This document shows positions 1 to 64,000 of a stretch of 64,000 bases of DNA, in pieces (position 1 is the first letter of the stretch; the number at the start of each line of letters is the position of its first letter). This DNA comes from Minisyncoccota bacterium (GTDB taxonomy: Bacteria; Patescibacteriota; Minisyncoccia; Phycocordibacterales; UBA9973), in NCBI GenBank assembly GCA_041665925.1, contig JBAYHW010000005.1, positions 13,819-77,818 on the forward strand. The letters run 5' to 3'. The notes under the pieces were generated by a model. The model saw only the letters and a program-made list of their open reading frames with translations, had not been told where the DNA came from and ran no database searches. Made by a program: the position numbers and the translations under genes.

Positions 1-1
1 A

Positions 2-118
2 GATACCTTAGTCGGCTTGATTGAGCCAGTAATGATAGTGGTTTTAGGGTTGGGCGTTGGGATATTGCTCGTTTCTGTATTAATGCCGATATATAATATG
101 GCTGGAAGTATCAGTTAA
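2..118 (+). CDS. pilC: Type IV pilus assembly platform protein PilC/GspF, C-terminal fragment (5' truncated by the window edge)
   Basis: Frame 2 translates to ...DTLVGLIEPVMIVVLGLGVGILLVSVLMPIYNMAGSIS*, which matches the conserved GspF/PilC C-terminal helix (EPxxIxxLGxxVG...LPIY). It sits directly upstream of pilin genes. Confidence 0.7.
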   Translation, partial: DTLVGLIEPVMIVVLGLGVGILLVSVLMPIYNMAGSIS

Positions 119-233
119 TGCCTGTGGATAACTTAGTTGTGTATATGTTATATAATATAGACATTAAAAATAAGTCGAGATTATTTATTAATTATTAATA
201 ACTTACCCTGTTACGGGGTGAAAAGAATTTCTT

Positions 234-695
234 ATGAAGAAAATGAATAAAGGTTTTACGTTGATTGAACTTTTGGTGGTCGTTGCTATAATCGGTATTT
301 TGGCGTCAGTTGTTTTGGCTTCCCTAAATACAGCACGAAGTAAGGGCAAGGACGCTTCTGTTCAAGCAAGTATGTCTTCTATGAGGGCACAAGCAGAACT
401 TGGAGTTAGCTCATCTGGTACGTATCTTGCAGATCTTTGTACTGCATCAGGTGTTGGCTCCTTGACTACTTTAATTACTGCAGTGAATGCAAGTACAGCT
501 AATGATGTTGTTTGCGGACAAAATACAGCAGCTGGGGTTGGGCCTACTGCATGGGGCGCATCTGTACAATTGCCAAGCTCTGAGGGAGGTACGGCTTCTT
601 TCTTCTGTACAGACAGTACTGGATTTGCTGGAGTTGTTGGAGCAACCGCAACAGTTACAGCTGGAGCTTCCAGTGGAGACGTAGCTTGTAACTAA
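234..695 (+). CDS. Type IV pilin, probable major pilin (153 aa)
   Basis: N-terminus MKKMNKG|FTLIELLVVVAIIGILASVV has a class III prepilin signal: G at -1, F at +1, E at +5. Cys residues near the C-terminus suggest a disulfide loop. A Shine-Dalgarno GGGGTGA lies upstream, and a strong hairpin lies immediately downstream. Confidence 0.85.
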   Translation: MKKMNKGFTLIELLVVVAIIGILASVVLASLNTARSKGKDASVQASMSSMRAQAELGVSSSGTYLADLCTASGVGSLTTLITAVNASTANDVVCGQNTAAGVGPTAWGASVQLPSSEGGTASFFCTDSTGFAGVVGATATVTAGASSGDVACN

Positions 696-721
696 ACATT
701 TCTAGGAACTCATTGTTTTAC

Positions 722-759
722 ACAGACAAAAACCACCCGTAAAGGTGGTTTTTGTCTGT
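722..759 (+). terminator. Perfect 16-bp stem-loop (ACAGACAAAAACCACC-CGTAAA-GGTGGTTTTTGTCTGT) followed by a T-rich run
   Basis: Seen directly in the sequence. The position right after the first pilin gene is typical for major-pilin stoichiometry control (terminator or attenuator). Confidence 0.7.
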
Positions 760-813
760 GTATTTGGTACAATTAATTAATTAAAAGGCATTATAAAATT
801 AATAGTAAAAGTT

Positions 814-1347
814 ATGAATAAATTAAATATTAAAAAAGGTTTTACCTTGATTGAGCTTTTGGTTGTGGTGGCCATTATTGGTATTTTAGCCACCTTAATT
901 ATGGCTTATTTAGGTGGTGCTAAAAATAAGAGTAGTGATGCAAAGATAATGGCACAAGTCGGACAGATGACTGCTCAGGGATTTTTATATAATGGTGAGA
1001 CAAGTACTGGTACTGTTGTTGGTCCAGTAAACACTGGCATAGCTGGAGCAGCAGCCAATGGTACAGCACCTGCGCAATTATTTAACGCAACAACAACTTC
1101 TTTAAGTAGCTTATATCTTTTAGCTAATGAATTACCAGGAGGTACATATATTTATTATGGTTGGGATGGGGTTGATGTAAATAGTGGGGGGAAGTGGTTT
1201 TTTGCAGCTTCGCTTTCGACTGGAGCATTTTGCAATGACAATAAGGGTACGAAAAAAGTTTTTGTTGGGGCTTCGCCGACGATTCTATCTGATTTTACAA
1301 CTGCATTTCCTAATGCTACGGCTAGCGATGGATATCGTTGTGATTAG
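814..1347 (+). CDS. Type IV pilin-like protein (177 aa), second pilin paralog
   Basis: N-terminus KKG|FTLIELLVVVAIIGILATLI has the prepilin cleavage/methylation motif with E+5. Confidence 0.85.
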   Translation: MNKLNIKKGFTLIELLVVVAIIGILATLIMAYLGGAKNKSSDAKIMAQVGQMTAQGFLYNGETSTGTVVGPVNTGIAGAAANGTAPAQLFNATTTSLSSLYLLANELPGGTYIYYGWDGVDVNSGGKWFFAASLSTGAFCNDNKGTKKVFVGASPTILSDFTTAFPNATASDGYRCD

Positions 1348-1360
1348 TTAAAAGTTAAAT

Positions 1361-2152
1361 ATGATTTCAATCCTTACAATTATCTTTTTCCTTTTTGGGC
1401 TCATTATTGGGAGCTTTCTAAATGTGGTTATATTTAGACTAAATACAGAGAAATCTTTCGGAGGGAGGAGTGGTTGTATGGTTTGTAGGCATCAACTTTC
1501 TTGGTATGAGCTTATTCCTATTTTGAGTTTTGTATTTCTTAGAGGTAGATGTAAAAACTGTAAAACTAAAATATCAATTCAGTATCCACTAGTAGAGCTT
1601 ACGACTGGAATTATCTTTGGAGCTCTTTTTTTAAAGTTTCAGGATGTTTTCTTTTTCAGCAATACAGTTATCTTTAGTTTTACCTATGCGTATTATGCAG
1701 TGATGTTTGCTTTGCTTATAGTTATTTCAGTCTATGACTTGAAACATAAAATAATTCCAGATACCCTGTCTCTCATTTTCGGTATTCTAGCTTTTGTCGG
1801 ACTATTTTTATTTTCTAATTATATTTTCTTCCTCCACACACCTTCACTTCTAGAATTCCTTTCGGGGCTATACATAGCCGTACCGTTTGCTTTGTTTTGG
1901 TTGGTATCTGGGGGGAGGTGGATGGGGCTTGGAGATGCCAAGCTTGCCATAGGGCTCGGGTGGTTGCTAGGGCTCTCTGCTGCTCTGTCGGGGATAGTGG
2001 TTGCTTTTTGGGTCGGAGCTGTCGTCGGGATTATGTTAATTATTTTTTCCAGAAAACACGGAATGAAAAGCGAAATTCCATTTGCCCCATATTTAGTTCT
2101 CGGAGCATTATTAGCCTTTCTTTTTGAGCTAAGTATTTTCCCAATTTTTTAG
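1361..2152 (+). CDS. pilD: Prepilin peptidase (A24 family, PilD/GspO)
   Basis: Polytopic membrane protein carrying the N-terminal tetracysteine zinc motif CMVCRHQLSWYELIPILSFVFLRGRCKNCKTKI, plus conserved A24 core motifs. Confidence 0.85.
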   Translation: MISILTIIFFLFGLIIGSFLNVVIFRLNTEKSFGGRSGCMVCRHQLSWYELIPILSFVFLRGRCKNCKTKISIQYPLVELTTGIIFGALFLKFQDVFFFSNTVIFSFTYAYYAVMFALLIVISVYDLKHKIIPDTLSLIFGILAFVGLFLFSNYIFFLHTPSLLEFLSGLYIAVPFALFWLVSGGRWMGLGDAKLAIGLGWLLGLSAALSGIVVAFWVGAVVGIMLIIFSRKHGMKSEIPFAPYLVLGALLAFLFELSIFPIF

Positions 2153-2159
2153 AGAATAG

Positions 2160-2801
2160 ATGAAGAAATTAAATAAAAAAATAAAGACAAATAGGGGAAT
2201 GACTTATGTAGAGCTAATAGTTGTTCTGTCTATTTTTTCGGTGTTGTCTTCGGTGGCGATATTTAATTACGGAGATTTCCAAGCTAGAGTTGATATTAAA
2301 AATTTAGCGAGTGACATAGCTATAAAAATTGTAGAGGCACAAAAAGCTTCCTTAGGCGGAGCACTACCTTTATCTTTTGCCCAACAATCTACCGATCCCA
2401 ACTGGAAACCATCTTATGGAATTCACATAACATCTAATGCCACTTTAGATATTGCTGGAGCTAACGATAAAAACTTTATATATTTTACTGATATTGATAG
2501 CGATAAACTATTTACGGGCGATGGGCCAAATTGTAATGGAGAATGTTTAGATTATATTTCAATAACCAAAGGAGAATACATAGAAAAAATAGAAAAGGTA
2601 TTAGGAAATGCCTATACTCCAATTGCAAATACAGACGCACTTACCATTACCTTCACAAGACCAGATGCGAGTGCAGTTTTTAGTGATTCATTGGGTATAT
2701 TGTCTGGTTTTGATTATGTGAAAATAACCCTTTCCTCGGCCAACCAGCGAGTCAAAGCATCCATAAGAATATATCCATCAGGGAGAATACAGATAGATTA
2801 A
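2160..2801 (+). CDS. Prepilin-type minor pilin / pseudopilin (213 aa)
   Basis: N-terminus NRG|MTYVELIVVLSIFSVLSSVAIF has E+5 and a hydrophobic alpha1 helix. Confidence 0.75.
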   Translation: MKKLNKKIKTNRGMTYVELIVVLSIFSVLSSVAIFNYGDFQARVDIKNLASDIAIKIVEAQKASLGGALPLSFAQQSTDPNWKPSYGIHITSNATLDIAGANDKNFIYFTDIDSDKLFTGDGPNCNGECLDYISITKGEYIEKIEKVLGNAYTPIANTDALTITFTRPDASAVFSDSLGILSGFDYVKITLSSANQRVKASIRIYPSGRIQID

Positions 2802-2803
2802 TT

Positions 2804-3394
2804 ATGAAGAAAATTTTTCCAAAACTGAACAAAAAACAAAGCGAGGGCTATACAATAATTGAAACCATGATAGCGGTTTCTCTTTTTGTGATCATAGTTA
2901 CAGTAGGAATGAATGCACTTTTGAATGCTAATGTACTCCACAATAAATCTCAAGACATGAGATCTATTATCGACAGTTTAAGTTTTGCAATGGAAGATAT
3001 ATCGAAAAATTTAAGAACTGGGTATGATTATCACTGTATCGACGACGGGGACCTTGCACTTATAGATTCCCATAGTTGTATTACGGGAACTGGCATTTCT
3101 TTTAAATCTTCGTCGGGGTTGCAGTTTATATACTATTTAGAGAGTGGAGCTTTTGGGGATAATATTTTTAAATCAGTTGCTGGAGACCCAGCAGTTCAGC
3201 TACTTCCAGATGAGGTTGTCATAGATTCAGTCGATATTTTTACGGTATCTGGGGCGCAGTCTACAACAGCACCAACTCCTGATTTTAATCAACCTTTCGT
3301 CACTATCAGACTCGAGGGTCACATAGACTATAAAGACACCTCTACGCCGTTTTCTTTACAAACTTCAGTTTCTCAAAGAGGAATAGATATTTAA
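2804..3394 (+). CDS. Prepilin-type minor pilin (196 aa)
   Basis: N-terminus SEG|YTIIETMIAVSLFVIIVTVGMNALL has E+5. Confidence 0.75.
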   Translation: MKKIFPKLNKKQSEGYTIIETMIAVSLFVIIVTVGMNALLNANVLHNKSQDMRSIIDSLSFAMEDISKNLRTGYDYHCIDDGDLALIDSHSCITGTGISFKSSSGLQFIYYLESGAFGDNIFKSVAGDPAVQLLPDEVVIDSVDIFTVSGAQSTTAPTPDFNQPFVTIRLEGHIDYKDTSTPFSLQTSVSQRGIDI

Positions 3395-3395
3395 A

Positions 3396-3842
3396 ATGTT
3401 AAAAATTTTTTCAAAAAAAAATAAAGGCGGATTTACTCTAGTGGAAACACTTGTGGCTATTTCAATTTTTACAGTCTCTATTCTCGGGCTTATGTCTATT
3501 TTATCTTCTGGAATTTCTAGTACTACTTATGCTAAAAATAAAATGATTGCCGGGTATTTAGCACAAGAAGGAATAGAGTATGTGAGAAATATGCGCGATA
3601 CTGCCGCACTCACGGCAGCAGATGCTGACACTGGGTGGGCTAACTTTAAAACTAGCGTTGCTCCACCTGCGTTACCTCCTGTATTAAATAGCCCAGATAC
3701 TTATTTTACTCGCATCTTATCAGTGGAAACCACTACTAACCCGGACGAACTCAAGGTTACCTGTGTTGTTTCTTGGACTCAACCTTCCGGTCCTCAAAGC
3801 GTAACCTTGTCAGAGAATTTATTTAATTGGATACAGATATGA
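3396..3842 (+). CDS. Prepilin-type minor pilin, PilV-like (148 aa)
   Basis: N-terminus NKGG|FTLVETLVAISIFTVSILGLMSIL. The stop TGA at 3840-3842 overlaps the next gene's ATG. Confidence 0.75.
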   Translation: MLKIFSKKNKGGFTLVETLVAISIFTVSILGLMSILSSGISSTTYAKNKMIAGYLAQEGIEYVRNMRDTAALTAADADTGWANFKTSVAPPALPPVLNSPDTYFTRILSVETTTNPDELKVTCVVSWTQPSGPQSVTLSENLFNWIQI

Positions 3843-5689
3843 TAATAAAAAATACACAACAAAATAGAGGGTTCGTGATTCTCTTTGCGGTAACCATTGC
3901 GGCGATTCTTTTAACCATAGCTTTAGGTGTGGCCAACATTGCGCAAAAAGAAATAAAATTTAGTACTTCAGCTAAAGATACCAATGAAGCTCTTCTTTCG
4001 GCAGATACCGGTATTGAGTGTGCACTTTTATACGATAAAAATAATGCTTTCCCCATCGGCGGACCAGCAAAACCCCTTACTTGTGCTTCATCTAATATTA
4101 TTCCTGTATTTTCAAGATCGGCTACTGTTGGTTCCTACGATTTTTATATTTCTGGGGTAGGTAATAATATAAAAAATTGTGTCAAAGTAAATGTTACTAA
4201 AGATAGTGCTGCTGTTTCCGCTACGGTAAGAACAACAATAACTTCTAAGGGTTATAACAACAGTGATCCAGGTTCTATAAATTGTGAGTTAGTTAATCCT
4301 GAAAATGTTAACGAGCGTGTTCTCGAAGTGACATACAATACCGGAGATTCTCCAAGCGCTCCTCCATCCACTGTTCCAGTTTGTGATACTACCTTCCCTA
4401 ATGATAAATTTAATGTTTGTTATTTTGCTTTTACTCCTACTGCCGGCGATCCTCCAATTGCTGAACCAATTACAGACGGGACAACTCCAATATTATATAG
4501 TCAGTATCCTGACCCACTAGCAACTAGTGTTGGGTCGTCATCAAGTCCAGTAGGAACTTGGGCAGGTTTTGACCATGATTGGGGAGCTTCACCTCTAGAT
4601 AATGCTATTTCTCCAACCAGTCAAAATAATGAAGTTACTGCTATATGGCGAGGGCGGATAAATTTTAAGGCGGGGACCTATACCTTTAGAACTACTTCTG
4701 ATGATGGAGTTCGTTTAAACGTAGAAGGCGTTGACGTTATTAACAATTGGACTCTTCATGGTATAACCGGGGACAGTGCTTCGGTGACTTTTCCTACTGC
4801 TGGTTATAGAAATGTCCAATTGAGTTGGTTTGAGCATACCGGAGGAGCACGAATTAGATTTAGGTGGGACTATTCAGCTACAGGAATAGGTAGTGGTGGG
4901 GATATAACAAATTCGGGAGGATATACTATCCACACATTTAAGAATAGCGGAACATTTACTGCTCCAAGTACTGTATCTTCTGTTGAAGTTCTTGTGGTGG
5001 GGGGCGGTGGCGGTGGCGGGAAAAGACATGGAGGAGGAGGGGGAGCAGGAGGAGTAATTTACAACGGTTCTTATAGCGTTACTCCAGGTCTAAGTATTCC
5101 CGTGACTGTCGGTGGAGGCGGAGCAGGTGGCATTGAACAGGTTATTGAATCGGATAAAGGAGGACAGCCCGGAGGGGATTCTATTTTTGGAACACTTACA
5201 GCTAAAGGAGGTGGAGGGGGAAGAACGTACGGTCCAGGAGGAACCTCTGGAGCTGGAGGATCTGGCGGAGGAGGCTCAGGGATTTCTCCCGATGCTCGGT
5301 TGGGTGGAACAGGGACATCTGGGCAAGGTAAGAATGGGGGGTCTGGTAGTTCTTCAACGTCAAGTGGAGGTGGTGGTGGGGGTGCGAGTGCATTAGGGGG
5401 AACTGGCGGTACTAATGGCGGAAACGGTGGGGCCGGGTTGCCATATTCTATTTCTGGTTTATCGTTGTATTATGGCGGCGGCGGCGGCGGCGGGAGTGAG
5501 AATGTTGGTGGAAGTGGTGGATTGGGTGGAGGTGGACATGGGGGTGACCAAGGAGGAACAGTAAACCAAACCGCTGGTAGCCCTAATACAGGAGGGGGGG
5601 GTGGAGGGTCTCGAAGTATTATTCCAGAGACAGACAATGGCTCTGACGGTGGGTCTGGTGTTGTAATTATTCGTTACCCTACTCCTTAA
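3839..5689 (+). CDS. PilX-N-like giant minor pilin/tip protein with a PA14-like domain and a long glycine-rich C-terminal tail (about 616 aa)
   Basis: The ATG at 3839 overlaps the previous stop. N-terminus QQNRG|FVILFAVTIAAILLTIALGVANIA resembles the PilX N-terminal pseudopilin helix, which lacks E+5. The central block AIWRGRINFKAGTYTFRTTSDDGVRLNVEGVDVINNWTLHG...VQLSWFEHTGGARIRFRW matches the PA14/GLEYA beta-sandwich signature. The C-terminal 250 aa are runs of GGGGxGG. The ORF track starts at the in-frame TTG at 3827, but the ATG at 3839 is preferred. Confidence 0.7.
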   Translation: MIIKNTQQNRGFVILFAVTIAAILLTIALGVANIAQKEIKFSTSAKDTNEALLSADTGIECALLYDKNNAFPIGGPAKPLTCASSNIIPVFSRSATVGSYDFYISGVGNNIKNCVKVNVTKDSAAVSATVRTTITSKGYNNSDPGSINCELVNPENVNERVLEVTYNTGDSPSAPPSTVPVCDTTFPNDKFNVCYFAFTPTAGDPPIAEPITDGTTPILYSQYPDPLATSVGSSSSPVGTWAGFDHDWGASPLDNAISPTSQNNEVTAIWRGRINFKAGTYTFRTTSDDGVRLNVEGVDVINNWTLHGITGDSASVTFPTAGYRNVQLSWFEHTGGARIRFRWDYSATGIGSGGDITNSGGYTIHTFKNSGTFTAPSTVSSVEVLVVGGGGGGGKRHGGGGGAGGVIYNGSYSVTPGLSIPVTVGGGGAGGIEQVIESDKGGQPGGDSIFGTLTAKGGGGGRTYGPGGTSGAGGSGGGGSGISPDARLGGTGTSGQGKNGGSGSSSTSSGGGGGGASALGGTGGTNGGNGGAGLPYSISGLSLYYGGGGGGGSENVGGSGGLGGGGHGGDQGGTVNQTAGSPNTGGGGGGSRSIIPETDNGSDGGSGVVIIRYPTP

Positions 5690-5707
5690 TTAGAATTTAT
5701 TTCTGCT

Positions 5708-7804
5708 ATGGAAAAAGAGAGAGTTAAAAACCGAATAAAAAAATTGCGGGCGGAGATTGCGCGGTTACGGGGAGAGTATCATATCAAGAATGCCCCAAAC
5801 GTGACGGATGACGTCTATGATTCTTTGACCCGGGAGCTCAAGAGTCTACTGAAAGAATTTCCAGAATTTGAAGATGCTAATTCTAAAGAAAACAGAGTGG
5901 CCGGAAAGCCATTGGATAAATTTGTAAAAGTAAAGCATAAAAACAGGATGCTTTCTTTGAACGATGCTTTCAGTGAAGAAGAACTTAAGGATTGGGAAAA
6001 AAGAATTAAAAAATTACTGGTCGGAGACACAAAGTTCAATTATTTTTGTGAGGTAAAATTTGATGGTTTGGCCGTGTCGCTTATTTATGAAAATGGAAAA
6101 TTTATAAAAGGTGCTACGAGGGGGGATGGATTTGTCGGAGAAGACATAACTCAAAATTTAAAAACAATTCATTCTATACCGCTTGAACTTAAAAGTCCTT
6201 ACCCGAAATATGTTGAAGTTCGTGGGGAAGCAGTAATGTCTAAAAAGACTTTAGAAAAATTAAATAAAATAAACGAAAAAGAAGGTAAAGTCTTATTTGC
6301 TAACACCAGAAATGCAGCTGCTGGGAGCTTGCGTCAGCTCGACCCCAAGCTCGCAGCCGAAAGAAGCTTAGACTTCTTTTCCTATGATATAGCTGAAATT
6401 TCTGAAGACGAAAAATTAATTACGCATTCTGACAAGCATAAGTATCTAAAAAGCTTAGGTTTCCCCGTAGATAGTCATGACGCAGTATGTAAAAATTTAG
6501 GAGAAGTCACTTCTTTTATTAAAAAATTTGAAAAAATTAGGGCGGGATTTGCGTATGGCACAGATGGAGTCGTTATCTCAGTAGATGATTTAAGATTACA
6601 AGAAGTGCTAGGGGTAGTAGGTAAGGCCCCTAGGTATATGTCTGCCTTTAAGTATCCAGCCGAGAGGGCTACTACAGTGGTGAAAGATGTGAAAATAAAT
6701 GTTGGGCGCACTGGCGTGCTTACTCCGCTCGCCATATTTGAGCCCACGCTTGTAGCGGGCTCTATGGTGGGCAAGGCGACCTTGCATAACATGGATCAGA
6801 TAGAACGCTTAGATTTACGTATTGGAGACACTGTGGTTATAGAAAAAGCAGGGGATGTGATTCCGAAAGTGGTGGAAGTTTTAACTCGGATGCGTACCGG
6901 AAAAGAGAAGAAAGTAAAAATGCCGACAATTTGCCCTGTTTGCACTTCACCGGTTCAGAAAATTTCTTCGCGCTTAACCCTAAAGGGCTCCGACACGACT
7001 CAGAAATTTTCCAAACCCGCTACGCAATCAGTGGCTTACTACTGCAGTAATCCTAAGTGTCCGGCAAAAAATGAACGATATTTAGAACATTTTGTTTCTG
7101 TTTTTGAAATATATGAGTTGGGGCCGAAAATTTTAAGACGTTTTAAAGACGAGGGACTTATCACTGATGCTGCAGACTTATTCTCACTGACTAAAGATGA
7201 TTTTACTACTTTGAAAGGCCTGCCCCGTAGGAAGTCGCAGACTTTCCTGTCGGGGTTCGGCGACAAGTCAGCACAAAATATAATCAACGAGATAAACCAC
7301 AAGAAGAAAATTCCATTATCTAAATTTTTATGGGCTCTCGGGATATTGCATGTGGGGGAGGAAACAGCACGAGATCTAGCTGTCCATTTTGGCACATTAG
7401 AAAAATTAACAATTTCAGCACAAAATCACGGAGAAGAAATTGATAGTATAGAAAATATTGGTCCGGCAGTTTTGAAAAGTGTCACCAACTTTTTCAATGA
7501 TAAAAGTAATTTGAACTTTATTAAAAAATTAGAAAAAAATGGAGTAGTAGTAGAAAAAGCAGAAAAAAAGAAAGCGGGGAAATTTTCAGGCATGCTTTTT
7601 GTTCTCACGGGCACACTTTCTACTATGTCTCGCGAAGTAGCGAAAGAAAAAATCTTGGCACTAGGTGGTAAAGTTTCCGGATCCGTTTCTAGAAATACCA
7701 ATTATGTAGTAGCAGGGGAAGAACCTGGTTCAAAACTTGTTACAGCTCAAAAATTAGGAGTAAAAATACTGAGTGAGAAAGAATTTTTAAATTTCCTAGT
7801 ATAG
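5708..7804 (+). CDS. ligA: NAD-dependent DNA ligase
   Basis: Adenylation motif CEVKFDG (KxDG), OB/zinc-finger/HhH regions and a C-terminal BRCT (GxxFVLTG...KLG). 698 aa. Confidence 0.93.
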   Translation: MEKERVKNRIKKLRAEIARLRGEYHIKNAPNVTDDVYDSLTRELKSLLKEFPEFEDANSKENRVAGKPLDKFVKVKHKNRMLSLNDAFSEEELKDWEKRIKKLLVGDTKFNYFCEVKFDGLAVSLIYENGKFIKGATRGDGFVGEDITQNLKTIHSIPLELKSPYPKYVEVRGEAVMSKKTLEKLNKINEKEGKVLFANTRNAAAGSLRQLDPKLAAERSLDFFSYDIAEISEDEKLITHSDKHKYLKSLGFPVDSHDAVCKNLGEVTSFIKKFEKIRAGFAYGTDGVVISVDDLRLQEVLGVVGKAPRYMSAFKYPAERATTVVKDVKINVGRTGVLTPLAIFEPTLVAGSMVGKATLHNMDQIERLDLRIGDTVVIEKAGDVIPKVVEVLTRMRTGKEKKVKMPTICPVCTSPVQKISSRLTLKGSDTTQKFSKPATQSVAYYCSNPKCPAKNERYLEHFVSVFEIYELGPKILRRFKDEGLITDAADLFSLTKDDFTTLKGLPRRKSQTFLSGFGDKSAQNIINEINHKKKIPLSKFLWALGILHVGEETARDLAVHFGTLEKLTISAQNHGEEIDSIENIGPAVLKSVTNFFNDKSNLNFIKKLEKNGVVVEKAEKKKAGKFSGMLFVLTGTLSTMSREVAKEKILALGGKVSGSVSRNTNYVVAGEEPGSKLVTAQKLGVKILSEKEFLNFLV

Positions 7805-7807
7805 GGG

Positions 7808-7892
7808 CGGAGGGTAGGAGATTCGAACTCCTGGTGGATTGCTCCACACACGCTTTCCAAGCGTGCGCACTAGACCGCTATGCGAACCCTCC
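7808..7892 (-). tRNA. tRNA-Ser (anticodon GGA), class II with a long variable arm
   Basis: The reverse complement folds as acceptor GGAGGGT/ACCCTCC, a 3-bp D-stem, anticodon stem CACGC/GCGTG with loop UUGGAAA, a long variable arm, and T-arm AGGAG-UUCGAAU-CUCCU with discriminator G. Confidence 0.85.
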
Positions 7893-8015
7893 AATATTCT
7901 TAATTTACACTATTTTCCCTAAAAAGCTAGAAATAAGCTTATGTCTTGTAATATTTTGACGGATGGAACGACTTAAACAGTAAGGGCTTATCAGTAATTT
8001 CGTTTTTAAAAATAT

Positions 8016-9119
8016 ATGAATTATATACACAAATTTTTACCTTCAATAATAGTAATAGTCTTTTCATTTTTAGTTGTTTCGTCTGTCGGGGCAGTCACTA
8101 ACTCACCCAGCCTGGGGATGGCAAAGACATACGCTGTATTAAGCAGTACATACACCAACACTAGTGCTGGAACCGTAATCAATGGGGACGTTGGATTTAC
8201 TACACCACCAGCCGTTGCCCCTTTAGGGACGCATCTAAATTATGGCTGGCTAGCTCCGTATGCAGTGGCTGGGACAGATCAGGCTACAGCTCTTTCTTCT
8301 TTAACTTCGGAAGGTTGCACTTTTAATTTTCCTGGAGGAGCTATAAATTTATCTACAGATACTACACATGGACCGATAGGTGTATATACTCCGGGTGTGT
8401 ATTGTAGTACTGGAGCAATGGATATAGGAGGACCTTTAAGTTTAAATGGGAACGGAACTTATGTTTTTAGAACAGGTGGTGCACTTACTTCTACTGTGGG
8501 AGCTATCGTTGCATTAAATGACGGAGCATCTGCTTGTAACATATTTTGGATTCCCACTGGGGCGACTACGCTTGCCGCAAACACTACATTTTTTGGAAAT
8601 ATTATAGACGATGCGGGAATTACAGTAGGAGCAAATTCTACTATATTTGGAAGGTTGTTAGCTTTTGCTGGCACTGTAACAACAGATACTAATACTATTA
8701 CAGTTCCAACATGTTCTTCTGGCGTTAATGGGACAATAGGCGGTGGAATACCTTCTCCAGTAAATGGAACAATAGGTGGAAATGTCGGTGGAGGTGGAGT
8801 AAATGGAACAATAGGTGGAAATGTCGGTGGAGGTGGAGTAAATGGAACAATAGATGGAACAGTTGGAGGGTTTGTGAGTGGAACTATTGGCGGAATAATT
8901 GATGGAACATCAGGAGGGGGTGGGGGCGGAAGTAGTAGCGGTAGCAGAAGTAGCGGTGGCGGGAGCGTCTTGGGAGCTAGTACTGGTGGCAATTCGCCTG
9001 GACAAGTCTTAGGAGCCTCTACAGAAAATGTTCCCGGTTTTCCTAACACCGGATATGCTCCTGAAATAAGATATGATTTTATTCAAATTTTCACTCAAAT
9101 GGTCTTGGCTCATATTTAG
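8016..9119 (+). CDS. Secreted ice-binding-like (DUF3494) fold protein with tandem Gly-rich repeats and a C-terminal FPNTG sorting-like motif (367 aa)
   Basis: Signal peptide, then YAVLSSTYTNTSAGTVINGDVGFTTPP...IFGRLLAFAGTVT, matching the DUF3494/IBP beta-helix family pattern. This is followed by 39-bp tandem repeats encoding VNGTIGGNVGGGG. The C-terminus ...VPGFPNTGYAPEIRYDFIQIFTQMVLAHI overlaps the downstream sortase gene. Confidence 0.7.
   Translation: MNYIHKFLPSIIVIVFSFLVVSSVGAVTNSPSLGMAKTYAVLSSTYTNTSAGTVINGDVGFTTPPAVAPLGTHLNYGWLAPYAVAGTDQATALSSLTSEGCTFNFPGGAINLSTDTTHGPIGVYTPGVYCSTGAMDIGGPLSLNGNGTYVFRTGGALTSTVGAIVALNDGASACNIFWIPTGATTLAANTTFFGNIIDDAGITVGANSTIFGRLLAFAGTVTTDTNTITVPTCSSGVNGTIGGGIPSPVNGTIGGNVGGGGVNGTIGGNVGGGGVNGTIDGTVGGFVSGTIGGIIDGTSGGGGGGSSSGSRSSGGGSVLGASTGGNSPGQVLGASTENVPGFPNTGYAPEIRYDFIQIFTQMVLAHI
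8761..8856 (+). repeat. Tandem 39-bp repeat (2.5 copies) encoding the VNGTIGGNVGGGG unit inside the IBP-like gene
   Basis: Exact copies at 8761-8799 and 8800-8838, then a partial third copy. Confidence 0.85.
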
Positions 9120-9654
9120 TATTGTTGGAATAATATTTTTCTTAACATTTTTTTTACTTCAAAATTATGATAGAGGAGTAGGGCTTTGGAATGACGAAGG
9201 GCTATCTCAACTTCCAATGCGACTTAAAATTCCATTAATTAATGTTGATGCAGGGGTAGAAAAAGTGGGACTTACCAAAGAAGGAGTAATGGGGGTACCG
9301 AAAGGTCCAGCTGAAGTAGCGTGGTATATGCTCGGCTCAAAACCAGGTGAATTTGGGAGCGCAGTTATTGCTGGTCATTCTGGATATAAAAACAATCAAC
9401 CCGCGGTGTTTGATAATTTATACAAATTAAAAAAAGGAGATAAAATATATGTAGAAGATGATGTTGGAAAAGTTATTACTTTTATTGTTCGAGAAAGTCG
9501 CAGTTATGACTCGAACGCAGATGCCTCGTCTGTCTTTAATTCTTCTGATGGCCTAGCTCACCTAAATTTAATTACTTGCTCTGGATACTGGAATGAAATA
9601 GAAAAAACCCATTCAAGTAGACTTGTAATATTTACCGATAAAGAAGTAGAATAG
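9073..9654 (+). CDS. Sortase family transpeptidase (membrane-anchored)
   Basis: N-terminal TM segment, catalytic His in VIAGHSG, and the TLxTC-type active site NLITCSGYW. Confidence 0.8.
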   Translation: MILFKFSLKWSWLIFSIVGIIFFLTFFLLQNYDRGVGLWNDEGLSQLPMRLKIPLINVDAGVEKVGLTKEGVMGVPKGPAEVAWYMLGSKPGEFGSAVIAGHSGYKNNQPAVFDNLYKLKKGDKIYVEDDVGKVITFIVRESRSYDSNADASSVFNSSDGLAHLNLITCSGYWNEIEKTHSSRLVIFTDKEVE

Positions 9655-9657
9655 GGT

Positions 9658-10413
9658 GTGAAGAAAATTCTTATTTTAAATAAAAAAGAAGGAGAAACGC
9701 CCTTAGAATGTTTGGGGCGTTTTCGTGCTCATAATAAAAAATATAAAGACATAAAAATGACTTATGCAGGACGCCTGGATCCTATGGCTAGCGGGCTCCT
9801 TTTAGTCCTGGTAGGAGATGAAGTAAAAAACAAAGAAAAATATTTAAAATTAGACAAAGAGTATGAATTTGAGGTTCTTTTTGGTTTCTCTACAGATACT
9901 TATGATATTTTAGGCAAAGTACAACATTCTCACATTCTCAAGAATATTGGAATGTTGGAATTAGAGAAAATTATAAAAAATAATTTGAAACATTTTACAG
10001 GAAAATTTGTTCAAAAGTATCCCTTGTATTCTTCAAAGACAGTCGCTGGGAAACAGCTCTGGGAATATGGCCGTGAAGAAAAAGAAGTAGAAATTCCAAC
10101 CAGAGAGGTGAATGTTAGGAAATTGAAATTTATTAAATTACGAAAAATAAATAACAAAAATCTTTTTGTAAATATTGAAAAAAATATTGAAAAAGTCAAA
10201 GGGGATTTTAGGCAAAGTGAAATTTTGAAAATATGGAAGAAAAATTTAAAGATCAGTTACTCTGTAGTATTTATTGGGAATTTTAAAATCAAATGTAGTA
10301 GTGGCACTTATGTGCGGGGGATAGCCAATTCCCTAGGAGAAAAAATGAATGTTCCAGCTTTAGCATATTCAATAAAAAGGACAAAAATTGGAAAATTTGG
10401 TAAGATGTCGTAA
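9658..10413 (+). CDS. truB: tRNA pseudouridine(55) synthase
   Basis: TruB catalytic motif AGRLDPMASGLLLVLVGD. GTG start; the stop overlaps the next ATG. Confidence 0.85.
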   Translation: MKKILILNKKEGETPLECLGRFRAHNKKYKDIKMTYAGRLDPMASGLLLVLVGDEVKNKEKYLKLDKEYEFEVLFGFSTDTYDILGKVQHSHILKNIGMLELEKIIKNNLKHFTGKFVQKYPLYSSKTVAGKQLWEYGREEKEVEIPTREVNVRKLKFIKLRKINNKNLFVNIEKNIEKVKGDFRQSEILKIWKKNLKISYSVVFIGNFKIKCSSGTYVRGIANSLGEKMNVPALAYSIKRTKIGKFGKMS

Positions 10414-11333
10414 TGGGAGCACAAACAATTTTAACAATTTTATTCGGAGTTGTGGTGGTAGGATTTCTGGTAGCGGACCTTGGGTTTTTCAACAGAAAGA
10501 GCCACAAGATTGAATTTAAGCCCGCACTTTATCAATCTATATTTTGGATTGGTATTTCGCTTGTTTTCGGAGCTTTAATTTTTTTCTTTATAGATAAACA
10601 GACGGCTGTTGAGTTTTTTAGCGCATACGTTACGGAAAAGATGCTTTCTGTGGATAATCTTTTCGTTATTATGCTCATATTTAGCTATTTTAAGTTGGAA
10701 GAAAAATATCACCACAAGGCATTATTCTGGGGGATACTTGGAGCCATAGTTTTCCGCGGTATATTCATCGGCGCTGGAGCATACATTATTCACCAATTTT
10801 ACTGGGTGCTGTATGTCTTTGGAGCCATTCTTTTATACACTGGTATAAAATTATTGGCAGATAAAAAAGAAGAGCACATTGATTTTAAAAATAATAAAGT
10901 TATAAAATTTGCCCATAAAATCTTTCCTTTTACTGATACTCACCACGGAGGTAAATTCTTTTTTAGAGAAAATGGAAAATTTTTCTTCACTTCGCTTTTC
11001 ATGGTAGTTATTATGGTAGAAGCGACGGATATTATTTTTGCTGTGGATTCTATCCCAGCAGTCTTTGCTATCTCTCAGAACCTTTTCGTAGTTTTTACTT
11101 CCAACATCTTTGCCATAATGGGCCTGCGAGCACTTTTCTTTTTACTTGAGAATATTTTGCACCGCTTCCACCACCTCCAGAAAGGGCTAGCTGTTATTTT
11201 GATATTTATCGGAGCTAAAATGCTTTCGGGGATATTTGGCCTTCACATATCTTCCTTTGTGTCCTTCGGAGTAATAATGTTTGCACTCGTGGCTTCTATC
11301 GCATTGTCGTTTATCTTTCCTAAAAAGATTTAA
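10413..11333 (+). CDS. TerC family integral membrane protein
   Basis: Multi-TM protein with TerC-family motifs (paired DNLFVI-type regions and conserved acidic residues in TM helices). Confidence 0.8.
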   Translation: MGAQTILTILFGVVVVGFLVADLGFFNRKSHKIEFKPALYQSIFWIGISLVFGALIFFFIDKQTAVEFFSAYVTEKMLSVDNLFVIMLIFSYFKLEEKYHHKALFWGILGAIVFRGIFIGAGAYIIHQFYWVLYVFGAILLYTGIKLLADKKEEHIDFKNNKVIKFAHKIFPFTDTHHGGKFFFRENGKFFFTSLFMVVIMVEATDIIFAVDSIPAVFAISQNLFVVFTSNIFAIMGLRALFFLLENILHRFHHLQKGLAVILIFIGAKMLSGIFGLHISSFVSFGVIMFALVASIALSFIFPKKI

Positions 11334-11348
11334 AATTTCAGGTGTATA

Positions 11349-14207
11349 ATGTACCCAATGTCTACCAGTATAAAGTTTGAAGACAAATATGAGCATGAGT
11401 ATAAAAAGCTAAACAAAGCCCAAAGGGAGGCTGTGGACATTATAGATGGCCCAGTCATGGTTGTAGCAGGCCCTGGGACAGGCAAGACTCAAGTACTCGC
11501 TCTCCGCATCGCGCAGATTTTAAAGCAAACTGATACCAAAGGGGACAGCATTCTTTGTTTGACCTTTACGAATTCTGCAGTAGGAGCCATGCGTGAGCGC
11601 TTGGTGCGTTATATAGGTGAGGAGGGGAACAAGGTTAATATTTTTACTTTTCATAGCTTCGGTTTAGAAATTATAAAGAAGTTTTTTAAAGTTTTAGGTT
11701 TGCCGAACCCGCCGACACTTCTAGATGAATCCGAAAATGCTGTATTTTTTGACGAGATTTTAGCGAGTGAAGATTGGAAATTTCTTTCACCACGAGGAGA
11801 TAGAGCTCGATACTTTGAAGATTTAAAATCAATAGCCTCTCTTTTAAAACGAGAAAGAATTACGGTGGAAGATTTTACTCTGGCCGTAGAAGTGGAAATA
11901 AAAACCTTAAATGAGAGTGAAGATAGCATGTCTACCAGAGGAGCTCGCAAGGGGGAGCTCAGGCAGGAAGTGATAAAAGAAATTGAAGGCTTAGAGAAAA
12001 GTATAGAAGTCGCGCGATTTTTGAAAGTCTATGAGTCTCGAAAGACAGAAAAGAATATGATTGACTACGATGATATTCTAGAGAGCTTGGTTCGCATTGT
12101 GGAGACTTCCGATGACGCCAAGGCCCACATTCAGGAACAATATCTTTATGTTTTAGTAGATGAACACCAAGATTCCTCTCGGGTGCAAAATGAATTTCTC
12201 GCGCGCACTTGGGGGGAAGTGGAAGCACCAAATATATTTGTGGTGGGGGATGATCGCCAGCTTATTTACGGATTTGCCGGGGCTTCAATTGATCATTTCG
12301 TAGGGTTCCAGAAAACCTTTCCCGAAGCTAGGCTCGTACCTCTCTTAGAAAATTATCGCTCCACGCAAGTTATCCTTGATGCCGCTCACGCTCTTCTGCC
12401 TAGTGTTTTATCTAAAGAAAAGCTTATTAGTCAAAGTATAGAAACGCACCCTATTAAACTCATAGAAGCTCAGACTCCGCGTGAAGAAATATTTATGGCG
12501 GGGGAGGTGATAAAAAATAAAATTGCAGAAGGGCTTGATCCCAATGATTGTGCCTTACTTGTGCCCAAAAATGCACAAGCTCGTACGGCCCTCGAAATCC
12601 TGCACGAAATTGGGTTGCCTCTAACTCTTCAAGAATCACTTAATCTTTTTGACCAAAAAGAAGCACATGCATTGCTGAGAATACTTAAAATCATTTCTCG
12701 CGAGGATGCCCCGTCGCTTGCACTTTCTTTTCTAGACGAATTATCTGGCATACCACCCCTCGAAGCTCATAAATTCTTAGTACAGTTAAATATGCGTGAG
12801 CTTTCTTTAGATAGTTTATTAAAAGCTCCGAAAACTCTCTGGGGTGGTGGGGCCACAGAGATATGGCTTGGGAAACTTGCTAAATGGCGCAAAGATGCAC
12901 AAGGAAATGAGTTATCCGCACTTCTTAAAATTATTGGTCAGGAAATCTTGGATGAAAAAATTAAAAAGAAAAAGCTTGTACCCATTGAAGATATTGTCAC
13001 TACGTTTTTATCTCTTTTAGAAAAACGACCCGAGGCCTCCTTTGATGAGTTCGTGGCTTACTTGGAGAAGGTGGAAGAATATGGAGACCCTATTTCCCTT
13101 ATTACTGGAGAGAAGGATGGCGTGCGAGTACTCACGATGCATAGAGCTAAAGGGCTGGAATTTGATTTTGTGTGGATTGCCCACATGGACGAGCGCTCGC
13201 TTACTGGAGGACGGAGGTTCAATTTTTCTCTACCGGAGAATATTTTAGAAAAAATAGAAGAGCGAGACATTGATGCCGTCAAGCGCAAGCTTTTCGTGGC
13301 TATCACTCGGGCCAAGCGTTTCTGTACTCTTTCTTATGCATTCTCCTCGCATAAAGGACGAGAGCAAGAACTTACAAAAATTATTGCCGATCTTCCAACT
13401 GAAGTTTTTAAAAAAGAAAATGCAAAAATTATGAGGGGAGAAGAAAAAGAAGAGAAGGATTTTTCTGAGCTTAATAAAATGGTTAAAGATAAATATGCTG
13501 AGCGTTACATATCTGCTTCTTCTCTTAATAACTTCTTCGAATGTTCCCGGAAATGGTATTTCAGAAATTTACTCCAGATTCCAGAGCCCGAGAATGAGAA
13601 TTTGGTTTTTGGTAGTTTAGTGCATGCCGGGATTGACCAAATTATAAAATCTAACAAAATAATCCTTCCAGAGGATAAAAATGTATCCAAGGTTGTAAAG
13701 GCCTGGGCAGAAATACGCTTGTCGGAGCTAGCTCCTGATCGTTTGAGCGAACAGAGTGTATCTCTACGCGACGATAGATTCCCGCATCTTTCCATTTATG
13801 GCAGAATAGATTTGATTGAAAAATTAGAGAACAATGAAGTGCGGGTGACTGATTTTAAAACAGGTGGTGTTCGTAAAAAAAGTGAAATAGAAAAATTAGA
13901 CGACGAAGGGAGGATGAGTAATCACCTGCGTCAGCTTTCAATGTATTCTTATCTTTTAAACAAAAGTCCAAAATGGCAAGCGGAAGTGAAAGAGTCGCGA
14001 CTGGAATTCGTAGAGGCTAAAAATCCTAAAGATATCTTCTACAGTACAGAAATAACAAAAGAACAAATGGAGCTTCTAGTGAAAGACATTGAAGATTATG
14101 ATAAATTTATAAAAGAGGGTGAATGGATAAACAGACCATGCAATTATAATTCGTACGGCAAGAATACCGAGTGCGAATATTGCAAAATGGCAGAGATTTA
14201 CAAATAA
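11349..14207 (+). CDS. UvrD/PcrA-like SF1 helicase fused to a C-terminal PD-(D/E)xK RecB/Cas4-like nuclease domain with a Cys cluster (952 aa)
   Basis: Walker A AGPGTGKTQVL plus UvrD motifs (TFTNSAV, VLVDEHQDS, TMHRAKGLEFD). The C-terminal roughly 250 aa carry the nuclease motifs GRIDLIEK...TDFKTG and QLSMYSYLL, and four Cys residues (FECSRKW ... PCNYNSYGKNTECEYC), as in the AddB/Cas4 iron-sulfur nuclease fold. Confidence 0.8.
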   Translation: MYPMSTSIKFEDKYEHEYKKLNKAQREAVDIIDGPVMVVAGPGTGKTQVLALRIAQILKQTDTKGDSILCLTFTNSAVGAMRERLVRYIGEEGNKVNIFTFHSFGLEIIKKFFKVLGLPNPPTLLDESENAVFFDEILASEDWKFLSPRGDRARYFEDLKSIASLLKRERITVEDFTLAVEVEIKTLNESEDSMSTRGARKGELRQEVIKEIEGLEKSIEVARFLKVYESRKTEKNMIDYDDILESLVRIVETSDDAKAHIQEQYLYVLVDEHQDSSRVQNEFLARTWGEVEAPNIFVVGDDRQLIYGFAGASIDHFVGFQKTFPEARLVPLLENYRSTQVILDAAHALLPSVLSKEKLISQSIETHPIKLIEAQTPREEIFMAGEVIKNKIAEGLDPNDCALLVPKNAQARTALEILHEIGLPLTLQESLNLFDQKEAHALLRILKIISREDAPSLALSFLDELSGIPPLEAHKFLVQLNMRELSLDSLLKAPKTLWGGGATEIWLGKLAKWRKDAQGNELSALLKIIGQEILDEKIKKKKLVPIEDIVTTFLSLLEKRPEASFDEFVAYLEKVEEYGDPISLITGEKDGVRVLTMHRAKGLEFDFVWIAHMDERSLTGGRRFNFSLPENILEKIEERDIDAVKRKLFVAITRAKRFCTLSYAFSSHKGREQELTKIIADLPTEVFKKENAKIMRGEEKEEKDFSELNKMVKDKYAERYISASSLNNFFECSRKWYFRNLLQIPEPENENLVFGSLVHAGIDQIIKSNKIILPEDKNVSKVVKAWAEIRLSELAPDRLSEQSVSLRDDRFPHLSIYGRIDLIEKLENNEVRVTDFKTGGVRKKSEIEKLDDEGRMSNHLRQLSMYSYLLNKSPKWQAEVKESRLEFVEAKNPKDIFYSTEITKEQMELLVKDIEDYDKFIKEGEWINRPCNYNSYGKNTECEYCKMAEIYK

Positions 14208-14332
14208 TTTTTAAAATGATAATATCTAAATATGGTTATTAAGCGACAAGTAAACAGTTCTCCGGTACCTCCATCCACAAATTGGGTGGTTGGTTTTTGC
14301 GCTTAAATTCTCTTAAAAAATAAACGCAGACA

Positions 14333-14360
14333 CGGGCCACTCAAAAGGTGGTTCTTTTTT
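14333..14360 (+). terminator. Intrinsic terminator (GGGCCAC-loop-GTGGTTC followed by TTTTTT)
   Basis: Seen in the sequence downstream of the helicase gene and upstream of proB. Confidence 0.55.
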
Positions 14361-14385
14361 ATTAATAATTTAATCAATAAAACAT

Positions 14386-15144
14386 ATGCGTCTAGTAATT
14401 AAAATAGGGACACAAGTTATTTCAAGTAGGACTGGGCTTGATACGAGGCAAGTAGGAAATATTATCAATGACATTTCGAAGCTTTTTAAACTGGGTCACG
14501 AAATTATAATCGTGAGTTCTGGGGCGATAGCTGCTGGTTTACCAGAGCTGAAATTCAAGAGCAAGTTAGAGAAAAAAGTTGCTGCTGCTGTGGGTCAGCC
14601 ATTACTTATACAGAGCTACATAAAAGAAGCGAAAAAACATAAAATTACAGTTGGGCAAATCTTGATACTCAGCGACGACTTTACCAATCATCTTCACTTT
14701 AAAAATTTCCTTTTAAATATTGAAGAAATGTTAAAGCATAAAATTTTGCCTATAATCAACGAGAACGACGTTATGAAAAGAGTTGATTTAAGAGTAAATG
14801 ATAATGATGCATTGGGAGCTATGGTTGCAGTCGGGGTGCGTGCTGATAAGTTAATTATTTTAACTAACCAACAGGGGCTTTTTACTAAAAATCCTGATCA
14901 TGACAAAAAGGCTAAATTAATAAAACAGGTTGATATTATTAACTCTAAAATAAAAGCTCTGTGTCTTAATAAGTCTCAGCTGGGAGTCGGCGGAATGCTG
15001 GCTAAGGTTAATGCAGCTGAGTATGCTACAAAAAGGGGGATAGAAACCTTAATCGGGAATGGGAGAAAAAAAGGTATAATTAACGAGGCCACCAGTGAAA
15101 ATTTTTCTGGGACAAGGTTTATTGCTAGACATAAAAATAAATAA
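14386..15144 (+). CDS. proB: Glutamate 5-kinase (short form, no PUA domain)
   Basis: Amino-acid kinase family N-terminus MRLVIKIGTQVISS...IIIVSSGAIAAG. It is followed by proC and proA. Confidence 0.85.
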   Translation: MRLVIKIGTQVISSRTGLDTRQVGNIINDISKLFKLGHEIIIVSSGAIAAGLPELKFKSKLEKKVAAAVGQPLLIQSYIKEAKKHKITVGQILILSDDFTNHLHFKNFLLNIEEMLKHKILPIINENDVMKRVDLRVNDNDALGAMVAVGVRADKLIILTNQQGLFTKNPDHDKKAKLIKQVDIINSKIKALCLNKSQLGVGGMLAKVNAAEYATKRGIETLIGNGRKKGIINEATSENFSGTRFIARHKNK

Positions 15145-15145
15145 T

Positions 15146-15904
15146 ATGAAAACACAAATAACAATTATAGGTTTTGGTACAATGGGGAAAGCTATAGGTA
15201 AGGCATTAGCAAAACATCGAACATTTAGGGTTATCGGCATAGATAAAATAAATTCTAATTCCAAGCTGACAGAGAAAAATATTAAGCAGTCTGATTTTAT
15301 TATTCTCGCAATCAAACCGCAAGATGCCAAAGTAGCTATTGAGAAATATAAGATATTTTTTAACAAAAAAAGTATATTAATTTCTATTATGGCAGGGGTA
15401 TCAATAAAAAATCTTGCTACGTTGTCTGGACACAAGAAAATAATAAGGATGATGCCTAATTTAGGGCTTTCTGTTAATGAAGGGATAGCAGTTTGGCGGG
15501 CATCTGGATTATCTAAGGAAGAAGTAAAAAATGCTAAAAAGTTAATTGATAAAATTTCGGTAAACTTTGAAGTTAAAAACGAAGATACTATAAATAAAAT
15601 AACAGCAATCTCTGGAAGCGGGCCAGCATATTTTTTCCTATTGGCAAATTGTATGCAAGAAGCTTGTACTAAACTTGGTCTTAATAAAAATCAAAGTAAA
15701 CTATTGGTTCAAAAGACATTTTCGGCTTCAGCCTTACTAGGGAAAGAAGGAGCTTACTCTGAACTTATAAATAAAATTGCATCTAAAAAGGGGACGACAG
15801 AAGCTGCACTGGAGATTTTCAAAAAGAATAGAATAGAAGAAATTGTATTTCAGGCGGTTGCTGCGGCATATCATAGAGCAAAAGAATTAAACAATGAACA
15901 ATAA
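15146..15904 (+). CDS. proC: Pyrroline-5-carboxylate reductase
   Basis: Rossmann N-terminus MKTQITIIGFGTMGKAIGKAL and a P5CR C-terminal domain. The ATG at 15146 is preferred over the upstream in-frame start at 15095, which overlaps proB. Confidence 0.85.
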   Translation: MKTQITIIGFGTMGKAIGKALAKHRTFRVIGIDKINSNSKLTEKNIKQSDFIILAIKPQDAKVAIEKYKIFFNKKSILISIMAGVSIKNLATLSGHKKIIRMMPNLGLSVNEGIAVWRASGLSKEEVKNAKKLIDKISVNFEVKNEDTINKITAISGSGPAYFFLLANCMQEACTKLGLNKNQSKLLVQKTFSASALLGKEGAYSELINKIASKKGTTEAALEIFKKNRIEEIVFQAVAAAYHRAKELNNEQ

Positions 15905-17150
15905 AATATTAAAACAATTGAAAAGTGCAAAGAAGGCTTCAAATAATTTCGGACTTCTGCCCCATGCTAAAAGGATTTCAATTTTAAAAAAAATAGTGAT
16001 AGGGTTGCGTAAAAGTAAAAAATTAATAATTCAAGCAAATACTAAAGATTTAAAAAATCTAAGCTTAAATGATCCAATGCGAGACAGATTGCTTTTAAAT
16101 CAGGAAAGGATAGAAGCGATGATGGGGGATATAGAAAATATCGTAAAACTAGAAGATCCTCTAGGGGATGTTTTTGATTGCAGGAAACGCAACGGGCTTA
16201 AAATTTGCCGCAAGAGAGTACCCATTGGAGTGATAGGCGTTATTTATGAATCACGACCAAATGTCACCACTGACGTGGCTGCTATTTGTATTAAATCTGG
16301 GAACGCTGTAGTTCTAAAAGGAGGGAAGGAGGCCAGAGAGAGCTGCCTAGTTCTCTATAAAATTATTAAAAAGGCGCTAGTATCCGCTGGTGTTAATCCT
16401 GAGGCGGTGCAATTTATTGATCCTAAAATCCCAAACGCAGTATTAGATGTTATTTCAGCGAATAATTTAGTTGACGTTATTATTCCTCGTGGGAGTTCAA
16501 ATCTAATAAATTTTATTCGAGAAAATGCAACTATTCCTGTTATTGAAACAGGTGCTGGGGTTTGTCATACCTTTGTGGATGAATCCGCGAAACTTGATTT
16601 ATCTGCTAAAGTTATTTTTAACGCTAAAACTCAACGGCCAAGTGTATGCAATTCTTTAGATACACTGTTAGTTCACACAAAGGTTGCTGGAGTCTTTTTG
16701 CCAATGGTTGCTCGACTTTTAATTCAAAAGAAAGTAGAGATTTTTGCCGATGTCGAGAGTTTCTCATTGTTAAAAAATATTTACCCAGCTAGCCTTTTAA
16801 AAAAAGCTCACACTGGTGATTTTGGACGAGAATTTTTAAGTCAAAAAATGTCTATAAAAATTGTGTCCAGCTTTAATGAAGCGAAAGAACATATAGAAAA
16901 ATATTCCTCTAAGCATTCCGAAGCAATTCTTTCAGAAAATCAAAAAAATTGCCAAAGGTTTTTAGATGAGATTGATGCAAGTGTTGTTTATGTTAATGCC
17001 TCTACTCGTTTTTCAGATGGCGCGGTGTTTGGATTAGGTGGGGAAATAGGAATATCTACATCTAAGCTTCATGCCAGAGGTCCTATGGGCCCAAAAGAAG
17101 TAACTACATATAAATGGGTAGTACAAGGAAAATACACGACGAGAAAATAA
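15894..17150 (+). CDS. proA: Gamma-glutamyl phosphate reductase (glutamate-5-semialdehyde dehydrogenase)
   Basis: Aldehyde dehydrogenase fold with the catalytic Cys region; 418 aa. Completes the proB-proC-proA cluster. Confidence 0.85.
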   Translation: MNNKILKQLKSAKKASNNFGLLPHAKRISILKKIVIGLRKSKKLIIQANTKDLKNLSLNDPMRDRLLLNQERIEAMMGDIENIVKLEDPLGDVFDCRKRNGLKICRKRVPIGVIGVIYESRPNVTTDVAAICIKSGNAVVLKGGKEARESCLVLYKIIKKALVSAGVNPEAVQFIDPKIPNAVLDVISANNLVDVIIPRGSSNLINFIRENATIPVIETGAGVCHTFVDESAKLDLSAKVIFNAKTQRPSVCNSLDTLLVHTKVAGVFLPMVARLLIQKKVEIFADVESFSLLKNIYPASLLKKAHTGDFGREFLSQKMSIKIVSSFNEAKEHIEKYSSKHSEAILSENQKNCQRFLDEIDASVVYVNASTRFSDGAVFGLGGEIGISTSKLHARGPMGPKEVTTYKWVVQGKYTTRK

Positions 17151-17321
17151 TTTAATTTAGAAAAATTTGGGGCCGTTGTCGAGCCAGCCCAAATAAAAGC
17201 CCACAAGGGTTAAAATGACAGTTACGATAAGTAAAATTATGTAGATTTTTCTAGGTTGGGCATTCATAAGTAAAGTATACTAAAATCTTGTAATTTTGTC
17301 TTTTTCCTATAAGATAACACT

Positions 17322-18248
17322 ATGGCAAATGAGGAATATGAAATAATTCTTTTCTATAAATATGTGCACATTATAGACCCAGAAGCTGTAAAGACGTGGC
17401 AGATGGGTGTATGTCAAAAACTGGAATTAAAAGGTAGGTGCATTGTGGCCACAGAGGGCATCAATGCGACCTTCGAAGGCACGAAAGAAAATATTCAGAA
17501 ATATATTAAAGAACTAGAAAAAGACAATAGGTTTTTAAATATTCATTTTAAACTAAGTGCTGGCACGGGGGATGCTTTCCCGAAACTTTCCATCAAAGTC
17601 CGGAAAGAAATCGTGTCTCTGCATCTAGGCGTGTGTGATATAAACCCAAATGAAGTTACAGGAATACATTTAAAACCGGAAGAACTGCATGAGTGGATAA
17701 AAAATAAAAAAGAATTTTATATCGTAGATATGCGAAATGCCTACGAGCACAAAGTCGGGCATTTTGAAAATTCAATTTTACCACCTATTGAAAACTTTCG
17801 TGATTTGCCGAAAGTGGTAGAGCAAATTTCACATTTGAAAAATAAAACAGTGCTTGCTGTCTGTACTGGGGGAGTGCGTTGCGAAAAAGCTTCAGGGTTT
17901 TTGATTACTCAAGGTTTTGCTGACGTGTACCAGCTCGATGGAGGGATTGTGAGCTATATGGAAAAATATCCGAATGAAGACTTCAAGGGCAAATTGTATG
18001 TCTTTGACGGGCGAGTGACTATGGGATTTTATACAGATGATACTAAGCATACGATAATAGGGAAATGCGATGCTTGCGGGGACACCAGTGAGAATTATGT
18101 GAATTGCGACAATCCTGTGTGCCATAGGCACTTCATAAATTGCAAAAATTGCTTAAATAAGAATAATGGAAAAGCATTTTGCGTTGGCGGATGTGTTCTG
18201 TCTCGCCACGGGCGTAAAATTAGCCCCGTAGAAGCTGATTTGGTATAA
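17322..18248 (+). CDS. trhO: Rhodanese-domain tRNA U34 hydroxylase (TrhO/YceA, UPF0176)
   Basis: N-terminus YEIILFYKYVHIIDP and the rhodanese active site CTGGVRCEKASGFL with a C-terminal Cys-rich tail. Confidence 0.8.
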   Translation: MANEEYEIILFYKYVHIIDPEAVKTWQMGVCQKLELKGRCIVATEGINATFEGTKENIQKYIKELEKDNRFLNIHFKLSAGTGDAFPKLSIKVRKEIVSLHLGVCDINPNEVTGIHLKPEELHEWIKNKKEFYIVDMRNAYEHKVGHFENSILPPIENFRDLPKVVEQISHLKNKTVLAVCTGGVRCEKASGFLITQGFADVYQLDGGIVSYMEKYPNEDFKGKLYVFDGRVTMGFYTDDTKHTIIGKCDACGDTSENYVNCDNPVCHRHFINCKNCLNKNNGKAFCVGGCVLSRHGRKISPVEADLV

Positions 18249-18280
18249 TTATTTATTATAAGTTTAATTAATATAAATAT

Positions 18281-18511
18281 ATGTCAAATGACGAAGAGGT
18301 AAGTTTAAAAATGGGGGAGCATCATGTTAAAGATAATGGGCATACCCATGCATATGAGGCTCTAAAAAACATGAATGAAACGCAACGAGAACAGGTTTTT
18401 CATGCTGCGCGTCATTCTCCGGAAGGAGGGTTTTTTACTGCTCGCAAGGATGGAGTAGATCATCAATTCAGAATATCAAGTAATGGAACAATACATAAAG
18501 TATCACACTAA
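18281..18511 (+). CDS. Small His-rich hypothetical protein (76 aa) translationally coupled to pheS
   Basis: ORF whose TAA stop overlaps the pheS ATG (TAAATG). No family recognised. Confidence 0.4.
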   Translation: MSNDEEVSLKMGEHHVKDNGHTHAYEALKNMNETQREQVFHAARHSPEGGFFTARKDGVDHQFRISSNGTIHKVSH

Positions 18512-19216
18512 ATGTCCGACAACAAAACAGGAACAATTCATCCACTGACACTTCTAGCTGATGAGGCATATCAGACTTTTTCGGAGCTGGGTTTTGAAAT
18601 TGTTACTGGACCAGAGCTAGAAAGTGAGTGGTATAACTTTGACGTGTTGAATGTTCCGAAAGACCACCCCGCTAGAGATATGCAAGATACATTTGTAATA
18701 AAGAATGAAAAGGAAAAAGTTTTACGTACTCACACTACGGCGGTCATTGCTAGAGCAATGGAACAAGCTGGCAAAGACGGCAGGATGCCTGCTGCATTTA
18801 TTTCCGTGGGGAAAGTTTTTCGTAACGAAGCTACCGACTTTTCTCACGAGATGCAATTTTATCAGATTGACGGCGGCATGATTGGAGAAAACATATCCTT
18901 GGCGAATTTAAAAGGCGTGCTCACGCATTTCTATAAAAAAATGTTAGGGGATGAGGTAGAGGTAGAATTTCGACCGAGCTTCTTCCCATTTACCGAGCCG
19001 TCAATAGAAGTCTTTGCTAAATTTAACGGTAAATGGCTTGAAATGATGGGCGCTGGTATGGCGCATCCAAATGTATTAAAAAACATCGGCTTGGATCCTA
19101 AGAAATATCAATGCCTGCTCTTCGGTGGGGGGCTCGACCGCATAGCGATGATAAAGTGGGGGGTGCCAGATGTCCGGCTTTTTTATCAAGGAGATTTACG
19201 CTTGAACCAAATTTAA
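18512..19216 (+). CDS. pheS: Phenylalanyl-tRNA synthetase alpha subunit (minimal catalytic core, 234 aa)
   Basis: Class II motifs FRPSFFPFTEPSIEV and GAGMAHPNVL. Confidence 0.85.
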   Translation: MSDNKTGTIHPLTLLADEAYQTFSELGFEIVTGPELESEWYNFDVLNVPKDHPARDMQDTFVIKNEKEKVLRTHTTAVIARAMEQAGKDGRMPAAFISVGKVFRNEATDFSHEMQFYQIDGGMIGENISLANLKGVLTHFYKKMLGDEVEVEFRPSFFPFTEPSIEVFAKFNGKWLEMMGAGMAHPNVLKNIGLDPKKYQCLLFGGGLDRIAMIKWGVPDVRLFYQGDLRLNQI

Positions 19217-19219
19217 TTT

Positions 19220-21028
19220 ATGAAATATTCTTACAACTGGCTGAAATGGTATATTCCAGATGCTCCAGAACCAGAAAAATTGGCGGATATTTTTACCTAC
19301 CACTTAGCCGAAGTTGAGAATTTAGAAAAATTACCGGATGGGGATACTGTTTTTGATATTAAAATTCTTCCAAATCGTGCACATGACCTACTTTCACATC
19401 AAGGCCTGGCACGAGAACTTTCTTCGCTTTTAAATATTGCATTTGTTGATCCGACGCCGAAATACAAAATCCCTGAATCTAAACCAAGTGATTTAAAAAT
19501 TGAAATAGAGAGCGAGAAATGCCGAAGATATTCTGGAAGAATAATTCGTAATGTAAAAGTGGGCCCAAGTCCAGAGTGGGTAGTAAAACATCTAGAATCT
19601 ATCGGGCAGAGAAGTATAAATAATATGGTGGATGCGGCGAATCTAGTGATGTTTGATTGCGGACAGCCGACGCACATTTTTGATTTAGATAAAGTACAAG
19701 AAAAGCTAGTGATTAGACAAGCCAAGGAGGGAGAAGAATTAACTACCTTAGATAATAAGGAATGTAAATTCAAATCGGCAGATATGGTCATCGCTGATGC
19801 AGAGAGGGCTCTCGCAGTTGCGGGGATTAAGGGAGGGAAGATAGCAGAGGTAGATAATAATACTAAAAACATTATTCTTGAGGTAGCGAATTTTGATCCG
19901 ACAGCTGTGCGCAAAACTGCACAATCATTAAATATATTTACAGATGCTAGAAAGCGTTTTGAAAATGACTTGTCACCAGAGCTTGTGTCGTACGCCATGC
20001 GAGAACTTTCGGCGCTTATTTTAGAAATGTGCCCTGAGGCTATTTTTGAAGATGTGGTGGATGTGTATCCAAAAAAGCAAGAACAACAAAAATTGAAATT
20101 CAGAACAGAGAAAATTTCAAAAGTTTTAGGGCTAGAAGTTTCCGTGGAAGAGATTAAGGATATTTTAAAAAGATACAATTTTTCATATACAGAAAAAGGG
20201 GGAGAATTTGAAATAGAGGTGCCCCACATGCGCTTGGATTTAAATATCGAAGAAGATATGGCTGAAGAAATAGGGCGAGTAATAGGCTACGATAAACTAA
20301 AAGGAGTGGTATCACATGTGGATTTCAAACCTAAGCAAAATGAGCTGTATACGAAAATAGTTTGGGCTAGGAATAAACTTAAAGAAGAGGGTTATAGCGA
20401 AAGCATGACCACAAGCTTTGCCAATAAGGGAGAAGTGGAGGTTATGGCTTCAGCTTCTGATAAAAATTTCTTACGCACGAATTTAACAGATGGACTAAAA
20501 GAAAGTATTAAATTAAATCAGACCAATGCTCCGCTTTTGGGGTTAGAAAAGATAAAAGTTTTTGAAATTGGGACAATATTTAAAAAGAGTGGGGAAGAAA
20601 TGCATATTGCTTACGGAGATAAAAAAGAGATAAAAGAAATAACATTAGATGAATATACTTCACAGATGGAGAAAAATTCTGTCGCTTTACCCGCAAGCGG
20701 GCTCCGACACGAGCAAAATTTTTCTCCATCTGCTTCACCAGTTTTTAAAATGTGGTCATTGTTTCCATTTATTGCGCGCGATGTTGCAGTGTGGGTGTCG
20801 GATACAGTCGAAAGTAATCAAGTTCTTAAAGTAATAAAGGAGAATGCTGGTGACATGGTAGTTCGAGGGCCGGAGCTTTTTGATGAATTTAAAAAAGATG
20901 GTAAAGTTTCCTATGCGTTTAGAATTGTTTTTCAGTCTTATGACAGAACTCTCACGGACACAGAAATAAATGAAGTGATGAACAAAATCTCTGAAAAAAT
21001 CAAAGCTAATGGTTGGGAAGTGAGGTAA
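19220..21028 (+). CDS. pheT: Phenylalanyl-tRNA synthetase beta subunit (reduced, 602 aa)
   Basis: B3/B4 and B5 domain signatures and a C-terminal FDX-ACB-like region. It immediately follows pheS. Confidence 0.85.
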   Translation: MKYSYNWLKWYIPDAPEPEKLADIFTYHLAEVENLEKLPDGDTVFDIKILPNRAHDLLSHQGLARELSSLLNIAFVDPTPKYKIPESKPSDLKIEIESEKCRRYSGRIIRNVKVGPSPEWVVKHLESIGQRSINNMVDAANLVMFDCGQPTHIFDLDKVQEKLVIRQAKEGEELTTLDNKECKFKSADMVIADAERALAVAGIKGGKIAEVDNNTKNIILEVANFDPTAVRKTAQSLNIFTDARKRFENDLSPELVSYAMRELSALILEMCPEAIFEDVVDVYPKKQEQQKLKFRTEKISKVLGLEVSVEEIKDILKRYNFSYTEKGGEFEIEVPHMRLDLNIEEDMAEEIGRVIGYDKLKGVVSHVDFKPKQNELYTKIVWARNKLKEEGYSESMTTSFANKGEVEVMASASDKNFLRTNLTDGLKESIKLNQTNAPLLGLEKIKVFEIGTIFKKSGEEMHIAYGDKKEIKEITLDEYTSQMEKNSVALPASGLRHEQNFSPSASPVFKMWSLFPFIARDVAVWVSDTVESNQVLKVIKENAGDMVVRGPELFDEFKKDGKVSYAFRIVFQSYDRTLTDTEINEVMNKISEKIKANGWEVR

Positions 21029-21065
21029 TTTCTATCCTATTTATATTTGTTTTGTATAATGGTAC

Positions 21066-21321
21066 ACTTTTATTTGGATGAAAGGGGGTGATACAATGCT
21101 GAGTGACCGGAGACACTGGCGAGAGGCTCAGAGTCGAGACGACCAAAATAAATGGTCTCGACTCCCTGGGGCCACGGTGTCCGTCGCTTCTCTCCTTCCC
21201 GACGGGGAGGGAGCGAAGACCGAGAATTGTCTCCCCGACGATTCTCCCTCCGATGAACAGTCGGAGGAAAGCTAGGGGACCAGGAGGCTGTCGCATCTGC
21301 GGCCGCCTCCTCTTCTTTTTT
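21066..21321 (+). ncRNA. GC-rich, highly structured transcription unit of about 255 nt with its own -10 box and intrinsic terminator. Candidate novel structured ncRNA. It alternatively encodes an acidic 59-aa ORF (21096-21275) preceded by the SD AAAGGGGGTGAT.
   Basis: TATAAT at 21055-21060 with an upstream TG. Perfect 10-bp hairpin GAGTCGAGAC/GTCTCGACTC. A 13-bp helix CTCCTTCCC-GACG-GGGAGGGAG. A CCTCCGA/TCGGAGG helix. Terminator AGGAGGC...GCCTCCT plus T-run at 21282-21321. About 60% GC against about 40% in the flanks. Confidence 0.45.
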
Positions 21322-21385
21322 ACCCAATTTTACAACACAAAATTCGCTAAAAATCACTAGCAAAATATATAGGTTTTTGGTATAA

Positions 21386-23476
<2,091 letters not shown>

Positions 23477-23482
23477 TTAAAC

Positions 23483-23509
23483 AAAAAATCCCCAAACGGG
23501 GATTTTTTG
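23483..23509. terminator. Bidirectional intrinsic terminator (AAAAAATCCCC-AAAC-GGGGATTTTTT) between the convergent genes gyrB and thrS
   Basis: Symmetric hairpin with A and T tracts on both sides. Confidence 0.8.
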
Positions 23510-23510
23510 T

Positions 23511-25238
23511 TTATTTTTTATTCTTAATTTCTTCTAAAAGTTTTGAGATAAGTTCTTCTTTTGAAATTTGGCCTAGCTGGCCGGCGTCTCGGCATTCCAA
23601 AGTAATTTTGTTTGCTTCAATTTCTTTATCGCCGATAACTATCCAGTAAGGGAGCTTGTTATTTTTAGCATCGCGGACTTTGCCCCCCAAGTTTCCATCA
23701 TTATCATCTAGTTCAGCGCGAATATTATTTTCTTTCAATAACTCAAAAACCTTTCTAGCTTCAGCGTTATGATTTTCGCGAACAGGGATGACTTTCACCT
23801 GCACTGGTGCGAGCCAGAGAGGGAAGGCGCCGGCGGTGTGTTCTACGAGAATTCCGATGAATCTCTCCAGAGATCCATAAATTACCCTGTGTATTGCTAC
23901 AGGTCTTTTTCTTGTGCCATCTTTATCCATATATTCTAGTTCAAAACGCTGTGGTTGCTGAAAATCTAATTGAATAGTACCCATTTGCCAATCACGACCA
24001 ATTGCATCTTTCATTATGATGTCTATTTTAGGTCCATAAAATGCGCCATCTCCTTCAGCGACAGAATATTCCTTATCTGATTTTTCTAAAACATTTCGGA
24101 GGGCTTGTTCGGCCTTATTCCAAGTTTCTATTTCACCCAAAAAGCTTTCTGGGCGGGTTCCTAACCTGAAACGATATTCCAAATTAAATATTCCATAGAA
24201 TTCTTTACAAATTTCCATAATAGATCGGTATTCATCTTCTATCATGTCTTCGCTGACATAATTGTGAGAATCGTCTTGCTGGAAAGAGCGACAGCGGAGG
24301 AGGCCATTCAATGTTCCTGATCTTTCATATCTATGAAGTCTATCAGTATCTGACAAGCGGAGGGGCAGGTCTTTATAACTCACTTGCATGGATTTGAACA
24401 CTACCATGGCGTTCGGACAATTCATTGGCTTGATACCATAAACTTCATTTTCTCCCATGTCTGCAATGAACATGTCATCTTTATAGTGGTCCCAGTGTCC
24501 AGATGTTTTCCAGAGATCAGATTTATTTACTAATGGGCTTGCAATTTCTAAATAACCAAGTTCATTGTGCCTTTTGCGCCAATAGTTTTCTAACTCTTTA
24601 TATAAGATTAAACCTTTAGGTAACCAATACGGCATTCCTGGAGAAGTTTCATGGAACATAAAAAGCCCTAGCTCGCGGCCAAGTTTCTTATGGTCCCTTT
24701 TTTCTGCTTCCTCTCTTTGTGCTAGATAAGCATCTAGTTCTTCTTTATTTTTGAAAGCTAATCCGTAAATACGGGTGAGCATTTTATTTTTTTCATCTCC
24801 ACGCCAGTATGCTCCGGCTATGCGGTCGAGCTTGAAAGAGTCAGGTAGTACTTCATCCATATTCTCCACATGTCCGCCCTTACATAAATCCCAGTAACTC
24901 CCAGATTTATAAAAAGTTACCTTTTGTCCTTCTTTAGTAAATTCATCTATTAGTTCTGCCTTGTAGGGGTTGCCTGGGTATTCTTTTTTTGCTTCGTTAC
25001 CAGAGAGTTCATGTTTTTCGAATTTCTTCCAAGTAGGTAAAATTTTATGCATTACCTTCTCTATCTTTGGTAAGTCCGCATCCGAAAGGGGGCTAGAGAA
25101 TTCAAAGTCGAAATAAAAACCATTATCTATCGCTGGGCCAATGGTGCGCTTGGTATCTGGGTAGAGTTCCATAACTGCTGCGGCGAGTAGGTGAGCCAAT
25201 GAATGCCTTAAATTGTGCAATTTATCAGGGTTTTCCAT
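23511..25238 (-). CDS. thrS: Threonyl-tRNA synthetase (short form, 575 aa)
   Basis: Class II catalytic core and anticodon-binding domain. The HxxxH/CxxxH-type zinc site region matches ThrRS. Confidence 0.88.
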   Translation of the reverse strand: MENPDKLHNLRHSLAHLLAAAVMELYPDTKRTIGPAIDNGFYFDFEFSSPLSDADLPKIEKVMHKILPTWKKFEKHELSGNEAKKEYPGNPYKAELIDEFTKEGQKVTFYKSGSYWDLCKGGHVENMDEVLPDSFKLDRIAGAYWRGDEKNKMLTRIYGLAFKNKEELDAYLAQREEAEKRDHKKLGRELGLFMFHETSPGMPYWLPKGLILYKELENYWRKRHNELGYLEIASPLVNKSDLWKTSGHWDHYKDDMFIADMGENEVYGIKPMNCPNAMVVFKSMQVSYKDLPLRLSDTDRLHRYERSGTLNGLLRCRSFQQDDSHNYVSEDMIEDEYRSIMEICKEFYGIFNLEYRFRLGTRPESFLGEIETWNKAEQALRNVLEKSDKEYSVAEGDGAFYGPKIDIIMKDAIGRDWQMGTIQLDFQQPQRFELEYMDKDGTRKRPVAIHRVIYGSLERFIGILVEHTAGAFPLWLAPVQVKVIPVRENHNAEARKVFELLKENNIRAELDDNDGNLGGKVRDAKNNKLPYWIVIGDKEIEANKITLECRDAGQLGQISKEELISKLLEEIKNKK

Positions 25239-25286
25239 AATATTATGACTATATCACAATTGTGGGTTTTTTTAAACCCATTTTGC

Positions 25287-25315
25287 TTGACAAAAAATTT
25301 TTTAGGTGTAGCGTG
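25287..25315 (+). promoter_or_regulatory. Candidate sigma70 promoter (TTGACA-16 nt-TAGCGT) for the small GC-rich gene
   Basis: Consensus -35 seen at 25287-25292. The -10 is weak. Confidence 0.4.
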
Positions 25316-25344
25316 AAAACGAGTCTGTAGAAAGGAGACCGATC

Positions 25345-25488
25345 ATGACTCAGACGTACGGTGTCTTCAATCCGCCTCCGGAGTCCAAAAAAGCTCCGCG
25401 GTGGAAGATCATCGTCCTCATTCTGTCTGGGCTCGTTCTCGGTGGCGTTGGTTGGTACCAATTTGTCCACCTTGCGGCACAGCAGTAA
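25345..25488 (+). CDS. Small GC-rich single-TM peptide (47 aa), MTQTYGVFNPPPESKKAPRWKIIVLILSGLVLGGVGWYQFVHLAAQQ
   Basis: Strong SD GAAAGGAG 8 nt upstream of the ATG. A clean hydrophobic helix. A canonical terminator follows immediately. Not in the ORF track because it is under 60 aa. About 58% GC. Confidence 0.55.
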   Translation: MTQTYGVFNPPPESKKAPRWKIIVLILSGLVLGGVGWYQFVHLAAQQ

Positions 25489-25500
25489 AACGGACCAAGC

Positions 25501-25540
25501 GGGGTTGTCGCAGAACATCGCGACAACCCCACTTCTTTTC
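25501..25540 (+). terminator. Intrinsic terminator GGGGTTGTCGC-loop-GCGACAACCCC followed by CTTCTTTTC
   Basis: Perfect 11-bp stem plus a T-run, directly after the 47-aa ORF. Confidence 0.8.
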
Positions 25541-25618
25541 ACGTGACCCCCATTTTAAATGAAATACGATATATTTAGGATTTGCAATTCACCCATAATA
25601 TGCTAGTATAAAAACACT

Positions 25619-25846
25619 ATGGTAGTACGAATGAGACATACAAAATCGCATACGAAAAACAGGCGCTCGCATCATGCACTAAAGAGCACTAGTTTTACGA
25701 AGTGCGAAAACTGCAAAGCTTTAAAGCGACGACACACCGTCTGCTCTGCTTGTGGCTTTTATCGAGGGAAAAAGGTTTTAGATTTGATTAAGAAGACAGA
25801 AAAGAAGCAAAAGAAAGCCAAAGCCAAGAAAGCTGAATCCAAATAA
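25619..25846 (+). CDS. rpmF: 50S ribosomal protein L32 (bL32)
   Basis: N-terminus MVVRMRHTKSHTKNRRSHHAL and the zinc ribbon CENC...CSAC. Confidence 0.85.
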   Translation: MVVRMRHTKSHTKNRRSHHALKSTSFTKCENCKALKRRHTVCSACGFYRGKKVLDLIKKTEKKQKKAKAKKAESK

Positions 25847-25868
25847 GTAATTTTTGTTTTTTAACACA

Positions 25869-26801
25869 ATGGCAAATAGGCACCTTTCCAGATCAATAGT
25901 GCTCCAGACGCTTTTTGAGTGGGACTTCTCATCTCAAGATAAGAAAACTAAAAACCTAAATAGCGAAGAAGTACAAGAAACTTTAAAAAGAAATTTAAAA
26001 GAATTCGCTCCTGGTTTTGAGGATGATGTTTTCGTATTTTCTCTCATAGATAAGGTGTTAAAAAAACAAACAGTCATAGATGAGATTATTGGAAAAGCAG
26101 CCCCGGACTGGCCAATAGATAAAATTTCTGTCATTGATAGAAATATTTTAAGAATTGGGCTTACCGAGCTTCTTTTTGGTGATAGAAAAGAAGTGCCTCC
26201 GAAAGTGGCTATAAATGAAGCGATAGAGTTGGCGAAAACTTTTGGCGGAGAGAACTCTGGCAAATTTGTAAACGGCGTCCTCGGTGCTGTGTATAAAGAG
26301 ATAGGGGAGCCGGGTAAAGAGCAAATCAGTAAAAAGAAAAAAACAGACGAACCTGTCGATATAACAAAGTTGCCTATAGATAAAAAGGGAGGGGCTCTGG
26401 TATACGCTGACCATGATGGGAAAATAATGTTTGCCCTAGTGCACGACGTGTTTGGATACTGGACAATTTCCAAAGGAACAATTGAAGACGGAGAAAACGA
26501 AAAAGAGGCTACTATTAGGGAAATAAAAGAAGAGATAGGGCTTGATATTGAGATACAAGAAAAGTTGGGAGAGAATGAGTACGTTGCTTCTCACCCCGAA
26601 AAAGGAAAAAGTTTAAAAAAGGTGGTATATTTTTTAGCTAAAAGTGAATGTAAGGAATTAGAATTAGAAAAGTCTGGAGGCCTAGACGGAGCTCGTTGGT
26701 TTGAGCTTTCAGCTATACCCGAACTTCGAATTTATAATGATATTATCCCATTGATTAGTAAAGCAATTGAAATATTAACCACCGCCAAAGCGGGACAATA
26801 A
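25869..26801 (+). CDS. nusB: NusB antitermination factor fused to a C-terminal Nudix hydrolase domain (about 310 aa)
   Basis: The NusB fold (RHLSRSIVLQTLFEWDF ... ILRIGLTELLF) is followed by the Nudix box GTIEDGENEKEATIREIKEEIGL (Gx5Ex7REUxEExGU). Confidence 0.8.
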   Translation: MANRHLSRSIVLQTLFEWDFSSQDKKTKNLNSEEVQETLKRNLKEFAPGFEDDVFVFSLIDKVLKKQTVIDEIIGKAAPDWPIDKISVIDRNILRIGLTELLFGDRKEVPPKVAINEAIELAKTFGGENSGKFVNGVLGAVYKEIGEPGKEQISKKKKTDEPVDITKLPIDKKGGALVYADHDGKIMFALVHDVFGYWTISKGTIEDGENEKEATIREIKEEIGLDIEIQEKLGENEYVASHPEKGKSLKKVVYFLAKSECKELELEKSGGLDGARWFELSAIPELRIYNDIIPLISKAIEILTTAKAGQ

Positions 26802-27496
26802 TGATAAAATTTTCAGATTTTGAGAAAAAAATAAAAGTGGTTTTTAAAGATAAAGCATTGCTTCAGCAGTCTTTTACCCATCGTTCATATATAAATGAAA
26901 ATCCAGGAGTGTCTCTGTCTCACAATGAACGCTTAGAATTTCTGGGGGACGCTGTGCTTGAGCTTATCGTTACAGATTTTCTATATAAAAAATATCCACA
27001 ATACACCGAAGGGGAATTGACGGCAGTGCGTTCCGCGCTGGTGAATGCAATTATTATTTCTGAAATTGCTAGCGACATTGGTATGAATGACTACCTGCTT
27101 TTATCTAAAGGTGAAGCTAAAGACAATGGTAAAGCAAGACAATATATCCTAGCCAATACTTATGAAGCTGTTGTTGGTGCCATGTATTTAGACCAAGGGT
27201 ATGATGTCGTGGATAAATTTGTGACACAGACTTTACTCCCAAAGACTTCGGACATAGTCAGTAAAAAACTCTGGCGTGATGCGAAGTCCTTAGTGCAAGA
27301 GAAAGCGCAAGAATTCGTATCTATGACGCCTGCTTATAAAGTTCTCACGCAGTCTGGCCCAGACCACGACAAACATTTTACTGTTGGTATTTATTTCGGT
27401 ACAGATTTAATCGCCGAAGGTAAAGGTAAAAGTAAGCAAGAAGCCGAACAGAAAGCAGCCGAAGCCGCTTTAAAAGTAAAAAATTGGCAAGATTAA
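26801..27496 (+). CDS. rnc: Ribonuclease III
   Basis: RNase III signature ERLEFLGDAVL and a C-terminal dsRBD. Confidence 0.92.
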   Translation: MIKFSDFEKKIKVVFKDKALLQQSFTHRSYINENPGVSLSHNERLEFLGDAVLELIVTDFLYKKYPQYTEGELTAVRSALVNAIIISEIASDIGMNDYLLLSKGEAKDNGKARQYILANTYEAVVGAMYLDQGYDVVDKFVTQTLLPKTSDIVSKKLWRDAKSLVQEKAQEFVSMTPAYKVLTQSGPDHDKHFTVGIYFGTDLIAEGKGKSKQEAEQKAAEAALKVKNWQD

Positions 27497-27514
27497 AATA
27501 AGAAAGAAATAAGG

Positions 27515-29671
27515 ATGCGCTTAAAAACACTTCAACTAAATGGTTTTAAATCTTTTGCACAAAAAACTGTTTTAGAGTTTGAGAGTCCTATCGTGTCTAT
27601 CGTGGGGCCGAATGGCTCCGGGAAGTCCAACGTTGTAGAAGCTATCCGTTTCGTCTTGGGGGAGCAATCAATGAAGTCTATGCGCGGTAAGGGGGGCTCT
27701 GACCTTGTTTTTAAGGGTTCGAAGAATCTATCTAGAGGTTCTAAGGCAGCTGTGACTATTTATTTTAATAATACTGATAAAATTTTTAAATTATCAAACG
27801 ATAACGGAGATGATATAAATTTAAATTATGATGTAATTTCGATTTCTCGTGAAGTTTATTCCGATGGGGTCAATAAATATATTTTAAACGGATCCGAAGT
27901 CAGGCTGAAAGACATACACAACTTACTCGCTTCAGTAAACATCGGCTCTTCGGGGCACCACATCATATCTCAAGGAGAAGCAGACAGAATTTTAAACGCT
28001 TCGGCTCGCGATAAAAAAGAAATGGTAGAAGACGCACTCGGGCTTAAGATTTATCAATACAAAATAAAAGAATCCGAAAGAAAACTAGAAAAGACCACAG
28101 AAAATATGAAAGAGGTGACTATGCTCCGAAGGGAGAATGCACCCCACTTGAAATTCCTAGAAAAACAAGTAGAGAAATTTGAAAAGGCTAAGGAAATGCA
28201 AACAAGTCTGGCTAATCTATACCGAGAATACTTAAGCAAAGAAAGCATTTATATAGAAAATGAAAAGGAAAACCTATCACGAGAGAGGAACAAATTGTCG
28301 GAAGAACTGCGAGGTATAAATATAAAAATTTCTGCCACCGAAGATACTAATAAGCAAGAAAATAAAAAGATTGAGGAATTGCGAATAGTGGAGCAGAGGG
28401 TCAACGGAATCCGTGGAGCGAAGGGAGAGCTCGAGCGCAAGCTAGGGAGAATTGAAGGAATATTAGAATCAAGAGAGAATAAAGTAAAAGTCGCCGGAAA
28501 ATGCCCACTCTGTGGTAGTGAGATAAAAGAAGGAGCAGAACAAATAGAGAAAAAGCATAACGAAGAGAAAGAGCTGGAAGAATTGAAAATTTCACAGGCT
28601 AATACTGTGGCCGAGATTAGAAAAATTGAAGGAGAAGAAAAAGAGGGGATTCAAATTATTGAAAATCTCAAACAAGCAATAAATACAGAGATGGAAGCCT
28701 TGCGTGACTTAGAGCGTGAGAAATTCGCCTTTAAAGTAAGACACCAAGAGCTTTCTTCGGCGCTTGAGCTCGTAGTTATCAAAGAGGCGAACCTAAAGAA
28801 CAGAAAAGAAGCCTTCGAAAACGAGATAAAAGAGGGTGGGGCATTAATTGGCTCGGACATTTTTTCATATAAGAATTATACAGTTGAAGAAAAAGTAGAA
28901 CACGAGACTCAAGAAGAATTAAAAAAGAAAATAGAACGTATAAAGATAAAGCTTGAAGATGCAGGCATGGGCAATGGGGCGGAATTGATGAAAGAATTTG
29001 AACAAGTTTCTGAGCGAGATCAATTCTTAGCCAAGGAGCTTGAAGACTTAGAGAAGAGCATAGAATCTTTAGAAAAACTTATTGTAGATCTGAAAGAAAA
29101 GATAGATTTAGAATTTAAAGAAGGGGTCAAGAAAATAAATGTGGAATTTCAAGAATTTTTCTCACTGATGTTCGGCGGGGGGCACGGAGCGCTTTCAATT
29201 GTCGTAGAAAATAAAAAGTCCCGACGCCCTGCGGGGTCGGGATCCCGACCTGATGCGTCGGGAAAATTTGAAGACGAGGAGTTTGAATTTGAAGACGACG
29301 AAGAAATAGTTTTCGAACAGGGGATAGAGATAAATGTGTCCTTGCCTCACAAAAAAGTCAAAGATTTACATGCGTTTTCGGGAGGAGAAAGATCCCTTAC
29401 ATCCATCGCGCTTCTCTTCGCTATGTCTCAAGTCAATCCGCCGCCATTTCTAGTTCTTGATGAGACAGATGCCGCACTCGATGAAGCCAATTCTCGAAAA
29501 TATGGAGATATGCTAGAAAAACTCTCTAAGCAATCTCAACTCATCGTGGTTACTCACAACAGAGAGACGATGTCTCGAGCTGGAGTGCTCTACGGCGTCA
29601 CCATAGGTGGCGACGGTGCTTCCAAACTTCTCTCTGTGAAGTTCGAAGAAGCCACCCAGATTGCTAAATAG
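27515..29671 (+). CDS. smc: Miniaturised SMC-family ATPase (718 aa) with a CxxC zinc-hook-like apex instead of a hinge
   Basis: N-terminal Walker A MRLKTLQLNGFKSFAQKTVLEFESPIVSIVGPNGSGKSNVVEAIRFVLGEQS. C-terminal signature and D-loop FSGGERSLTSIALLFA...FLVLDETDAALDE. Mid-coiled-coil AGKCPLCGSEI. It sits in the conserved rnc-smc position. Confidence 0.8.
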   Translation: MRLKTLQLNGFKSFAQKTVLEFESPIVSIVGPNGSGKSNVVEAIRFVLGEQSMKSMRGKGGSDLVFKGSKNLSRGSKAAVTIYFNNTDKIFKLSNDNGDDINLNYDVISISREVYSDGVNKYILNGSEVRLKDIHNLLASVNIGSSGHHIISQGEADRILNASARDKKEMVEDALGLKIYQYKIKESERKLEKTTENMKEVTMLRRENAPHLKFLEKQVEKFEKAKEMQTSLANLYREYLSKESIYIENEKENLSRERNKLSEELRGINIKISATEDTNKQENKKIEELRIVEQRVNGIRGAKGELERKLGRIEGILESRENKVKVAGKCPLCGSEIKEGAEQIEKKHNEEKELEELKISQANTVAEIRKIEGEEKEGIQIIENLKQAINTEMEALRDLEREKFAFKVRHQELSSALELVVIKEANLKNRKEAFENEIKEGGALIGSDIFSYKNYTVEEKVEHETQEELKKKIERIKIKLEDAGMGNGAELMKEFEQVSERDQFLAKELEDLEKSIESLEKLIVDLKEKIDLEFKEGVKKINVEFQEFFSLMFGGGHGALSIVVENKKSRRPAGSGSRPDASGKFEDEEFEFEDDEEIVFEQGIEINVSLPHKKVKDLHAFSGGERSLTSIALLFAMSQVNPPPFLVLDETDAALDEANSRKYGDMLEKLSKQSQLIVVTHNRETMSRAGVLYGVTIGGDGASKLLSVKFEEATQIAK

Positions 29672-29716
29672 AAATAGAGTGTTAATCTTTACCTTGGGTA
29701 GCAGGAAGGAGAAACG

Positions 29717-29974
29717 ATGCGAAGTCGCCCCTTTGAGGAGACGATCCTCGAGACGATAAGCGAGATGTGCATTCCCCAGGTCGAACTGGTGGCCAATCTG
29801 ATACTTAGGACCACCATCAACAACAACCACGATGAGATTGCCGTCGCCTGGCGGGAGCGATGCCTGGAACTGGGACTCCGCGACCACATGGATGTGGTCG
29901 CGGCGCTCGAGTTTAAAAGGCGAAGTATCCAGCCCGCCTACAACGCTGTTTTCTCTGGCATTTTCGATCAGTAG
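29717..29974 (+). CDS. GC-rich hypothetical protein (85 aa), MRSRPFEETILETISEMCIPQVELVANLILRTT...
   Basis: Strong SD GGAAGGAGA 4 nt upstream of the ATG. Followed by the hairpin AGCCCG...CGGGCT plus a T-rich tract. About 55% GC. No family recognised. Confidence 0.45.
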   Translation: MRSRPFEETILETISEMCIPQVELVANLILRTTINNNHDEIAVAWRERCLELGLRDHMDVVAALEFKRRSIQPAYNAVFSGIFDQ

Positions 29975-30034
29975 TAGCAGTGAGCCCGTGTGAGGAGTCC
30001 GCGTACTATACGCTACCCCGCGGGCTTTCTCATT

Positions 30035-30202
30035 TTATTTCTTCCAATCTTTAACCTGCACGCCACCTTGGATTTTAGTGACCACGAGCTTCTGCCGTTC
30101 TTTCCAGCCGAGTGCTCGCACGACTTCGATCGGCAGAGTCAAATAATATGACCCGCCCGACTGCTGTAGATTTCTAATTTTTGCATCTTTTATTTTTCTC
30201 AT
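30035..30202 (-). CDS. AbrB/MazE/SpoVT-fold (swapped-hairpin) small DNA-binding protein, 55 aa
   Basis: The minus-strand translation MRKIKDAKIRNLQQSGGSYYLTLPIEVVRALGWKERQKLVVTKIQGGVQVKDWKK shows the characteristic pattern: a G-rich turn followed by a LTIPKEIREKLGL-like strand-helix. Not in the ORF track because it is under 60 aa. Confidence 0.6.
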   Translation of the reverse strand: MRKIKDAKIRNLQQSGGSYYLTLPIEVVRALGWKERQKLVVTKIQGGVQVKDWKK

Positions 30203-30276
30203 CCCGTTAGAAATTAAGCTAATAAATAAATCCTGTTAGCTTGACGGAAATCTAAAGATTTCCTATTTCTAACGGG
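30203..30276 (-). repeat. Inverted-repeat cassette, copy 1: CCCGTTAGAAAT...ATTTCTAACGGG, flanked by ATGAG on both sides and containing a 22-aa mini-ORF (30214-30282)
   Basis: 12-bp terminal inverted repeats seen in the sequence. A second copy is at 33062-33126. Confidence 0.7.
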
Positions 30277-30290
30277 ACTCATACATGTAA

Positions 30291-30338
30291 GTATATACCA
30301 ATCCCTGGGGATATCCCTAGGGAAGTCCCTAGGGATTC
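30291..30338. promoter_or_regulatory. Operator-like repeat block: GTATATACCAATCCCTGGGGATATCCCTAGGGAAGTCCCTAGGGATTC, carrying tandem TCCCTAGGGA palindromes. Direct repeat of 31060-31096.
   Basis: It lies in the divergent region between the AbrB-like gene on the minus strand and the two small GC-rich ORFs on the plus strand. Confidence 0.6.
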
Positions 30339-30404
30339 GCAAGAATCCTATATCTGGACAATAGTAATATTTAATGTTAGAAAATACTTGAAGGAGGACT
30401 CGAT

Positions 30405-30611
30405 ATGAATTATCGAGCAAAGATCAAGCGGGCCAGAGCCCGCCGGTACCACGAACGTTGGAAGGCAGCGCGACGCGCTGGCCTTCCCAAGGGCCCCAGC
30501 GGGACCACCAAGTCGAATCTGCTTCGGCCGAGCAAGCCGGTACGTCGGGCACACCAGAAGGAGGGGGACGGGTGGTGCCCCGAATGCTGGTCTTTCATGT
30601 GCCGGGCGTGA
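30405..30611 (+). CDS. GC-rich small basic protein (68 aa), Arg/Lys-rich, with C-terminal CPECWSFMC
   Basis: Strong SD GAAGGAGGAC 5 nt upstream of the ATG. A candidate -35/-10 pair (TGGACA ... TAGAAA) upstream. Confidence 0.45.
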   Translation: MNYRAKIKRARARRYHERWKAARRAGLPKGPSGTTKSNLLRPSKPVRRAHQKEGDGWCPECWSFMCRA

Positions 30612-30635
30612 GCGGCCTGGGGCTGTCAATCAAAA

Positions 30636-30908
30636 ATGCACAAGGAGGAGGTTACCGTGTTCGTAATTGAGCATCTCGAGCAGTTTTGCCAAGACCACCC
30701 CGAGTTCTTCGGCGATAACACGCGTGAGTGTGTTATCGCCGAAGCCAAGAACCGGGCGAACGAGGAAGGAGTTCTCATGTCCGCTGAAGCCGAGAGCCTT
30801 CTCGGCCCGACTCTCGCGTTCCAGTTCTTCTCGGAGATGACTAGCACGAGCAAGCATCTCCAGATCAGCATGGAAGTTGCGGAGCGTCTGCGGAAGAGCG
30901 TTCGGTAA
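30636..30908 (+). CDS. GC-rich small acidic protein (84-90 aa). The probable start is the GTG at 30657, which is preceded by AAGGAGGAGG.
   Basis: An SD sits 5 nt before the in-frame GTG. The ORF is followed by the CCCCG...CGGGG hairpin and, further downstream, the terminator at 31019-31056. Confidence 0.4.
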   Translation: MHKEEVTVFVIEHLEQFCQDHPEFFGDNTRECVIAEAKNRANEEGVLMSAEAESLLGPTLAFQFFSEMTSTSKHLQISMEVAERLRKSVR

Positions 30909-31018
30909 TCCTGGTTAGCACAACCCCGTCGACGACAGCGAAGTCGGCGGGGTGGGGCTGGTGGGTTCTTTAAAATCGTGTTAGTAAAACACGAACCTTA
31001 AAAGGGTTCGTTGTATCG

Positions 31019-31056
31019 AGCCCTGCAAGGAAAAGAACTCTTGCGGGGCTTTTCTA
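31019..31056 (+). terminator. Intrinsic terminator AGCCCTGCAAG-loop-CTTGCGGGGCT followed by TTTTCT
   Basis: Stem plus T-run at the right edge of the GC-rich island. Confidence 0.7.
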
Positions 31057-31059
31057 ATT

Positions 31060-31116
31060 GGTATATACCAATCACTAGGGAAGTCCCTAGGGACTGATCT
31101 ACGCCATGGCGTAGAT
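31060..31116. repeat. Second copy of the operator-like repeat (TGGTATATACCAATCACTAGGGAAGTCCCTAGGGACT) followed by a perfect 20-bp palindrome ATCTACGCCATGGCGTAGAT
   Basis: TGGTATATACCA (12 bp) and AGTCCCTAGGGACT (14 bp) are perfect palindromes. The 20-bp palindrome is at 31097-31116. Confidence 0.7.
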
Positions 31117-31141
31117 TTCTTAGTATATTATATATGATAGA

Positions 31142-33061
31142 TTAAGGAAGTTTTAATTTTTCCTCTTTGGCAGGGATTATTTTATTTAGTTGGAAAACAG
31201 AGTTAAGTTGGGTTTGATTTTTCTTTACTGATATAGAGCCGTCGCGGTTTAACTTTATTTCTAGAAGCATACCTTGCATCGTAGCTTTACTCCATGATTG
31301 GTCAAACACAAAGTTCCCGAGAGAGTAGGCAATGAAACTCGCGCACGAACTTTGAGTGCAATCTTTCCTGCTGTATACTTCTGTATCTTCAACTACGTGC
31401 GGATGATGTCCGATAACTATTTTTGCCCCCGCATCCACGGCTTTATGGGCGAGATATTCCTGACGAGCATTGTGCCTTGGTTTATATTCATCGCCGAAAT
31501 GGAAAGAAACGACGAGATAATCTACTTGCTTTGCAGCATTTTGAACTATCTCATTAAAACGAGGGTTGCTAGCGAGGAGTACACCTGCTTTTTCTTCTCC
31601 GGCTTCCATCCACGAAGGGCCGACGTCAGAAAACCCAAGGTAACCTATTTTCATCCCATATTTTTCTATGATGACTGGAGTCTCAGCCTCAGCGCGGTTA
31701 TAGCCTCCGCCAGTATAATGTATTTCATTTTCTTTCAAGCGCCCTAGAGTGTCAACGTATGCAGTGCGCCCCCAGTCTCCCACGTGATTATTCGCAAGAG
31801 ATAAAACACCCACTCCGGCCCCTTTGAGCGCGGGGATTACGCCGGGGTCCATTCTAAATGAATATAAATTTTTCTGGTCAACTCCTTGATCTGACGCGGT
31901 GCCCTCTAAATTGGCGAAAGCGATGTCTGACTTTTTAAATATATCTACTTTTTCAAAGATAGCTGAGTAATCATTGTTGAAATTTTTTACCACCGAAGAC
32001 CTCACGCCACGGTCGAGCATTATGTCTCCACCGAAAGCTAGCATTACGAAAGATGGATCTTTTATTTCTGGTAGACCAACTTTTTCTTTAACCCAGTCGG
32101 TGTTAGCGTCAGCTTTCCCTCCATAATAAATATATTTTTTTAAATATTTTACAATTGATTCCACATCTTTCTTCCTATCAGTACTCTGAAGTAGGGTGAT
32201 GGCTATAGGGCGAGTGCCAGTTTCACTAAGAGGAAGATTGAAAAGAGATACTACTGTTTGCTTGGCAGGGTCGGTGTAGCCACTTTTACCTCCTGTGTAT
32301 CCGTCTTGGCCTAAAAATTGGCTGATGTTGGACCAGCTGTGCTTTTTGTTTGTGTAGCTTCTTTTTGTGGTAATGCCCACTAGGTCTGGTTTTTCTTTCG
32401 TTAAGTATCCGGTTAATTTAAAAATATCAGAGACAGTAGATTTATTGTTTATAGAAAGTCCGCTCGGATCGGCAAATGAAGTGTTTGGCATTTTTAGAAT
32501 CTCTGCCACCTCATTCATTTTTGAAATAAAGGAATCTCTACCGAAATGTTCGGCGATGGCTTCAGCCGCGTCGTTGCTAGATTCTAAAAGGAGCGGGTAG
32601 AGCAGGTCGGTAGTTTTTATTTTTTCCCCAAGTTTTAATTCTCCATTGGAGCCAGAGGTAGCTAGAGCTTTTTTGCTGACTTGTACTGTGTCATCTGCGT
32701 TGGTTATTTCTGTGGCTACTAGAGCTGTCATCAGCTTGGAGACCGAAGCGATAGGGAAGGCCACTTCTTGATTTTTTGAGAGAATGACTTCACCAGTATT
32801 CAAATCTCCGACAAGATATGCTTTCGCGGAGACCTTCGGTCCGCCGTTCGTGTCTTTATTGACATAAAAATATTGAGATTTTATCTCTTCGCGGTCTTTA
32901 GGAATAAGCTGAACTACTGAAGCGAGATTGTTTGATGATTGCCGGAAGTCGTTAATATTAAGGGCAGAAAATACTGACGATGTAAAAAATACTCCAATTA
33001 ATATTGAAAATGTGGTCCACAGTATTACATTTATTTTTTTTCTTTTTTGAATAGGACTCAT
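31142..33061 (-). CDS. Fusion protein: N-terminal D-alanyl-D-alanine carboxypeptidase (S11/PBP5-like) plus C-terminal CapA/PGA-type metallophosphoesterase (639 aa)
   Basis: Signal-anchor. The SxxK motif ASVSKLMTALV, the SxN motif ESSNDAAEA and the KTG motif GGKSGYT. Then the CapA motifs FANLEG, GYNRAE, VSFHFGDEY, GHHPHV and GNFVFDQ. Confidence 0.8.
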   Translation of the reverse strand: MSPIQKRKKINVILWTTFSILIGVFFTSSVFSALNINDFRQSSNNLASVVQLIPKDREEIKSQYFYVNKDTNGGPKVSAKAYLVGDLNTGEVILSKNQEVAFPIASVSKLMTALVATEITNADDTVQVSKKALATSGSNGELKLGEKIKTTDLLYPLLLESSNDAAEAIAEHFGRDSFISKMNEVAEILKMPNTSFADPSGLSINNKSTVSDIFKLTGYLTKEKPDLVGITTKRSYTNKKHSWSNISQFLGQDGYTGGKSGYTDPAKQTVVSLFNLPLSETGTRPIAITLLQSTDRKKDVESIVKYLKKYIYYGGKADANTDWVKEKVGLPEIKDPSFVMLAFGGDIMLDRGVRSSVVKNFNNDYSAIFEKVDIFKKSDIAFANLEGTASDQGVDQKNLYSFRMDPGVIPALKGAGVGVLSLANNHVGDWGRTAYVDTLGRLKENEIHYTGGGYNRAEAETPVIIEKYGMKIGYLGFSDVGPSWMEAGEEKAGVLLASNPRFNEIVQNAAKQVDYLVVSFHFGDEYKPRHNARQEYLAHKAVDAGAKIVIGHHPHVVEDTEVYSRKDCTQSSCASFIAYSLGNFVFDQSWSKATMQGMLLEIKLNRDGSISVKKNQTQLNSVFQLNKIIPAKEEKLKLP

Positions 33062-33132
33062 CCCGTTAGAAGTTTTAATAATTTATAATTTATTTTATTA
33101 GTCTCGATAGTTGAACTTCTAACGGGACTCAT
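33058..33132 (-). CDS. 24-aa mini-ORF (MSPVRSSTIETNKINYKLLKLLTG) inside cassette copy 2, translationally coupled on both sides
   Basis: Its ATG overlaps the rnr stop (ATATGA), and its TGA overlaps the ATG of the downstream 639-aa gene (GGATGAGT). Confidence 0.4.
   Translation of the reverse strand: MSPVRSSTIETNKINYKLLKLLTG
33062..33126 (-). repeat. Inverted-repeat cassette, copy 2: CCCGTTAGAAGT...ACTTCTAACGGG, flanked by ATGAGT direct repeats
   Basis: The same termini as copy 1, with a compensatory A/T to G/C change at IR position 11 and unrelated AT-rich interiors. Confidence 0.7.
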
Positions 33133-35087
33133 ATTAAAACGTAATCAATAGTTTTTCTCTCTAAGTCTACACCTTTTACTTTTATTTTTACTTTATCACC
33201 TAGTCTGTATCTTTTTTTTTTCTTTTGCCCGACTAGTTCTAGTTTCTTTTCATTGAAGACATAGAAATCATCATTCATATCTCGCATTCTTACTAGGCCT
33301 TCACACTTCGTCTCTACTTCTTCTACATACATACCCCATTCTGTCATTCCACTAATTACTCCACTAAATTTTTCACCCATACGCTTAGACATATATTCTA
33401 CTTGTTTGTATTTGATAGATGCACGCTCGGCGTCGGATGCGCGTTTCTCTTGCTCTGAGGCGACTTCAGACATTTTTTCATATTCAAATAACTTTGCTTG
33501 AGCTACTTTTTTCCCCACGAGGTGATTTGCGAGGAGCCTGTGGATGATTATGTCGGGGTAGCGCCTGATAGGGGAAGTGAAGTGAGTGTAATGTTCGAAA
33601 GCGAGTCCATAATGCCCGATATTTTTTGTAGAATAGATGGCTTTAGCCATAGACCTTATCACCGCGCGGTTGACTGTATCTTCTTCCGCTTTTCCCGCTA
33701 AATTCTCTAGAAGTTTATTTATTTCAAATGTAGGAATGACTCCATCCCGAAGAGTTACCTTGTGCCCCAAACTACGCAAGAAGAATGCTAAGTCAGTCAT
33801 CTTTTCTTTACTGGGCAGGTCATGAACACGATAAATTGAAACACTCTCTTCTTTCCCTTTTTCCTGCCCGACCGAGTGGCCTCGGCCGTTCGGGCGGGTC
33901 GGAGATAAAATCTCAGCTACTTTTTTATTGGCTAACAACATAAATTCTTCAATAAGTTTGTTGGAGTCGCCACGTTCTTTTTTGATAACTTTTATTGGGG
34001 TGCCGTTTTTGTCTAAGACGAACTTTACTTCTTCTTGATCTAGAGATATTGCGCCTTTGGCAAATCTTTCTTTAGTTAATTTTTTAGCTAAATTGTTTAA
34101 GATAGCAAGCTCATGGTGTAGGGGAGTGCCTGGTTTTTTTATAGAAAGCTCCGCTTCTTCATAAGTAAACCTTTTTTGAGAATGAATCACTGTCCGACCG
34201 AACCAAGCGCTTTTAACTTTGGCATTTTTATCTATTACGAACACAGCGCTCATGGTCAGCCGGTCTTTGTTGGGCACTAGACTGCATAAGTCATTCGAAA
34301 GAATTTCTGGAAGCATGGGGATGGTTCTGTCTACTAGATATACTGAAGTGCCTCGTTCGCGAGCTTCCACGTCTAAGGCACTGCTGACTTTCACATAATG
34401 CGAAACGTCAGCTATGTGGATGCCTACCTCGTATTCTTCTTTTCCTATTTCTTTAAAAGATATTGCATCATCGAAATCCTTTGCATCTGAAGGGTCAATA
34501 GTAAAGGTTAAAACTTTACGGAAATCTTTACGCCCAGCATAATCGCTCTCTCTTATGCCTTCGTGTTTAATTTTTCTCGCTTCTTCTTCTACTTTATTTG
34601 GAAGTTCGGAATCAAAACCTTTTTCCATAGCTATGGCGTGCATTTCGGTGTCATTGTCTCCAGGGTAGCCTAAAACTTTAACCACTTTTCCTAAAGGAGC
34701 TTTCTCTCTTTCTTTCCAAGATGTGATTTCTGCGAAAACCTTCTGCCCAACCTTTGCTCCATTTAGAAATTCTTTTGGAATTAAAATATCCGTATACATT
34801 TTCGTATCATCTGGCTTCAAAAAGAAAATAGATTTCTCTAATTCTAGAATCCCAGCGAAACGCATCTTGGCGCGAGAAATTATTTTCGTCACTTCAGCTG
34901 TCTGCCTACCTTTTCCCTTCGGATGGAGGAGTATCTCCACCGTGTCGCCATGCATAGCGGTGTTCAAGTGCTTGAAGTCAATTTCTGGGTCTTGCCCCTT
35001 ATTTTTACTGTCTCCAAGAGCCACATATCCTGTGCCTTTGGCCGAGATGGAGATAGTGCCCCTTAGCTTATTAGTGTGTTGTTTCAT
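33129..35087 (-). CDS. rnr: Ribonuclease R / RNase II family 3'-5' exoribonuclease
   Basis: The RNB catalytic domain (HYGLAFEHYTHFTSPIRRYPDIIIHRLL), cold-shock-like N-terminal domains and a C-terminal S1 domain. Confidence 0.88.
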   Translation of the reverse strand: MKQHTNKLRGTISISAKGTGYVALGDSKNKGQDPEIDFKHLNTAMHGDTVEILLHPKGKGRQTAEVTKIISRAKMRFAGILELEKSIFFLKPDDTKMYTDILIPKEFLNGAKVGQKVFAEITSWKEREKAPLGKVVKVLGYPGDNDTEMHAIAMEKGFDSELPNKVEEEARKIKHEGIRESDYAGRKDFRKVLTFTIDPSDAKDFDDAISFKEIGKEEYEVGIHIADVSHYVKVSSALDVEARERGTSVYLVDRTIPMLPEILSNDLCSLVPNKDRLTMSAVFVIDKNAKVKSAWFGRTVIHSQKRFTYEEAELSIKKPGTPLHHELAILNNLAKKLTKERFAKGAISLDQEEVKFVLDKNGTPIKVIKKERGDSNKLIEEFMLLANKKVAEILSPTRPNGRGHSVGQEKGKEESVSIYRVHDLPSKEKMTDLAFFLRSLGHKVTLRDGVIPTFEINKLLENLAGKAEEDTVNRAVIRSMAKAIYSTKNIGHYGLAFEHYTHFTSPIRRYPDIIIHRLLANHLVGKKVAQAKLFEYEKMSEVASEQEKRASDAERASIKYKQVEYMSKRMGEKFSGVISGMTEWGMYVEEVETKCEGLVRMRDMNDDFYVFNEKKLELVGQKKKKRYRLGDKVKIKVKGVDLERKTIDYVLI

Positions 35088-35123
35088 TGTATTTAATATA
35101 GCAAATATGGGGCAAAATAGTGG

Positions 35124-35152
35124 TTGACAAGCACCCCAAAATGTGCTATACT
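35124..35152 (+). promoter_or_regulatory. Near-consensus sigma70 promoter TTGACA-17 nt-TATACT
   Basis: -35 at 35124-35129 and -10 at 35147-35152, upstream of the GC-rich lipoprotein gene. Confidence 0.65.
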
Positions 35153-35209
35153 ATACCACAGAAGAGCGAGGTGGCCATTTAAGCACCTGCTCAAAAGGAG
35201 AATTGACAA

Positions 35210-35590
35210 ATGAAGAAGCTCATCGTCATCCTGGTGGCCGTGTTGGCCACCGCCTGCGCCACCACCGGCGTGAAGCTCGCGGAGCAGGCCGCTCCGCAGA
35301 CGGTTCTCTTCGCTGACGTGACCACCTGCCTCAAGGCGGCCATTGACGCAACACTGACTCCGACGGCGGCAGCGGAATTCTGTCTCGAGGCAAGACGTCT
35401 CGAAGCCGACCGCGCAAAAGCCACCGCCGAAGCAGCGGCCAAGGCGGAGGCGAACAAGCCGGCATGTGGGCTCTGCCTCATGCCGGGGACAGGATACGGA
35501 TACTACAACACGTATCCACCGCCTCCGCCGCGACCGATCGGCGGCTACACCAACACCGTCGTAGCATACACGGAACACAAGGTGAAGTAG
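35210..35590 (+). CDS. GC-rich small lipoprotein (126 aa) with lipobox LATAC, an Ala-rich helix and a C-terminal PPPPPRP/Tyr-rich tail
   Basis: SD AAAAGGAGA 8 nt upstream. Signal peptide MKKLIVILVAVLATAC. About 62% GC with high GC3. Its own promoter and terminator. Confidence 0.6.
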   Translation: MKKLIVILVAVLATACATTGVKLAEQAAPQTVLFADVTTCLKAAIDATLTPTAAAEFCLEARRLEADRAKATAEAAAKAEANKPACGLCLMPGTGYGYYNTYPPPPPRPIGGYTNTVVAYTEHKVK

Positions 35591-35622
35591 GCATCACATC
35601 GAAGGGGATGTTTTCGTCCCAA

Positions 35623-35660
35623 GGCGTCGTCGCAATCGCACGACGCCTTTTCATTTTCAT
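35623..35660 (+). terminator. Intrinsic terminator GGCGTCGT-loop-ACGACGCC followed by TTTTCATTTTCATTTTTC
   Basis: 8-bp GC stem plus a T-rich tail directly after the lipoprotein ORF. Confidence 0.7.
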
Positions 35661-35709
35661 TTTTCTATACCAACATTGACAAAATGCTAAAGTATGGTAG
35701 TTTGGAGCA

Positions 35710-36222
35710 ATGTCAAAGAAAGCCTTAGGGTTTATTTTAATAAGTATATTTTTCCTTTTATTTGGATACGCCAAGTCTGCAGCAGCTTGCTACACTTGCT
35801 ACCCGTATTATTACGGATACTCTTTCGGATACGGCACCAACGATCCTTACTATGTAGGGGACTCTATGGGTACTAATAATTATTTCCCAGCGAATCAACC
35901 TATCTTGGTAAATACCGGCAGGCTAAATGTCACTGGAGTGGAATTTAATACCAATGGTGGTTATTACGGAGGGAATACATATTATAGTGGATATAATACC
36001 ATCGGAGTGAATGAATATTTTCTAACAAACCAGAATGTGTCCGTGGGCACCACACAATACAATATCGGAGGAGATATGTATGGAGTAAACAATTACTATA
36101 ACGCCGACGATAGATACTATGCAGACGACAGATATTTCGCTCGCGAAAGACATGATACAAGTGAAAGATATTCTGTAAGGAGAGGAGGGACCGGCGAGAG
36201 TGAGAGGTATAGAGTAAATTAA
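35710..36222 (+). CDS. Secreted Tyr/Gly/Asn-rich low-complexity protein (170 aa) with the N-terminal CYTCYPYYYGY motif
   Basis: Signal peptide MSKKALGFILISIFFLLFGYAKS, then YY/GY/NY-rich repeats and a DDRYYADDRYFARERHD tail. Confidence 0.5.
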   Translation: MSKKALGFILISIFFLLFGYAKSAAACYTCYPYYYGYSFGYGTNDPYYVGDSMGTNNYFPANQPILVNTGRLNVTGVEFNTNGGYYGGNTYYSGYNTIGVNEYFLTNQNVSVGTTQYNIGGDMYGVNNYYNADDRYYADDRYFARERHDTSERYSVRRGGTGESERYRVN

Positions 36223-36280
36223 AAAAGATAACTAGAGATTTCTCGTTTGCCTTTTAAATAATTTGTGTTAAGCTAAGACC

Positions 36281-36589
36281 ATGTTAAAAATAAGATTACA
36301 GAGAATAGGCAGGAAGAACGACCCATCTTTTCGGGCAGTTTTGACTGATTCTAAAAACAGCACCAAGAGCGGAAAGTTTTTAGAAATTTTGGGTACTTAT
36401 AACCCAAAGGCAGGAGAGAAAAATTTAAATGTGGACAGGATAAAGTACTGGATGAGTAAAGGCGCGAAGCCTTCTGATACGATGCACAATTTCTTAGTGC
36501 ACGACAAGGTCATAGCAGGTAAGAAAATAAATGTCTTGCCGAAGAAGAAGCCTACAGTAAAGAGAAAAGAGTTGAAAGCTAAAAAGTAA
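36281..36589 (+). CDS. rpsP: 30S ribosomal protein S16 (bS16)
   Basis: MLKIRLQRIGRKNDPSFRAVLTDS...LGTYNP matches S16. Confidence 0.9.
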   Translation: MLKIRLQRIGRKNDPSFRAVLTDSKNSTKSGKFLEILGTYNPKAGEKNLNVDRIKYWMSKGAKPSDTMHNFLVHDKVIAGKKINVLPKKKPTVKRKELKAKK

Positions 36590-36661
36590 TTCGGTATAAT
36601 TGATGCATAGCAGTAGCTGTCGTAACACTGCAAATTTACAAGAAGATAATTTTAAATTAAT

Positions 36662-37030
36662 ATGGAAGAAGCAGATAAGATATTTCTAGAGTATGTAGTG
36701 AAGGCTCTCGTAGATAATCCGAATGATGTAAAAATAGAAAGGACTGTGGACGAAATGGGCGTACTTATTACCCTTACTGTAAATCCTGCCGACATGGGCA
36801 AGATCATCGGTAGAATGGGGAACACCGCGAAAGCTATCCGCACTTTGCTCCGCATTATCGGTATGAAGAATAACGCTCGCGTTAACTTGAAGATCAACGA
36901 ACCAGCAGGAAGCATGCGACCAGAGCGAGAATCCATCCCACACATGAATGCTACAGGTAGTGGCCTCGGCGCTGCACCTTCTACACTAAAGACTGTAGAT
37001 GAAGCAATGGATGAATTGAAAGGAATCTAG
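36662..37030 (+). CDS. KH-domain RNA-binding protein (KhpA/YlqC-like), conserved neighbour of rpsP
   Basis: KH motif VIGRMGNTAKAIRTLL. rpsP-KH-trmD synteny. Confidence 0.75.
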   Translation: MEEADKIFLEYVVKALVDNPNDVKIERTVDEMGVLITLTVNPADMGKIIGRMGNTAKAIRTLLRIIGMKNNARVNLKINEPAGSMRPERESIPHMNATGSGLGAAPSTLKTVDEAMDELKGI

Positions 37031-37039
37031 TTTCTTTAA

Positions 37040-37117
37040 AGAGCGAATACAAAAGTTTTCTGATGGGCAATACAGTAGCCTCCCATTGCGAAAACCTTTG
37101 TATTCGCTCTTTTTGTT
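37040..37117 (+). terminator. Long extended hairpin (15/16-bp outer stem AGAGCGAATACAAAAG/CCTTTGTATTCGCTCT with nested inner stems) followed by TTTTGTT. Terminator or attenuator between the KH gene and trmD.
   Basis: Seen in the sequence. It overlaps the trmD -10 region. Confidence 0.55.
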
Positions 37118-37131
37118 ATATAATGCCAAAT

Positions 37132-37779
37132 ATGCGTTTTCATATAATTACAATTTTCCCCGAGGTGTTCGATTCTTATCTGAAAGAGTCTATTATTGGG
37201 CGCGGAATTAAGAATCAATTAATTGATGTAAAATTCTACAATCCAAGAGATTTTATCAAAGCACCGAAGAATAATTACAAACCAGTAGACGACAAGCCTT
37301 ATGGCGGGGGACCAGGTATGGTGATGCGTGCTGAACCGATACTGAAAGCAGTAGAAGCTGTATTGAAAAAAATTAAAAGTAAAAAACTTCTTATTATCAA
37401 TTTTATTCCGACGGCACCAAAATTTACTACTTCTTCTGCTAAAATACTTTCTAAAAAATACACTGACCTAATTTTAATTTGTGGCAGGTATGAAGGCATA
37501 GACGCCCGAATAGATAAGATTTTGAAAACTAAAAAGTTTTCTGTGGGGGATTATGTGCTCACGGGTGGGGAGCTTCCTGCGATGATTTTAATTGACTCCA
37601 TTTCTCGTCAGGTTAAAGGGGTCCTCGGTAAATACGAATCCCTAGAAGAAGAACGAGTCTCCAGTAGTGAAGTCTATACTCGTCCAGAAATTTTAAAATA
37701 CAAGAATAAAAATTACAAAGTGCCTAAAGTTTTACTCTCCGGCAACCATAAAAAGATAGACGAGTGGAAAAGGAGATAA
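37132..37779 (+). CDS. trmD: tRNA (guanine37-N1)-methyltransferase
   Basis: MRFHIITIFPEVF... and the SPOUT knot motifs (LICGRYEGIDAR, GGELPAM). An alternative start is the ATG at 37123. The track's 37063 start is an upstream extension with no support. Confidence 0.88.
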   Translation: MRFHIITIFPEVFDSYLKESIIGRGIKNQLIDVKFYNPRDFIKAPKNNYKPVDDKPYGGGPGMVMRAEPILKAVEAVLKKIKSKKLLIINFIPTAPKFTTSSAKILSKKYTDLILICGRYEGIDARIDKILKTKKFSVGDYVLTGGELPAMILIDSISRQVKGVLGKYESLEEERVSSSEVYTRPEILKYKNKNYKVPKVLLSGNHKKIDEWKRR

Positions 37780-38000
37780 TATCCACAGAAAATATTTGAC
37801 AAAAGGAGGGAAATAGAGTAGGCTATTTGAGATTCATTGATTGAGTATCGGATGCAATCCTCGTTTTATTAATAGGTGTTTATTAATAAGTATATCCGAC
37901 GTTAGTTAATAAGAAGTAAAAAGAAGCTAAAGAAAAGCATTTTTCGTCTGTTTTTCTTTTGTTTTTGTTTCTTCTGGTTGCTATCTAGGGCTCAATCAAT

Positions 38001-41000
38001 ATGCAAAAAGCACACGCTCGTCCTAAGAAGTATTTTGGCAGATACAAGAAGCCTCTTGTAGAGTTTCCTAATTTAATAGAAGCCCAAGTCAAAAGTTTCA
38101 AATGGCTCATCGAGACGGGCATTGGGGAAGTCTTTAAAGAATTCTCTCCGATCATAGACTACTCTGGTAAAAAGTTTCAATTGGAATTCACCTCTTTTTC
38201 TTTAGGTGAATCCAAGACTGACGAAAATAATTCTAAAATAAATAAACTCTCTTACCAAGGGCTACTAAAGGCGCGAGTAAAATTGACGAATAAAATTCTT
38301 GGCACCGTGAAAGAACAGGAGATATTCATGTCTGAGCTTCCTCTCATGACTCCACACGGGACATTTATCATAAACGGCGTAGAGCGCGTCATTGTGCCTC
38401 AGCTTGCACGAAGCTTCGGAGTTTTCTTTACCGAATCTGAAACTAAAGGTACACGATATTTCGGAGCGAAGGTTATCCCAGCTCGCGGAGTATGGATTGA
38501 GATAGAGTCTGAAGCAGACGGGGGTATATACATAAGAATAGACAAGAAAAGAAAGTTCCCAGCGACGGCGCTTCTTCGAGCTATGGGTTATGAGACGAAC
38601 GAGATGATCATAGAAGCATTTAAGGGTAATCCAGCAATCCAAGAAACTATTAAAAACTCTTTAGCTAAGGACGGGGTTAAGAGTTTGAACGACGCCTACA
38701 TAGAAATATATAAACGTCTCCGAGACGGGGACATGGCGACAGCAGACAATGCTAAAGAATTTATTAATTCTTTATTTACCCCCGAGAGATACGATCTCTC
38801 TCCTGTCGGACGCTTCCGATTTAATCAAAGATTTAATAAAGACATGGGAGAAACAGAAATGGCTCGCCGAGTTATTTCTAAAGAAGACTTGGTGACGGTT
38901 ATTTCACACATTGTATCTTTAAACAACACCCCCCTAGCGAAAGCAGACGACATAGATCACCTAGGTCAAAGACGAGTACGTTTCGTTGGAGAAATTTTAC
39001 AGCAAAAGATTCGTACAGGTATGATGCAAATCAAAAGAAACATTCAAGACCGAATGTCTATTATTGATGTAGATACAGCTATGCCGATAGCTATCATAAA
39101 CCAGCGTCCACTCCAGGCTAGAATTAAAGAATTTTTCACTACGAACCAACTTTCACAATTTATGGCGCAGGAAAATGTTCTCTACGAGATAGAACACCTA
39201 CGCACACTCTCGGCGCTTGGGCCCGGAGGACTAACTCGTGAACGAGCAGGGCTCGAAGTTCGTGACGTGCACCCTTCGCACTACGGACGCGTGTGTCCTA
39301 TTCATACTCCTGAAGGTCCAAACATCGGACTTATTTTACACCTTTCCACTTACGCAAAAATAAATGATTTCGGAATTATTGAAACTCCTTATGCAAAAGT
39401 AAAAAATGGCAAAATCACTTCCGAAATAGTTTACTTAAATGCACTAGAAGAAGAAAAGTACAACATTGCGCATGCGGGTATTCCTTATGACGAAGAAGGA
39501 AAAATCACTAAAGATAAAGTAGAAGCTAGAATTAAAACAGAACCCGGAATGGTCGCTCGCGACCAAGTGGACTTCATTGACGTTGCTCCGAACCAAGCTT
39601 TCTCTATCGCTACATCCATGATTCCGTTTTTGGAACACAACAATGCGAACCGTGCACTCATGGGTAGTAACATGCAGAAGCAAGCTGTGCCTTGCGTGCT
39701 TCCAGAGATGCCACTAGTTGCGACAGGCATAGAAGAATTAGCGTCTCGAGATTCAGGCAGACTCATAATTGCGCTCGAGGACGGAGTTGTATCTTACCTA
39801 GATGCCAAGAAAATAGTGGTCAAAGGGAAAGACGAAAAACATGAAAAAACTTATCCGTTAATTAACTTCTTACGAAACAACAACTTTGCAGTTTTTCATC
39901 AGCGTCCGCTTGTGAACGTCGGAGATAAGATAAAGAAGGGAGATGTGCTTGCAGATACTTCTAGTACCGTTAATGGGCAGATTTCTCTAGGTCAGAATAT
40001 TTTCTTGGCCTTTTTGTCATGGTCTGGGTCTACATACGAAGACGCGATTATTATTTCTGAAAGATTAGTCAAACAAAGTAAATTTACCAGTGTTTATGTG
40101 GAAGAATTTACAGCTGTAGTTCGTGATACTAAGCTTGGGCCTGAAATTACAACTCGAGATATTCCTAATGTCGGAGAATTAAAATTAAAAGATTTGGATG
40201 AAGATGGAATCGTGCGCATCGGAGCTGAAGTTCGCGAAAACGATATTTTGGTTGGTAAAATTACACCAAAAGGTGAGACAGAGCTTACCCCAGAAGAAAG
40301 ATTGCTTCGTTCAATATTCGCTGAAAAAGCACGTGATGTGAAAGATACATCACTTCGTATGGAACACGGTAAACGTGGACGCATCATCGGAGTAAAGATT
40401 TTCTCTCGTGACTTAGGCCACACCCTTGAAGCAGGAATCATAAAAAAGATTGTTATAGAAGTTGCTCAGATTAGAAATATTTCTGTCGGAGATAAGCTCT
40501 CAGGACGACACGGAAACAAAGGCGTTATCTCTATGATTCTTCCAGAAGAAGATATGCCTTATACCGCAGATGGAACACCAGTAGACATTATATTGTCACC
40601 ACTCGGCGTGCCTTCTCGTATGAACTTGGGACAAATTTTAGAAATGCATCTCGGTATGGCGGCAAATAGTCTGGGTTATCAGGCTATCGTCCCTCCATTC
40701 TTAGGAGCAAAACATGAAGAAATCAGAGAAGAATTAGTGAAAGCGGGGTTACCAGAAAACGGCAAACTTAAACTTTTCGACGGTCGCACCGGAGAAGCTT
40801 TCCAGCAAGATATAGCCGTAGGTTATATGTATATGCTCAAATTGCACCACATGGTGGAAGACAAGATTCATATGCGTTCTATTGGTCCTTACTCACTTAT
40901 CACTCAGCAACCGCTCGGAGGTAAAGCTCAGGGTGGAGGCCAGAGATTCGGAGAAATGGAAGTCTGGGCACTTGAAGGTTACGGGGCAGCTTATACTCTC

Positions 41001-41180
41001 CGTGAAATGCTTACTATTAAATCTGACGATATTCTCGGAAGATCAGCTACTTTTGATTCCATTATTAAAAATGAAACCATCAGACCACCAAATTCACCAG
41101 CATCGTTTAATGTTCTTCTAAATTATTTGCGAGGTCTAGCGCTTGATGTCGATTTAAAAAAAGGAGCAAATAACGAATAA
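38001..41180 (+). CDS. rpoB: DNA-directed RNA polymerase beta subunit (compact, 1059 aa)
   Basis: Conserved beta-subunit blocks, for example GDKLSGRHGNKGVIS and the GGQRFGEMEVWALE region. Confidence 0.95.
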   Translation: MQKAHARPKKYFGRYKKPLVEFPNLIEAQVKSFKWLIETGIGEVFKEFSPIIDYSGKKFQLEFTSFSLGESKTDENNSKINKLSYQGLLKARVKLTNKILGTVKEQEIFMSELPLMTPHGTFIINGVERVIVPQLARSFGVFFTESETKGTRYFGAKVIPARGVWIEIESEADGGIYIRIDKKRKFPATALLRAMGYETNEMIIEAFKGNPAIQETIKNSLAKDGVKSLNDAYIEIYKRLRDGDMATADNAKEFINSLFTPERYDLSPVGRFRFNQRFNKDMGETEMARRVISKEDLVTVISHIVSLNNTPLAKADDIDHLGQRRVRFVGEILQQKIRTGMMQIKRNIQDRMSIIDVDTAMPIAIINQRPLQARIKEFFTTNQLSQFMAQENVLYEIEHLRTLSALGPGGLTRERAGLEVRDVHPSHYGRVCPIHTPEGPNIGLILHLSTYAKINDFGIIETPYAKVKNGKITSEIVYLNALEEEKYNIAHAGIPYDEEGKITKDKVEARIKTEPGMVARDQVDFIDVAPNQAFSIATSMIPFLEHNNANRALMGSNMQKQAVPCVLPEMPLVATGIEELASRDSGRLIIALEDGVVSYLDAKKIVVKGKDEKHEKTYPLINFLRNNNFAVFHQRPLVNVGDKIKKGDVLADTSSTVNGQISLGQNIFLAFLSWSGSTYEDAIIISERLVKQSKFTSVYVEEFTAVVRDTKLGPEITTRDIPNVGELKLKDLDEDGIVRIGAEVRENDILVGKITPKGETELTPEERLLRSIFAEKARDVKDTSLRMEHGKRGRIIGVKIFSRDLGHTLEAGIIKKIVIEVAQIRNISVGDKLSGRHGNKGVISMILPEEDMPYTADGTPVDIILSPLGVPSRMNLGQILEMHLGMAANSLGYQAIVPPFLGAKHEEIREELVKAGLPENGKLKLFDGRTGEAFQQDIAVGYMYMLKLHHMVEDKIHMRSIGPYSLITQQPLGGKAQGGGQRFGEMEVWALEGYGAAYTLREMLTIKSDDILGRSATFDSIIKNETIRPPNSPASFNVLLNYLRGLALDVDLKKGANNE

Positions 41181-41185
41181 AACAT

Positions 41186-44100
41186 ATGAAAACATTAAAT
41201 ACAACAGAATTTGACAGTATTGCATTAAGACTGGCATCTCCAGATCAAATCAAGGAGTGGTCCTTTGGTGAAGTCACTAAACCAGAAACGATAAATTATC
41301 GTACTGGCCGAAGTGAACGCGGAGGTCTTTTTGATGAAAAAATATTTGGACCTGAAAAAGACTACGAATGTTACTGCGGGAAATATCGCCGAATTCGTTA
41401 TAAAGATATTATTTGTGAAAAATGCGGAGTTGAAGTTACCCGTTCTATAGTTCGCAGGGAGAGAATGGGACACATAGAACTCTCTACACCTGTGTCTCAT
41501 ATTTGGTTTTTACGTGGAGTTCCTTCTAGAATGAGTATCTTATTAAATATTTCTGTGTCCGATCTCGAGAAGGTTATATACTTCGCTGGATACATAATCA
41601 CTAAAGTTCACGAAGAAGAAAAAGAATCCATTCTTTCTGGGCTAGACAAGGAATATAAAACGAAATTAAAGAATTCTGCTGATGATGATACTCGAGAGAA
41701 ATTGAAAAATTTGCTTTCAGTTACTAAGAAAGAAATTGGAGAAATTTATGAAGGAAAAGTGTTAAACGAAATTTCATTCCATCATTATTCTCTTAAATAC
41801 GGTACATGCTTTGAAGCAAACATAGGGGCAGAAGCTATCTATTCTATTTTCAAAAATCTTGATTTAAACAAACTCAAAAATCTTACCGAAAAGATGCTTG
41901 AAAAAGCGAGCGCAGCTGAAAAGGAAAAGTTGCAGAAAAGGCTTTCATTAATTCGTGCCATGACTTATGCAGGTATTCGCCCAGAATGGATGTTCCTCAC
42001 TGTTATCCCAGTTATTCCTCCAGTTCTTCGCCCGATGGTGGCGCTTGACGGGGGAAGGCACGCGACTTCTGACTTGAATGATTTGTATCGTCGAGTTATA
42101 AATAGAAACAATCGTTTAAAGAAATTAAAAGAGATAAATGCTCCTGACGTTATTCTTAGAAACGAAAAAAGAATTATTCAAGAAGCCGTGGATGCGCTTA
42201 TAGACAACTCTATCGCGAAACAAAATGATTCTGCAGCAATGAGCCAGTCTCAGAAACGCCCGCTCAAGTCTCTTTCTGATAACTTGAAGTCCAAACAAGG
42301 TCTTTTCCGTCAAAATTTGCTCGGTAAACGCGTGGATTACTCTGGGCGTTCAGTTATTGTTGTCGGTCCACAGTTGAAACTTAATCAATGTGGACTTCCG
42401 AAGCATATGGCTCTGGAGCTTTTCCGTCCATTCGTTATCTCTAAGATTCTGCAGGCTGAGCTTGCCTTCAACATTCGTGGAGCAAATAAATTAATTGAAG
42501 AACGTACTAGTGAAGTCTGGGCAATGCTCGAAGAAGTTATCCAAGGTAAATATGTGCTCTTAAACCGCGCACCGACTTTGCACCGCCTGGGTATTCAGGC
42601 TTTCAATCCGATATTGATCGAAGGCAACGCTATTCAAGTGCATCCTCTTGTGTGTCAGGCCTTTAACGCTGACTTCGACGGAGACCAGATGGCGGTGTAT
42701 GTGCCACTTCTAGAAGAAGCTCAAGCAGAAGCTAGAGACTTGATGGCATCTAATAAAAATTTGCTTAAACCACAGAACGGAGATCCTATTGTTAATCCTA
42801 AAATGGATATGGTGCTTGGAAGTTATTGGATGACTAAATCTGTCGACGGAGAGGTAGGTGAAGGGAAATATTTCTCTAGTCCTAATACAGCTATCACGGC
42901 TTACGATTACGGCGTTGTCTCTTTGCGCGCTAAAATAAAAGTGTTAGCTACTGACTCCCATAAATATAGAAAGTTTGACGGAGGAATTTTCGAAACTTCT
43001 GTCGGAAAACTTTTATTCAATAGTATACTGCCAAATGACTTTGCTTATGTAAATGATGAAATGAACCAAGACAGGTTGTCTTCACTTCTTGATGAAATTA
43101 TTGTTCACTCGGGAGTAGATAACACGCCACCGATACTAGACAAGATAAAAGAATTCGGTTTTAAATACTCTACTGTTTCTGGCACTACTTGGGGATTAGA
43201 TAATGTTTCTCTTTCTCCAGAGAAACCGAAGATTATTGCACAAGGGAAAAAACTAGAAGAAGAAATTATCGCTCAATGGAGCGATGGGTTGCTCTCTGAA
43301 GAGGAAAAATACCAAAAGATTATTGAAATTTGGACTCAAACTAAAAAGAATTTGGAAAAAGTTTTACCAAATACACTTGATAAAAAAGGTTCAACTTATG
43401 ACTTGTTTACTTCTAAGGCGAGAGGAAACATGACTTCCTTGACTCAGATGACAGGGATGATCGGTCTTATCCAAAATAACCAGGGTAAAATTTTGGAATT
43501 TCCAATTATTCCTTGTTATTTAGAAGGATTATCTCCAATTGAATACTTCGTTATTACTCACGGAGCTCGTAAAGGTGCATCTGACACAGCGCTTAACACT
43601 GCTAAAGCTGGATATTTGACTCGAAGACTTGTAGATGTGGCTCAAGACGTGGTGATCACCGAAGAAGACTGCGGTACCAAAGAGGGCAAGATTGTTTCTC
43701 GAGAAAATATCTCAGGAATTGAAATTCCACTTTCTAAAAACATTCGCGGACGTGTCTTAGCTTCCGACTTGAAAGATTCAAGCGGGAAAGTGTTGTACAA
43801 GAGAGGATTTTTAGTTACTAAAGAAGAAGCGTACAACATTGAAGGAGCAGGATTCGCGGAAGTATTCGTTCGCTCACCACTTACTTGTAAAACAGTACAC
43901 GGACTTTGTGTCATGTGTTATGGTCTTGATCTAGGAAGAAATAGACTTGTAGAACCAGGTGAAGCAGTAGGTATTATCGCAGCGCAAGCTATCGGTGAGC
44001 CTGGAACTCAGCTTACTCTTCGTACTTTCCACGCTGGAGGTGTCGCCGGAACAGACATCACCACAGGTCTTCCTCGTGTTGAGGAAATCTTCGAACGAAG

Positions 44101-44794
44101 AATTCCAAAGAACCCAGCTATAATTTCTGAAACAGATGGAGAAGTCCTATCTATTACTGCTAAGGACGGAAAAGAAAAAGTAATTAAGGTCTTGTCCGAT
44201 TCAAAAGAAGACGGCAAGAAAAACGAAATGGAATACATTGTCGCTTTCCGCAGAACACCTATCGTCAAAGCAGGGGATTCTGTAAAGAAAGGACAACTAT
44301 TGACTGACGGTTCTGCTGATATTGCCGAAATGTTTAAACTAGGAAGTAAGGAATTAGTTGAAGAATATATTATCGGTGAAATAAATAAAGTTTACGAATT
44401 ACAGAGTGCGTCCATCTCTAGAAAGCATACAGAGATAATTATTCGTCAGATGTTCTCTCGCCGAAAGATTAAAGATGCCGGAGAGACGAATTTTTCAGCT
44501 GGAGATATCGTTGAAAATACGGCTTTCATTGAAGAAAACGTAAGAGTGGAAGACATAAATGGGAAAAAAGCTACAGCAGAAATAGTGGTACTTGGTATTA
44601 CTGAAGTTTCTCTCCGCACCAAGAGCTGGCTCTCTGCGGCTTCATTCCAAAATACTAACCGTGTCTTAATCGAGAATGCTATCAAGGGTGGAGTAGACTC
44701 ACTCCGAGGCTTGAAAGAAAACGTCATCATCGGACGATTAATTCCAGCAGGAACTGGATTTAAGGGTAAAGTTGTTTCTGTTAAAGAGGAATAA
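41186..44794 (+). CDS. rpoC: DNA-directed RNA polymerase beta' subunit
   Basis: The zinc-binding N-terminus [23 protein letters not shown], the catalytic [11 protein letters not shown] motif and the trigger loop. Confidence 0.95.
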
Positions 44795-44802
44795 AATTAT
44801 TT

Positions 44803-46536
44803 ATGAACTCTCCCGTTACTAAAATTAAGGAGAGGCTATCAATTGAAGAAGTAGTCTCTTCTTATATAAAGTTAGAAAGAGCGGGCGCGAACCTGAAGGC
44901 TCGGTGTCCTTTTCACAACGAGAAGACACCATCTTTCTTTATTTCTACAGACAGGGGAACATATTATTGTTTTGGTTGCGGGGCTTCCGGGGACATCTTT
45001 ACTTTCGTGGAAGAATTTGAAGGCCTGGACTTCAAGGGTGCATTGAAGCTTCTCGCTGATAGAGCAGGAGTACCTCTTGAAACTTATACACCTGCGATGA
45101 AAGAGGCCGAAAGCGAGAAAGAGAAGATTTACAGGGTGATGGAAGAATCGACGCAATATTTTGAAAATAATTTAACAACTAATGCTGAAGCATTGAATTA
45201 TTTGAAATCTCGTGGATTAAATGAAAAAAGTATCAAAGATTTCAGAATTGGCTTTGCAATACTGGATTGGCGTAAACTTTACGACTACTTAAAATCTAAA
45301 AACTTTTCTGAAAAAGAAATCGAACGTGCGGGCTTAGGAAAAAAGCCAGAAGATGCCGGCAAGGCTATGTACGATAGATTCCGTGGGCGAATAATGTTTC
45401 CTATTGCTGACTCTAGCGGAAGGGTAGTAGCTTTTTCTGGAAGATTATTTGTTGAAGATAATAAATCCGCAAAATACTTAAACAGCCCAGAAACACCTAT
45501 TTTTAGCAAAAATGCAGTACTTTATGGAATAGACAAAGCCAAAGATTCTATTCGTAAAAATAATTTCTCTATTTTAGTGGAAGGGCAGATGGATCTTATT
45601 CTTTCACACCAAGCTGGATACAAGAATACCGTAGCTACTTCTGGGACAGCTCTATCTGATTCTACAGTTTCTAAAGAGCGGGTTGTCAGCAACCTTGGGC
45701 TCATACGGCGTCTGTCTAGTAACCTCGTGCTTGCTTTTGATGCTGATAAAGCTGGGGCAAATGCGACTATTCGAGCGGGGAAGATAGCTCTTTCTCTCGG
45801 GATGGACGTAAAGGTTGTAGAAATGGGGGATGGGGTTGACCCAGCCGATTTGATTGTTAAGACGGGAGTAGATGCCTGGAGAGAAGCCATAAAGAATTCA
45901 AAGCATATAATAGAATTTCTATTAAATAAAGTTTTAAAAAGTGTAAATGGGGATATGCGTAAAGCGGGGAGAGAGATAAAAAGCGTTATCCTGCCTTTCG
46001 TTAATGCCCTTGAAAGCTCAATAGAAAAAATGTTTTTTCTCAAAAAGATTAGTGACCAATCTGGTATTTCTATTGATGCCTTACAGGATGATTTAAAGAA
46101 GATTGAAGAAGAATTAAAATATGAAAAAGAAGAAATTAAAGAAGCAGGAGAAGCTTTGAAAAAATTATACAGGAAGGATTACATAGAGCGTAAACTCTTA
46201 GGTATAGCTCTCTGGCAGAAGACACTAGAGACACCGACGGTAGATTTCGAAACTATTTTTAATAAATTAGGAGAAGTTGTAAAAAAGTATGAAGACATAA
46301 AACAAGACCTTATTTTTGAAGCCGAAGTATTTTATACAAATAACGAGAATTTAGACAAGAGTGTCCAAGAGATGTTCCTGAATCTTGAAGAAGAACATAT
46401 TAATGAAGAATTGAGTAAAAAATTACTAGAATTAAATAAAGAACCTGACGAAGAAAAAGGGAAACGAGTTTTACAAGAAATTAACGAATTAAATAAGAAA
46501 AAAGAGCATATTAAAAATAGTCGAATGAAAAAATAA
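44803..46536 (+). CDS. dnaG: DNA primase
   Basis: The zinc ribbon CPFHNEKTPSF...CFGCGASGD, the Toprim motif EGQMDLI, and dnaG-rpoD synteny. Confidence 0.9.
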   Translation: MNSPVTKIKERLSIEEVVSSYIKLERAGANLKARCPFHNEKTPSFFISTDRGTYYCFGCGASGDIFTFVEEFEGLDFKGALKLLADRAGVPLETYTPAMKEAESEKEKIYRVMEESTQYFENNLTTNAEALNYLKSRGLNEKSIKDFRIGFAILDWRKLYDYLKSKNFSEKEIERAGLGKKPEDAGKAMYDRFRGRIMFPIADSSGRVVAFSGRLFVEDNKSAKYLNSPETPIFSKNAVLYGIDKAKDSIRKNNFSILVEGQMDLILSHQAGYKNTVATSGTALSDSTVSKERVVSNLGLIRRLSSNLVLAFDADKAGANATIRAGKIALSLGMDVKVVEMGDGVDPADLIVKTGVDAWREAIKNSKHIIEFLLNKVLKSVNGDMRKAGREIKSVILPFVNALESSIEKMFFLKKISDQSGISIDALQDDLKKIEEELKYEKEEIKEAGEALKKLYRKDYIERKLLGIALWQKTLETPTVDFETIFNKLGEVVKKYEDIKQDLIFEAEVFYTNNENLDKSVQEMFLNLEEEHINEELSKKLLELNKEPDEEKGKRVLQEINELNKKKEHIKNSRMKK

Positions 46537-46539
46537 TAT

Positions 46540-47769
46540 ATGAAAAAGAAAAACAAAAAATTAAAGAAAAAAGCTAAGGTTGTAAAAAAGACGAAGACTA
46601 AAAAAGTTAAGGTAAAAAAAGCGAAAAAGTTAAAAAAGCAAAAGAAGGTTGCAAAAAAAGTTGCCAAGAAGGAGAAAGTAAAAAAACTATCTTCTGGTGA
46701 GAAAAAGGCAGAGAACCTTAATCGTATTTCTAATGAATTAATAGAAAAGGGGAGAAAAAGAGGTTTCATTACTTATGACGAAATACTAAAAACTTTTCCA
46801 GATATAGAAAATAATATTTTGTTTTTAGACGAACTATACGAAAAGTTCTCTATTGCGGGTATTGATGTGCTCGAAGGTGGGAATTTGTTGAACTTAGATC
46901 TTGATTTAAATGATAAAGATTTGAATAAAGGGTCTATGCATGACTCCATTCAGATGTATTTGAAAGAAATAGGGCAGTATCCACTTATTCACGCCGGAGA
47001 CGAAAAGGATTTAGCTAAAAGAATTGAACACGGAGATCTTGAAGCCAAAAATTTACTTGCTAGAGCAAACTTACGTCTGGTGGTTTCTATTGCTAAGAAA
47101 TATGTGGGGAGAAGTGCGAATCTCACCCTTCTCGACCTTATTCAGGAAGGGAATTTAGGGCTTTTTAAGGCAGTGGAGAAATTTGACTGGACTAAGGGTT
47201 ATAAATTTTCAACTTACGCTACATGGTGGATTCGTCAGTCTATTACTCGAGCACTTGCAGATCAGTCTCGAACTATCCGCATTCCAGTACACATGGTGGA
47301 GACAATTTCTAAATATAAACAAGTACACAGGAGACTTTCTCAAGATTTAGGGCGAGAGCCATTAGCAGAAGAGATAGCTACAGAGATGGGTATTCCTGTA
47401 GAAAAAATTCATGTGATTGAAAATATCTCTCAGGAAACAGTATCACTAGAGCAGCCAGTTGGAGATGATGACGATAAGTCAACACTAGAGAATTTTATTC
47501 CAGATGATAAGATTTTACGACCAGACCAAGAATCTTCTCGCAGAATTCTATCTGACCAAATTCGCGAAGTTCTAGACGAATTAAATCCGAAAGAAAGAAA
47601 GATACTAGAAATGCGTTATGGGTTATTAGATGGAATTCAACACACTCTTGAGCGGGTGGGGGAAGAGTTTGGAGTTACCCGTGAACGTATTCGTCAAATT
47701 GAAGCTAAGGTTCATGAAAAACTTCGCCAACACGAAAAGATTTCACGGCTTAAAAATTACTTTGATTAA
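46540..47769 (+). CDS. rpoD: RNA polymerase primary sigma factor (sigma70 family) with a Lys-rich N-terminal extension
   Basis: Region 2 ([13 protein letters not shown]), region 3 and region 4.2 ([20 protein letters not shown]). Confidence 0.92.
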
Positions 47770-47773
47770 ATTT

Positions 47774-47800
47774 AAAAATCCCCCGTATGGGGGATTTTTA
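47774..47800. terminator. Bidirectional intrinsic terminator AAAAATCCCCC-GTAT-GGGGGATTTTT
   Basis: Perfect symmetric hairpin between the convergent genes rpoD and the DsbA-like gene. Confidence 0.85.
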
Positions 47801-47809
47801 AATTAGGTG

Positions 47810-48607
47810 TTACTTCAGTAAGATTCCCAGTATTTTATTTACCATATCAGTAGGTAAGGCACCATTCATGCTCATTACCTTTTTATTATTAGAACTAAAT
47901 GACACAGCTCCAGGGCTACCAATCGCACTTTCTATATCACTTCGCATCTTCGTAGTTATGTCCTTTTTAGTCATGATTACGTTAAATGGAGTTCCAATTT
48001 GACCACTTTTATTTTTTTCATCTATACTAGCCTGTATTTTATCTTTATATTTTCCACTATCAAGGCAGGAATTAAATTTAGCAACATCTAGTCCAATAGC
48101 TTGTGCTATTTTAGGAAGCTCTGAAACTTCAAGTTTATTGTTAGATTCTGTTCTTTTGAAAACTTCATCTATGTATTGCCAAAAAGCATTATTACCTCCT
48201 TGTTCCCAGGCACATTCTGTGGCCTCTGCTTCATAGAAAGCTTTAGGGTGGAGGCTAGGTATAGGGTAATGTCTGAATACCCACGATACTTTGTTGTCAT
48301 TTTGGGATATAACCTCGTGCATAGTGTTGTGGAAAGATTTGCAGAATGGGCATTCAGTATCTGAGTATTCGACTATTACAACCGGGGCGTCTATATTGCC
48401 CAAAACGTGTTCATCAGCCGAAACCTTTTTAACATTCATTGTAGCTGATCTGTCGTTTGGGTCATTTGTGGGGTTTATTGGTTGTGGAGCAGTACCTCTT
48501 AATAAGATAGCTCCAGCTATTAATGCGCCAGCTATAATTATTGCTCCAACTATAGGTTTCTGGCTATTGGTATTATGTTGTTTGTTTTCAAGGTTATTTT
48601 CTTCCAT
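47810..48607 (-). CDS. DsbA-family thiol:disulfide oxidoreductase, membrane-anchored (265 aa)
   Basis: N-terminal TM, a thioredoxin fold with CPFCKSF, and a cis-Pro region. Confidence 0.8.
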   Translation of the reverse strand: MEENNLENKQHNTNSQKPIVGAIIIAGALIAGAILLRGTAPQPINPTNDPNDRSATMNVKKVSADEHVLGNIDAPVVIVEYSDTECPFCKSFHNTMHEVISQNDNKVSWVFRHYPIPSLHPKAFYEAEATECAWEQGGNNAFWQYIDEVFKRTESNNKLEVSELPKIAQAIGLDVAKFNSCLDSGKYKDKIQASIDEKNKSGQIGTPFNVIMTKKDITTKMRSDIESAIGSPGAVSFSSNNKKVMSMNGALPTDMVNKILGILLK

Positions 48608-48801
48608 AATTTTTTATTATTATTTAGTAATGTCCTATTGTAGCATAAATTTTTAATATGATATAATACAAACATTAACATAAATCTGCCCGACTGAATA
48701 GTCGTTCAGGCGGGGGCCTTTTAATAAATTAACTGTTCTACGTAAGTAGGACTACAAAAAATATGTGTAATGTAAATGGTAAGTGTGGCTGGGGAGGGTG
48801 T

Positions 48802-49059
48802 ATGTGTTCAAAGATAGGTAGAGTTCTACTTATTGTTGGAGGTTTAAATTGGGGTGTGTTTGGTGTCGGTTTGTTGATGGGGAGTGAAATAAACGTAGTA
48901 AATATGCTTTTAGGTAAGTGGCCAATGGTAGAGGGGCTTGTATATGTGCTCGTAGGACTTTCTGCACTTATAAAAATGTTTGGCTGTAAGTGTAAAAAAT
49001 GTAAAGAAGCATGTATGGCTTGCTGTGCTGAAGAAGGAAAAATGGAAGAAAAGATGTAA
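48802..49059 (+). CDS. DUF378-family small membrane protein with a Cys-rich C-terminal tail (about 85 aa)
   Basis: LLIVGGLNWGVFGVGLL is DUF378-like. The tail is CKCKKCKEACMACC. The ATG at 48802 is preferred because GGGGAGGG lies 4 nt upstream. The track ORF from 48763 adds a second Cys-rich N-terminal extension. Confidence 0.65.
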   Translation: MCSKIGRVLLIVGGLNWGVFGVGLLMGSEINVVNMLLGKWPMVEGLVYVLVGLSALIKMFGCKCKKCKEACMACCAEEGKMEEKM

Positions 49060-49074
49060 TTTTCTGTAAATTAT

Positions 49075-49109
49075 CCAAAAAACCCCTTACTTACGTACGG
49101 GTTTTTTGG
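49075..49109 (+). terminator. Intrinsic terminator CCAAAAAACCC-loop-GGGTTTTTTGG
   Basis: Seen in the sequence after the DUF378 gene. Confidence 0.7.
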
Positions 49110-49183
49110 ATTATCAATACACTTAAGCATAAGTGTATTGAGTTTACATTTAACATAGAAAGTGTTATATTAGCTATGATATT

Positions 49184-50428
49184 ATGACTTCAATAGGGGA
49201 TATTATATTTTATGTGTCAGTTTTTTTGTCTGTTTATGTGCAGGTCTTTTTTTTCGTTACTTTTCTAGAGAATAGAAAGAAAATAATTACCAGAAATAGT
49301 AATATTAGCCTTGATTTTTATCCAGAAGTAACTATTGCTATACCTTGCTGGAACGAAGAAAAGACAGTAGCCAAAACTGTGCAATCTCTTTTGAACCTAA
49401 ATTATCCAAAAGATAAAATTAAAATACTCATCATTGACGATGGATCTACTGACAATACACGAAAAGTTATAAATAAATTTTCAAAATATTCAAACATAAA
49501 GATTTTCTACAAAAAGAATGGAGGGAAACATACAGCCCTCAACCTTGCGCTAGAAAAGGCTAAAACAGATTTTTTCGGATGCTTGGATGCGGATTCTTTT
49601 GTAGATCCAGAATCGCTTGTGCGAATTATGAGTTATTTCGAGAAAGATCCTACTACCATGGCTGTAGCTCCTTCGGTAATTGTAAATAATCCCAATAATG
49701 TTATTCAAAATGCCCAGAAAGCCGAATATCACATGGGTATTTATTTTAAAAAAATGTTGGGGTTTTTCGGAGCGATAAATGTTACCCCAGGACCTCTTAC
49801 CATTTTTCGTAAAAAAGTCTTTAACGATCTTGGTCCATATAGGCATGGCCACAATACAGAAGACATGGAGATAGCATATAGAATGCAAAAGAATAATTAT
49901 AAAATAGAGCACTGTAATGATGCGTATGTTTATACCAATACTCCGGGGACAGTTGCTAAACTTTATAAACAAAGATCACGATGGATTTATGGATTTATCA
50001 ACAACACCATTGATTACAGGCATATTTTTTTAAAGAAAAGATATGGGAATTTTGCTATTTTTGCTTTACCAATGGGGGTAATATCTATTCTATCCGTTAG
50101 CTTTCTTTTCGGTAGAATTGTTTATAGTATTGGATATTTTTTATATTTAAAAATTATTCAGATCCAAACAATTGGCTTGAACTTCAGTGTCCACAACTTT
50201 AGGCTTGATCCATTTTTTATAAACACAAAATCTTTTATATTCCTAGTTTTTGTTATTTATTTCTTAATAATATTTGCGATTATTTTTGGCAGAAAAATGA
50301 CCAAAGAAAAAACAGCTTTCTCTTGGAATGTTTTATATTTTTTCCCAGTGTTTAGCATAATTGCTCCATTTTGGGTGATTAAAGCCGTTTTCAACACTCT
50401 CTTACAAAGAAAACCAAGGTGGCGTTAG
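49184..50428 (+). CDS. Processive family-2 glycosyltransferase (PgaC/IcaA/NodC/cellulose-synthase-like), membrane-embedded
   Basis: DDGSTDNT, DAD, TED and the QRSRW (QxxRW) motif, with an N-terminal TM and C-terminal TM helices. Confidence 0.8.
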   Translation: MTSIGDIIFYVSVFLSVYVQVFFFVTFLENRKKIITRNSNISLDFYPEVTIAIPCWNEEKTVAKTVQSLLNLNYPKDKIKILIIDDGSTDNTRKVINKFSKYSNIKIFYKKNGGKHTALNLALEKAKTDFFGCLDADSFVDPESLVRIMSYFEKDPTTMAVAPSVIVNNPNNVIQNAQKAEYHMGIYFKKMLGFFGAINVTPGPLTIFRKKVFNDLGPYRHGHNTEDMEIAYRMQKNNYKIEHCNDAYVYTNTPGTVAKLYKQRSRWIYGFINNTIDYRHIFLKKRYGNFAIFALPMGVISILSVSFLFGRIVYSIGYFLYLKIIQIQTIGLNFSVHNFRLDPFFINTKSFIFLVFVIYFLIIFAIIFGRKMTKEKTAFSWNVLYFFPVFSIIAPFWVIKAVFNTLLQRKPRWR

Positions 50429-50445
50429 AATAATATATTAAAAAC

Positions 50446-51159
50446 ATGAATTCAAATCAAATTGATTGGAAAAAATATTTAATTGTCTTCCTGTTGACCA
50501 TGGGTCTATTCATTACTGCGATCTATTTGAGTAATTATTTCAGTGACAGGAAATTGGGCGAACTTAAGTCAATTCAAGACAAGATATCCATAGATATTCT
50601 GTCTTCGGAGACACAATTTTCCCTACTTTCTGAACTTTCCTGTAAGAACATTTCTGACTCAGTATTTTCAGATGAACTAGGCGAATTGGGGAGCAAGCTG
50701 GAGTGGAGTCAAAACAATTTAGGGGCCACCGAAGAAGTTTCTTATTTAAAGAAATATTATTCATTGCTACAAATTAAAGATTATCTTTTGACAAAAAAGA
50801 TTTCTGCACGTTGTGGGGTAAAGTCAGCTTTCATTCTTTATTTTTATACCACTGCTGAAAACTGTAGTTTATGCCAAAAACAAAGCTTGGTGTTATCAAC
50901 CCTACGTACAACATACCCCGAGCTACGAGTGTATTCTTTTGACTACAGCACTGATCTCTCCGCCGTTAAGTCTATGTTACAAATATATAAAATAAAAGAC
51001 ACAGCCTTACCAGCTCTAGTAATAGAAGATGACGTCTTAACTGGTTTTCAAACCTTGGAAGACCTAGAAACTAGAGTTAAAGAATCTTTCAAGCTACAAG
51101 GAGTTGTTCTTCCCGTAGATAAGAACAAAGTTCAACCTGCAGAAAAAGTTAAAAATTAA
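50446..51159 (+). CDS. Membrane-anchored thioredoxin-like protein (CSLC active site, cis-Pro ALPALV), 237 aa
   Basis: N-terminal TM. The beta-strand AFILYFYT is followed by ENCSLCQ, with cis-proline later: the thioredoxin fold pattern. Confidence 0.55.
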   Translation: MNSNQIDWKKYLIVFLLTMGLFITAIYLSNYFSDRKLGELKSIQDKISIDILSSETQFSLLSELSCKNISDSVFSDELGELGSKLEWSQNNLGATEEVSYLKKYYSLLQIKDYLLTKKISARCGVKSAFILYFYTTAENCSLCQKQSLVLSTLRTTYPELRVYSFDYSTDLSAVKSMLQIYKIKDTALPALVIEDDVLTGFQTLEDLETRVKESFKLQGVVLPVDKNKVQPAEKVKN

Positions 51160-52286
51160 ACCACAGCTTTTCTTTTCTTGAAATATTGCATGAAAGGTTT
51201 TTCTATGTATTTATAAGACAGAGTTGCAAAGAGCAAAGTACTACCTATAAATATGAAATACATCAACAAAATATTGAAAATTGAAGGTTGAAGTCTTGGA
51301 TAAATTCCGGCTATGGTTCGCTCTATTGGTCCATGAATCATGTATAGCGAATAAGAAATGTTTCCTAGATATATCAAGGTGGGGTGAATTAAAACATGAT
51401 TTAGTGCGCTTTTTTTGTCTAGGGAGGTAATGAGAATAAAAGGAATTAGAAGCAGCCAGTAAGCAACAATAATATAGGAAGGTATTGTGAAAAACCACAA
51501 GCTAATTCCACCAAAGATAGCTAAATAAATAAAATAAAGATGATCTTTCTTTAAATTAAACTGTTTTATCAGAAAAGCTTTATATAAAAACAACCCTGCT
51601 ATAAATTCAAAGCCAGAACGAATGATTGAGTTGTAAAAATTTGGGCTATCAATAAAAGAAGAGGATTGGTTAAACATAAGTATGCTAGCCAGACTAAGCA
51701 TAATCCCAAATGAGACTAACAGGAATAGTTTTCTTTTTTGCGTATCATCTAAATGCGTATTAACTGATTTGGTATATTTATTTATTACAGAGATAAAGCC
51801 AACAATAACAATGAACCACCAGACCTCAAGGACAAGTGTCCAAGCTGGGTAGTTCCAGGCGAAAAAGTAAGATTTGTCAAAAATAGGAATAATTTGTATC
51901 AGAAAAATTTCCGCTAACCACGATTTAACATTATAAACTCCTGGCAGTGTTATCCCTTTCAATAAAAAAATATAAGATAAAATACTTAATATAATTAATA
52001 TAAATATATGAATAGGGAAAATGCGGGTAATTCGAGCGCGACAGAATGTTAGATAATCACCTAGCTTTTCTGTTGTGTGTATTTTATATGCATGGGCCAA
52101 GACGAAACCGCTTAGAATAAAGAAAAAATCAACAGCTAAATATCCATGTCGGATCATTGGGAAAAATAACACTAAACTAGTAGCTGGGAGTGTCCAAGAT
52201 ATATGCCCCACGGCTACCCAAAGTGACGCTATACCCCTTAGACTGGTGAGATTATAGAAATATTCTTTATTTGAAGTAGGGAGCAT
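51156..52286 (-). CDS. Acyltransferase family 3 (OatA/IcaC-like) polytopic membrane O-acyltransferase
   Basis: Ten or more TM helices and AT3 N-terminal motifs (LRGIASLWVAVGH). The true start is the ATG at 52286. The track's N-terminal extension to 52382 reads through a tRNA gene. Confidence 0.8.
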   Translation of the reverse strand: MLPTSNKEYFYNLTSLRGIASLWVAVGHISWTLPATSLVLFFPMIRHGYLAVDFFFILSGFVLAHAYKIHTTEKLGDYLTFCRARITRIFPIHIFILIILSILSYIFLLKGITLPGVYNVKSWLAEIFLIQIIPIFDKSYFFAWNYPAWTLVLEVWWFIVIVGFISVINKYTKSVNTHLDDTQKRKLFLLVSFGIMLSLASILMFNQSSSFIDSPNFYNSIIRSGFEFIAGLFLYKAFLIKQFNLKKDHLYFIYLAIFGGISLWFFTIPSYIIVAYWLLLIPFILITSLDKKSALNHVLIHPTLIYLGNISYSLYMIHGPIERTIAGIYPRLQPSIFNILLMYFIFIGSTLLFATLSYKYIEKPFMQYFKKRKAVV

Positions 52287-52294
52287 TGTTTTTA

Positions 52295-52370
52295 TGGAGC
52301 CGCCTCTCGGATTCGAACCGAGGACCTTCGCTTTACAAAAGCGTTGCTCTACCAACTGAGCTAAGGCGGC
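52295..52370 (-). tRNA. tRNA-Thr (anticodon UGU) with genomically encoded CCA
   Basis: The reverse complement GCCGCCTTAGCTCAGTTGGTAGAGCAACGCTTTTGTAAAGCGAAGGTCCTCGGTTCGAATCCGAGAGGCGGCTCCA gives a canonical cloverleaf. The anticodon loop is UUUGUAA. Confidence 0.9.
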
Positions 52371-52383
52371 AATACTTAACACA

Positions 52384-52779
52384 TTACAAACTTTCTTCTT
52401 CTTTTACTTTTTGTTTAATTCTTCTAATCTTGTGCTTGTATTCAGAAATAACTTTTAAAAATTTTGAAATTTCTCGTTTCTCGTTTTCCACAGTTTCTTT
52501 TCTTCCCAGATCCTTTATTTTTGTTTTAATTCCTTGATAACTATTTTTTATCAAGCTAGAAGCTCTAAAATAAAATCTTATAGTTGCAACCAAAGCATTA
52601 TAACTATGTTTCCTTGCGCCCCTGATTGTAGAATGTTTCCATTCTTCTAAAACTGGGGCTTTTAATACAAATTCTGATCTTTCTAGAATTTGTCCATTTT
52701 GCAACAGCAACAACTTCCTTCCAATCATAAAGGTTATAGACAGAAGTGATGCAAAGAATAGTATGAGAATAAAAGTCAT
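52384..52779 (-). CDS. Hypothetical membrane-anchored protein (131 aa)
   Basis: ORF with an N-terminal TM. No family recognised. Confidence 0.4.
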   Translation of the reverse strand: MTFILILFFASLLSITFMIGRKLLLLQNGQILERSEFVLKAPVLEEWKHSTIRGARKHSYNALVATIRFYFRASSLIKNSYQGIKTKIKDLGRKETVENEKREISKFLKVISEYKHKIRRIKQKVKEEESL

Positions 52780-52783
52780 GTTT

Positions 52784-53563
52784 TTAAATTGAATAACGTT
52801 TCACTTCCTTTATTTTAGCATTATTTTTCTCTAAAAGTTTGCCTACAGTCAGCTCGCCATCTTTGATGAATACTTGATCCAATAGAGTTTTTTCTTTGAA
52901 ATATGTAGCTATTTTACCATCTAGCATTTTTTTCTTTATATCTTCAGGCTTGTCTATAGAAGCTACTTCTTTGGTGAAAATTTCCTCCATGGTTTTCTTA
53001 ACCTCTTCTGTGATTTCTTCTCTAGACATGTATTCTGGTTTCATCGCAGTAATGTGCATAGCGACATCTTTCGCTAGATCTGCATTGCCACCTTCCAGAG
53101 AAACAATAACTCCTGTTTTGTTATTGTGAACGTAATTTCCCAAAACCGATCCTGAAACTTCAAATGCCTCACCTAAGATAATATTTTCACCAGTTTTTTG
53201 TATTACGGGATCAATCATATCTTTAGCAGAGGTCTTCATTTTTTCTACTCCGTTTTGAAAGGCTTCATTTGTAAGTTTGGTGAGCAGGGTAGAGAAGTCT
53301 TCATTTCTAGCAACGAAATCAGTTTCACAATGTAGTGAGACAAGTACAGCTTTGCCTCCATCCATCTTTATAGAGACTCGGCCATCCTTAACTTCTCGGC
53401 TACCTTTCTTCTCCGCAATGTCAGAGCTAGTCTTTTTCAATATAGCCAGTGCTTTATTCATGTCACCTTCAGCTTCTTCCAAGGCGCGTTTACACTGCAT
53501 TACTGAAATACCAGTAGCATCACGAAGTTCCTTAACTTGTTCTGTGGTTATTTGTATAGACAT
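52784..53563 (-). CDS. tsf: Elongation factor Ts
   Basis: N-terminal UBA-like LRDATGISVMQCKRALEEAEGDMNKALAIL and the EF-Ts core. rpsB-tsf synteny. Confidence 0.9.
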   Translation of the reverse strand: MSIQITTEQVKELRDATGISVMQCKRALEEAEGDMNKALAILKKTSSDIAEKKGSREVKDGRVSIKMDGGKAVLVSLHCETDFVARNEDFSTLLTKLTNEAFQNGVEKMKTSAKDMIDPVIQKTGENIILGEAFEVSGSVLGNYVHNNKTGVIVSLEGGNADLAKDVAMHITAMKPEYMSREEITEEVKKTMEEIFTKEVASIDKPEDIKKKMLDGKIATYFKEKTLLDQVFIKDGELTVGKLLEKNNAKIKEVKRYSI

Positions 53564-53568
53564 ATATT

Positions 53569-54294
53569 TTAAGCTTTTTTTAGAGGTGCACTTGTTTGAC
53601 CTTCTTTATAAGCATCTCGTATTGCTTCGGCAAAAAATTTAATAGAAGGTATTCCTGAATCATTAGCTACAATAGGGTAATCTATACCCTTGATATTAGA
53701 GTCTGAATTAACTAAAGCAATCACTGGGATACCTGATTTTCTGGCTTCTGTTGCCGCAATGTGTTCACTTTTAGCATCTACGACAAACAATGCATCAGGG
53801 GCCTTTTTTAAACCAAGTAAGCCCGTGTAATATCTGGCCAGTTTTTCCATTTTCTTCGCCATAACCACTCTTTCTTTTTTCGTATATTTATCTAGTCCGC
53901 CTGTCGCAGTATCCTTCTGGTAGTTTTCAAGTTCTAAAATTCTCTTTTTGATTTCTGTGAAGTTAGAGAGGGTGCCTCCTATCCAGCGTTCAGTAACATA
54001 CGGCATGTTTAAAGATTCAGCAATATTTTTTGTTGCGACTTTGGCCTCTGGCTTTGTGCCCACGAAAAGAACGGTTTTGTTTTGAGCACCGAGATTCTTT
54101 ATAAACAAAGCGGCTTCATCCAAGAGAGCACTCGTTTTTTCTAGGTTTATAATGTCACCTTTGTTCTTAGTGGTGTATATATACGAAGAAACTGAAGGGT
54201 GTCGGCGTGTTTTACTGTAGCCATAATGAGCCCCAGCTGCGAACATTTGTTCCACTACAGAATCGTTTTCTTTGGCGTTTTTGACTTTTTGCAT
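53569..54294 (-). CDS. rpsB: 30S ribosomal protein S2 (bS2)
   Basis: MQKVKNAKENDSVVEQMFAAGAHYGYSKTRRHP aligns to the S2 N-terminus. The start ATG at 54294 lies 6 nt after a consensus promoter (TTGCAA-17 nt-TATATT). The track ORF extends a further 69 codons upstream without support. Confidence 0.85.
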   Translation of the reverse strand: MQKVKNAKENDSVVEQMFAAGAHYGYSKTRRHPSVSSYIYTTKNKGDIINLEKTSALLDEAALFIKNLGAQNKTVLFVGTKPEAKVATKNIAESLNMPYVTERWIGGTLSNFTEIKKRILELENYQKDTATGGLDKYTKKERVVMAKKMEKLARYYTGLLGLKKAPDALFVVDAKSEHIAATEARKSGIPVIALVNSDSNIKGIDYPIVANDSGIPSIKFFAEAIRDAYKEGQTSAPLKKA

Positions 54295-54333
54295 AGGGAT
54301 AATATAGCAGAAAGCGGGACCTTTTGCAAATTT
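54295..54333 (-). promoter_or_regulatory. Consensus sigma70 promoter TTGCAA-17 nt-TATATT placed 6 nt upstream of the rpsB ATG (leaderless configuration)
   Basis: Minus strand reads tttgcaaaaggtcccgctttctgctatattatccctATG. Confidence 0.6.
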
Positions 54334-54391
54334 TATAGAAAAGTTGGAAATGAATTTTTGTCCTTTGACCAAAAGACTTTTTTCGGGTAAG

Positions 54392-55645
54392 ATGAGCGAT
54401 ATGAGACAATCTAAACTTTTTACAAAAACAAGGAAAGAAGCACCTGCAGACGAAGTGTCCAAGAATGCTGAGCTTCTTATTCGGGCTGGTTTTGTCCACA
54501 AGGAAATGGCTGGTGTGTACAGTTATTTGCCCCTTGGATTAAGAGTTTTAAAGAAAATTGAAAATATCATTAGGGAAGAAATGGATAAGGTTGGGGGGCA
54601 AGAAGTTCTCATGTCTACTTTTCAGCCGAAAGAAAATTGGGAGAAAACTGGTCGTTGGAATGACTTAGATGTTTTATATAAAGTTTCTGATGCGTCAGGG
54701 CACGAGCTTGCTCTTGGTCCTACTCACGAAGAAATTGTGGTTCCAATTTTAAAAAATTACATTTCTTCTTATAAAGATTTTCCTGTGGCTGTGTATCAAA
54801 TTCAAAACAAATTTCGCATGGAGTTACGTTCTAAATCTGGAATTTTAAGAGGCAGGGAATTTATGATGAAAGACATGTATTCCTTTCATACTTCACAGGA
54901 AGACTTTGAAAATTTCTATGAAAAAATGAAAGAAGTTTATAAGACTATTTTCAAGAGATCCGGCGTTGGACACATCACCTATATGACTTTTGCTTCAGGG
55001 GGAACATTTTCAAAATATTCTCATGAATTTCAGACGATCACTTCTGCCGGTGAGGATACTATATATGTAGATGAAGAGCAGGCAATAGCCGTAAATAAAG
55101 AAGTTCTAGATGGCGAAGTTTTGGCTCAGCTTGGTTTAAACAAAGAAAAGTTAGTGGAACATAAAGCCATAGAAGTTGGTAATATTTTTGATTTAAAAAC
55201 CAAATATTCAGCACCTTTTGACCTATCTTTTACCGACGACAAGGGCGAAAAGCATACTGTTTTAATGGGTTGTTATGGTATTGGGCTGGGCCGGCTAATG
55301 GGGACAGTGGTAGAAGCTTTGGCCGACGATAAAGGAATAATCTGGCCAGAATCTATTGCTCCCTATGCTGTGCATCTTTTAGCTTTAGGTGAAGATGAGG
55401 CTGTTTTAAGTGAAGCAAATAAAATCTATGAAAGTTTAGTGAAAGCTGGCATTGAAGTTTTGTTTGATGATCGCACTGGGTTGTCAGCCGGAGAAAAATT
55501 TTCAGATGCTGACTTACTTGGGATACCATTTAGAGCAGTAGTGTCAGCACGAAGTATCAAAGAAAATGGGATTGAGTTGAAAAAAAGAACGGAAGAAAAA
55601 GGAAAAGTGATAACCCTTGATGAATTAATAAAGCATGTTCGATAA
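54392..55645 (+). CDS. proS: Prolyl-tRNA synthetase (compact form)
   Basis: N-terminus MRQSKLFTKTRKEAPADEVSKNAELLIRAGFV, class II motifs and an anticodon-binding domain. The start is the ATG at 54392 or 54401. Confidence 0.85.
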   Translation: MSDMRQSKLFTKTRKEAPADEVSKNAELLIRAGFVHKEMAGVYSYLPLGLRVLKKIENIIREEMDKVGGQEVLMSTFQPKENWEKTGRWNDLDVLYKVSDASGHELALGPTHEEIVVPILKNYISSYKDFPVAVYQIQNKFRMELRSKSGILRGREFMMKDMYSFHTSQEDFENFYEKMKEVYKTIFKRSGVGHITYMTFASGGTFSKYSHEFQTITSAGEDTIYVDEEQAIAVNKEVLDGEVLAQLGLNKEKLVEHKAIEVGNIFDLKTKYSAPFDLSFTDDKGEKHTVLMGCYGIGLGRLMGTVVEALADDKGIIWPESIAPYAVHLLALGEDEAVLSEANKIYESLVKAGIEVLFDDRTGLSAGEKFSDADLLGIPFRAVVSARSIKENGIELKKRTEEKGKVITLDELIKHVR

Positions 55646-56681
55646 ATTTTACAAATTAATTTCTAACGACATCGGCATAGACTTAGGTACTTCGAATACC
55701 TTGGTGTATTTAAAAGGGCACGGCATAGTTATCAACGAGCCTTCAGTTGTGGCGGTGAATATTAAAACGAATCAAATTTTAGCAGTTGGGACTAAAGCTA
55801 AGGAGATGCTTGGGAGAACTCCTGGACACATTAAAGCTATTCGTCCCCTTGTAGACGGAGTTATTTCAGACTTTGAGGTGACGGAAGAAATGTTGGCTTA
55901 CCTTATCAATAAGGCGGACAAAGTTTCTAAAAAATTAGCTAGACCTCGGGTTTTAGTAGGAGTACCTTCTGGGACGACAAACGTGGAGACACGTGCTGTT
56001 TATGATGCGGCAAGAAGTGCTGGAGCGAGAGAAGTTTTTCTCGTAGAAGAACCTATGGCGGCAGCTATCGGGGTTCGTCTTCCTATTAAAGATCCCGTCG
56101 GATCTATGATTATAGATATTGGTGGAGGTACTACAGATATAGCAGTTATTTCTTTAGGAGGAATTGTGAAATCAAAAAATTTAAAGATTGCAGGAGACCG
56201 CTTGAACAACGACATTATTGCTTATATGCGGGATGAATTTAAAATCTTGGTCGGGGAGAGGACAGCGGAAATGGTAAAAATTGCTATTGGTTCTGTGATT
56301 CAAGGAGAATATATGGAGACTGAAGTTCACGGGCGAGATTTACTTACTGGTCTTCCTCGCGAAGTTGTCGTGACAGATTCCGATATTCGAGAAGCTTTGT
56401 CAGTTTCTATTAAAGGTTTAGTTGAAGGTGTAAAAGATATGCTAGAAACTATTCCTCCAGAAATTTTGTCCGATATAATGCACAGAGGGATCACTTTATC
56501 TGGTGGCGGAGCACTTTTGCCAGGACTTGATCAATTACTCGGCCGAGTTCTAAAAATTCCAGTTTATGTCGTGGAAGATCCTCTGTCAGCTGTGGCTCGA
56601 GGCACTGGAGTTATTTTAGACGATATACCTCTTTATAAAGATGTTTTGATAGGTAATCAAGATGAGTTACCTCCTAGATAA
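55635..56681 (+). CDS. mreB: Rod shape-determining protein MreB
   Basis: Actin-fold motifs IGIDLGTSNT, VGVPSGTT and DIGGGTTD. Confidence 0.92.
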   Translation: MFDKFYKLISNDIGIDLGTSNTLVYLKGHGIVINEPSVVAVNIKTNQILAVGTKAKEMLGRTPGHIKAIRPLVDGVISDFEVTEEMLAYLINKADKVSKKLARPRVLVGVPSGTTNVETRAVYDAARSAGAREVFLVEEPMAAAIGVRLPIKDPVGSMIIDIGGGTTDIAVISLGGIVKSKNLKIAGDRLNNDIIAYMRDEFKILVGERTAEMVKIAIGSVIQGEYMETEVHGRDLLTGLPREVVVTDSDIREALSVSIKGLVEGVKDMLETIPPEILSDIMHRGITLSGGGALLPGLDQLLGRVLKIPVYVVEDPLSAVARGTGVILDDIPLYKDVLIGNQDELPPR

Positions 56682-57453
56682 AAAAATAAAACAAAAGAAA
56701 ATTTTTAGAATCACCCTTGGTGTCGGGGCTTTGTTGATTTTATTTTTTTTCCGTTCTGGAATTTTTAGCGGGCTATCATACATAAGTCAGGGGGTTTTCC
56801 ACCCTGTTTTCCTAGTGGGGAATGATCTCGGTGGAAAATTAAAAAATCTTAGTTCATATTTTTATTCAAAAAATTCTCTCACCCTAGAAAACCAAGACTT
56901 AAAAACAAAATTACTCACCGAAGAAATGCGAATTGCCAATTACAATACTCTTTTAGCCGAGAATGAAAACTTGAAAGAAATTTTAGGGAGGAAAAATTCA
57001 AAATCTCCTATGGTCTTGGCTGCTATTTTAGCAAAACCAAACCAAAGTCCTTACGATATCCTAACTATTGATATTGGCACAGCGGAAGGAGCAACAGTAG
57101 GGCAAATAGTATTTGCTTTAGGGAACATACCCATTGGTCGTATTGCGGAAGTTTACCCCAATTCTTCAAAAGTAATTTTATTCTCTAGTGCCGGCGAAAA
57201 AACGCAAGTTTCAGTAGCTGGGCAAAATCTTTTTTTAGAATTAGTTGGGCGTGGAGGAGGGAATTTCGAAATGATTATGCCGAAAGATTTAACTTTAGAG
57301 AAAGGAGTACAAGTTGTATTACCTGGGATTAATTCTTATGTCGTAGCCATAAATGAGACAATAATTTCCGATCCTCGTAATCCTTTTACCAAAGCGCTAC
57401 TTGTTAGCCCTGTTAACATACAAAACCTTAAATTTGTGGAAGTAGAAATTTAA
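56662..57453 (+). CDS. mreC: Rod shape-determining protein MreC
   Basis: N-terminal TM, a coiled coil and beta-barrel domains. It follows mreB. Confidence 0.8.
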   Translation: MSYLLDKKIKQKKIFRITLGVGALLILFFFRSGIFSGLSYISQGVFHPVFLVGNDLGGKLKNLSSYFYSKNSLTLENQDLKTKLLTEEMRIANYNTLLAENENLKEILGRKNSKSPMVLAAILAKPNQSPYDILTIDIGTAEGATVGQIVFALGNIPIGRIAEVYPNSSKVILFSSAGEKTQVSVAGQNLFLELVGRGGGNFEMIMPKDLTLEKGVQVVLPGINSYVVAINETIISDPRNPFTKALLVSPVNIQNLKFVEVEI

Positions 57454-57525
57454 CCTGTCCCGTACTAAATTTTTGATTAAAACAAATGACCATTAAAAAT
57501 AAAAGTTTAAAATTTTAGTACTGGG

Positions 57526-58815
57526 ATGTTTTTCAAAATAGAAAAAAAATTAAAGCGGGGTTTAGGACGAGTTGGAGTTTTAAAAACTCCGCATGGAGAA
57601 ATACATACCCCTGCTTTTGTGGCTGTGGGCACTAAGGCTACCGTGAAGTCGCTTAACCCTGAGCAGGTACGAGAGACTGGTACAGAAGTAGTTCTTGGTA
57701 ATACTTACCATTTATATCTTCAGCCGGGAGATGAAATAGTTCGGGATGCGGGAGGTATAGGAAAATTTATGAACTGGCCAGGGCCGACGATGACTGACTC
57801 GGGAGGTTTTCAGGTTTTTTCACTGGGAGTTGCCTATGGAAAAGATATCTCAAAGGTAACAAAAATTACAGATCCATCGCTTTTAATTCCAGAACGTTTT
57901 GATGATTCGGACGCCCCAAGGCTCGCGAAAATAGGACAAGATGGAGTTTCGTTTAAGTCACATCTTGATGGCTCAATTCACTACATTACTCCAGAAAAAT
58001 CAATTCAGATTCAGCACAACCTCGGCGCAGATATTATTTTTGCTTTTGATGAATGCACTAGCCCGGCGGAAGATTTGCGTTATCAGGAAGAAGCCTTAGA
58101 GCGTACGCATCGTTGGGCAGAGCGAAGTTTGAAAGAACACAAGAAGCTGGGGGAGGAAAAATCTTTCTCTGCGGGGTCGCTGTCTGTGCTTGATAGCACA
58201 GCGCTGCCTCTCGGCTCGTCAGCCTGCGAGACACCCCACAAAGAAAATTTTTCCTCCCCAGCTTTGTTTGGAATTGTGCAAGGTGGACGAGATGAAAATT
58301 TGAGAAAAAAATCAGCGGAGTTTATTGGGAGTTTAGATTTTGATGGTTTTGGTATTGGTGGATCTTTCGCTAAAGAAGATATGTCTACGGCCGTGAAATG
58401 GGTAAATGAAATTCTTCCGGAAGAAAAGCCACGTCATCTGCTCGGCATAGGGGAGCCGGAAGATTTATTTATGGGGATAGAAAATGGTGTAGATCTTTTT
58501 GATTGTGTTTTACCCACTCGCTTGGGTAGAAATGGGACTCTGTATACCAAAAGGGGCAAAATAATAATAATGAATACGAAATTCCGAAATGATTTTTCTC
58601 CGGTTGAAGAAGACTGTGCGTGCTATTCGTGTAAGAATTATACAAAGAGCTATATAGCTCACCTTTTTCACGGCAAAGAAATGCTAGCGGGAACTTTAGC
58701 TTCTATTCATAATCTATATTTTATCGTGAATTTAGTGAATAAAATAAGACAATCAATTTTAGATGATAAATTCTTTGAATTTAAAGAGAAATTCTTGAAA
58801 GAGTATACTAGATAA
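57526..58815 (+). CDS. tgt: Queuine tRNA-ribosyltransferase (tRNA-guanine transglycosylase) with an internal insertion
   Basis: TIM-barrel motifs (GNTYHL, FAFDEC, LLGIGEPEDL) and the zinc site CxCxxC...H (CACYSCKNY). Confidence 0.88.
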   Translation: MFFKIEKKLKRGLGRVGVLKTPHGEIHTPAFVAVGTKATVKSLNPEQVRETGTEVVLGNTYHLYLQPGDEIVRDAGGIGKFMNWPGPTMTDSGGFQVFSLGVAYGKDISKVTKITDPSLLIPERFDDSDAPRLAKIGQDGVSFKSHLDGSIHYITPEKSIQIQHNLGADIIFAFDECTSPAEDLRYQEEALERTHRWAERSLKEHKKLGEEKSFSAGSLSVLDSTALPLGSSACETPHKENFSSPALFGIVQGGRDENLRKKSAEFIGSLDFDGFGIGGSFAKEDMSTAVKWVNEILPEEKPRHLLGIGEPEDLFMGIENGVDLFDCVLPTRLGRNGTLYTKRGKIIIMNTKFRNDFSPVEEDCACYSCKNYTKSYIAHLFHGKEMLAGTLASIHNLYFIVNLVNKIRQSILDDKFFEFKEKFLKEYTR

Positions 58816-58841
58816 GCTATAATATATAGGTTCTGAACAAA

Positions 58842-60896
58842 ATGAAACAAAAAAGGGAACTCAGAGAATTAATGAGGAGATTTATTTTCTTAGGTGTTTT
58901 TGTGTTTTTGTTATTTTTATCTTTGAACACTAAAGCTTTTGCTTCAGAAACACTGGGAAGCATTGATACAGCATATAAATATGCTTGGGGAGAAAATATT
59001 GGTTGGATAAATTTCGGCTGCGATGATTGTAATGTGGAAATCACAGATACCGCTATCACTGGGTATGCGTGGAGTTCTCAATTTGGCTGGATAAACTTAA
59101 ATTCAAGTACTGCTGGGGTGTTGAATACTGCCACGGGAGTTCTTTCAGGCCGTGCCTGGAGTTCAAATTTGGGTTGGATTGATTTTGATGGAGTAACAAT
59201 AAATACGAGCGGAGAATTGCTCGGCTATGCCACTCTAGATTCTGACAGTAGTCAGATAAGTTTCAATTGTGTGAATGGAAGTTCGTGCGCATCTGCTGAT
59301 TTTAAAGTAAAGACAGACTGGCGACCAGCAAGTGTTAGGACAAGTGATTCTGGTGATGGGGGTTCAAGTGGAAGCAGGCCGAATACTCCCGCAAACCCTC
59401 CTGCTAATCCACCCATTCCACCTCAAGCTAATCCACCACCTTTTTCTGGGATAACTAATAATGTTTCTGACATCATAAATAAAGCTTCTGATTTTATTTC
59501 TTATCTGTTTAATGGAAAAGAAAAACCATTACCTTCGGCGATAGTTGAAGTTCCGAAGATTGCTCCATTTGCGTTCCATGCCGAGTGGAATCTTTTGCCA
59601 ATGAGAGCTATAAATTCTTTCGTCTTCGCTCCTCTACCATATGAGATCCGTATCCTTGCAAGTAAATTCCCTGAACTTGATAAAACTCTAAAAGAAGTCG
59701 GCGTAGAAAGATTTTCTGATGTGAATAAATTAACAGGAGTGAGCTTAAACGTTCCGGGGTTGGCAGATATTTTAAACACAACAATTAAAAATGTTGGACA
59801 GAAAGAATTAGCCGAGCTAGAAAAAATACAAGGCGTGACGCTCGGCGTACCGGGAGTTTCTGGCGCTCCAGGAAAACTTCCAGGGAATATCGGCGTGCCA
59901 GGTATCTCTGGGATAGGCGGAGCATTACCAAGCAGTGTCGGCACAGGGAAGATTGCACTTATCGAAGGGTTACCAATAGCGAAGTTTACTCTAACTGCGA
60001 AGAAAAATTTACCATCTGAATTCGTTTTTGCTCGGGGAGCAGGGGAGCTAGTAGATTTGAACGTTGCGCTTTCTGTTGGAGATAGAGGGGAAGTGACTCA
60101 ACGTATTTCTTCTTTGCCAGGTAAAATTTTAAAACTCGTTGTTAAGCCCATAAGCAGTGCTAGAAGTGTGACAGGGTATATCGTGTTTAAAGCACCGACT
60201 CCAAGGGTAGCACAAAATTCAATTCTTCGTTCTTCGCTCACTGCGTCAGCACTTTTCTCTATGAATGATTTGGTTCAGACTATTTCCGACCCTATTCCAG
60301 TTGAGAAAAAATTAGTTTTGTCTTCTTTTGAATATACAGACCCCGACAAAGATGGTATCTATACTGCAGATGTAGTGTCACCCGTGGTTCCAGGAGAATA
60401 TGAAATCATTACCGTTATTGATTATATAGATCCAGTCTTAGGTTCTCGCAAGATGAGTATGGTGACAGTCATAGACCCTGAGGGATATGTATTTGAGAAA
60501 AATAATGGGAAGGAGACACGCATTCCTTCGGCTATTGTGTCTCTTTATGCTCTTAATTTATCTACTAAACAATACGAACCCTGGAAAGCAAAAGACTACA
60601 GCCAAGAAAATCCGCAAATTACAGACATCAGGGGGACATATTCATTCCTAGTACCCGAAGGTTCATATTATTTCCACGTAGAAGCACCAGGATATGAGCC
60701 CTATGAGGGTAAAGCTTTTGTCGTCGTAGAGGGTAGTGGTGTCCACCAAAACATAGAGCTTAAATCAGGGTCGAATTGGCTTGCACTGCTTGACTTCCAA
60801 ACGGTTCTTCTGATTGTTGTGTGCTTATTATTAGTGTATAATTTATATCGTAATAACTTGCGAGATAAATTAAATAAATTATTAAATAAAAAATGA
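58842..60896 (+). CDS. Large secreted, C-terminally membrane-anchored protein (684 aa) with N-terminal tandem GW-aromatic repeats, a Pro-rich linker and a CarboxypepD_reg-like domain
   Basis: Signal peptide. Repeats AWGENIGWINF, AWSSQFGWINL and AWSSNLGWIDF. The PANPPANPPIPPQANPPP linker. A C-terminal TM segment. Confidence 0.55.
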   Translation: MKQKRELRELMRRFIFLGVFVFLLFLSLNTKAFASETLGSIDTAYKYAWGENIGWINFGCDDCNVEITDTAITGYAWSSQFGWINLNSSTAGVLNTATGVLSGRAWSSNLGWIDFDGVTINTSGELLGYATLDSDSSQISFNCVNGSSCASADFKVKTDWRPASVRTSDSGDGGSSGSRPNTPANPPANPPIPPQANPPPFSGITNNVSDIINKASDFISYLFNGKEKPLPSAIVEVPKIAPFAFHAEWNLLPMRAINSFVFAPLPYEIRILASKFPELDKTLKEVGVERFSDVNKLTGVSLNVPGLADILNTTIKNVGQKELAELEKIQGVTLGVPGVSGAPGKLPGNIGVPGISGIGGALPSSVGTGKIALIEGLPIAKFTLTAKKNLPSEFVFARGAGELVDLNVALSVGDRGEVTQRISSLPGKILKLVVKPISSARSVTGYIVFKAPTPRVAQNSILRSSLTASALFSMNDLVQTISDPIPVEKKLVLSSFEYTDPDKDGIYTADVVSPVVPGEYEIITVIDYIDPVLGSRKMSMVTVIDPEGYVFEKNNGKETRIPSAIVSLYALNLSTKQYEPWKAKDYSQENPQITDIRGTYSFLVPEGSYYFHVEAPGYEPYEGKAFVVVEGSGVHQNIELKSGSNWLALLDFQTVLLIVVCLLLVYNLYRNNLRDKLNKLLNKK

Positions 60897-61261
60897 TTGA
60901 AAACAATAAACGTGCTTTATATCTTATAATTTTTGGTGTTCTTCTTGTTGGTAATGTTTTCTTTGCGCTTAATTATTTTACAACCAAGGCAGAGCTGCAA
61001 GAAATACAATCTACTACTACAAAAGCTGTATTAAATGAAAAAGTTGTCAATTTCGCTTCAATGTTTATTAAACAAGTCTTACAAGCGGATAAAGAAGTGG
61101 ACTTTGAGACGCGCTTGTCGCTAGAGAATGCTGTGCGTGATTTAAAAGATGAGCAAATTATGGCAGAATGGCAGAAATTTGTCGGCTCGAAGACAGAAGC
61201 TGAGGCTCAAAATAGTGTGAAGAGGCTTCTCGGTATCTTGATAGGCAAAATTCAGAAATAA
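60893..61261 (+). CDS. Hypothetical membrane-anchored protein (122 aa)
   Basis: ORF with an N-terminal TM. No family recognised. Confidence 0.4.
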   Translation: MIENNKRALYLIIFGVLLVGNVFFALNYFTTKAELQEIQSTTTKAVLNEKVVNFASMFIKQVLQADKEVDFETRLSLENAVRDLKDEQIMAEWQKFVGSKTEAEAQNSVKRLLGILIGKIQK

Positions 61262-61304
61262 GGTTTTTGGAGTGGTTATTGCTTAAATAAAAAACTTTTT
61301 CAAT

Positions 61305-62105
61305 ATGGATAGCATAACAAAAATAGTATTATTTAAAAATAAACAGATACGCAAGACACTTTATAATCATGAGTGGTGGTTTTCTGTAGCAGATGTATGT
61401 GAAGCTCTCACTGATAGTATTGATTCTGGAGCTTATTGGAGAAAACTAAAACAAAGGCTAACAGAAGAAGGTAGTGAAGTCGTGACATTTTGTCACGGGT
61501 TGAAATTATTGGCTCCAGACGGAAAAATGAGAGAAACGGATTGTGCTGATACAGAAGGAATATTTAGGATAGTTCAGTCTATTCCATCACCCAAAGCCGA
61601 ACCTTTCAAGCGTTGGTTAGCTAAAGTAGGCTATGAAAGAATACAAGAAATTGAAAATCCGGAGCTTGCCACAAAAAGGACCAGAATGCTTTACAAGTTA
61701 AAAGGGTATAGTGATGATTGGATAGAAAAAAGAATGCGAGGCATCGTTATTCGCGAGGAATTAACTGATGAATGGAAAAATAGAGGAGCAAAAGAAGATA
61801 GAGATTATGAAATTTTAACAGCAGAGATTTCAGAAGCTACATTTGGAGTTACTCCGAGTGAATATAAAAAATTAAAGGGTTTAAAGCGCCAAAATTTGCG
61901 TGATCATATGGATGATTTTGAATTGATTTTTAATATGCTCGGAGAAAGAGCTACTACAGAAATACATCGTACTGAAAATTCTAAAGGAGTTTTTAAATTA
62001 AAAGCTGATGCTAAAGCAGGGGGCAACATTGCTGGTGGCGCTCGCAAAAAACTTGAAAAAAGATTAAGGCGTTCAATTGTAACCAAGAAGAATTTTTTAA
62101 AATGA
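61305..62105 (+). CDS. BRO-N domain protein (phage antirepressor / DinD-like)
   Basis: N-terminal KTLYNHEWWFSVADVCEALT matches the Bro-N signature (WFVAKDVAKALG). Confidence 0.65.
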   Translation: MDSITKIVLFKNKQIRKTLYNHEWWFSVADVCEALTDSIDSGAYWRKLKQRLTEEGSEVVTFCHGLKLLAPDGKMRETDCADTEGIFRIVQSIPSPKAEPFKRWLAKVGYERIQEIENPELATKRTRMLYKLKGYSDDWIEKRMRGIVIREELTDEWKNRGAKEDRDYEILTAEISEATFGVTPSEYKKLKGLKRQNLRDHMDDFELIFNMLGERATTEIHRTENSKGVFKLKADAKAGGNIAGGARKKLEKRLRRSIVTKKNFLK

Positions 62106-64000
62106 AGTTTATATTTAACAAAAAAATAACTTATATATTCGCAGCGATAGTGCTGTCAGCCTTTTTCGGCAAGATAGTTTTCGCAACTCCGCCTACTTCT
62201 TATTACACCCCAGGCGAAACTTTAAATCCTACTTGTTTACCAACTGACACAAACTGCGATGTGGCAGCGCCCCTTACCTCAAGCAATATTAGTGACACTG
62301 CATATGGAGCGGGATGGGATACTGACACGACTCATGCTCCTTCTAAAAATGCCGTCTATGACAAAATTGAAACTGTTGTCGGCAGTGCACACGACGCACT
62401 CACCTTAGGCACAGCAAACGGACTTTCACTTTCAACACAAGCACTTAGTCTCGCGCTCGCTTCTACTTCTACGACGGGCGCGCTTTCAGATACTGACTGG
62501 GACACTTTTAATAATAAACAAAATGCATTTGATTTTACTCTTTCAGGAACAACAGGCCAAACTTATACTCTCCCTTCAACAACAGCAACCCTCGCCCGCA
62601 CTGACGCCGCGCAGACTTTTACGGGATTACAAACTTTTTCTACAAGTCCGACGAGCCCGGGTAGCGGAGCAAACACAGAAAGGTGGGGTGCTGGGGCAAG
62701 CACTAACAGCACAACATATTCATTGGCCTTAGGAAATAGTGCAGCTGTATCTGGTAATTATGGTGTTGCAGTTGGATATAGTGCCTCGGCAACAGGTGAT
62801 TCAGGAGTTGCAGTTGGTAGGCAGACTACTGCTTCGACGTATGGTGTCTCATTAGGCAATCAATCAAATGCAGGGGCAGATGCAGTTGCAATAGGTAGAT
62901 TAGCGACCGCAACAGGTCCACATGCAATAGCTATAGGTCGCGAATCCGCAAGCGCATATCGAGAATCAATTGCATTTCGATCTTCATCATCGGCCGATTA
63001 CCAATTTCGAGCGGATATGACAAGTGATTGGTACGCCGGTAGTGGGCTGGGTTATTGGCAGTTGCAGCCAGTACCAGCTACAGGTACGGATACTGCAGGC
63101 AAGAACATGATGCTTTCTGGCGGTAAGGGTACAGGTAACGCTATCGGAGGTTCCTTAATTTTTTCAACTTCTGATGCCGGAGCTTCGGGTTCTACTCTAC
63201 AATCTTTGACTCCGAAGATGACGATACTGCCGAGTGGATATGTGGGAATCGGAACCACAACACCTGTTGAAAAACTACACCTTTCCACAGACGGCGCAGA
63301 TGTATCTCAGCTGATTTCTGCTTATGGTACAGGATATGTGCCCAGTTTGAATGTTTATAACGCTAGAGGAACAGAGGCTTCGCCCAGCGCTTCGCAACAA
63401 AATGATGTTTTGGGTCAAGTAGCTTTTCAGGGATTCGATACAGCTCGAAGTACGGGTGCATTAATTAAAGGAGAGTCGGATGGTATCTGGGCATCAGGAG
63501 GAAATAGTTCAGATAATCCTTCGAGGTTGACTTTTTGGACAACCTTAGATGGAGATGGTACTCCAGCCGAGAGAATGAGAATAGATAGTAATGGACGTGT
63601 CGGTATAGGTACCACCTCTTTATTAAGTGGCAATGCTTTAACAATAGCAAGTGGTGACATCGGGACAAGTGGCGGAAGAAGAATATACAATGCAGATGGT
63701 GATTCTGGTGGTGTTACGATCTCTGCAGCCCTTCAACTTCATAGTTATTATGGAATGCATTTTTATTCCAGCGAACACGTATATGCTTCTCAGTTGGAAA
63801 GGATGACTTTAACCAATACAGGGAACTTCGGTATCGGAGACACTACTCCCGACTATCTTCTCGACGTCGCAGGAACTGCGGGGTTTGATGGACTGGTAAC
63901 CGCAACGGGTTTTTCCGGACCGCTTACGGGTAATGTTACTGGTAATCTTACCGGAAATGCAGATACCGTCACCGGACTTTCTGTGGTTTCTGGAAAAACA
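62102..64000 (+). CDS. Large secreted tail-fibre-like protein with repeated xGIGTTxP motifs (partial, runs off the 3' window edge, over 633 aa). It is absent from the ORF track.
   Basis: The ATG at 62102 overlaps the BRO stop (ATGA). The reading frame stays open to position 64000. Signal peptide MKFIFNKKITYIFAAIVLSAFFGKIVFA. Repeats VGIGTTTPVEKLHLS, VGIGTTSLLSG and FGIGDTTPDYLLDV are typical of phage tail-fibre or tailspike beta-helical proteins. Confidence 0.6.
   Translation, partial: MKFIFNKKITYIFAAIVLSAFFGKIVFATPPTSYYTPGETLNPTCLPTDTNCDVAAPLTSSNISDTAYGAGWDTDTTHAPSKNAVYDKIETVVGSAHDALTLGTANGLSLSTQALSLALASTSTTGALSDTDWDTFNNKQNAFDFTLSGTTGQTYTLPSTTATLARTDAAQTFTGLQTFSTSPTSPGSGANTERWGAGASTNSTTYSLALGNSAAVSGNYGVAVGYSASATGDSGVAVGRQTTASTYGVSLGNQSNAGADAVAIGRLATATGPHAIAIGRESASAYRESIAFRSSSSADYQFRADMTSDWYAGSGLGYWQLQPVPATGTDTAGKNMMLSGGKGTGNAIGGSLIFSTSDAGASGSTLQSLTPKMTILPSGYVGIGTTTPVEKLHLSTDGADVSQLISAYGTGYVPSLNVYNARGTEASPSASQQNDVLGQVAFQGFDTARSTGALIKGESDGIWASGGNSSDNPSRLTFWTTLDGDGTPAERMRIDSNGRVGIGTTSLLSGNALTIASGDIGTSGGRRIYNADGDSGGVTISAALQLHSYYGMHFYSSEHVYASQLERMTLTNTGNFGIGDTTPDYLLDVAGTAGFDGLVTATGFSGPLTGNVTGNLTGNADTVTGLSVVSGKT

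What the first reader, a model, noticed from the sequence alone, without database searches (positions are those of the whole stretch)
61305..64000. BRO-N antirepressor-like gene overlapping (ATGA) a >630-aa secreted tail-fibre-like ORF that the track missed: prophage or phage-derived segment
The product of 61305-62105 has the Bro-N signature (EWWFSVADVCEALT). The following ORF (62102 to beyond 64000, open to the window edge) has a signal peptide and multiple [VF]GIGTTxP-x-KL motifs, with Gly/Thr/Ser-rich beta-solenoid-like sequence typical of phage tail fibres or tailspikes. This could be a cryptic prophage, or a domesticated fibre used for host attachment.
Basis: partly seen in the sequence, partly recalled or inferred. 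Interest (0 to 1): 0.6.

Follow-up and report, generated by a model that had tools for sequence, protein, structure and literature searches.

The report
Chromosomal adhesin fibre, not a prophage
What looked like a prophage fragment is a conserved chromosomal operon of an ultra-small (CPR/Paceibacterota) bacterium encoding a 1,579-residue phage-tail-fibre-like surface fibre, probably used to grip other cells, with an unrelated, unusually conserved DinD-like DNA-binding gene inserted just in front of it.

Summary
Window 61305-62105 encodes a 266-aa Bro-N protein whose TGA overlaps (ATGA) the ATG of an ORF that runs off the window. An identical public contig shows this ORF is 1,579 aa.

The prophage reading fails. 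Upstream genes are housekeeping (S2, ProRS, MreB, MreC, Tgt). Downstream lie a membrane protein and an Orn/Arg decarboxylase. There is no integrase, capsid or terminase.

Four other Paceibacterota genomes carry the same locus: MreBC, a ~670-aa envelope protein, a ~121-aa membrane protein, then a fibre. All lack the Bro-N gene. Their fibres share a ~140-aa N-terminus but have different bodies and tips, with or without an S74 chaperone.

In the PDB, fibre aa 330-633 matches only the Bdellovibrio "mosaic adhesive trimer" (MAT) fibres (E 9e-7 to 4e-4).

The Bro-N protein belongs to the DinD-like PADLOC candidate defence family PDC-S13 (E 3e-117). This family is overwhelmingly cellular, about 73% identical across more than 20 phyla, and often sits in CRISPR-Cas or R-M loci.

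Best reading: a MAT-like host-attachment fibre locus carrying a solo DinD-like insertion. Fibre and Bro-N functions are inferred, not shown.

The parts
58842..60896 (+). 684-aa envelope protein. It has an N-terminal signal/TM segment, 'GWINF' repeats, a CarboxypepD_reg-like domain and a C-terminal TM segment. It is the first gene of the fibre operon and a conserved partner of the fibre gene.
   Evidence: ORF. Pfam CarboxypepD_reg E=1.9e-6, below the cutoff. Orthologues at 60-68% identity lie directly upstream of the fibre locus in L083, L093, L095 and L096. Shorter homologues occur in L094 and L099. A promoter-like site (TTGAAA-17-TATAAT, 11/12) lies just upstream, at L001 7491-7519 = window 58795-58823.
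60893..61261 (+). 122-aa protein with one N-terminal TM segment. Its start overlaps the 684-aa gene by 4 nt. It is a conserved partner of the fibre gene.
   Evidence: ORF. Orthologues at 63-70% identity hold the same position in L083, L093, L095 and L096.
61262..61304 (.). 43-nt spacer upstream of the Bro-N gene. It forms the left edge of the ~840-bp insertion relative to genomes that lack the gene.
   Evidence: In the syntenic relative L083, a 29-nt spacer joins the 121-aa gene directly to the fibre ATG. The corresponding gaps are 40 nt in L093 and 25 nt in L095.
61305..62105 (+). 266-aa Bro-N + alpha-helical C-domain protein of the DinD-like / PADLOC PDC-S13 family. It is a solo accessory gene inserted into the fibre operon.
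   Evidence: Pfam Bro-N E=9.9e-13. phrog_15286 full length E=1.9e-89. PADLOC PDLC04920 (PDC-S13) E=2.6e-117 over aa 1-265, and E. coli DinD cross-hits the same model at E=2.2e-16. The AF2 model has pLDDT 76. Its only significant PDB fold matches are Deinococcus DdrC, E=2.6e-6. The gene is absent from the same site in L083, L093, L094 and L095.
62102..64000 (+). 5' 1,899 nt (aa 1-633) of a 4,740-nt gene for a 1,579-aa secreted mosaic fibre protein. It is MAT-like and of the non-S74 type. The gene continues 2,841 nt beyond the window edge.
   Evidence: Open frame. Full length from the identical contig L001, 10798-15537. 412 homologues at E<=0.001, mostly 900-2,700 aa. Those that carry names are from CPR bacteria, and many have Peptidase_S74. 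The only PDB hits to aa 330-633 at E<1 are Bdellovibrio MAT fibres: 8ol4 at 8.6e-7, 8ond at 1.4e-5 and 8ojn at 3.8e-4.
62102..62185 (+). Predicted signal peptide (aa 1-28, MKFIFNKKITYIFAAIVLSAFFGKIVFA).
   Evidence: It is the only strongly hydrophobic 15-aa window in the protein. AF2 places a helix at aa 7-22. The start residue is conserved in homologues. No signal-peptide predictor was available.
62186..62521 (+). Conserved N-terminal domain (aa ~29-140) with a conserved Cys45/Cys52 pair and the AYGxxWD..T.APSKNAVYDKIE and GALSDTDWDTFNNK motifs. It is the proposed cell-proximal anchoring module.
   Evidence: It is shared at the N-terminus, at about 40-72% identity, by 28 of the 120 listed homologues. 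Those homologues are 878-2,378 aa long and have unrelated downstream bodies. There is no Pfam or PHROG hit here.
62702..62992 (+). YadA-head-like (Hep_Hag) left-handed beta-roll repeats, aa ~201-297.
   Evidence: Pfam YadA_head E=2.4e-9. NCBIfam YadA model matches aa 201-297 at E=1e-6, far below its cutoff. PDB 3s6l (Hep_Hag) E=9.5e-5. This is the only confidently modelled stretch, with pLDDT 74-90 at aa 200-270.
63242..63277 (+). GIG motif copy 1 (VGIGTTTPVEKL, aa 381-392), preceded by TPKMTILPSGY. It corresponds to the capping-loop motif described for MAT fibres.
   Evidence: It aligns in register with Bd3182 (TPRMTIDDVGRVGVGTTAPTSALHV) and Bd2133. The capping-loop consensus is described in PMC10769870. 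I equate the two motifs by resemblance and spacing; the residue-level match to the crystallographic loops was not checked.
63599..63634 (+). GIG motif copy 2 (VGIGTTSLLSGN, aa 500-511), preceded by ERMRIDSNGR. This copy is degenerate: it lacks the Pro and the KL.
   Evidence: It lies within the phrog_9942 tail-fibre match, aa 416-614.
63827..63862 (+). GIG motif copy 3 (FGIGDTTPDYLL, aa 576-587), preceded by ERMTLTNTGN.
   Evidence: It aligns with Bd2439 (EAMRISNTGNVGIGTTTTTEKLNV).

Best explanation
Two unrelated things sit side by side in a normal stretch of a Candidatus Paceibacterota (CPR) chromosome.

(1) A conserved envelope operon. The genes run 684-aa membrane-anchored protein, 122-aa membrane protein, fibre, 392-aa membrane protein. 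The main product is a secreted 1,579-aa mosaic fibre.

By homology, the fibre is an elongated homotrimer. It combines YadA-head-like beta-rolls with phage-tail-fibre / Bdellovibrio-MAT-type beta-helical segments, each closed by a VGIGTTxPxxKL capping loop.

Its conserved ~110-aa N-terminal domain probably docks the fibre to the cell envelope. The co-conserved 684-aa and 122-aa proteins may be the docking partners.

The variable body and the non-S74 C-terminal tip project outward and bind a ligand on another cell. For an episymbiotic CPR bacterium, the most likely ligand is a surface structure of its host.

Across related genomes the locus stays fixed while the fibre body and tip are exchanged. 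That is the pattern expected of a specificity determinant.

(2) A ~840-bp solo insertion, present in this lineage only, placed between the 122-aa gene and the fibre gene. It encodes a DinD-like protein: a Bro-N domain plus a helical domain, matching PADLOC candidate PDC-S13.

This protein is most likely a DNA-binding protein. By analogy with E. coli DinD and Deinococcus DdrC, it may act on damaged or foreign DNA or on RecA filaments. It is not the antirepressor of a resident prophage.

Its stop codon overlaps the fibre start codon. Fibre translation in this genome is therefore probably coupled to it.

Shown: gene structure, synteny, the insertion, and family memberships by HMM. Inferred: trimeric state, surface anchoring, host binding, and Bro-N biochemistry.
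For: Not a prophage.
- Precomputed Pfam on the extended contig shows Acyl_transf_3, EF-Ts, S2, ProRS, MreB, MreC and Tgt upstream, and an Orn/Arg decarboxylase downstream.
- Ten other window genes sampled are ThrRS, SMC, a DacA-type PBP, RNase R, DnaG, RpoD, a DsbA-like protein, a GT2, a UvrD/PDDEXK helicase-nuclease and one protein with no Pfam hit.
- No PHROG structural, integration or packaging family is hit by any of the seven proteins scanned in the operon and immediately downstream.

Synteny.
- L083/L084, L093, L094 and L095 come from contigs of 81-378 kb. They share S2-ProRS-MreB-MreC-(Tgt)-[envelope genes]-fibre-...-Orn/Arg decarboxylase. Three of them carry the ~670-aa and ~121-aa gene pair; L094 has shorter homologues instead.
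- Spacers of 25-40 nt occupy the site where the window has Bro-N.

Variable fibre at a fixed locus.
- N-terminal ~140-180 aa are 52-57% identical between orthologues. The rest is unalignable or mosaic.
- S74 is present in L093, L094 and L095 and absent in the window and L083.
- 28 of the 120 listed homologues share the N-terminal domain at their own N-terminus.

Fibre nature.
- phrog_9942 tail fibre, E=1.7e-21.
- YadA_head and YadA/Hep_Hag PDB hits.
- The only PDB hits for aa 330-633 at E<1 are Bdellovibrio MAT fibres Bd2439, Bd2133 and Bd3182, at E=8.6e-7, 1.4e-5 and 3.8e-4, with the GIG motif in register.
- MAT architecture and surface or prey-binding role are described in PMC10769870.
- The fibre gene's high GC (0.49) is driven by GC2 (0.57, Gly/Thr/Ala/Ser-rich). 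Its GC3 (0.375) lies within the neighbours' range.

Bro-N gene.
- PDLC04920 PDC-S13, E=2.6e-117. E. coli DinD is PDLC04919 PDC-S13 and cross-hits PDLC04920.
- More than 579 genomic loci against 6 viral loci kept by the same exact-peptide scan.
- Among 58 co-oriented upstream neighbours there are roughly 15-20 matches to defence families: Cas7, Cas6e-type, Cas4, Cas12a, ResIII, methyltransferases, SNF2+PLD, HsdR and RhuM.
- Fold match to the DNA-break-binding protein DdrC (PMC11347143).
- DinD is LexA-regulated and modulates RecA.
Against: - No experiment or expression data exist for this locus.
- The trimeric beta-helical architecture is inferred. The monomer AF2 model of aa 1-633 is poor (pLDDT 47), and its Foldseek hits to MAT fibres are not significant (E 0.03-0.5).
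- Homology of the CPR N-terminal domain to the Bdellovibrio MAT N-terminal domain could not be tested.
- Paceibacterota are uncultivated, so 'host attachment' rests on lifestyle inference from other CPR.
- The three closest Bro-N relatives examined (L096, L099, L101) also lie next to fibre-like genes. Complete functional independence of the two genes is therefore not proven.
- No LexA box or other conserved upstream element was found for the Bro-N family. The 'DNA-damage' label is borrowed from E. coli.
Confidence: 0.66

Rival explanations
1. Cryptic prophage remnant or phage-derived cassette. On this reading, Bro-N and the fibre are the last surviving genes of a degraded prophage, or of a small phage-derived mobile module that carries both.
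For: - Both domains are phage hallmarks: Bro-N (PF02498), weak hits to PHROG anti-repressor families, and phrog_9942 tail fibre.
- The aa 1212-1286 module is 73% identical to stretches on two viral contigs.
- The three closest Bro-N relatives examined lie next to fibre-like genes in other CPR genomes: L096, L099 and L101.
- Bro-N synonymous sites are less diverged than those of the flanking genes. Four-fold site identity is 0.42-0.51 for Bro-N against 0.25-0.30 for the flanks, which suggests lateral movement.
Against: - There are no other phage genes, integrase or att repeats within 10 kb upstream or 4.3 kb downstream.
- The fibre gene is present without Bro-N at the same syntenic site in four genomes, so the two genes were not acquired together.
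- The fibre's GC3 is host-like.
- Bro-N / fibre proximity is rare in broader samples. It was seen in 2 of 76 genome loci and 3 of 46 metagenome loci, and none of those 3 is adjacent.
- The Bro-N family is overwhelmingly cellular.
Confidence: 0.07
2. The Bro-N/DinD-like protein is functionally wired to the fibre operon in this Paceibacterota sub-clade. It could be a DNA-binding regulator, or a sensor that couples stress or phage attack to fibre expression, rather than an unrelated hitch-hiker.
For: - The ATGA overlap implies co-transcription and translational coupling. The same AAAATGA junction occurs in L096.
- Four Bro-N genes at 85-92% identity sit next to fibre genes in two different arrangements. 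Two lie upstream of the fibre (window, L096) and two lie downstream (L099, L101).
- Bro-N is a DNA-binding fold. This rests on established knowledge and on the DdrC match.
Against: - Four related genomes run the same operon without the gene.
- Elsewhere the family has no conserved partner. It sits in CRISPR-Cas, R-M, T4SS, RecA and housekeeping contexts.
- Fibre proximity is rare in wider samples.
- The shared context among the closest relatives can be explained by common descent or by recombination between fibre loci.
Confidence: 0.12
3. The fibre is a general surface structure and not a host-recognition adhesin. Candidates are an S-layer-associated spacer, a biofilm or particle adhesin, or a protective decoy against phages.
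For: - Function is untested.
- YadA-type heads and beta-helical fibres serve many adhesive roles.
- The locus lies beside the cell-shape genes mreBC.
- The C-terminus is a long Pro/Glu/Ser-rich low-complexity tail rather than a recognisable lectin-like tip.
Against: - Rapid replacement of body and tip at a fixed locus, against a conserved N-terminus, is the signature of a specificity determinant. Phage receptor-binding proteins and MAT fibres show the same pattern (PMC10769870).
- A purely structural protein would be expected to be conserved along its whole length.
Confidence: 0.12
4. The fibre is the receptor-binding fibre of a tailocin or extracellular contractile injection system, or is borrowed by a phage satellite.
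For: Tail-fibre PHROG hit. eCIS fibres are similarly mosaic (abstract of PMC12923769).
Against: - No sheath, tube, baseplate or spike genes occur in the window or within 7 kb downstream. None occurs in the four syntenic loci either.
- A Sec-type signal peptide is not expected for a cytoplasmically assembled tail fibre.
Confidence: 0.03

Closest known systems
Bdellovibrio bacteriovorus mosaic adhesive trimer (MAT) fibres, non-S74 subgroup such as Bd2133, Bd1334 and Bd2439 (Caulton et al. 2024, PMC10769870)
   Same: - Signal peptide followed by a family-conserved N-terminal domain.
- A long mosaic stalk with repeated ...R/KMTI..G.VGIGTT.P...L.V motifs that align in register with those in the solved MAT chains.
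- Exchangeable C-terminal tips, with S74 and non-S74 versions inside one family.
- Cellular rather than viral, in a bacterium that lives by attaching to other bacteria.
- MAT fibres are the only PDB sequence hits to aa 330-633 at E<1.
   Different: - Very distant lineage (CPR, presumably a monoderm-type envelope).
- Homology of the N-terminal domain to the MAT N-domain is untested.
- Contains YadA-head-like beta-roll blocks.
- Sits at one conserved locus beside mreBC with two co-conserved envelope genes, whereas B. bacteriovorus HD100 has 21 MAT genes.
- No CPR entry appears in the paper's table of MAT proteins from other organisms.
- No localisation or binding data.
Phage tail fibres and tailspikes with the S74 intramolecular chaperone (T5 L-shaped fibre pb1, K1F endosialidase)
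   Same: Beta-helical fibre segments with the same capping-loop motif. phrog_9942 'tail fiber' E=1.7e-21. Many CPR homologues end in Peptidase_S74, PF13884. T5 fibre chains follow the MAT chains in the weak Foldseek list.
   Different: - This protein has no S74 domain.
- It has a Sec-type signal peptide.
- It is encoded in a housekeeping chromosomal context with no virion genes.
Trimeric autotransporter adhesins (YadA / Hep_Hag head repeats)
   Same: Two blocks of YadA_head-type repeats, at aa ~200-297 and ~976-1098. An obligate-trimer adhesive beta-roll is implied.
   Different: There is no C-terminal YadA anchor or beta-barrel translocator. The NCBIfam YadA model scores 28 bits against a cutoff of 750. 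The organism probably lacks an outer membrane.
E. coli DinD (PcsA) and PADLOC phage-defence candidate PDC-S13
   Same: - Same two-domain layout: a Bro-N-type N-domain plus a helical C-domain, about 270 aa.
- Both fall under PDC-S13 models and cross-hit each other's model.
- Association with R-M and CRISPR loci.
   Different: - A different subfamily: PDLC04920 rather than PDLC04919.
- Direct BLASTP similarity to DinD is marginal (E=0.016).
- No LexA box upstream.
- Far more conserved than expected for an accessory gene: about 73% mean identity across phyla.
- Neither defence activity nor RecA interaction has been tested for this subfamily.
Deinococcus radiodurans DdrC (DNA-break sensor and compaction protein)
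   Same: It gives the only significant PDB fold matches to the Bro-N protein model. They span both domains: E=2.6e-6, probability 1.0, about 250 aligned columns. The DdrC N-domain resembles the Dachshund-homology domain. The next-best hits for my model are also Dachshund/Ski domains.
   Different: Sequence identity is 13-16%, TM-score only 0.37-0.50 and rmsd high. DdrC is reported as Deinococcus-specific. The relationship is a lead and not an established homology.
Phage and baculovirus Bro / Ant antirepressors
   Same: The N-terminal Bro-N domain. Weak hits to PHROG anti-repressor families, E 7e-6 to 4e-3, for aa ~2-110 only. Fold matches to viral Bro-N and KilA-N proteins.
   Different: - The C-terminal domain is not an ANT, KilAC or pRha type domain; Pfam finds none.
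- There is no resident prophage or repressor.
- The family is overwhelmingly chromosomal.

Membership tests
Prophage / cryptic prophage | Phage structural, packaging or lysis genes adjacent (capsid, portal, terminase, tail tube) | tested here: not met
   Pfam and PHROG scans of seven proteins in the operon and immediately downstream (58842 onward, plus 7.2 kb beyond the window edge) find none. Precomputed Pfam annotation on the contig and a Pfam scan of ten further window genes also show none.
Prophage / cryptic prophage | Integrase plus attachment-site repeats, or a tRNA-flanked island boundary | tested here: not met
   No integrase or recombinase is present in L001. The nearest tRNA (Thr, 52295-52370) lies 9 kb upstream, with housekeeping genes in between. 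I did not run a dedicated att-repeat search.
Prophage / cryptic prophage | Segment absent from the same site in related genomes (an island) | tested here: not met
   The fibre and its two upstream partner genes are present at the syntenic site in L083, L093 and L095. L094 has shorter variants of the upstream genes. Only the ~840-bp Bro-N gene is variable.
Bro-N domain proteins (PF02498) | Match to the Bro-N HMM above the gathering score | tested here: met
   49 bits against a cutoff of 25.6, aa 15-107, E=9.9e-13.
Phage antirepressor (Ant-type) | Bro-N/KilA-N N-domain joined to an ANT, KilAC or pRha-type C-domain, encoded in a (pro)phage with a cognate repressor | tested here: not met
   No such C-domain is found in Pfam. 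PHROG anti-repressor hits cover only the N-domain. There is no prophage context.
DinD-like / PADLOC PDC-S13 | Full-length match to a PDC-S13 HMM | tested here: met
   PDLC04920 E=2.6e-117, aa 1-265 against model positions 1-267 of 286. E. coli DinD gives 2.4e-121 to PDLC04919 and 2.2e-16 to PDLC04920.
DinD-like / PADLOC PDC-S13 | Enrichment next to defence systems, the basis on which I understand PDC candidates were nominated (own knowledge) | tested here: met
   Across 58 co-oriented upstream neighbours the defence-family matches are Cas7 x3, CRISPR_assoc x2, Cas4 x2, Cas12a domains x1, ResIII x3, methyltransferases x3, SNF2+PLD x2, HsdR x1 and RhuM x1. Cas1, Cas2, Cas3, Cas5 and Cas8c families also occur in the loci. 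There is no defence gene next to the window copy itself.
DinD-like / PADLOC PDC-S13 | SOS (LexA) regulation as in E. coli dinD | tested here: not met
   The 200-nt upstream regions of 77 family members contain no GAAC-N4-GTTC and no CTGT-N8-ACAG. GTTC-N7-GTTC occurs twice, against 0.2 expected. LexA motifs of most of these phyla are unknown, so this is a weak test.
DinD-like / PADLOC PDC-S13 | Inhibition of RecA filaments, or anti-phage activity | not testable with these tools
   This needs biochemistry or phage challenge. The E. coli DinD-RecA link is cited.
Mosaic adhesive trimer (MAT) fibres | N-terminal signal peptide | tested here: met
   One hydrophobic segment at aa 9-28 ending in VFA, and an AF2 helix at aa 7-22. 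This rests on inspection, not on a dedicated predictor.
Mosaic adhesive trimer (MAT) fibres | A family-invariant domain of about 130 aa directly after the signal peptide | tested here: inconclusive
   A conserved ~110-aa domain in exactly that position is shared by 28 of the 120 listed homologues, which have different bodies. Its homology to the Bdellovibrio N-domain could not be tested. The profile search returned only short fragments, and the AFDB fold library was unavailable.
Mosaic adhesive trimer (MAT) fibres | Beta-helical stalk with repeated capping loops (V-G-x-small-x-x-P-x-x-x-L) | tested here: met
   Six motif copies, one of them degenerate. They align in register with the same motif in Bd3182, Bd2133 and Bd2439 chains, at E=8.6e-7 to 3.8e-4. 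The three-dimensional stalk itself is not confirmed, because the model is poor.
Mosaic adhesive trimer (MAT) fibres | Exchangeable C-terminal tip: S74 chaperone or an alternative domain | tested here: met
   The window protein and L083 lack S74. The orthologous-position fibres in L093, L094 and L095 carry PF13884. The C-terminal tip is shared with only 8 of 120 homologues.
Mosaic adhesive trimer (MAT) fibres | Trimeric fibre displayed on the cell surface that binds another cell | not testable with these tools
   Only a monomer AF2 model was possible (pLDDT 47). No localisation or binding data exist.
Trimeric autotransporter adhesin | C-terminal YadA membrane anchor (beta-barrel) | tested here: not met
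   Only head repeats match. The NCBIfam YadA_autotrans model scores 28 bits against a cutoff of 750.

The most novel reading that the evidence does not exclude
Paceibacterota (CPR) may carry, at a fixed chromosomal site beside mreBC, a MAT-like 'receptor-binding cassette'. Its body and tip would be swapped between lineages to change which host cell the epibiont can grip. That would make it the CPR counterpart of the Bdellovibrio prey-recognition fibres and a direct handle on CPR host range.

In one sub-clade, an ultra-conserved DinD-like DNA-binding gene has been captured into this cassette. There it might be functionally coupled to the fibre, for example by linking DNA-damage or phage sensing to fibre production.
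Probability: 0.12. Interest if true: 0.7.

Novelty: new member of a known kind. Interest (0 to 1): 0.4.

Why it matters
How uncultivated CPR bacteria recognise and hold on to their hosts is largely unknown beyond type IV pili in Saccharibacteria (abstracts).

A single, easily located locus (mreBC, envelope gene pair, fibre) with a conserved anchor and a hypervariable, phage-receptor-binding-like distal part is a concrete candidate for a host-specificity determinant. It could be surveyed across metagenomes and correlated with co-occurring hosts.

It would also extend the Bdellovibrio MAT concept (cellular use of phage-fibre architecture to bind other bacteria) to a very distant lineage.

Separately, the DinD-like PDC-S13 subfamily is an oddity worth attention. 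It is an accessory gene that is often embedded in defence islands. Yet about half of its residues are at least 90% conserved across more than 20 phyla, while synonymous sites are saturated. That points to a universally conserved target.

For annotation practice, the case shows that Bro-N plus 'tail fiber' does not equal prophage.

Tried and rejected
- **Prophage.** I extended the window by 7.2 kb using an identical contig and scanned neighbours with Pfam, PHROGs and NCBIfam. No phage genes turned up, so I rejected this reading.
- **Tailocin or eCIS fibre.** No sheath, tube or baseplate genes are present. Rejected.
- **Bro-N as a mobile element with defined ends.** Upstream and downstream DNA of 77 family members shows no conserved sequence (printout). 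Only the ORF is conserved. The mechanism of spread stays unknown.
- **SOS boxes upstream of the family.** None found.
- **'Always inserted inside operons'.** Co-orientation with neighbours is 84% upstream and 69% downstream, against a 73% background. This is not significant. Only the short downstream gap stands out: median 9 nt against a background of 27 nt.
- **General Bro-N / fibre linkage.** Seen in 2 of 76 genome loci and 3 of 46 metagenome loci, with none of those 3 adjacent. Rejected as a general rule.
- **Direct BLASTP and hhalign of the family against E. coli DinD.** Both were weak: E=0.016, and probability 1% with Neff 1.4. I relied on the PADLOC HMM cross-hits instead.
- **Monomer AF2 model of fibre aa 1-633.** pLDDT 47, usable only for aa 200-270. 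Its Foldseek hits are not significant.
- **Profile search with the fibre N-domain.** It returned only proteins shorter than 280 aa, probably fragments, with no informative names.
- **First large fibre alignment.** It failed.
- **Foreign origin of the fibre from its high GC.** Rejected: the excess lies at codon position 2, which reflects amino-acid composition, and not at position 3.

Full report
**1. The observation**

The window has an ORF at 61305-62105 (+) of 266 aa. Pfam assigns aa 15-107 to Bro-N, with E=9.9e-13 and 49 bits against a gathering score of 25.6. The DNA reads ...TTTTTAAAATGAAGTTT.... The Bro-N stop codon (TGA, 62103-62105) therefore overlaps an ATG at 62102.

Translation from 62102 to 64000 gives 633 codons without a stop. 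The ORF listing tool skips ORFs that run off an end of the source.

**2. Extending the window**

A look-up of the exact Bro-N protein returned a 36.7-kb ENA contig, locus L001. It is identical to window 51305-64000 at 12,696 of 12,696 bases and continues 7.2 kb further.

The open ORF is 4,740 nt and encodes 1,579 aa. After it come three genes:
- a 392-aa protein with an N-terminal TM segment and a weak DNRLRE-domain hit;
- a 467-aa Orn/Arg decarboxylase;
- a 335-aa protein of unknown function.

Upstream lie Acyl_transf_3, EF-Ts, S2, ProRS, MreB, MreC and Tgt. Next come a 684-aa protein with a signal peptide and C-terminal TM segment, and a 122-aa TM protein.

Ten other window genes sampled by Pfam are ThrRS, SMC, a DacA-type PBP, RNase R, DnaG, RpoD, a DsbA-like protein, a GT2, a UvrD/PDDEXK helicase-nuclease and one protein with no hit. 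NCBI names the source of the identical Bro-N protein as Candidatus Paceibacterota. No phage structural, packaging, lysis or integration gene is present.

**3. Synteny**

I looked up the contexts of four fibre homologues: P0121, P0136, P0160 and P0125. They sit on contigs of 81-378 kb.

All four show the same chromosomal neighbourhood: S2, ProRS, MreB, MreC, (Tgt), envelope genes, a large fibre gene, and further on an Orn/Arg decarboxylase. In three of them the envelope genes are a ~670-aa protein and a ~121-aa protein. The fourth, L094, has shorter homologues instead.

Protein identities to the window's genes are 60-68% for the 684-aa family, 63-70% for the 122-aa family and 70% for the 392-aa family.

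In these genomes only 25-40 nt separate the ~121-aa gene from the fibre ATG. L083 reads ...CAGAAATAG-29 nt-ATGCGATTTATATTTAATAAAAAAATA. The window has a 43-nt spacer, the 801-nt Bro-N gene, and then ATGAAGTTTATATTTAACAAAAAAATA.

The fibre locus is therefore a conserved chromosomal feature. The Bro-N gene is a solo insertion of about 840 bp, seen at this site only in the window's lineage among the five genomes compared.

**4. What the fibre is**

*Composition.* The protein is 50% Gly, Thr, Ala and Ser. It has one hydrophobic segment (aa 9-28, ending VFA) and two Cys pairs, at 45/52 and 1433/1443.

*Family hits.*
- YadA_head repeats at aa ~200-297, E=2.4e-9. YadA and Hep_Hag structures are hit for aa 173-295 and 976-1098.
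- phrog_9942 'tail fiber protein' for aa 416-652, E=1.7e-21 / 1.7e-19.
- With aa 330-633 as the query, the only PDB sequences at E<1 are three Bdellovibrio bacteriovorus fibre proteins. These are Bd2439 (8ol4, 8.6e-7), Bd2133 (8ond, 1.4e-5) and Bd3182 (8ojn, 3.8e-4).

The window has TPKMTILPSGYVGIGTTTPVEKLHL and Bd3182 has TPRMTIDDVGRVGVGTTAPTSALHV.

Caulton et al. [quoted passage not shown] Its features are:
- a signal peptide;
- an invariant N-terminal domain of about 130 aa, thought to sit at the cell surface;
- a meandering trimeric beta-helical stalk with capping loops;
- exchangeable tips, either S74-chaperone-terminated or not.

The fibres are displayed on the predator surface, and one member binds prey glycans. 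The full protein carries six copies, at aa 381, 500, 576, 837, 942 and 1183. The copy at aa 500 is degenerate.

The gene also contains internal direct repeats of 60-180 nt at 70-86% identity.

**5. The same logic in the CPR family**

Of 120 listed homologues, 28 share the N-terminal ~140 aa at their own N-terminus, at about 40-72% identity. They are 878-2,378 aa long and differ downstream. Many end in Peptidase_S74, PF13884.

At the syntenic locus itself, the fibres of L093, L094 and L095 carry S74. The window's fibre and that of L083 do not. Only the N-terminus, plus the C-terminus in the case of L083, aligns between them.

This is the pattern of phage receptor-binding proteins and MAT fibres: a fixed locus with a conserved proximal end and a swapped distal end. 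From it I infer a cell-anchored N-terminus, possibly docked on the co-conserved 684-aa and 122-aa envelope proteins, and a distal ligand-binding end.

Cultivated CPR bacteria are episymbionts that need adhesins. Host attachment is therefore the most likely role.

These steps are inferred, not shown. The monomer AF2 model is poor, with pLDDT 47 and only aa 200-270 confident. Its Foldseek list is headed by 14 MAT chains followed by the T5 fibre, but at non-significant E-values of 0.03-0.5.

I could not test whether the CPR N-domain is homologous to the Bdellovibrio N-domain. The MAT paper's table of relatives from other organisms lists no CPR entry. I found no paper in the library linking CPR with S74 or tail-fibre-domain proteins. 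NCBI already labels several homologues 'tail fiber domain-containing protein'.

**6. What the Bro-N gene is**

It matches phrog_15286 (function unknown) over its full length, E=1.9e-89. Anti-repressor PHROGs are hit only weakly, and only in the N-domain.

Against PADLOC it matches PDLC04920 'PDC-S13' at E=2.6e-117. E. coli DinD is PDLC04919 'PDC-S13' (2.4e-121) and cross-hits PDLC04920 at 2.2e-16. DinD also matches a model of type I specificity subunits. dinD-domain genes inside type I R-M operons are noted in PMC9881135.

DinD is LexA-regulated and modulates RecA filaments.

The AF2 model has pLDDT 76 and shows a Bro-N beta/alpha domain plus a helical C-domain. Its only significant PDB fold matches are Deinococcus DdrC, at E=2.6e-6 and spanning both domains. 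DdrC is a DNA-break-sensing protein reported to have no homologues outside Deinococcus. Viral Bro-N and KilA-N proteins match the N-domain.

**7. Distribution and evolution of the Bro-N family**

*Abundance.* All 8,000 scored candidates were hits, and the top 120 are 80-100% identical. Genome contigs gave at least 579 loci. The best 80 are 70-84% identical and come from CPR phyla, Acetothermia, Planctomycetota, Omnitrophota, Nitrospinota, Thermodesulfovibrionia, Proteobacteria, Bacteroidota, Bdellovibrionales and others. Metagenomes gave at least 589 loci. The same exact-peptide scan kept only 6 loci in viral contigs, best 60%.

*Conservation.* Across 77 genes:
- mean amino-acid identity is 0.73;
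- four-fold degenerate sites are saturated, at identity 0.31;
- GC3 follows the flanking GC, r=0.79;
- 64 of 266 columns are invariant and 132 are at least 90% conserved;
- identity within CPR (0.738) equals identity between CPR and non-CPR (0.725).

The protein is thus under very strong purifying selection and has moved between phyla, though mostly not recently. One caveat applies. The loci were picked by exact peptide words from this query, so they are the most similar members of the family.

*Neighbours.* No neighbour is conserved. About a quarter to a third of upstream neighbours are defence genes. These include insertions between cas7 and cas4 of type I-C loci, and between cas6e-type and cas1 genes. 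No LexA boxes or conserved flanks were found.

**8. Are Bro-N and the fibre linked?**

The three closest Bro-N relatives examined also sit next to fibre-like genes:
- L096 (92% identity): 668-aa, 123-aa, 112-aa, Bro-N, then the same AAAATGA junction into a 980-aa fibre-like gene;
- L099 (89%): a 1,502-aa fibre-like gene, then Bro-N, then a 363-aa GWINF protein;
- L101 (85%): a 2,699-aa S74 fibre, a 48-aa ORF, then Bro-N.

Their Bro-N genes are less diverged at four-fold sites than the flanking genes, 0.42-0.51 against 0.25-0.30. This suggests exchange among fibre loci.

Other close relatives, however, lie beside RecA/SSB (L102) or T4SS genes (L103). In wider samples, fibre-like neighbours are rare: 2 of 76 genome loci and 3 of 46 metagenome loci, with none of those 3 adjacent.

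I therefore treat the pairing as hitch-hiking within a recombining locus. Functional coupling remains a minor rival, at about 0.12.

**9. Verdict**

The fibre is a new, CPR member of a known kind: MAT-like or tail-fibre-domain cellular adhesins. The Bro-N gene is a member of a catalogued but uncharacterised DinD-like defence-candidate family.

Interest is moderate. The locus offers a testable candidate for CPR host specificity, and the DinD-like family's extreme conservation is unexplained.

Noticed in passing
window 61305-62105; loci L002-L081 and L104-L183: The DinD-like Bro-N subfamily (PADLOC PDLC04920) is extraordinarily conserved for an accessory gene. Mean amino-acid identity is 73% across more than 20 phyla. 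132 of 266 columns are at least 90% conserved, four-fold sites are saturated, and GC3 has adapted to each host. Identity within CPR equals identity between CPR and non-CPR. The sample is biased towards close relatives by the search method.
   Followed up: yes
L009, L011, L042, L057 (about 8001-8800 in each); L061, L070, L076: Homologues of the Bro-N gene sit inside CRISPR-Cas operons at the boundary between the effector and adaptation modules. In type I-C loci (L009, L011, L042) they lie between cas7 and cas4. In L061, L070 and L076 they lie between a cas6e-type gene and cas1. In L057 the gene follows a 1,339-aa protein and precedes cas4-cas1; one of the 58 upstream neighbours carries Cas12a-type domains and this is probably that protein. 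Others lie next to SNF2+PLD, ResIII, HsdR or methyltransferase genes.
   Followed up: partly
window 61305-62105 (model m6432f61c0df9): The AF2 model's only significant PDB fold matches are Deinococcus DdrC (8u0g, 7qvb, 7udi; E about 3e-6, both domains aligned). DdrC is described in the literature as lacking homologues outside Deinococcus. This may be an unreported remote link between DdrC and the Bro-N/DinD superfamily. TM-scores are only 0.37-0.50.
   Followed up: partly
window 29700-31140: A stretch of about 1.4 kb is GC-rich (0.49 against a typical ~0.39). It lies between the SMC gene and a PBP/PGA_cap gene. It has no ORF of 100 aa or more outside the first ~190 nt, where a 124-aa minus-strand ORF overlapping the end of the SMC gene reaches in. 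It has no Rfam match at gathering score or at E<=0.1. Its nature is unknown.
   Followed up: partly
window 58842-61261, and L083, L093, L095, L096: Two genes always travel with the fibre gene. One is a ~670-aa protein with N-terminal 'GWINF' repeats, a CarboxypepD_reg-like domain and a C-terminal TM anchor. The other is a ~121-aa single-TM protein. Shorter GWINF proteins, together with cohesin- or dockerin-like proteins, replace them in L094 and L099. They may form the fibre's base or assembly partners.
   Followed up: partly
L001 14890-15537 (fibre aa ~1400-1579, beyond the window edge): The fibre ends with a conserved W..A.A.NG...C......C.TK...AL motif (Cys1433/Cys1443). A Pro/Glu/Ser/Ala-rich low-complexity tail of about 130 aa follows, with no TM segment or sortase signal. 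The motif recurs at the C-termini of other CPR homologues in alignment A3.
   Followed up: no
L083 15782-22401: In the syntenic relative, two IS200-type (Y1_Tnp) transposase genes, an HSP20 gene and a 1,279-aa protein of unknown function are inserted between the fibre locus and Tgt / Orn-Arg decarboxylase. The region downstream of the fibre is thus a rearrangement hotspot. L084, from another sample, also has a serine recombinase 9 kb upstream.
   Followed up: no
L102 6001-9765: A 266-aa Bro-N homologue lies two genes upstream of a recA gene that carries an intein with a LAGLIDADG domain, followed by ssb. This is suggestive given that E. coli DinD acts on RecA filaments, but it is a single case.
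   Followed up: no
window 52295-52370 (-) and 51156-52382 (-): tRNA-Thr(TGT) lies inside the 5' end of the mechanically listed 408-aa GTG-start ORF (an Acyl_transf_3 protein). The gene caller on contig L001 also lists a 408-aa product. The true start of that gene is probably downstream of the tRNA.
   Followed up: no
L001 10798-15537: The fibre gene contains four families of intragenic direct repeats, 59-179 nt long and 70-86% identical. They encode the ...GGSLIFSTSDAGASG.TLQSLTPKMTILPSG.VGIG... and GIGDTTPDYLLDVAGT modules. They are possible substrates for module shuffling.
   Followed up: partly
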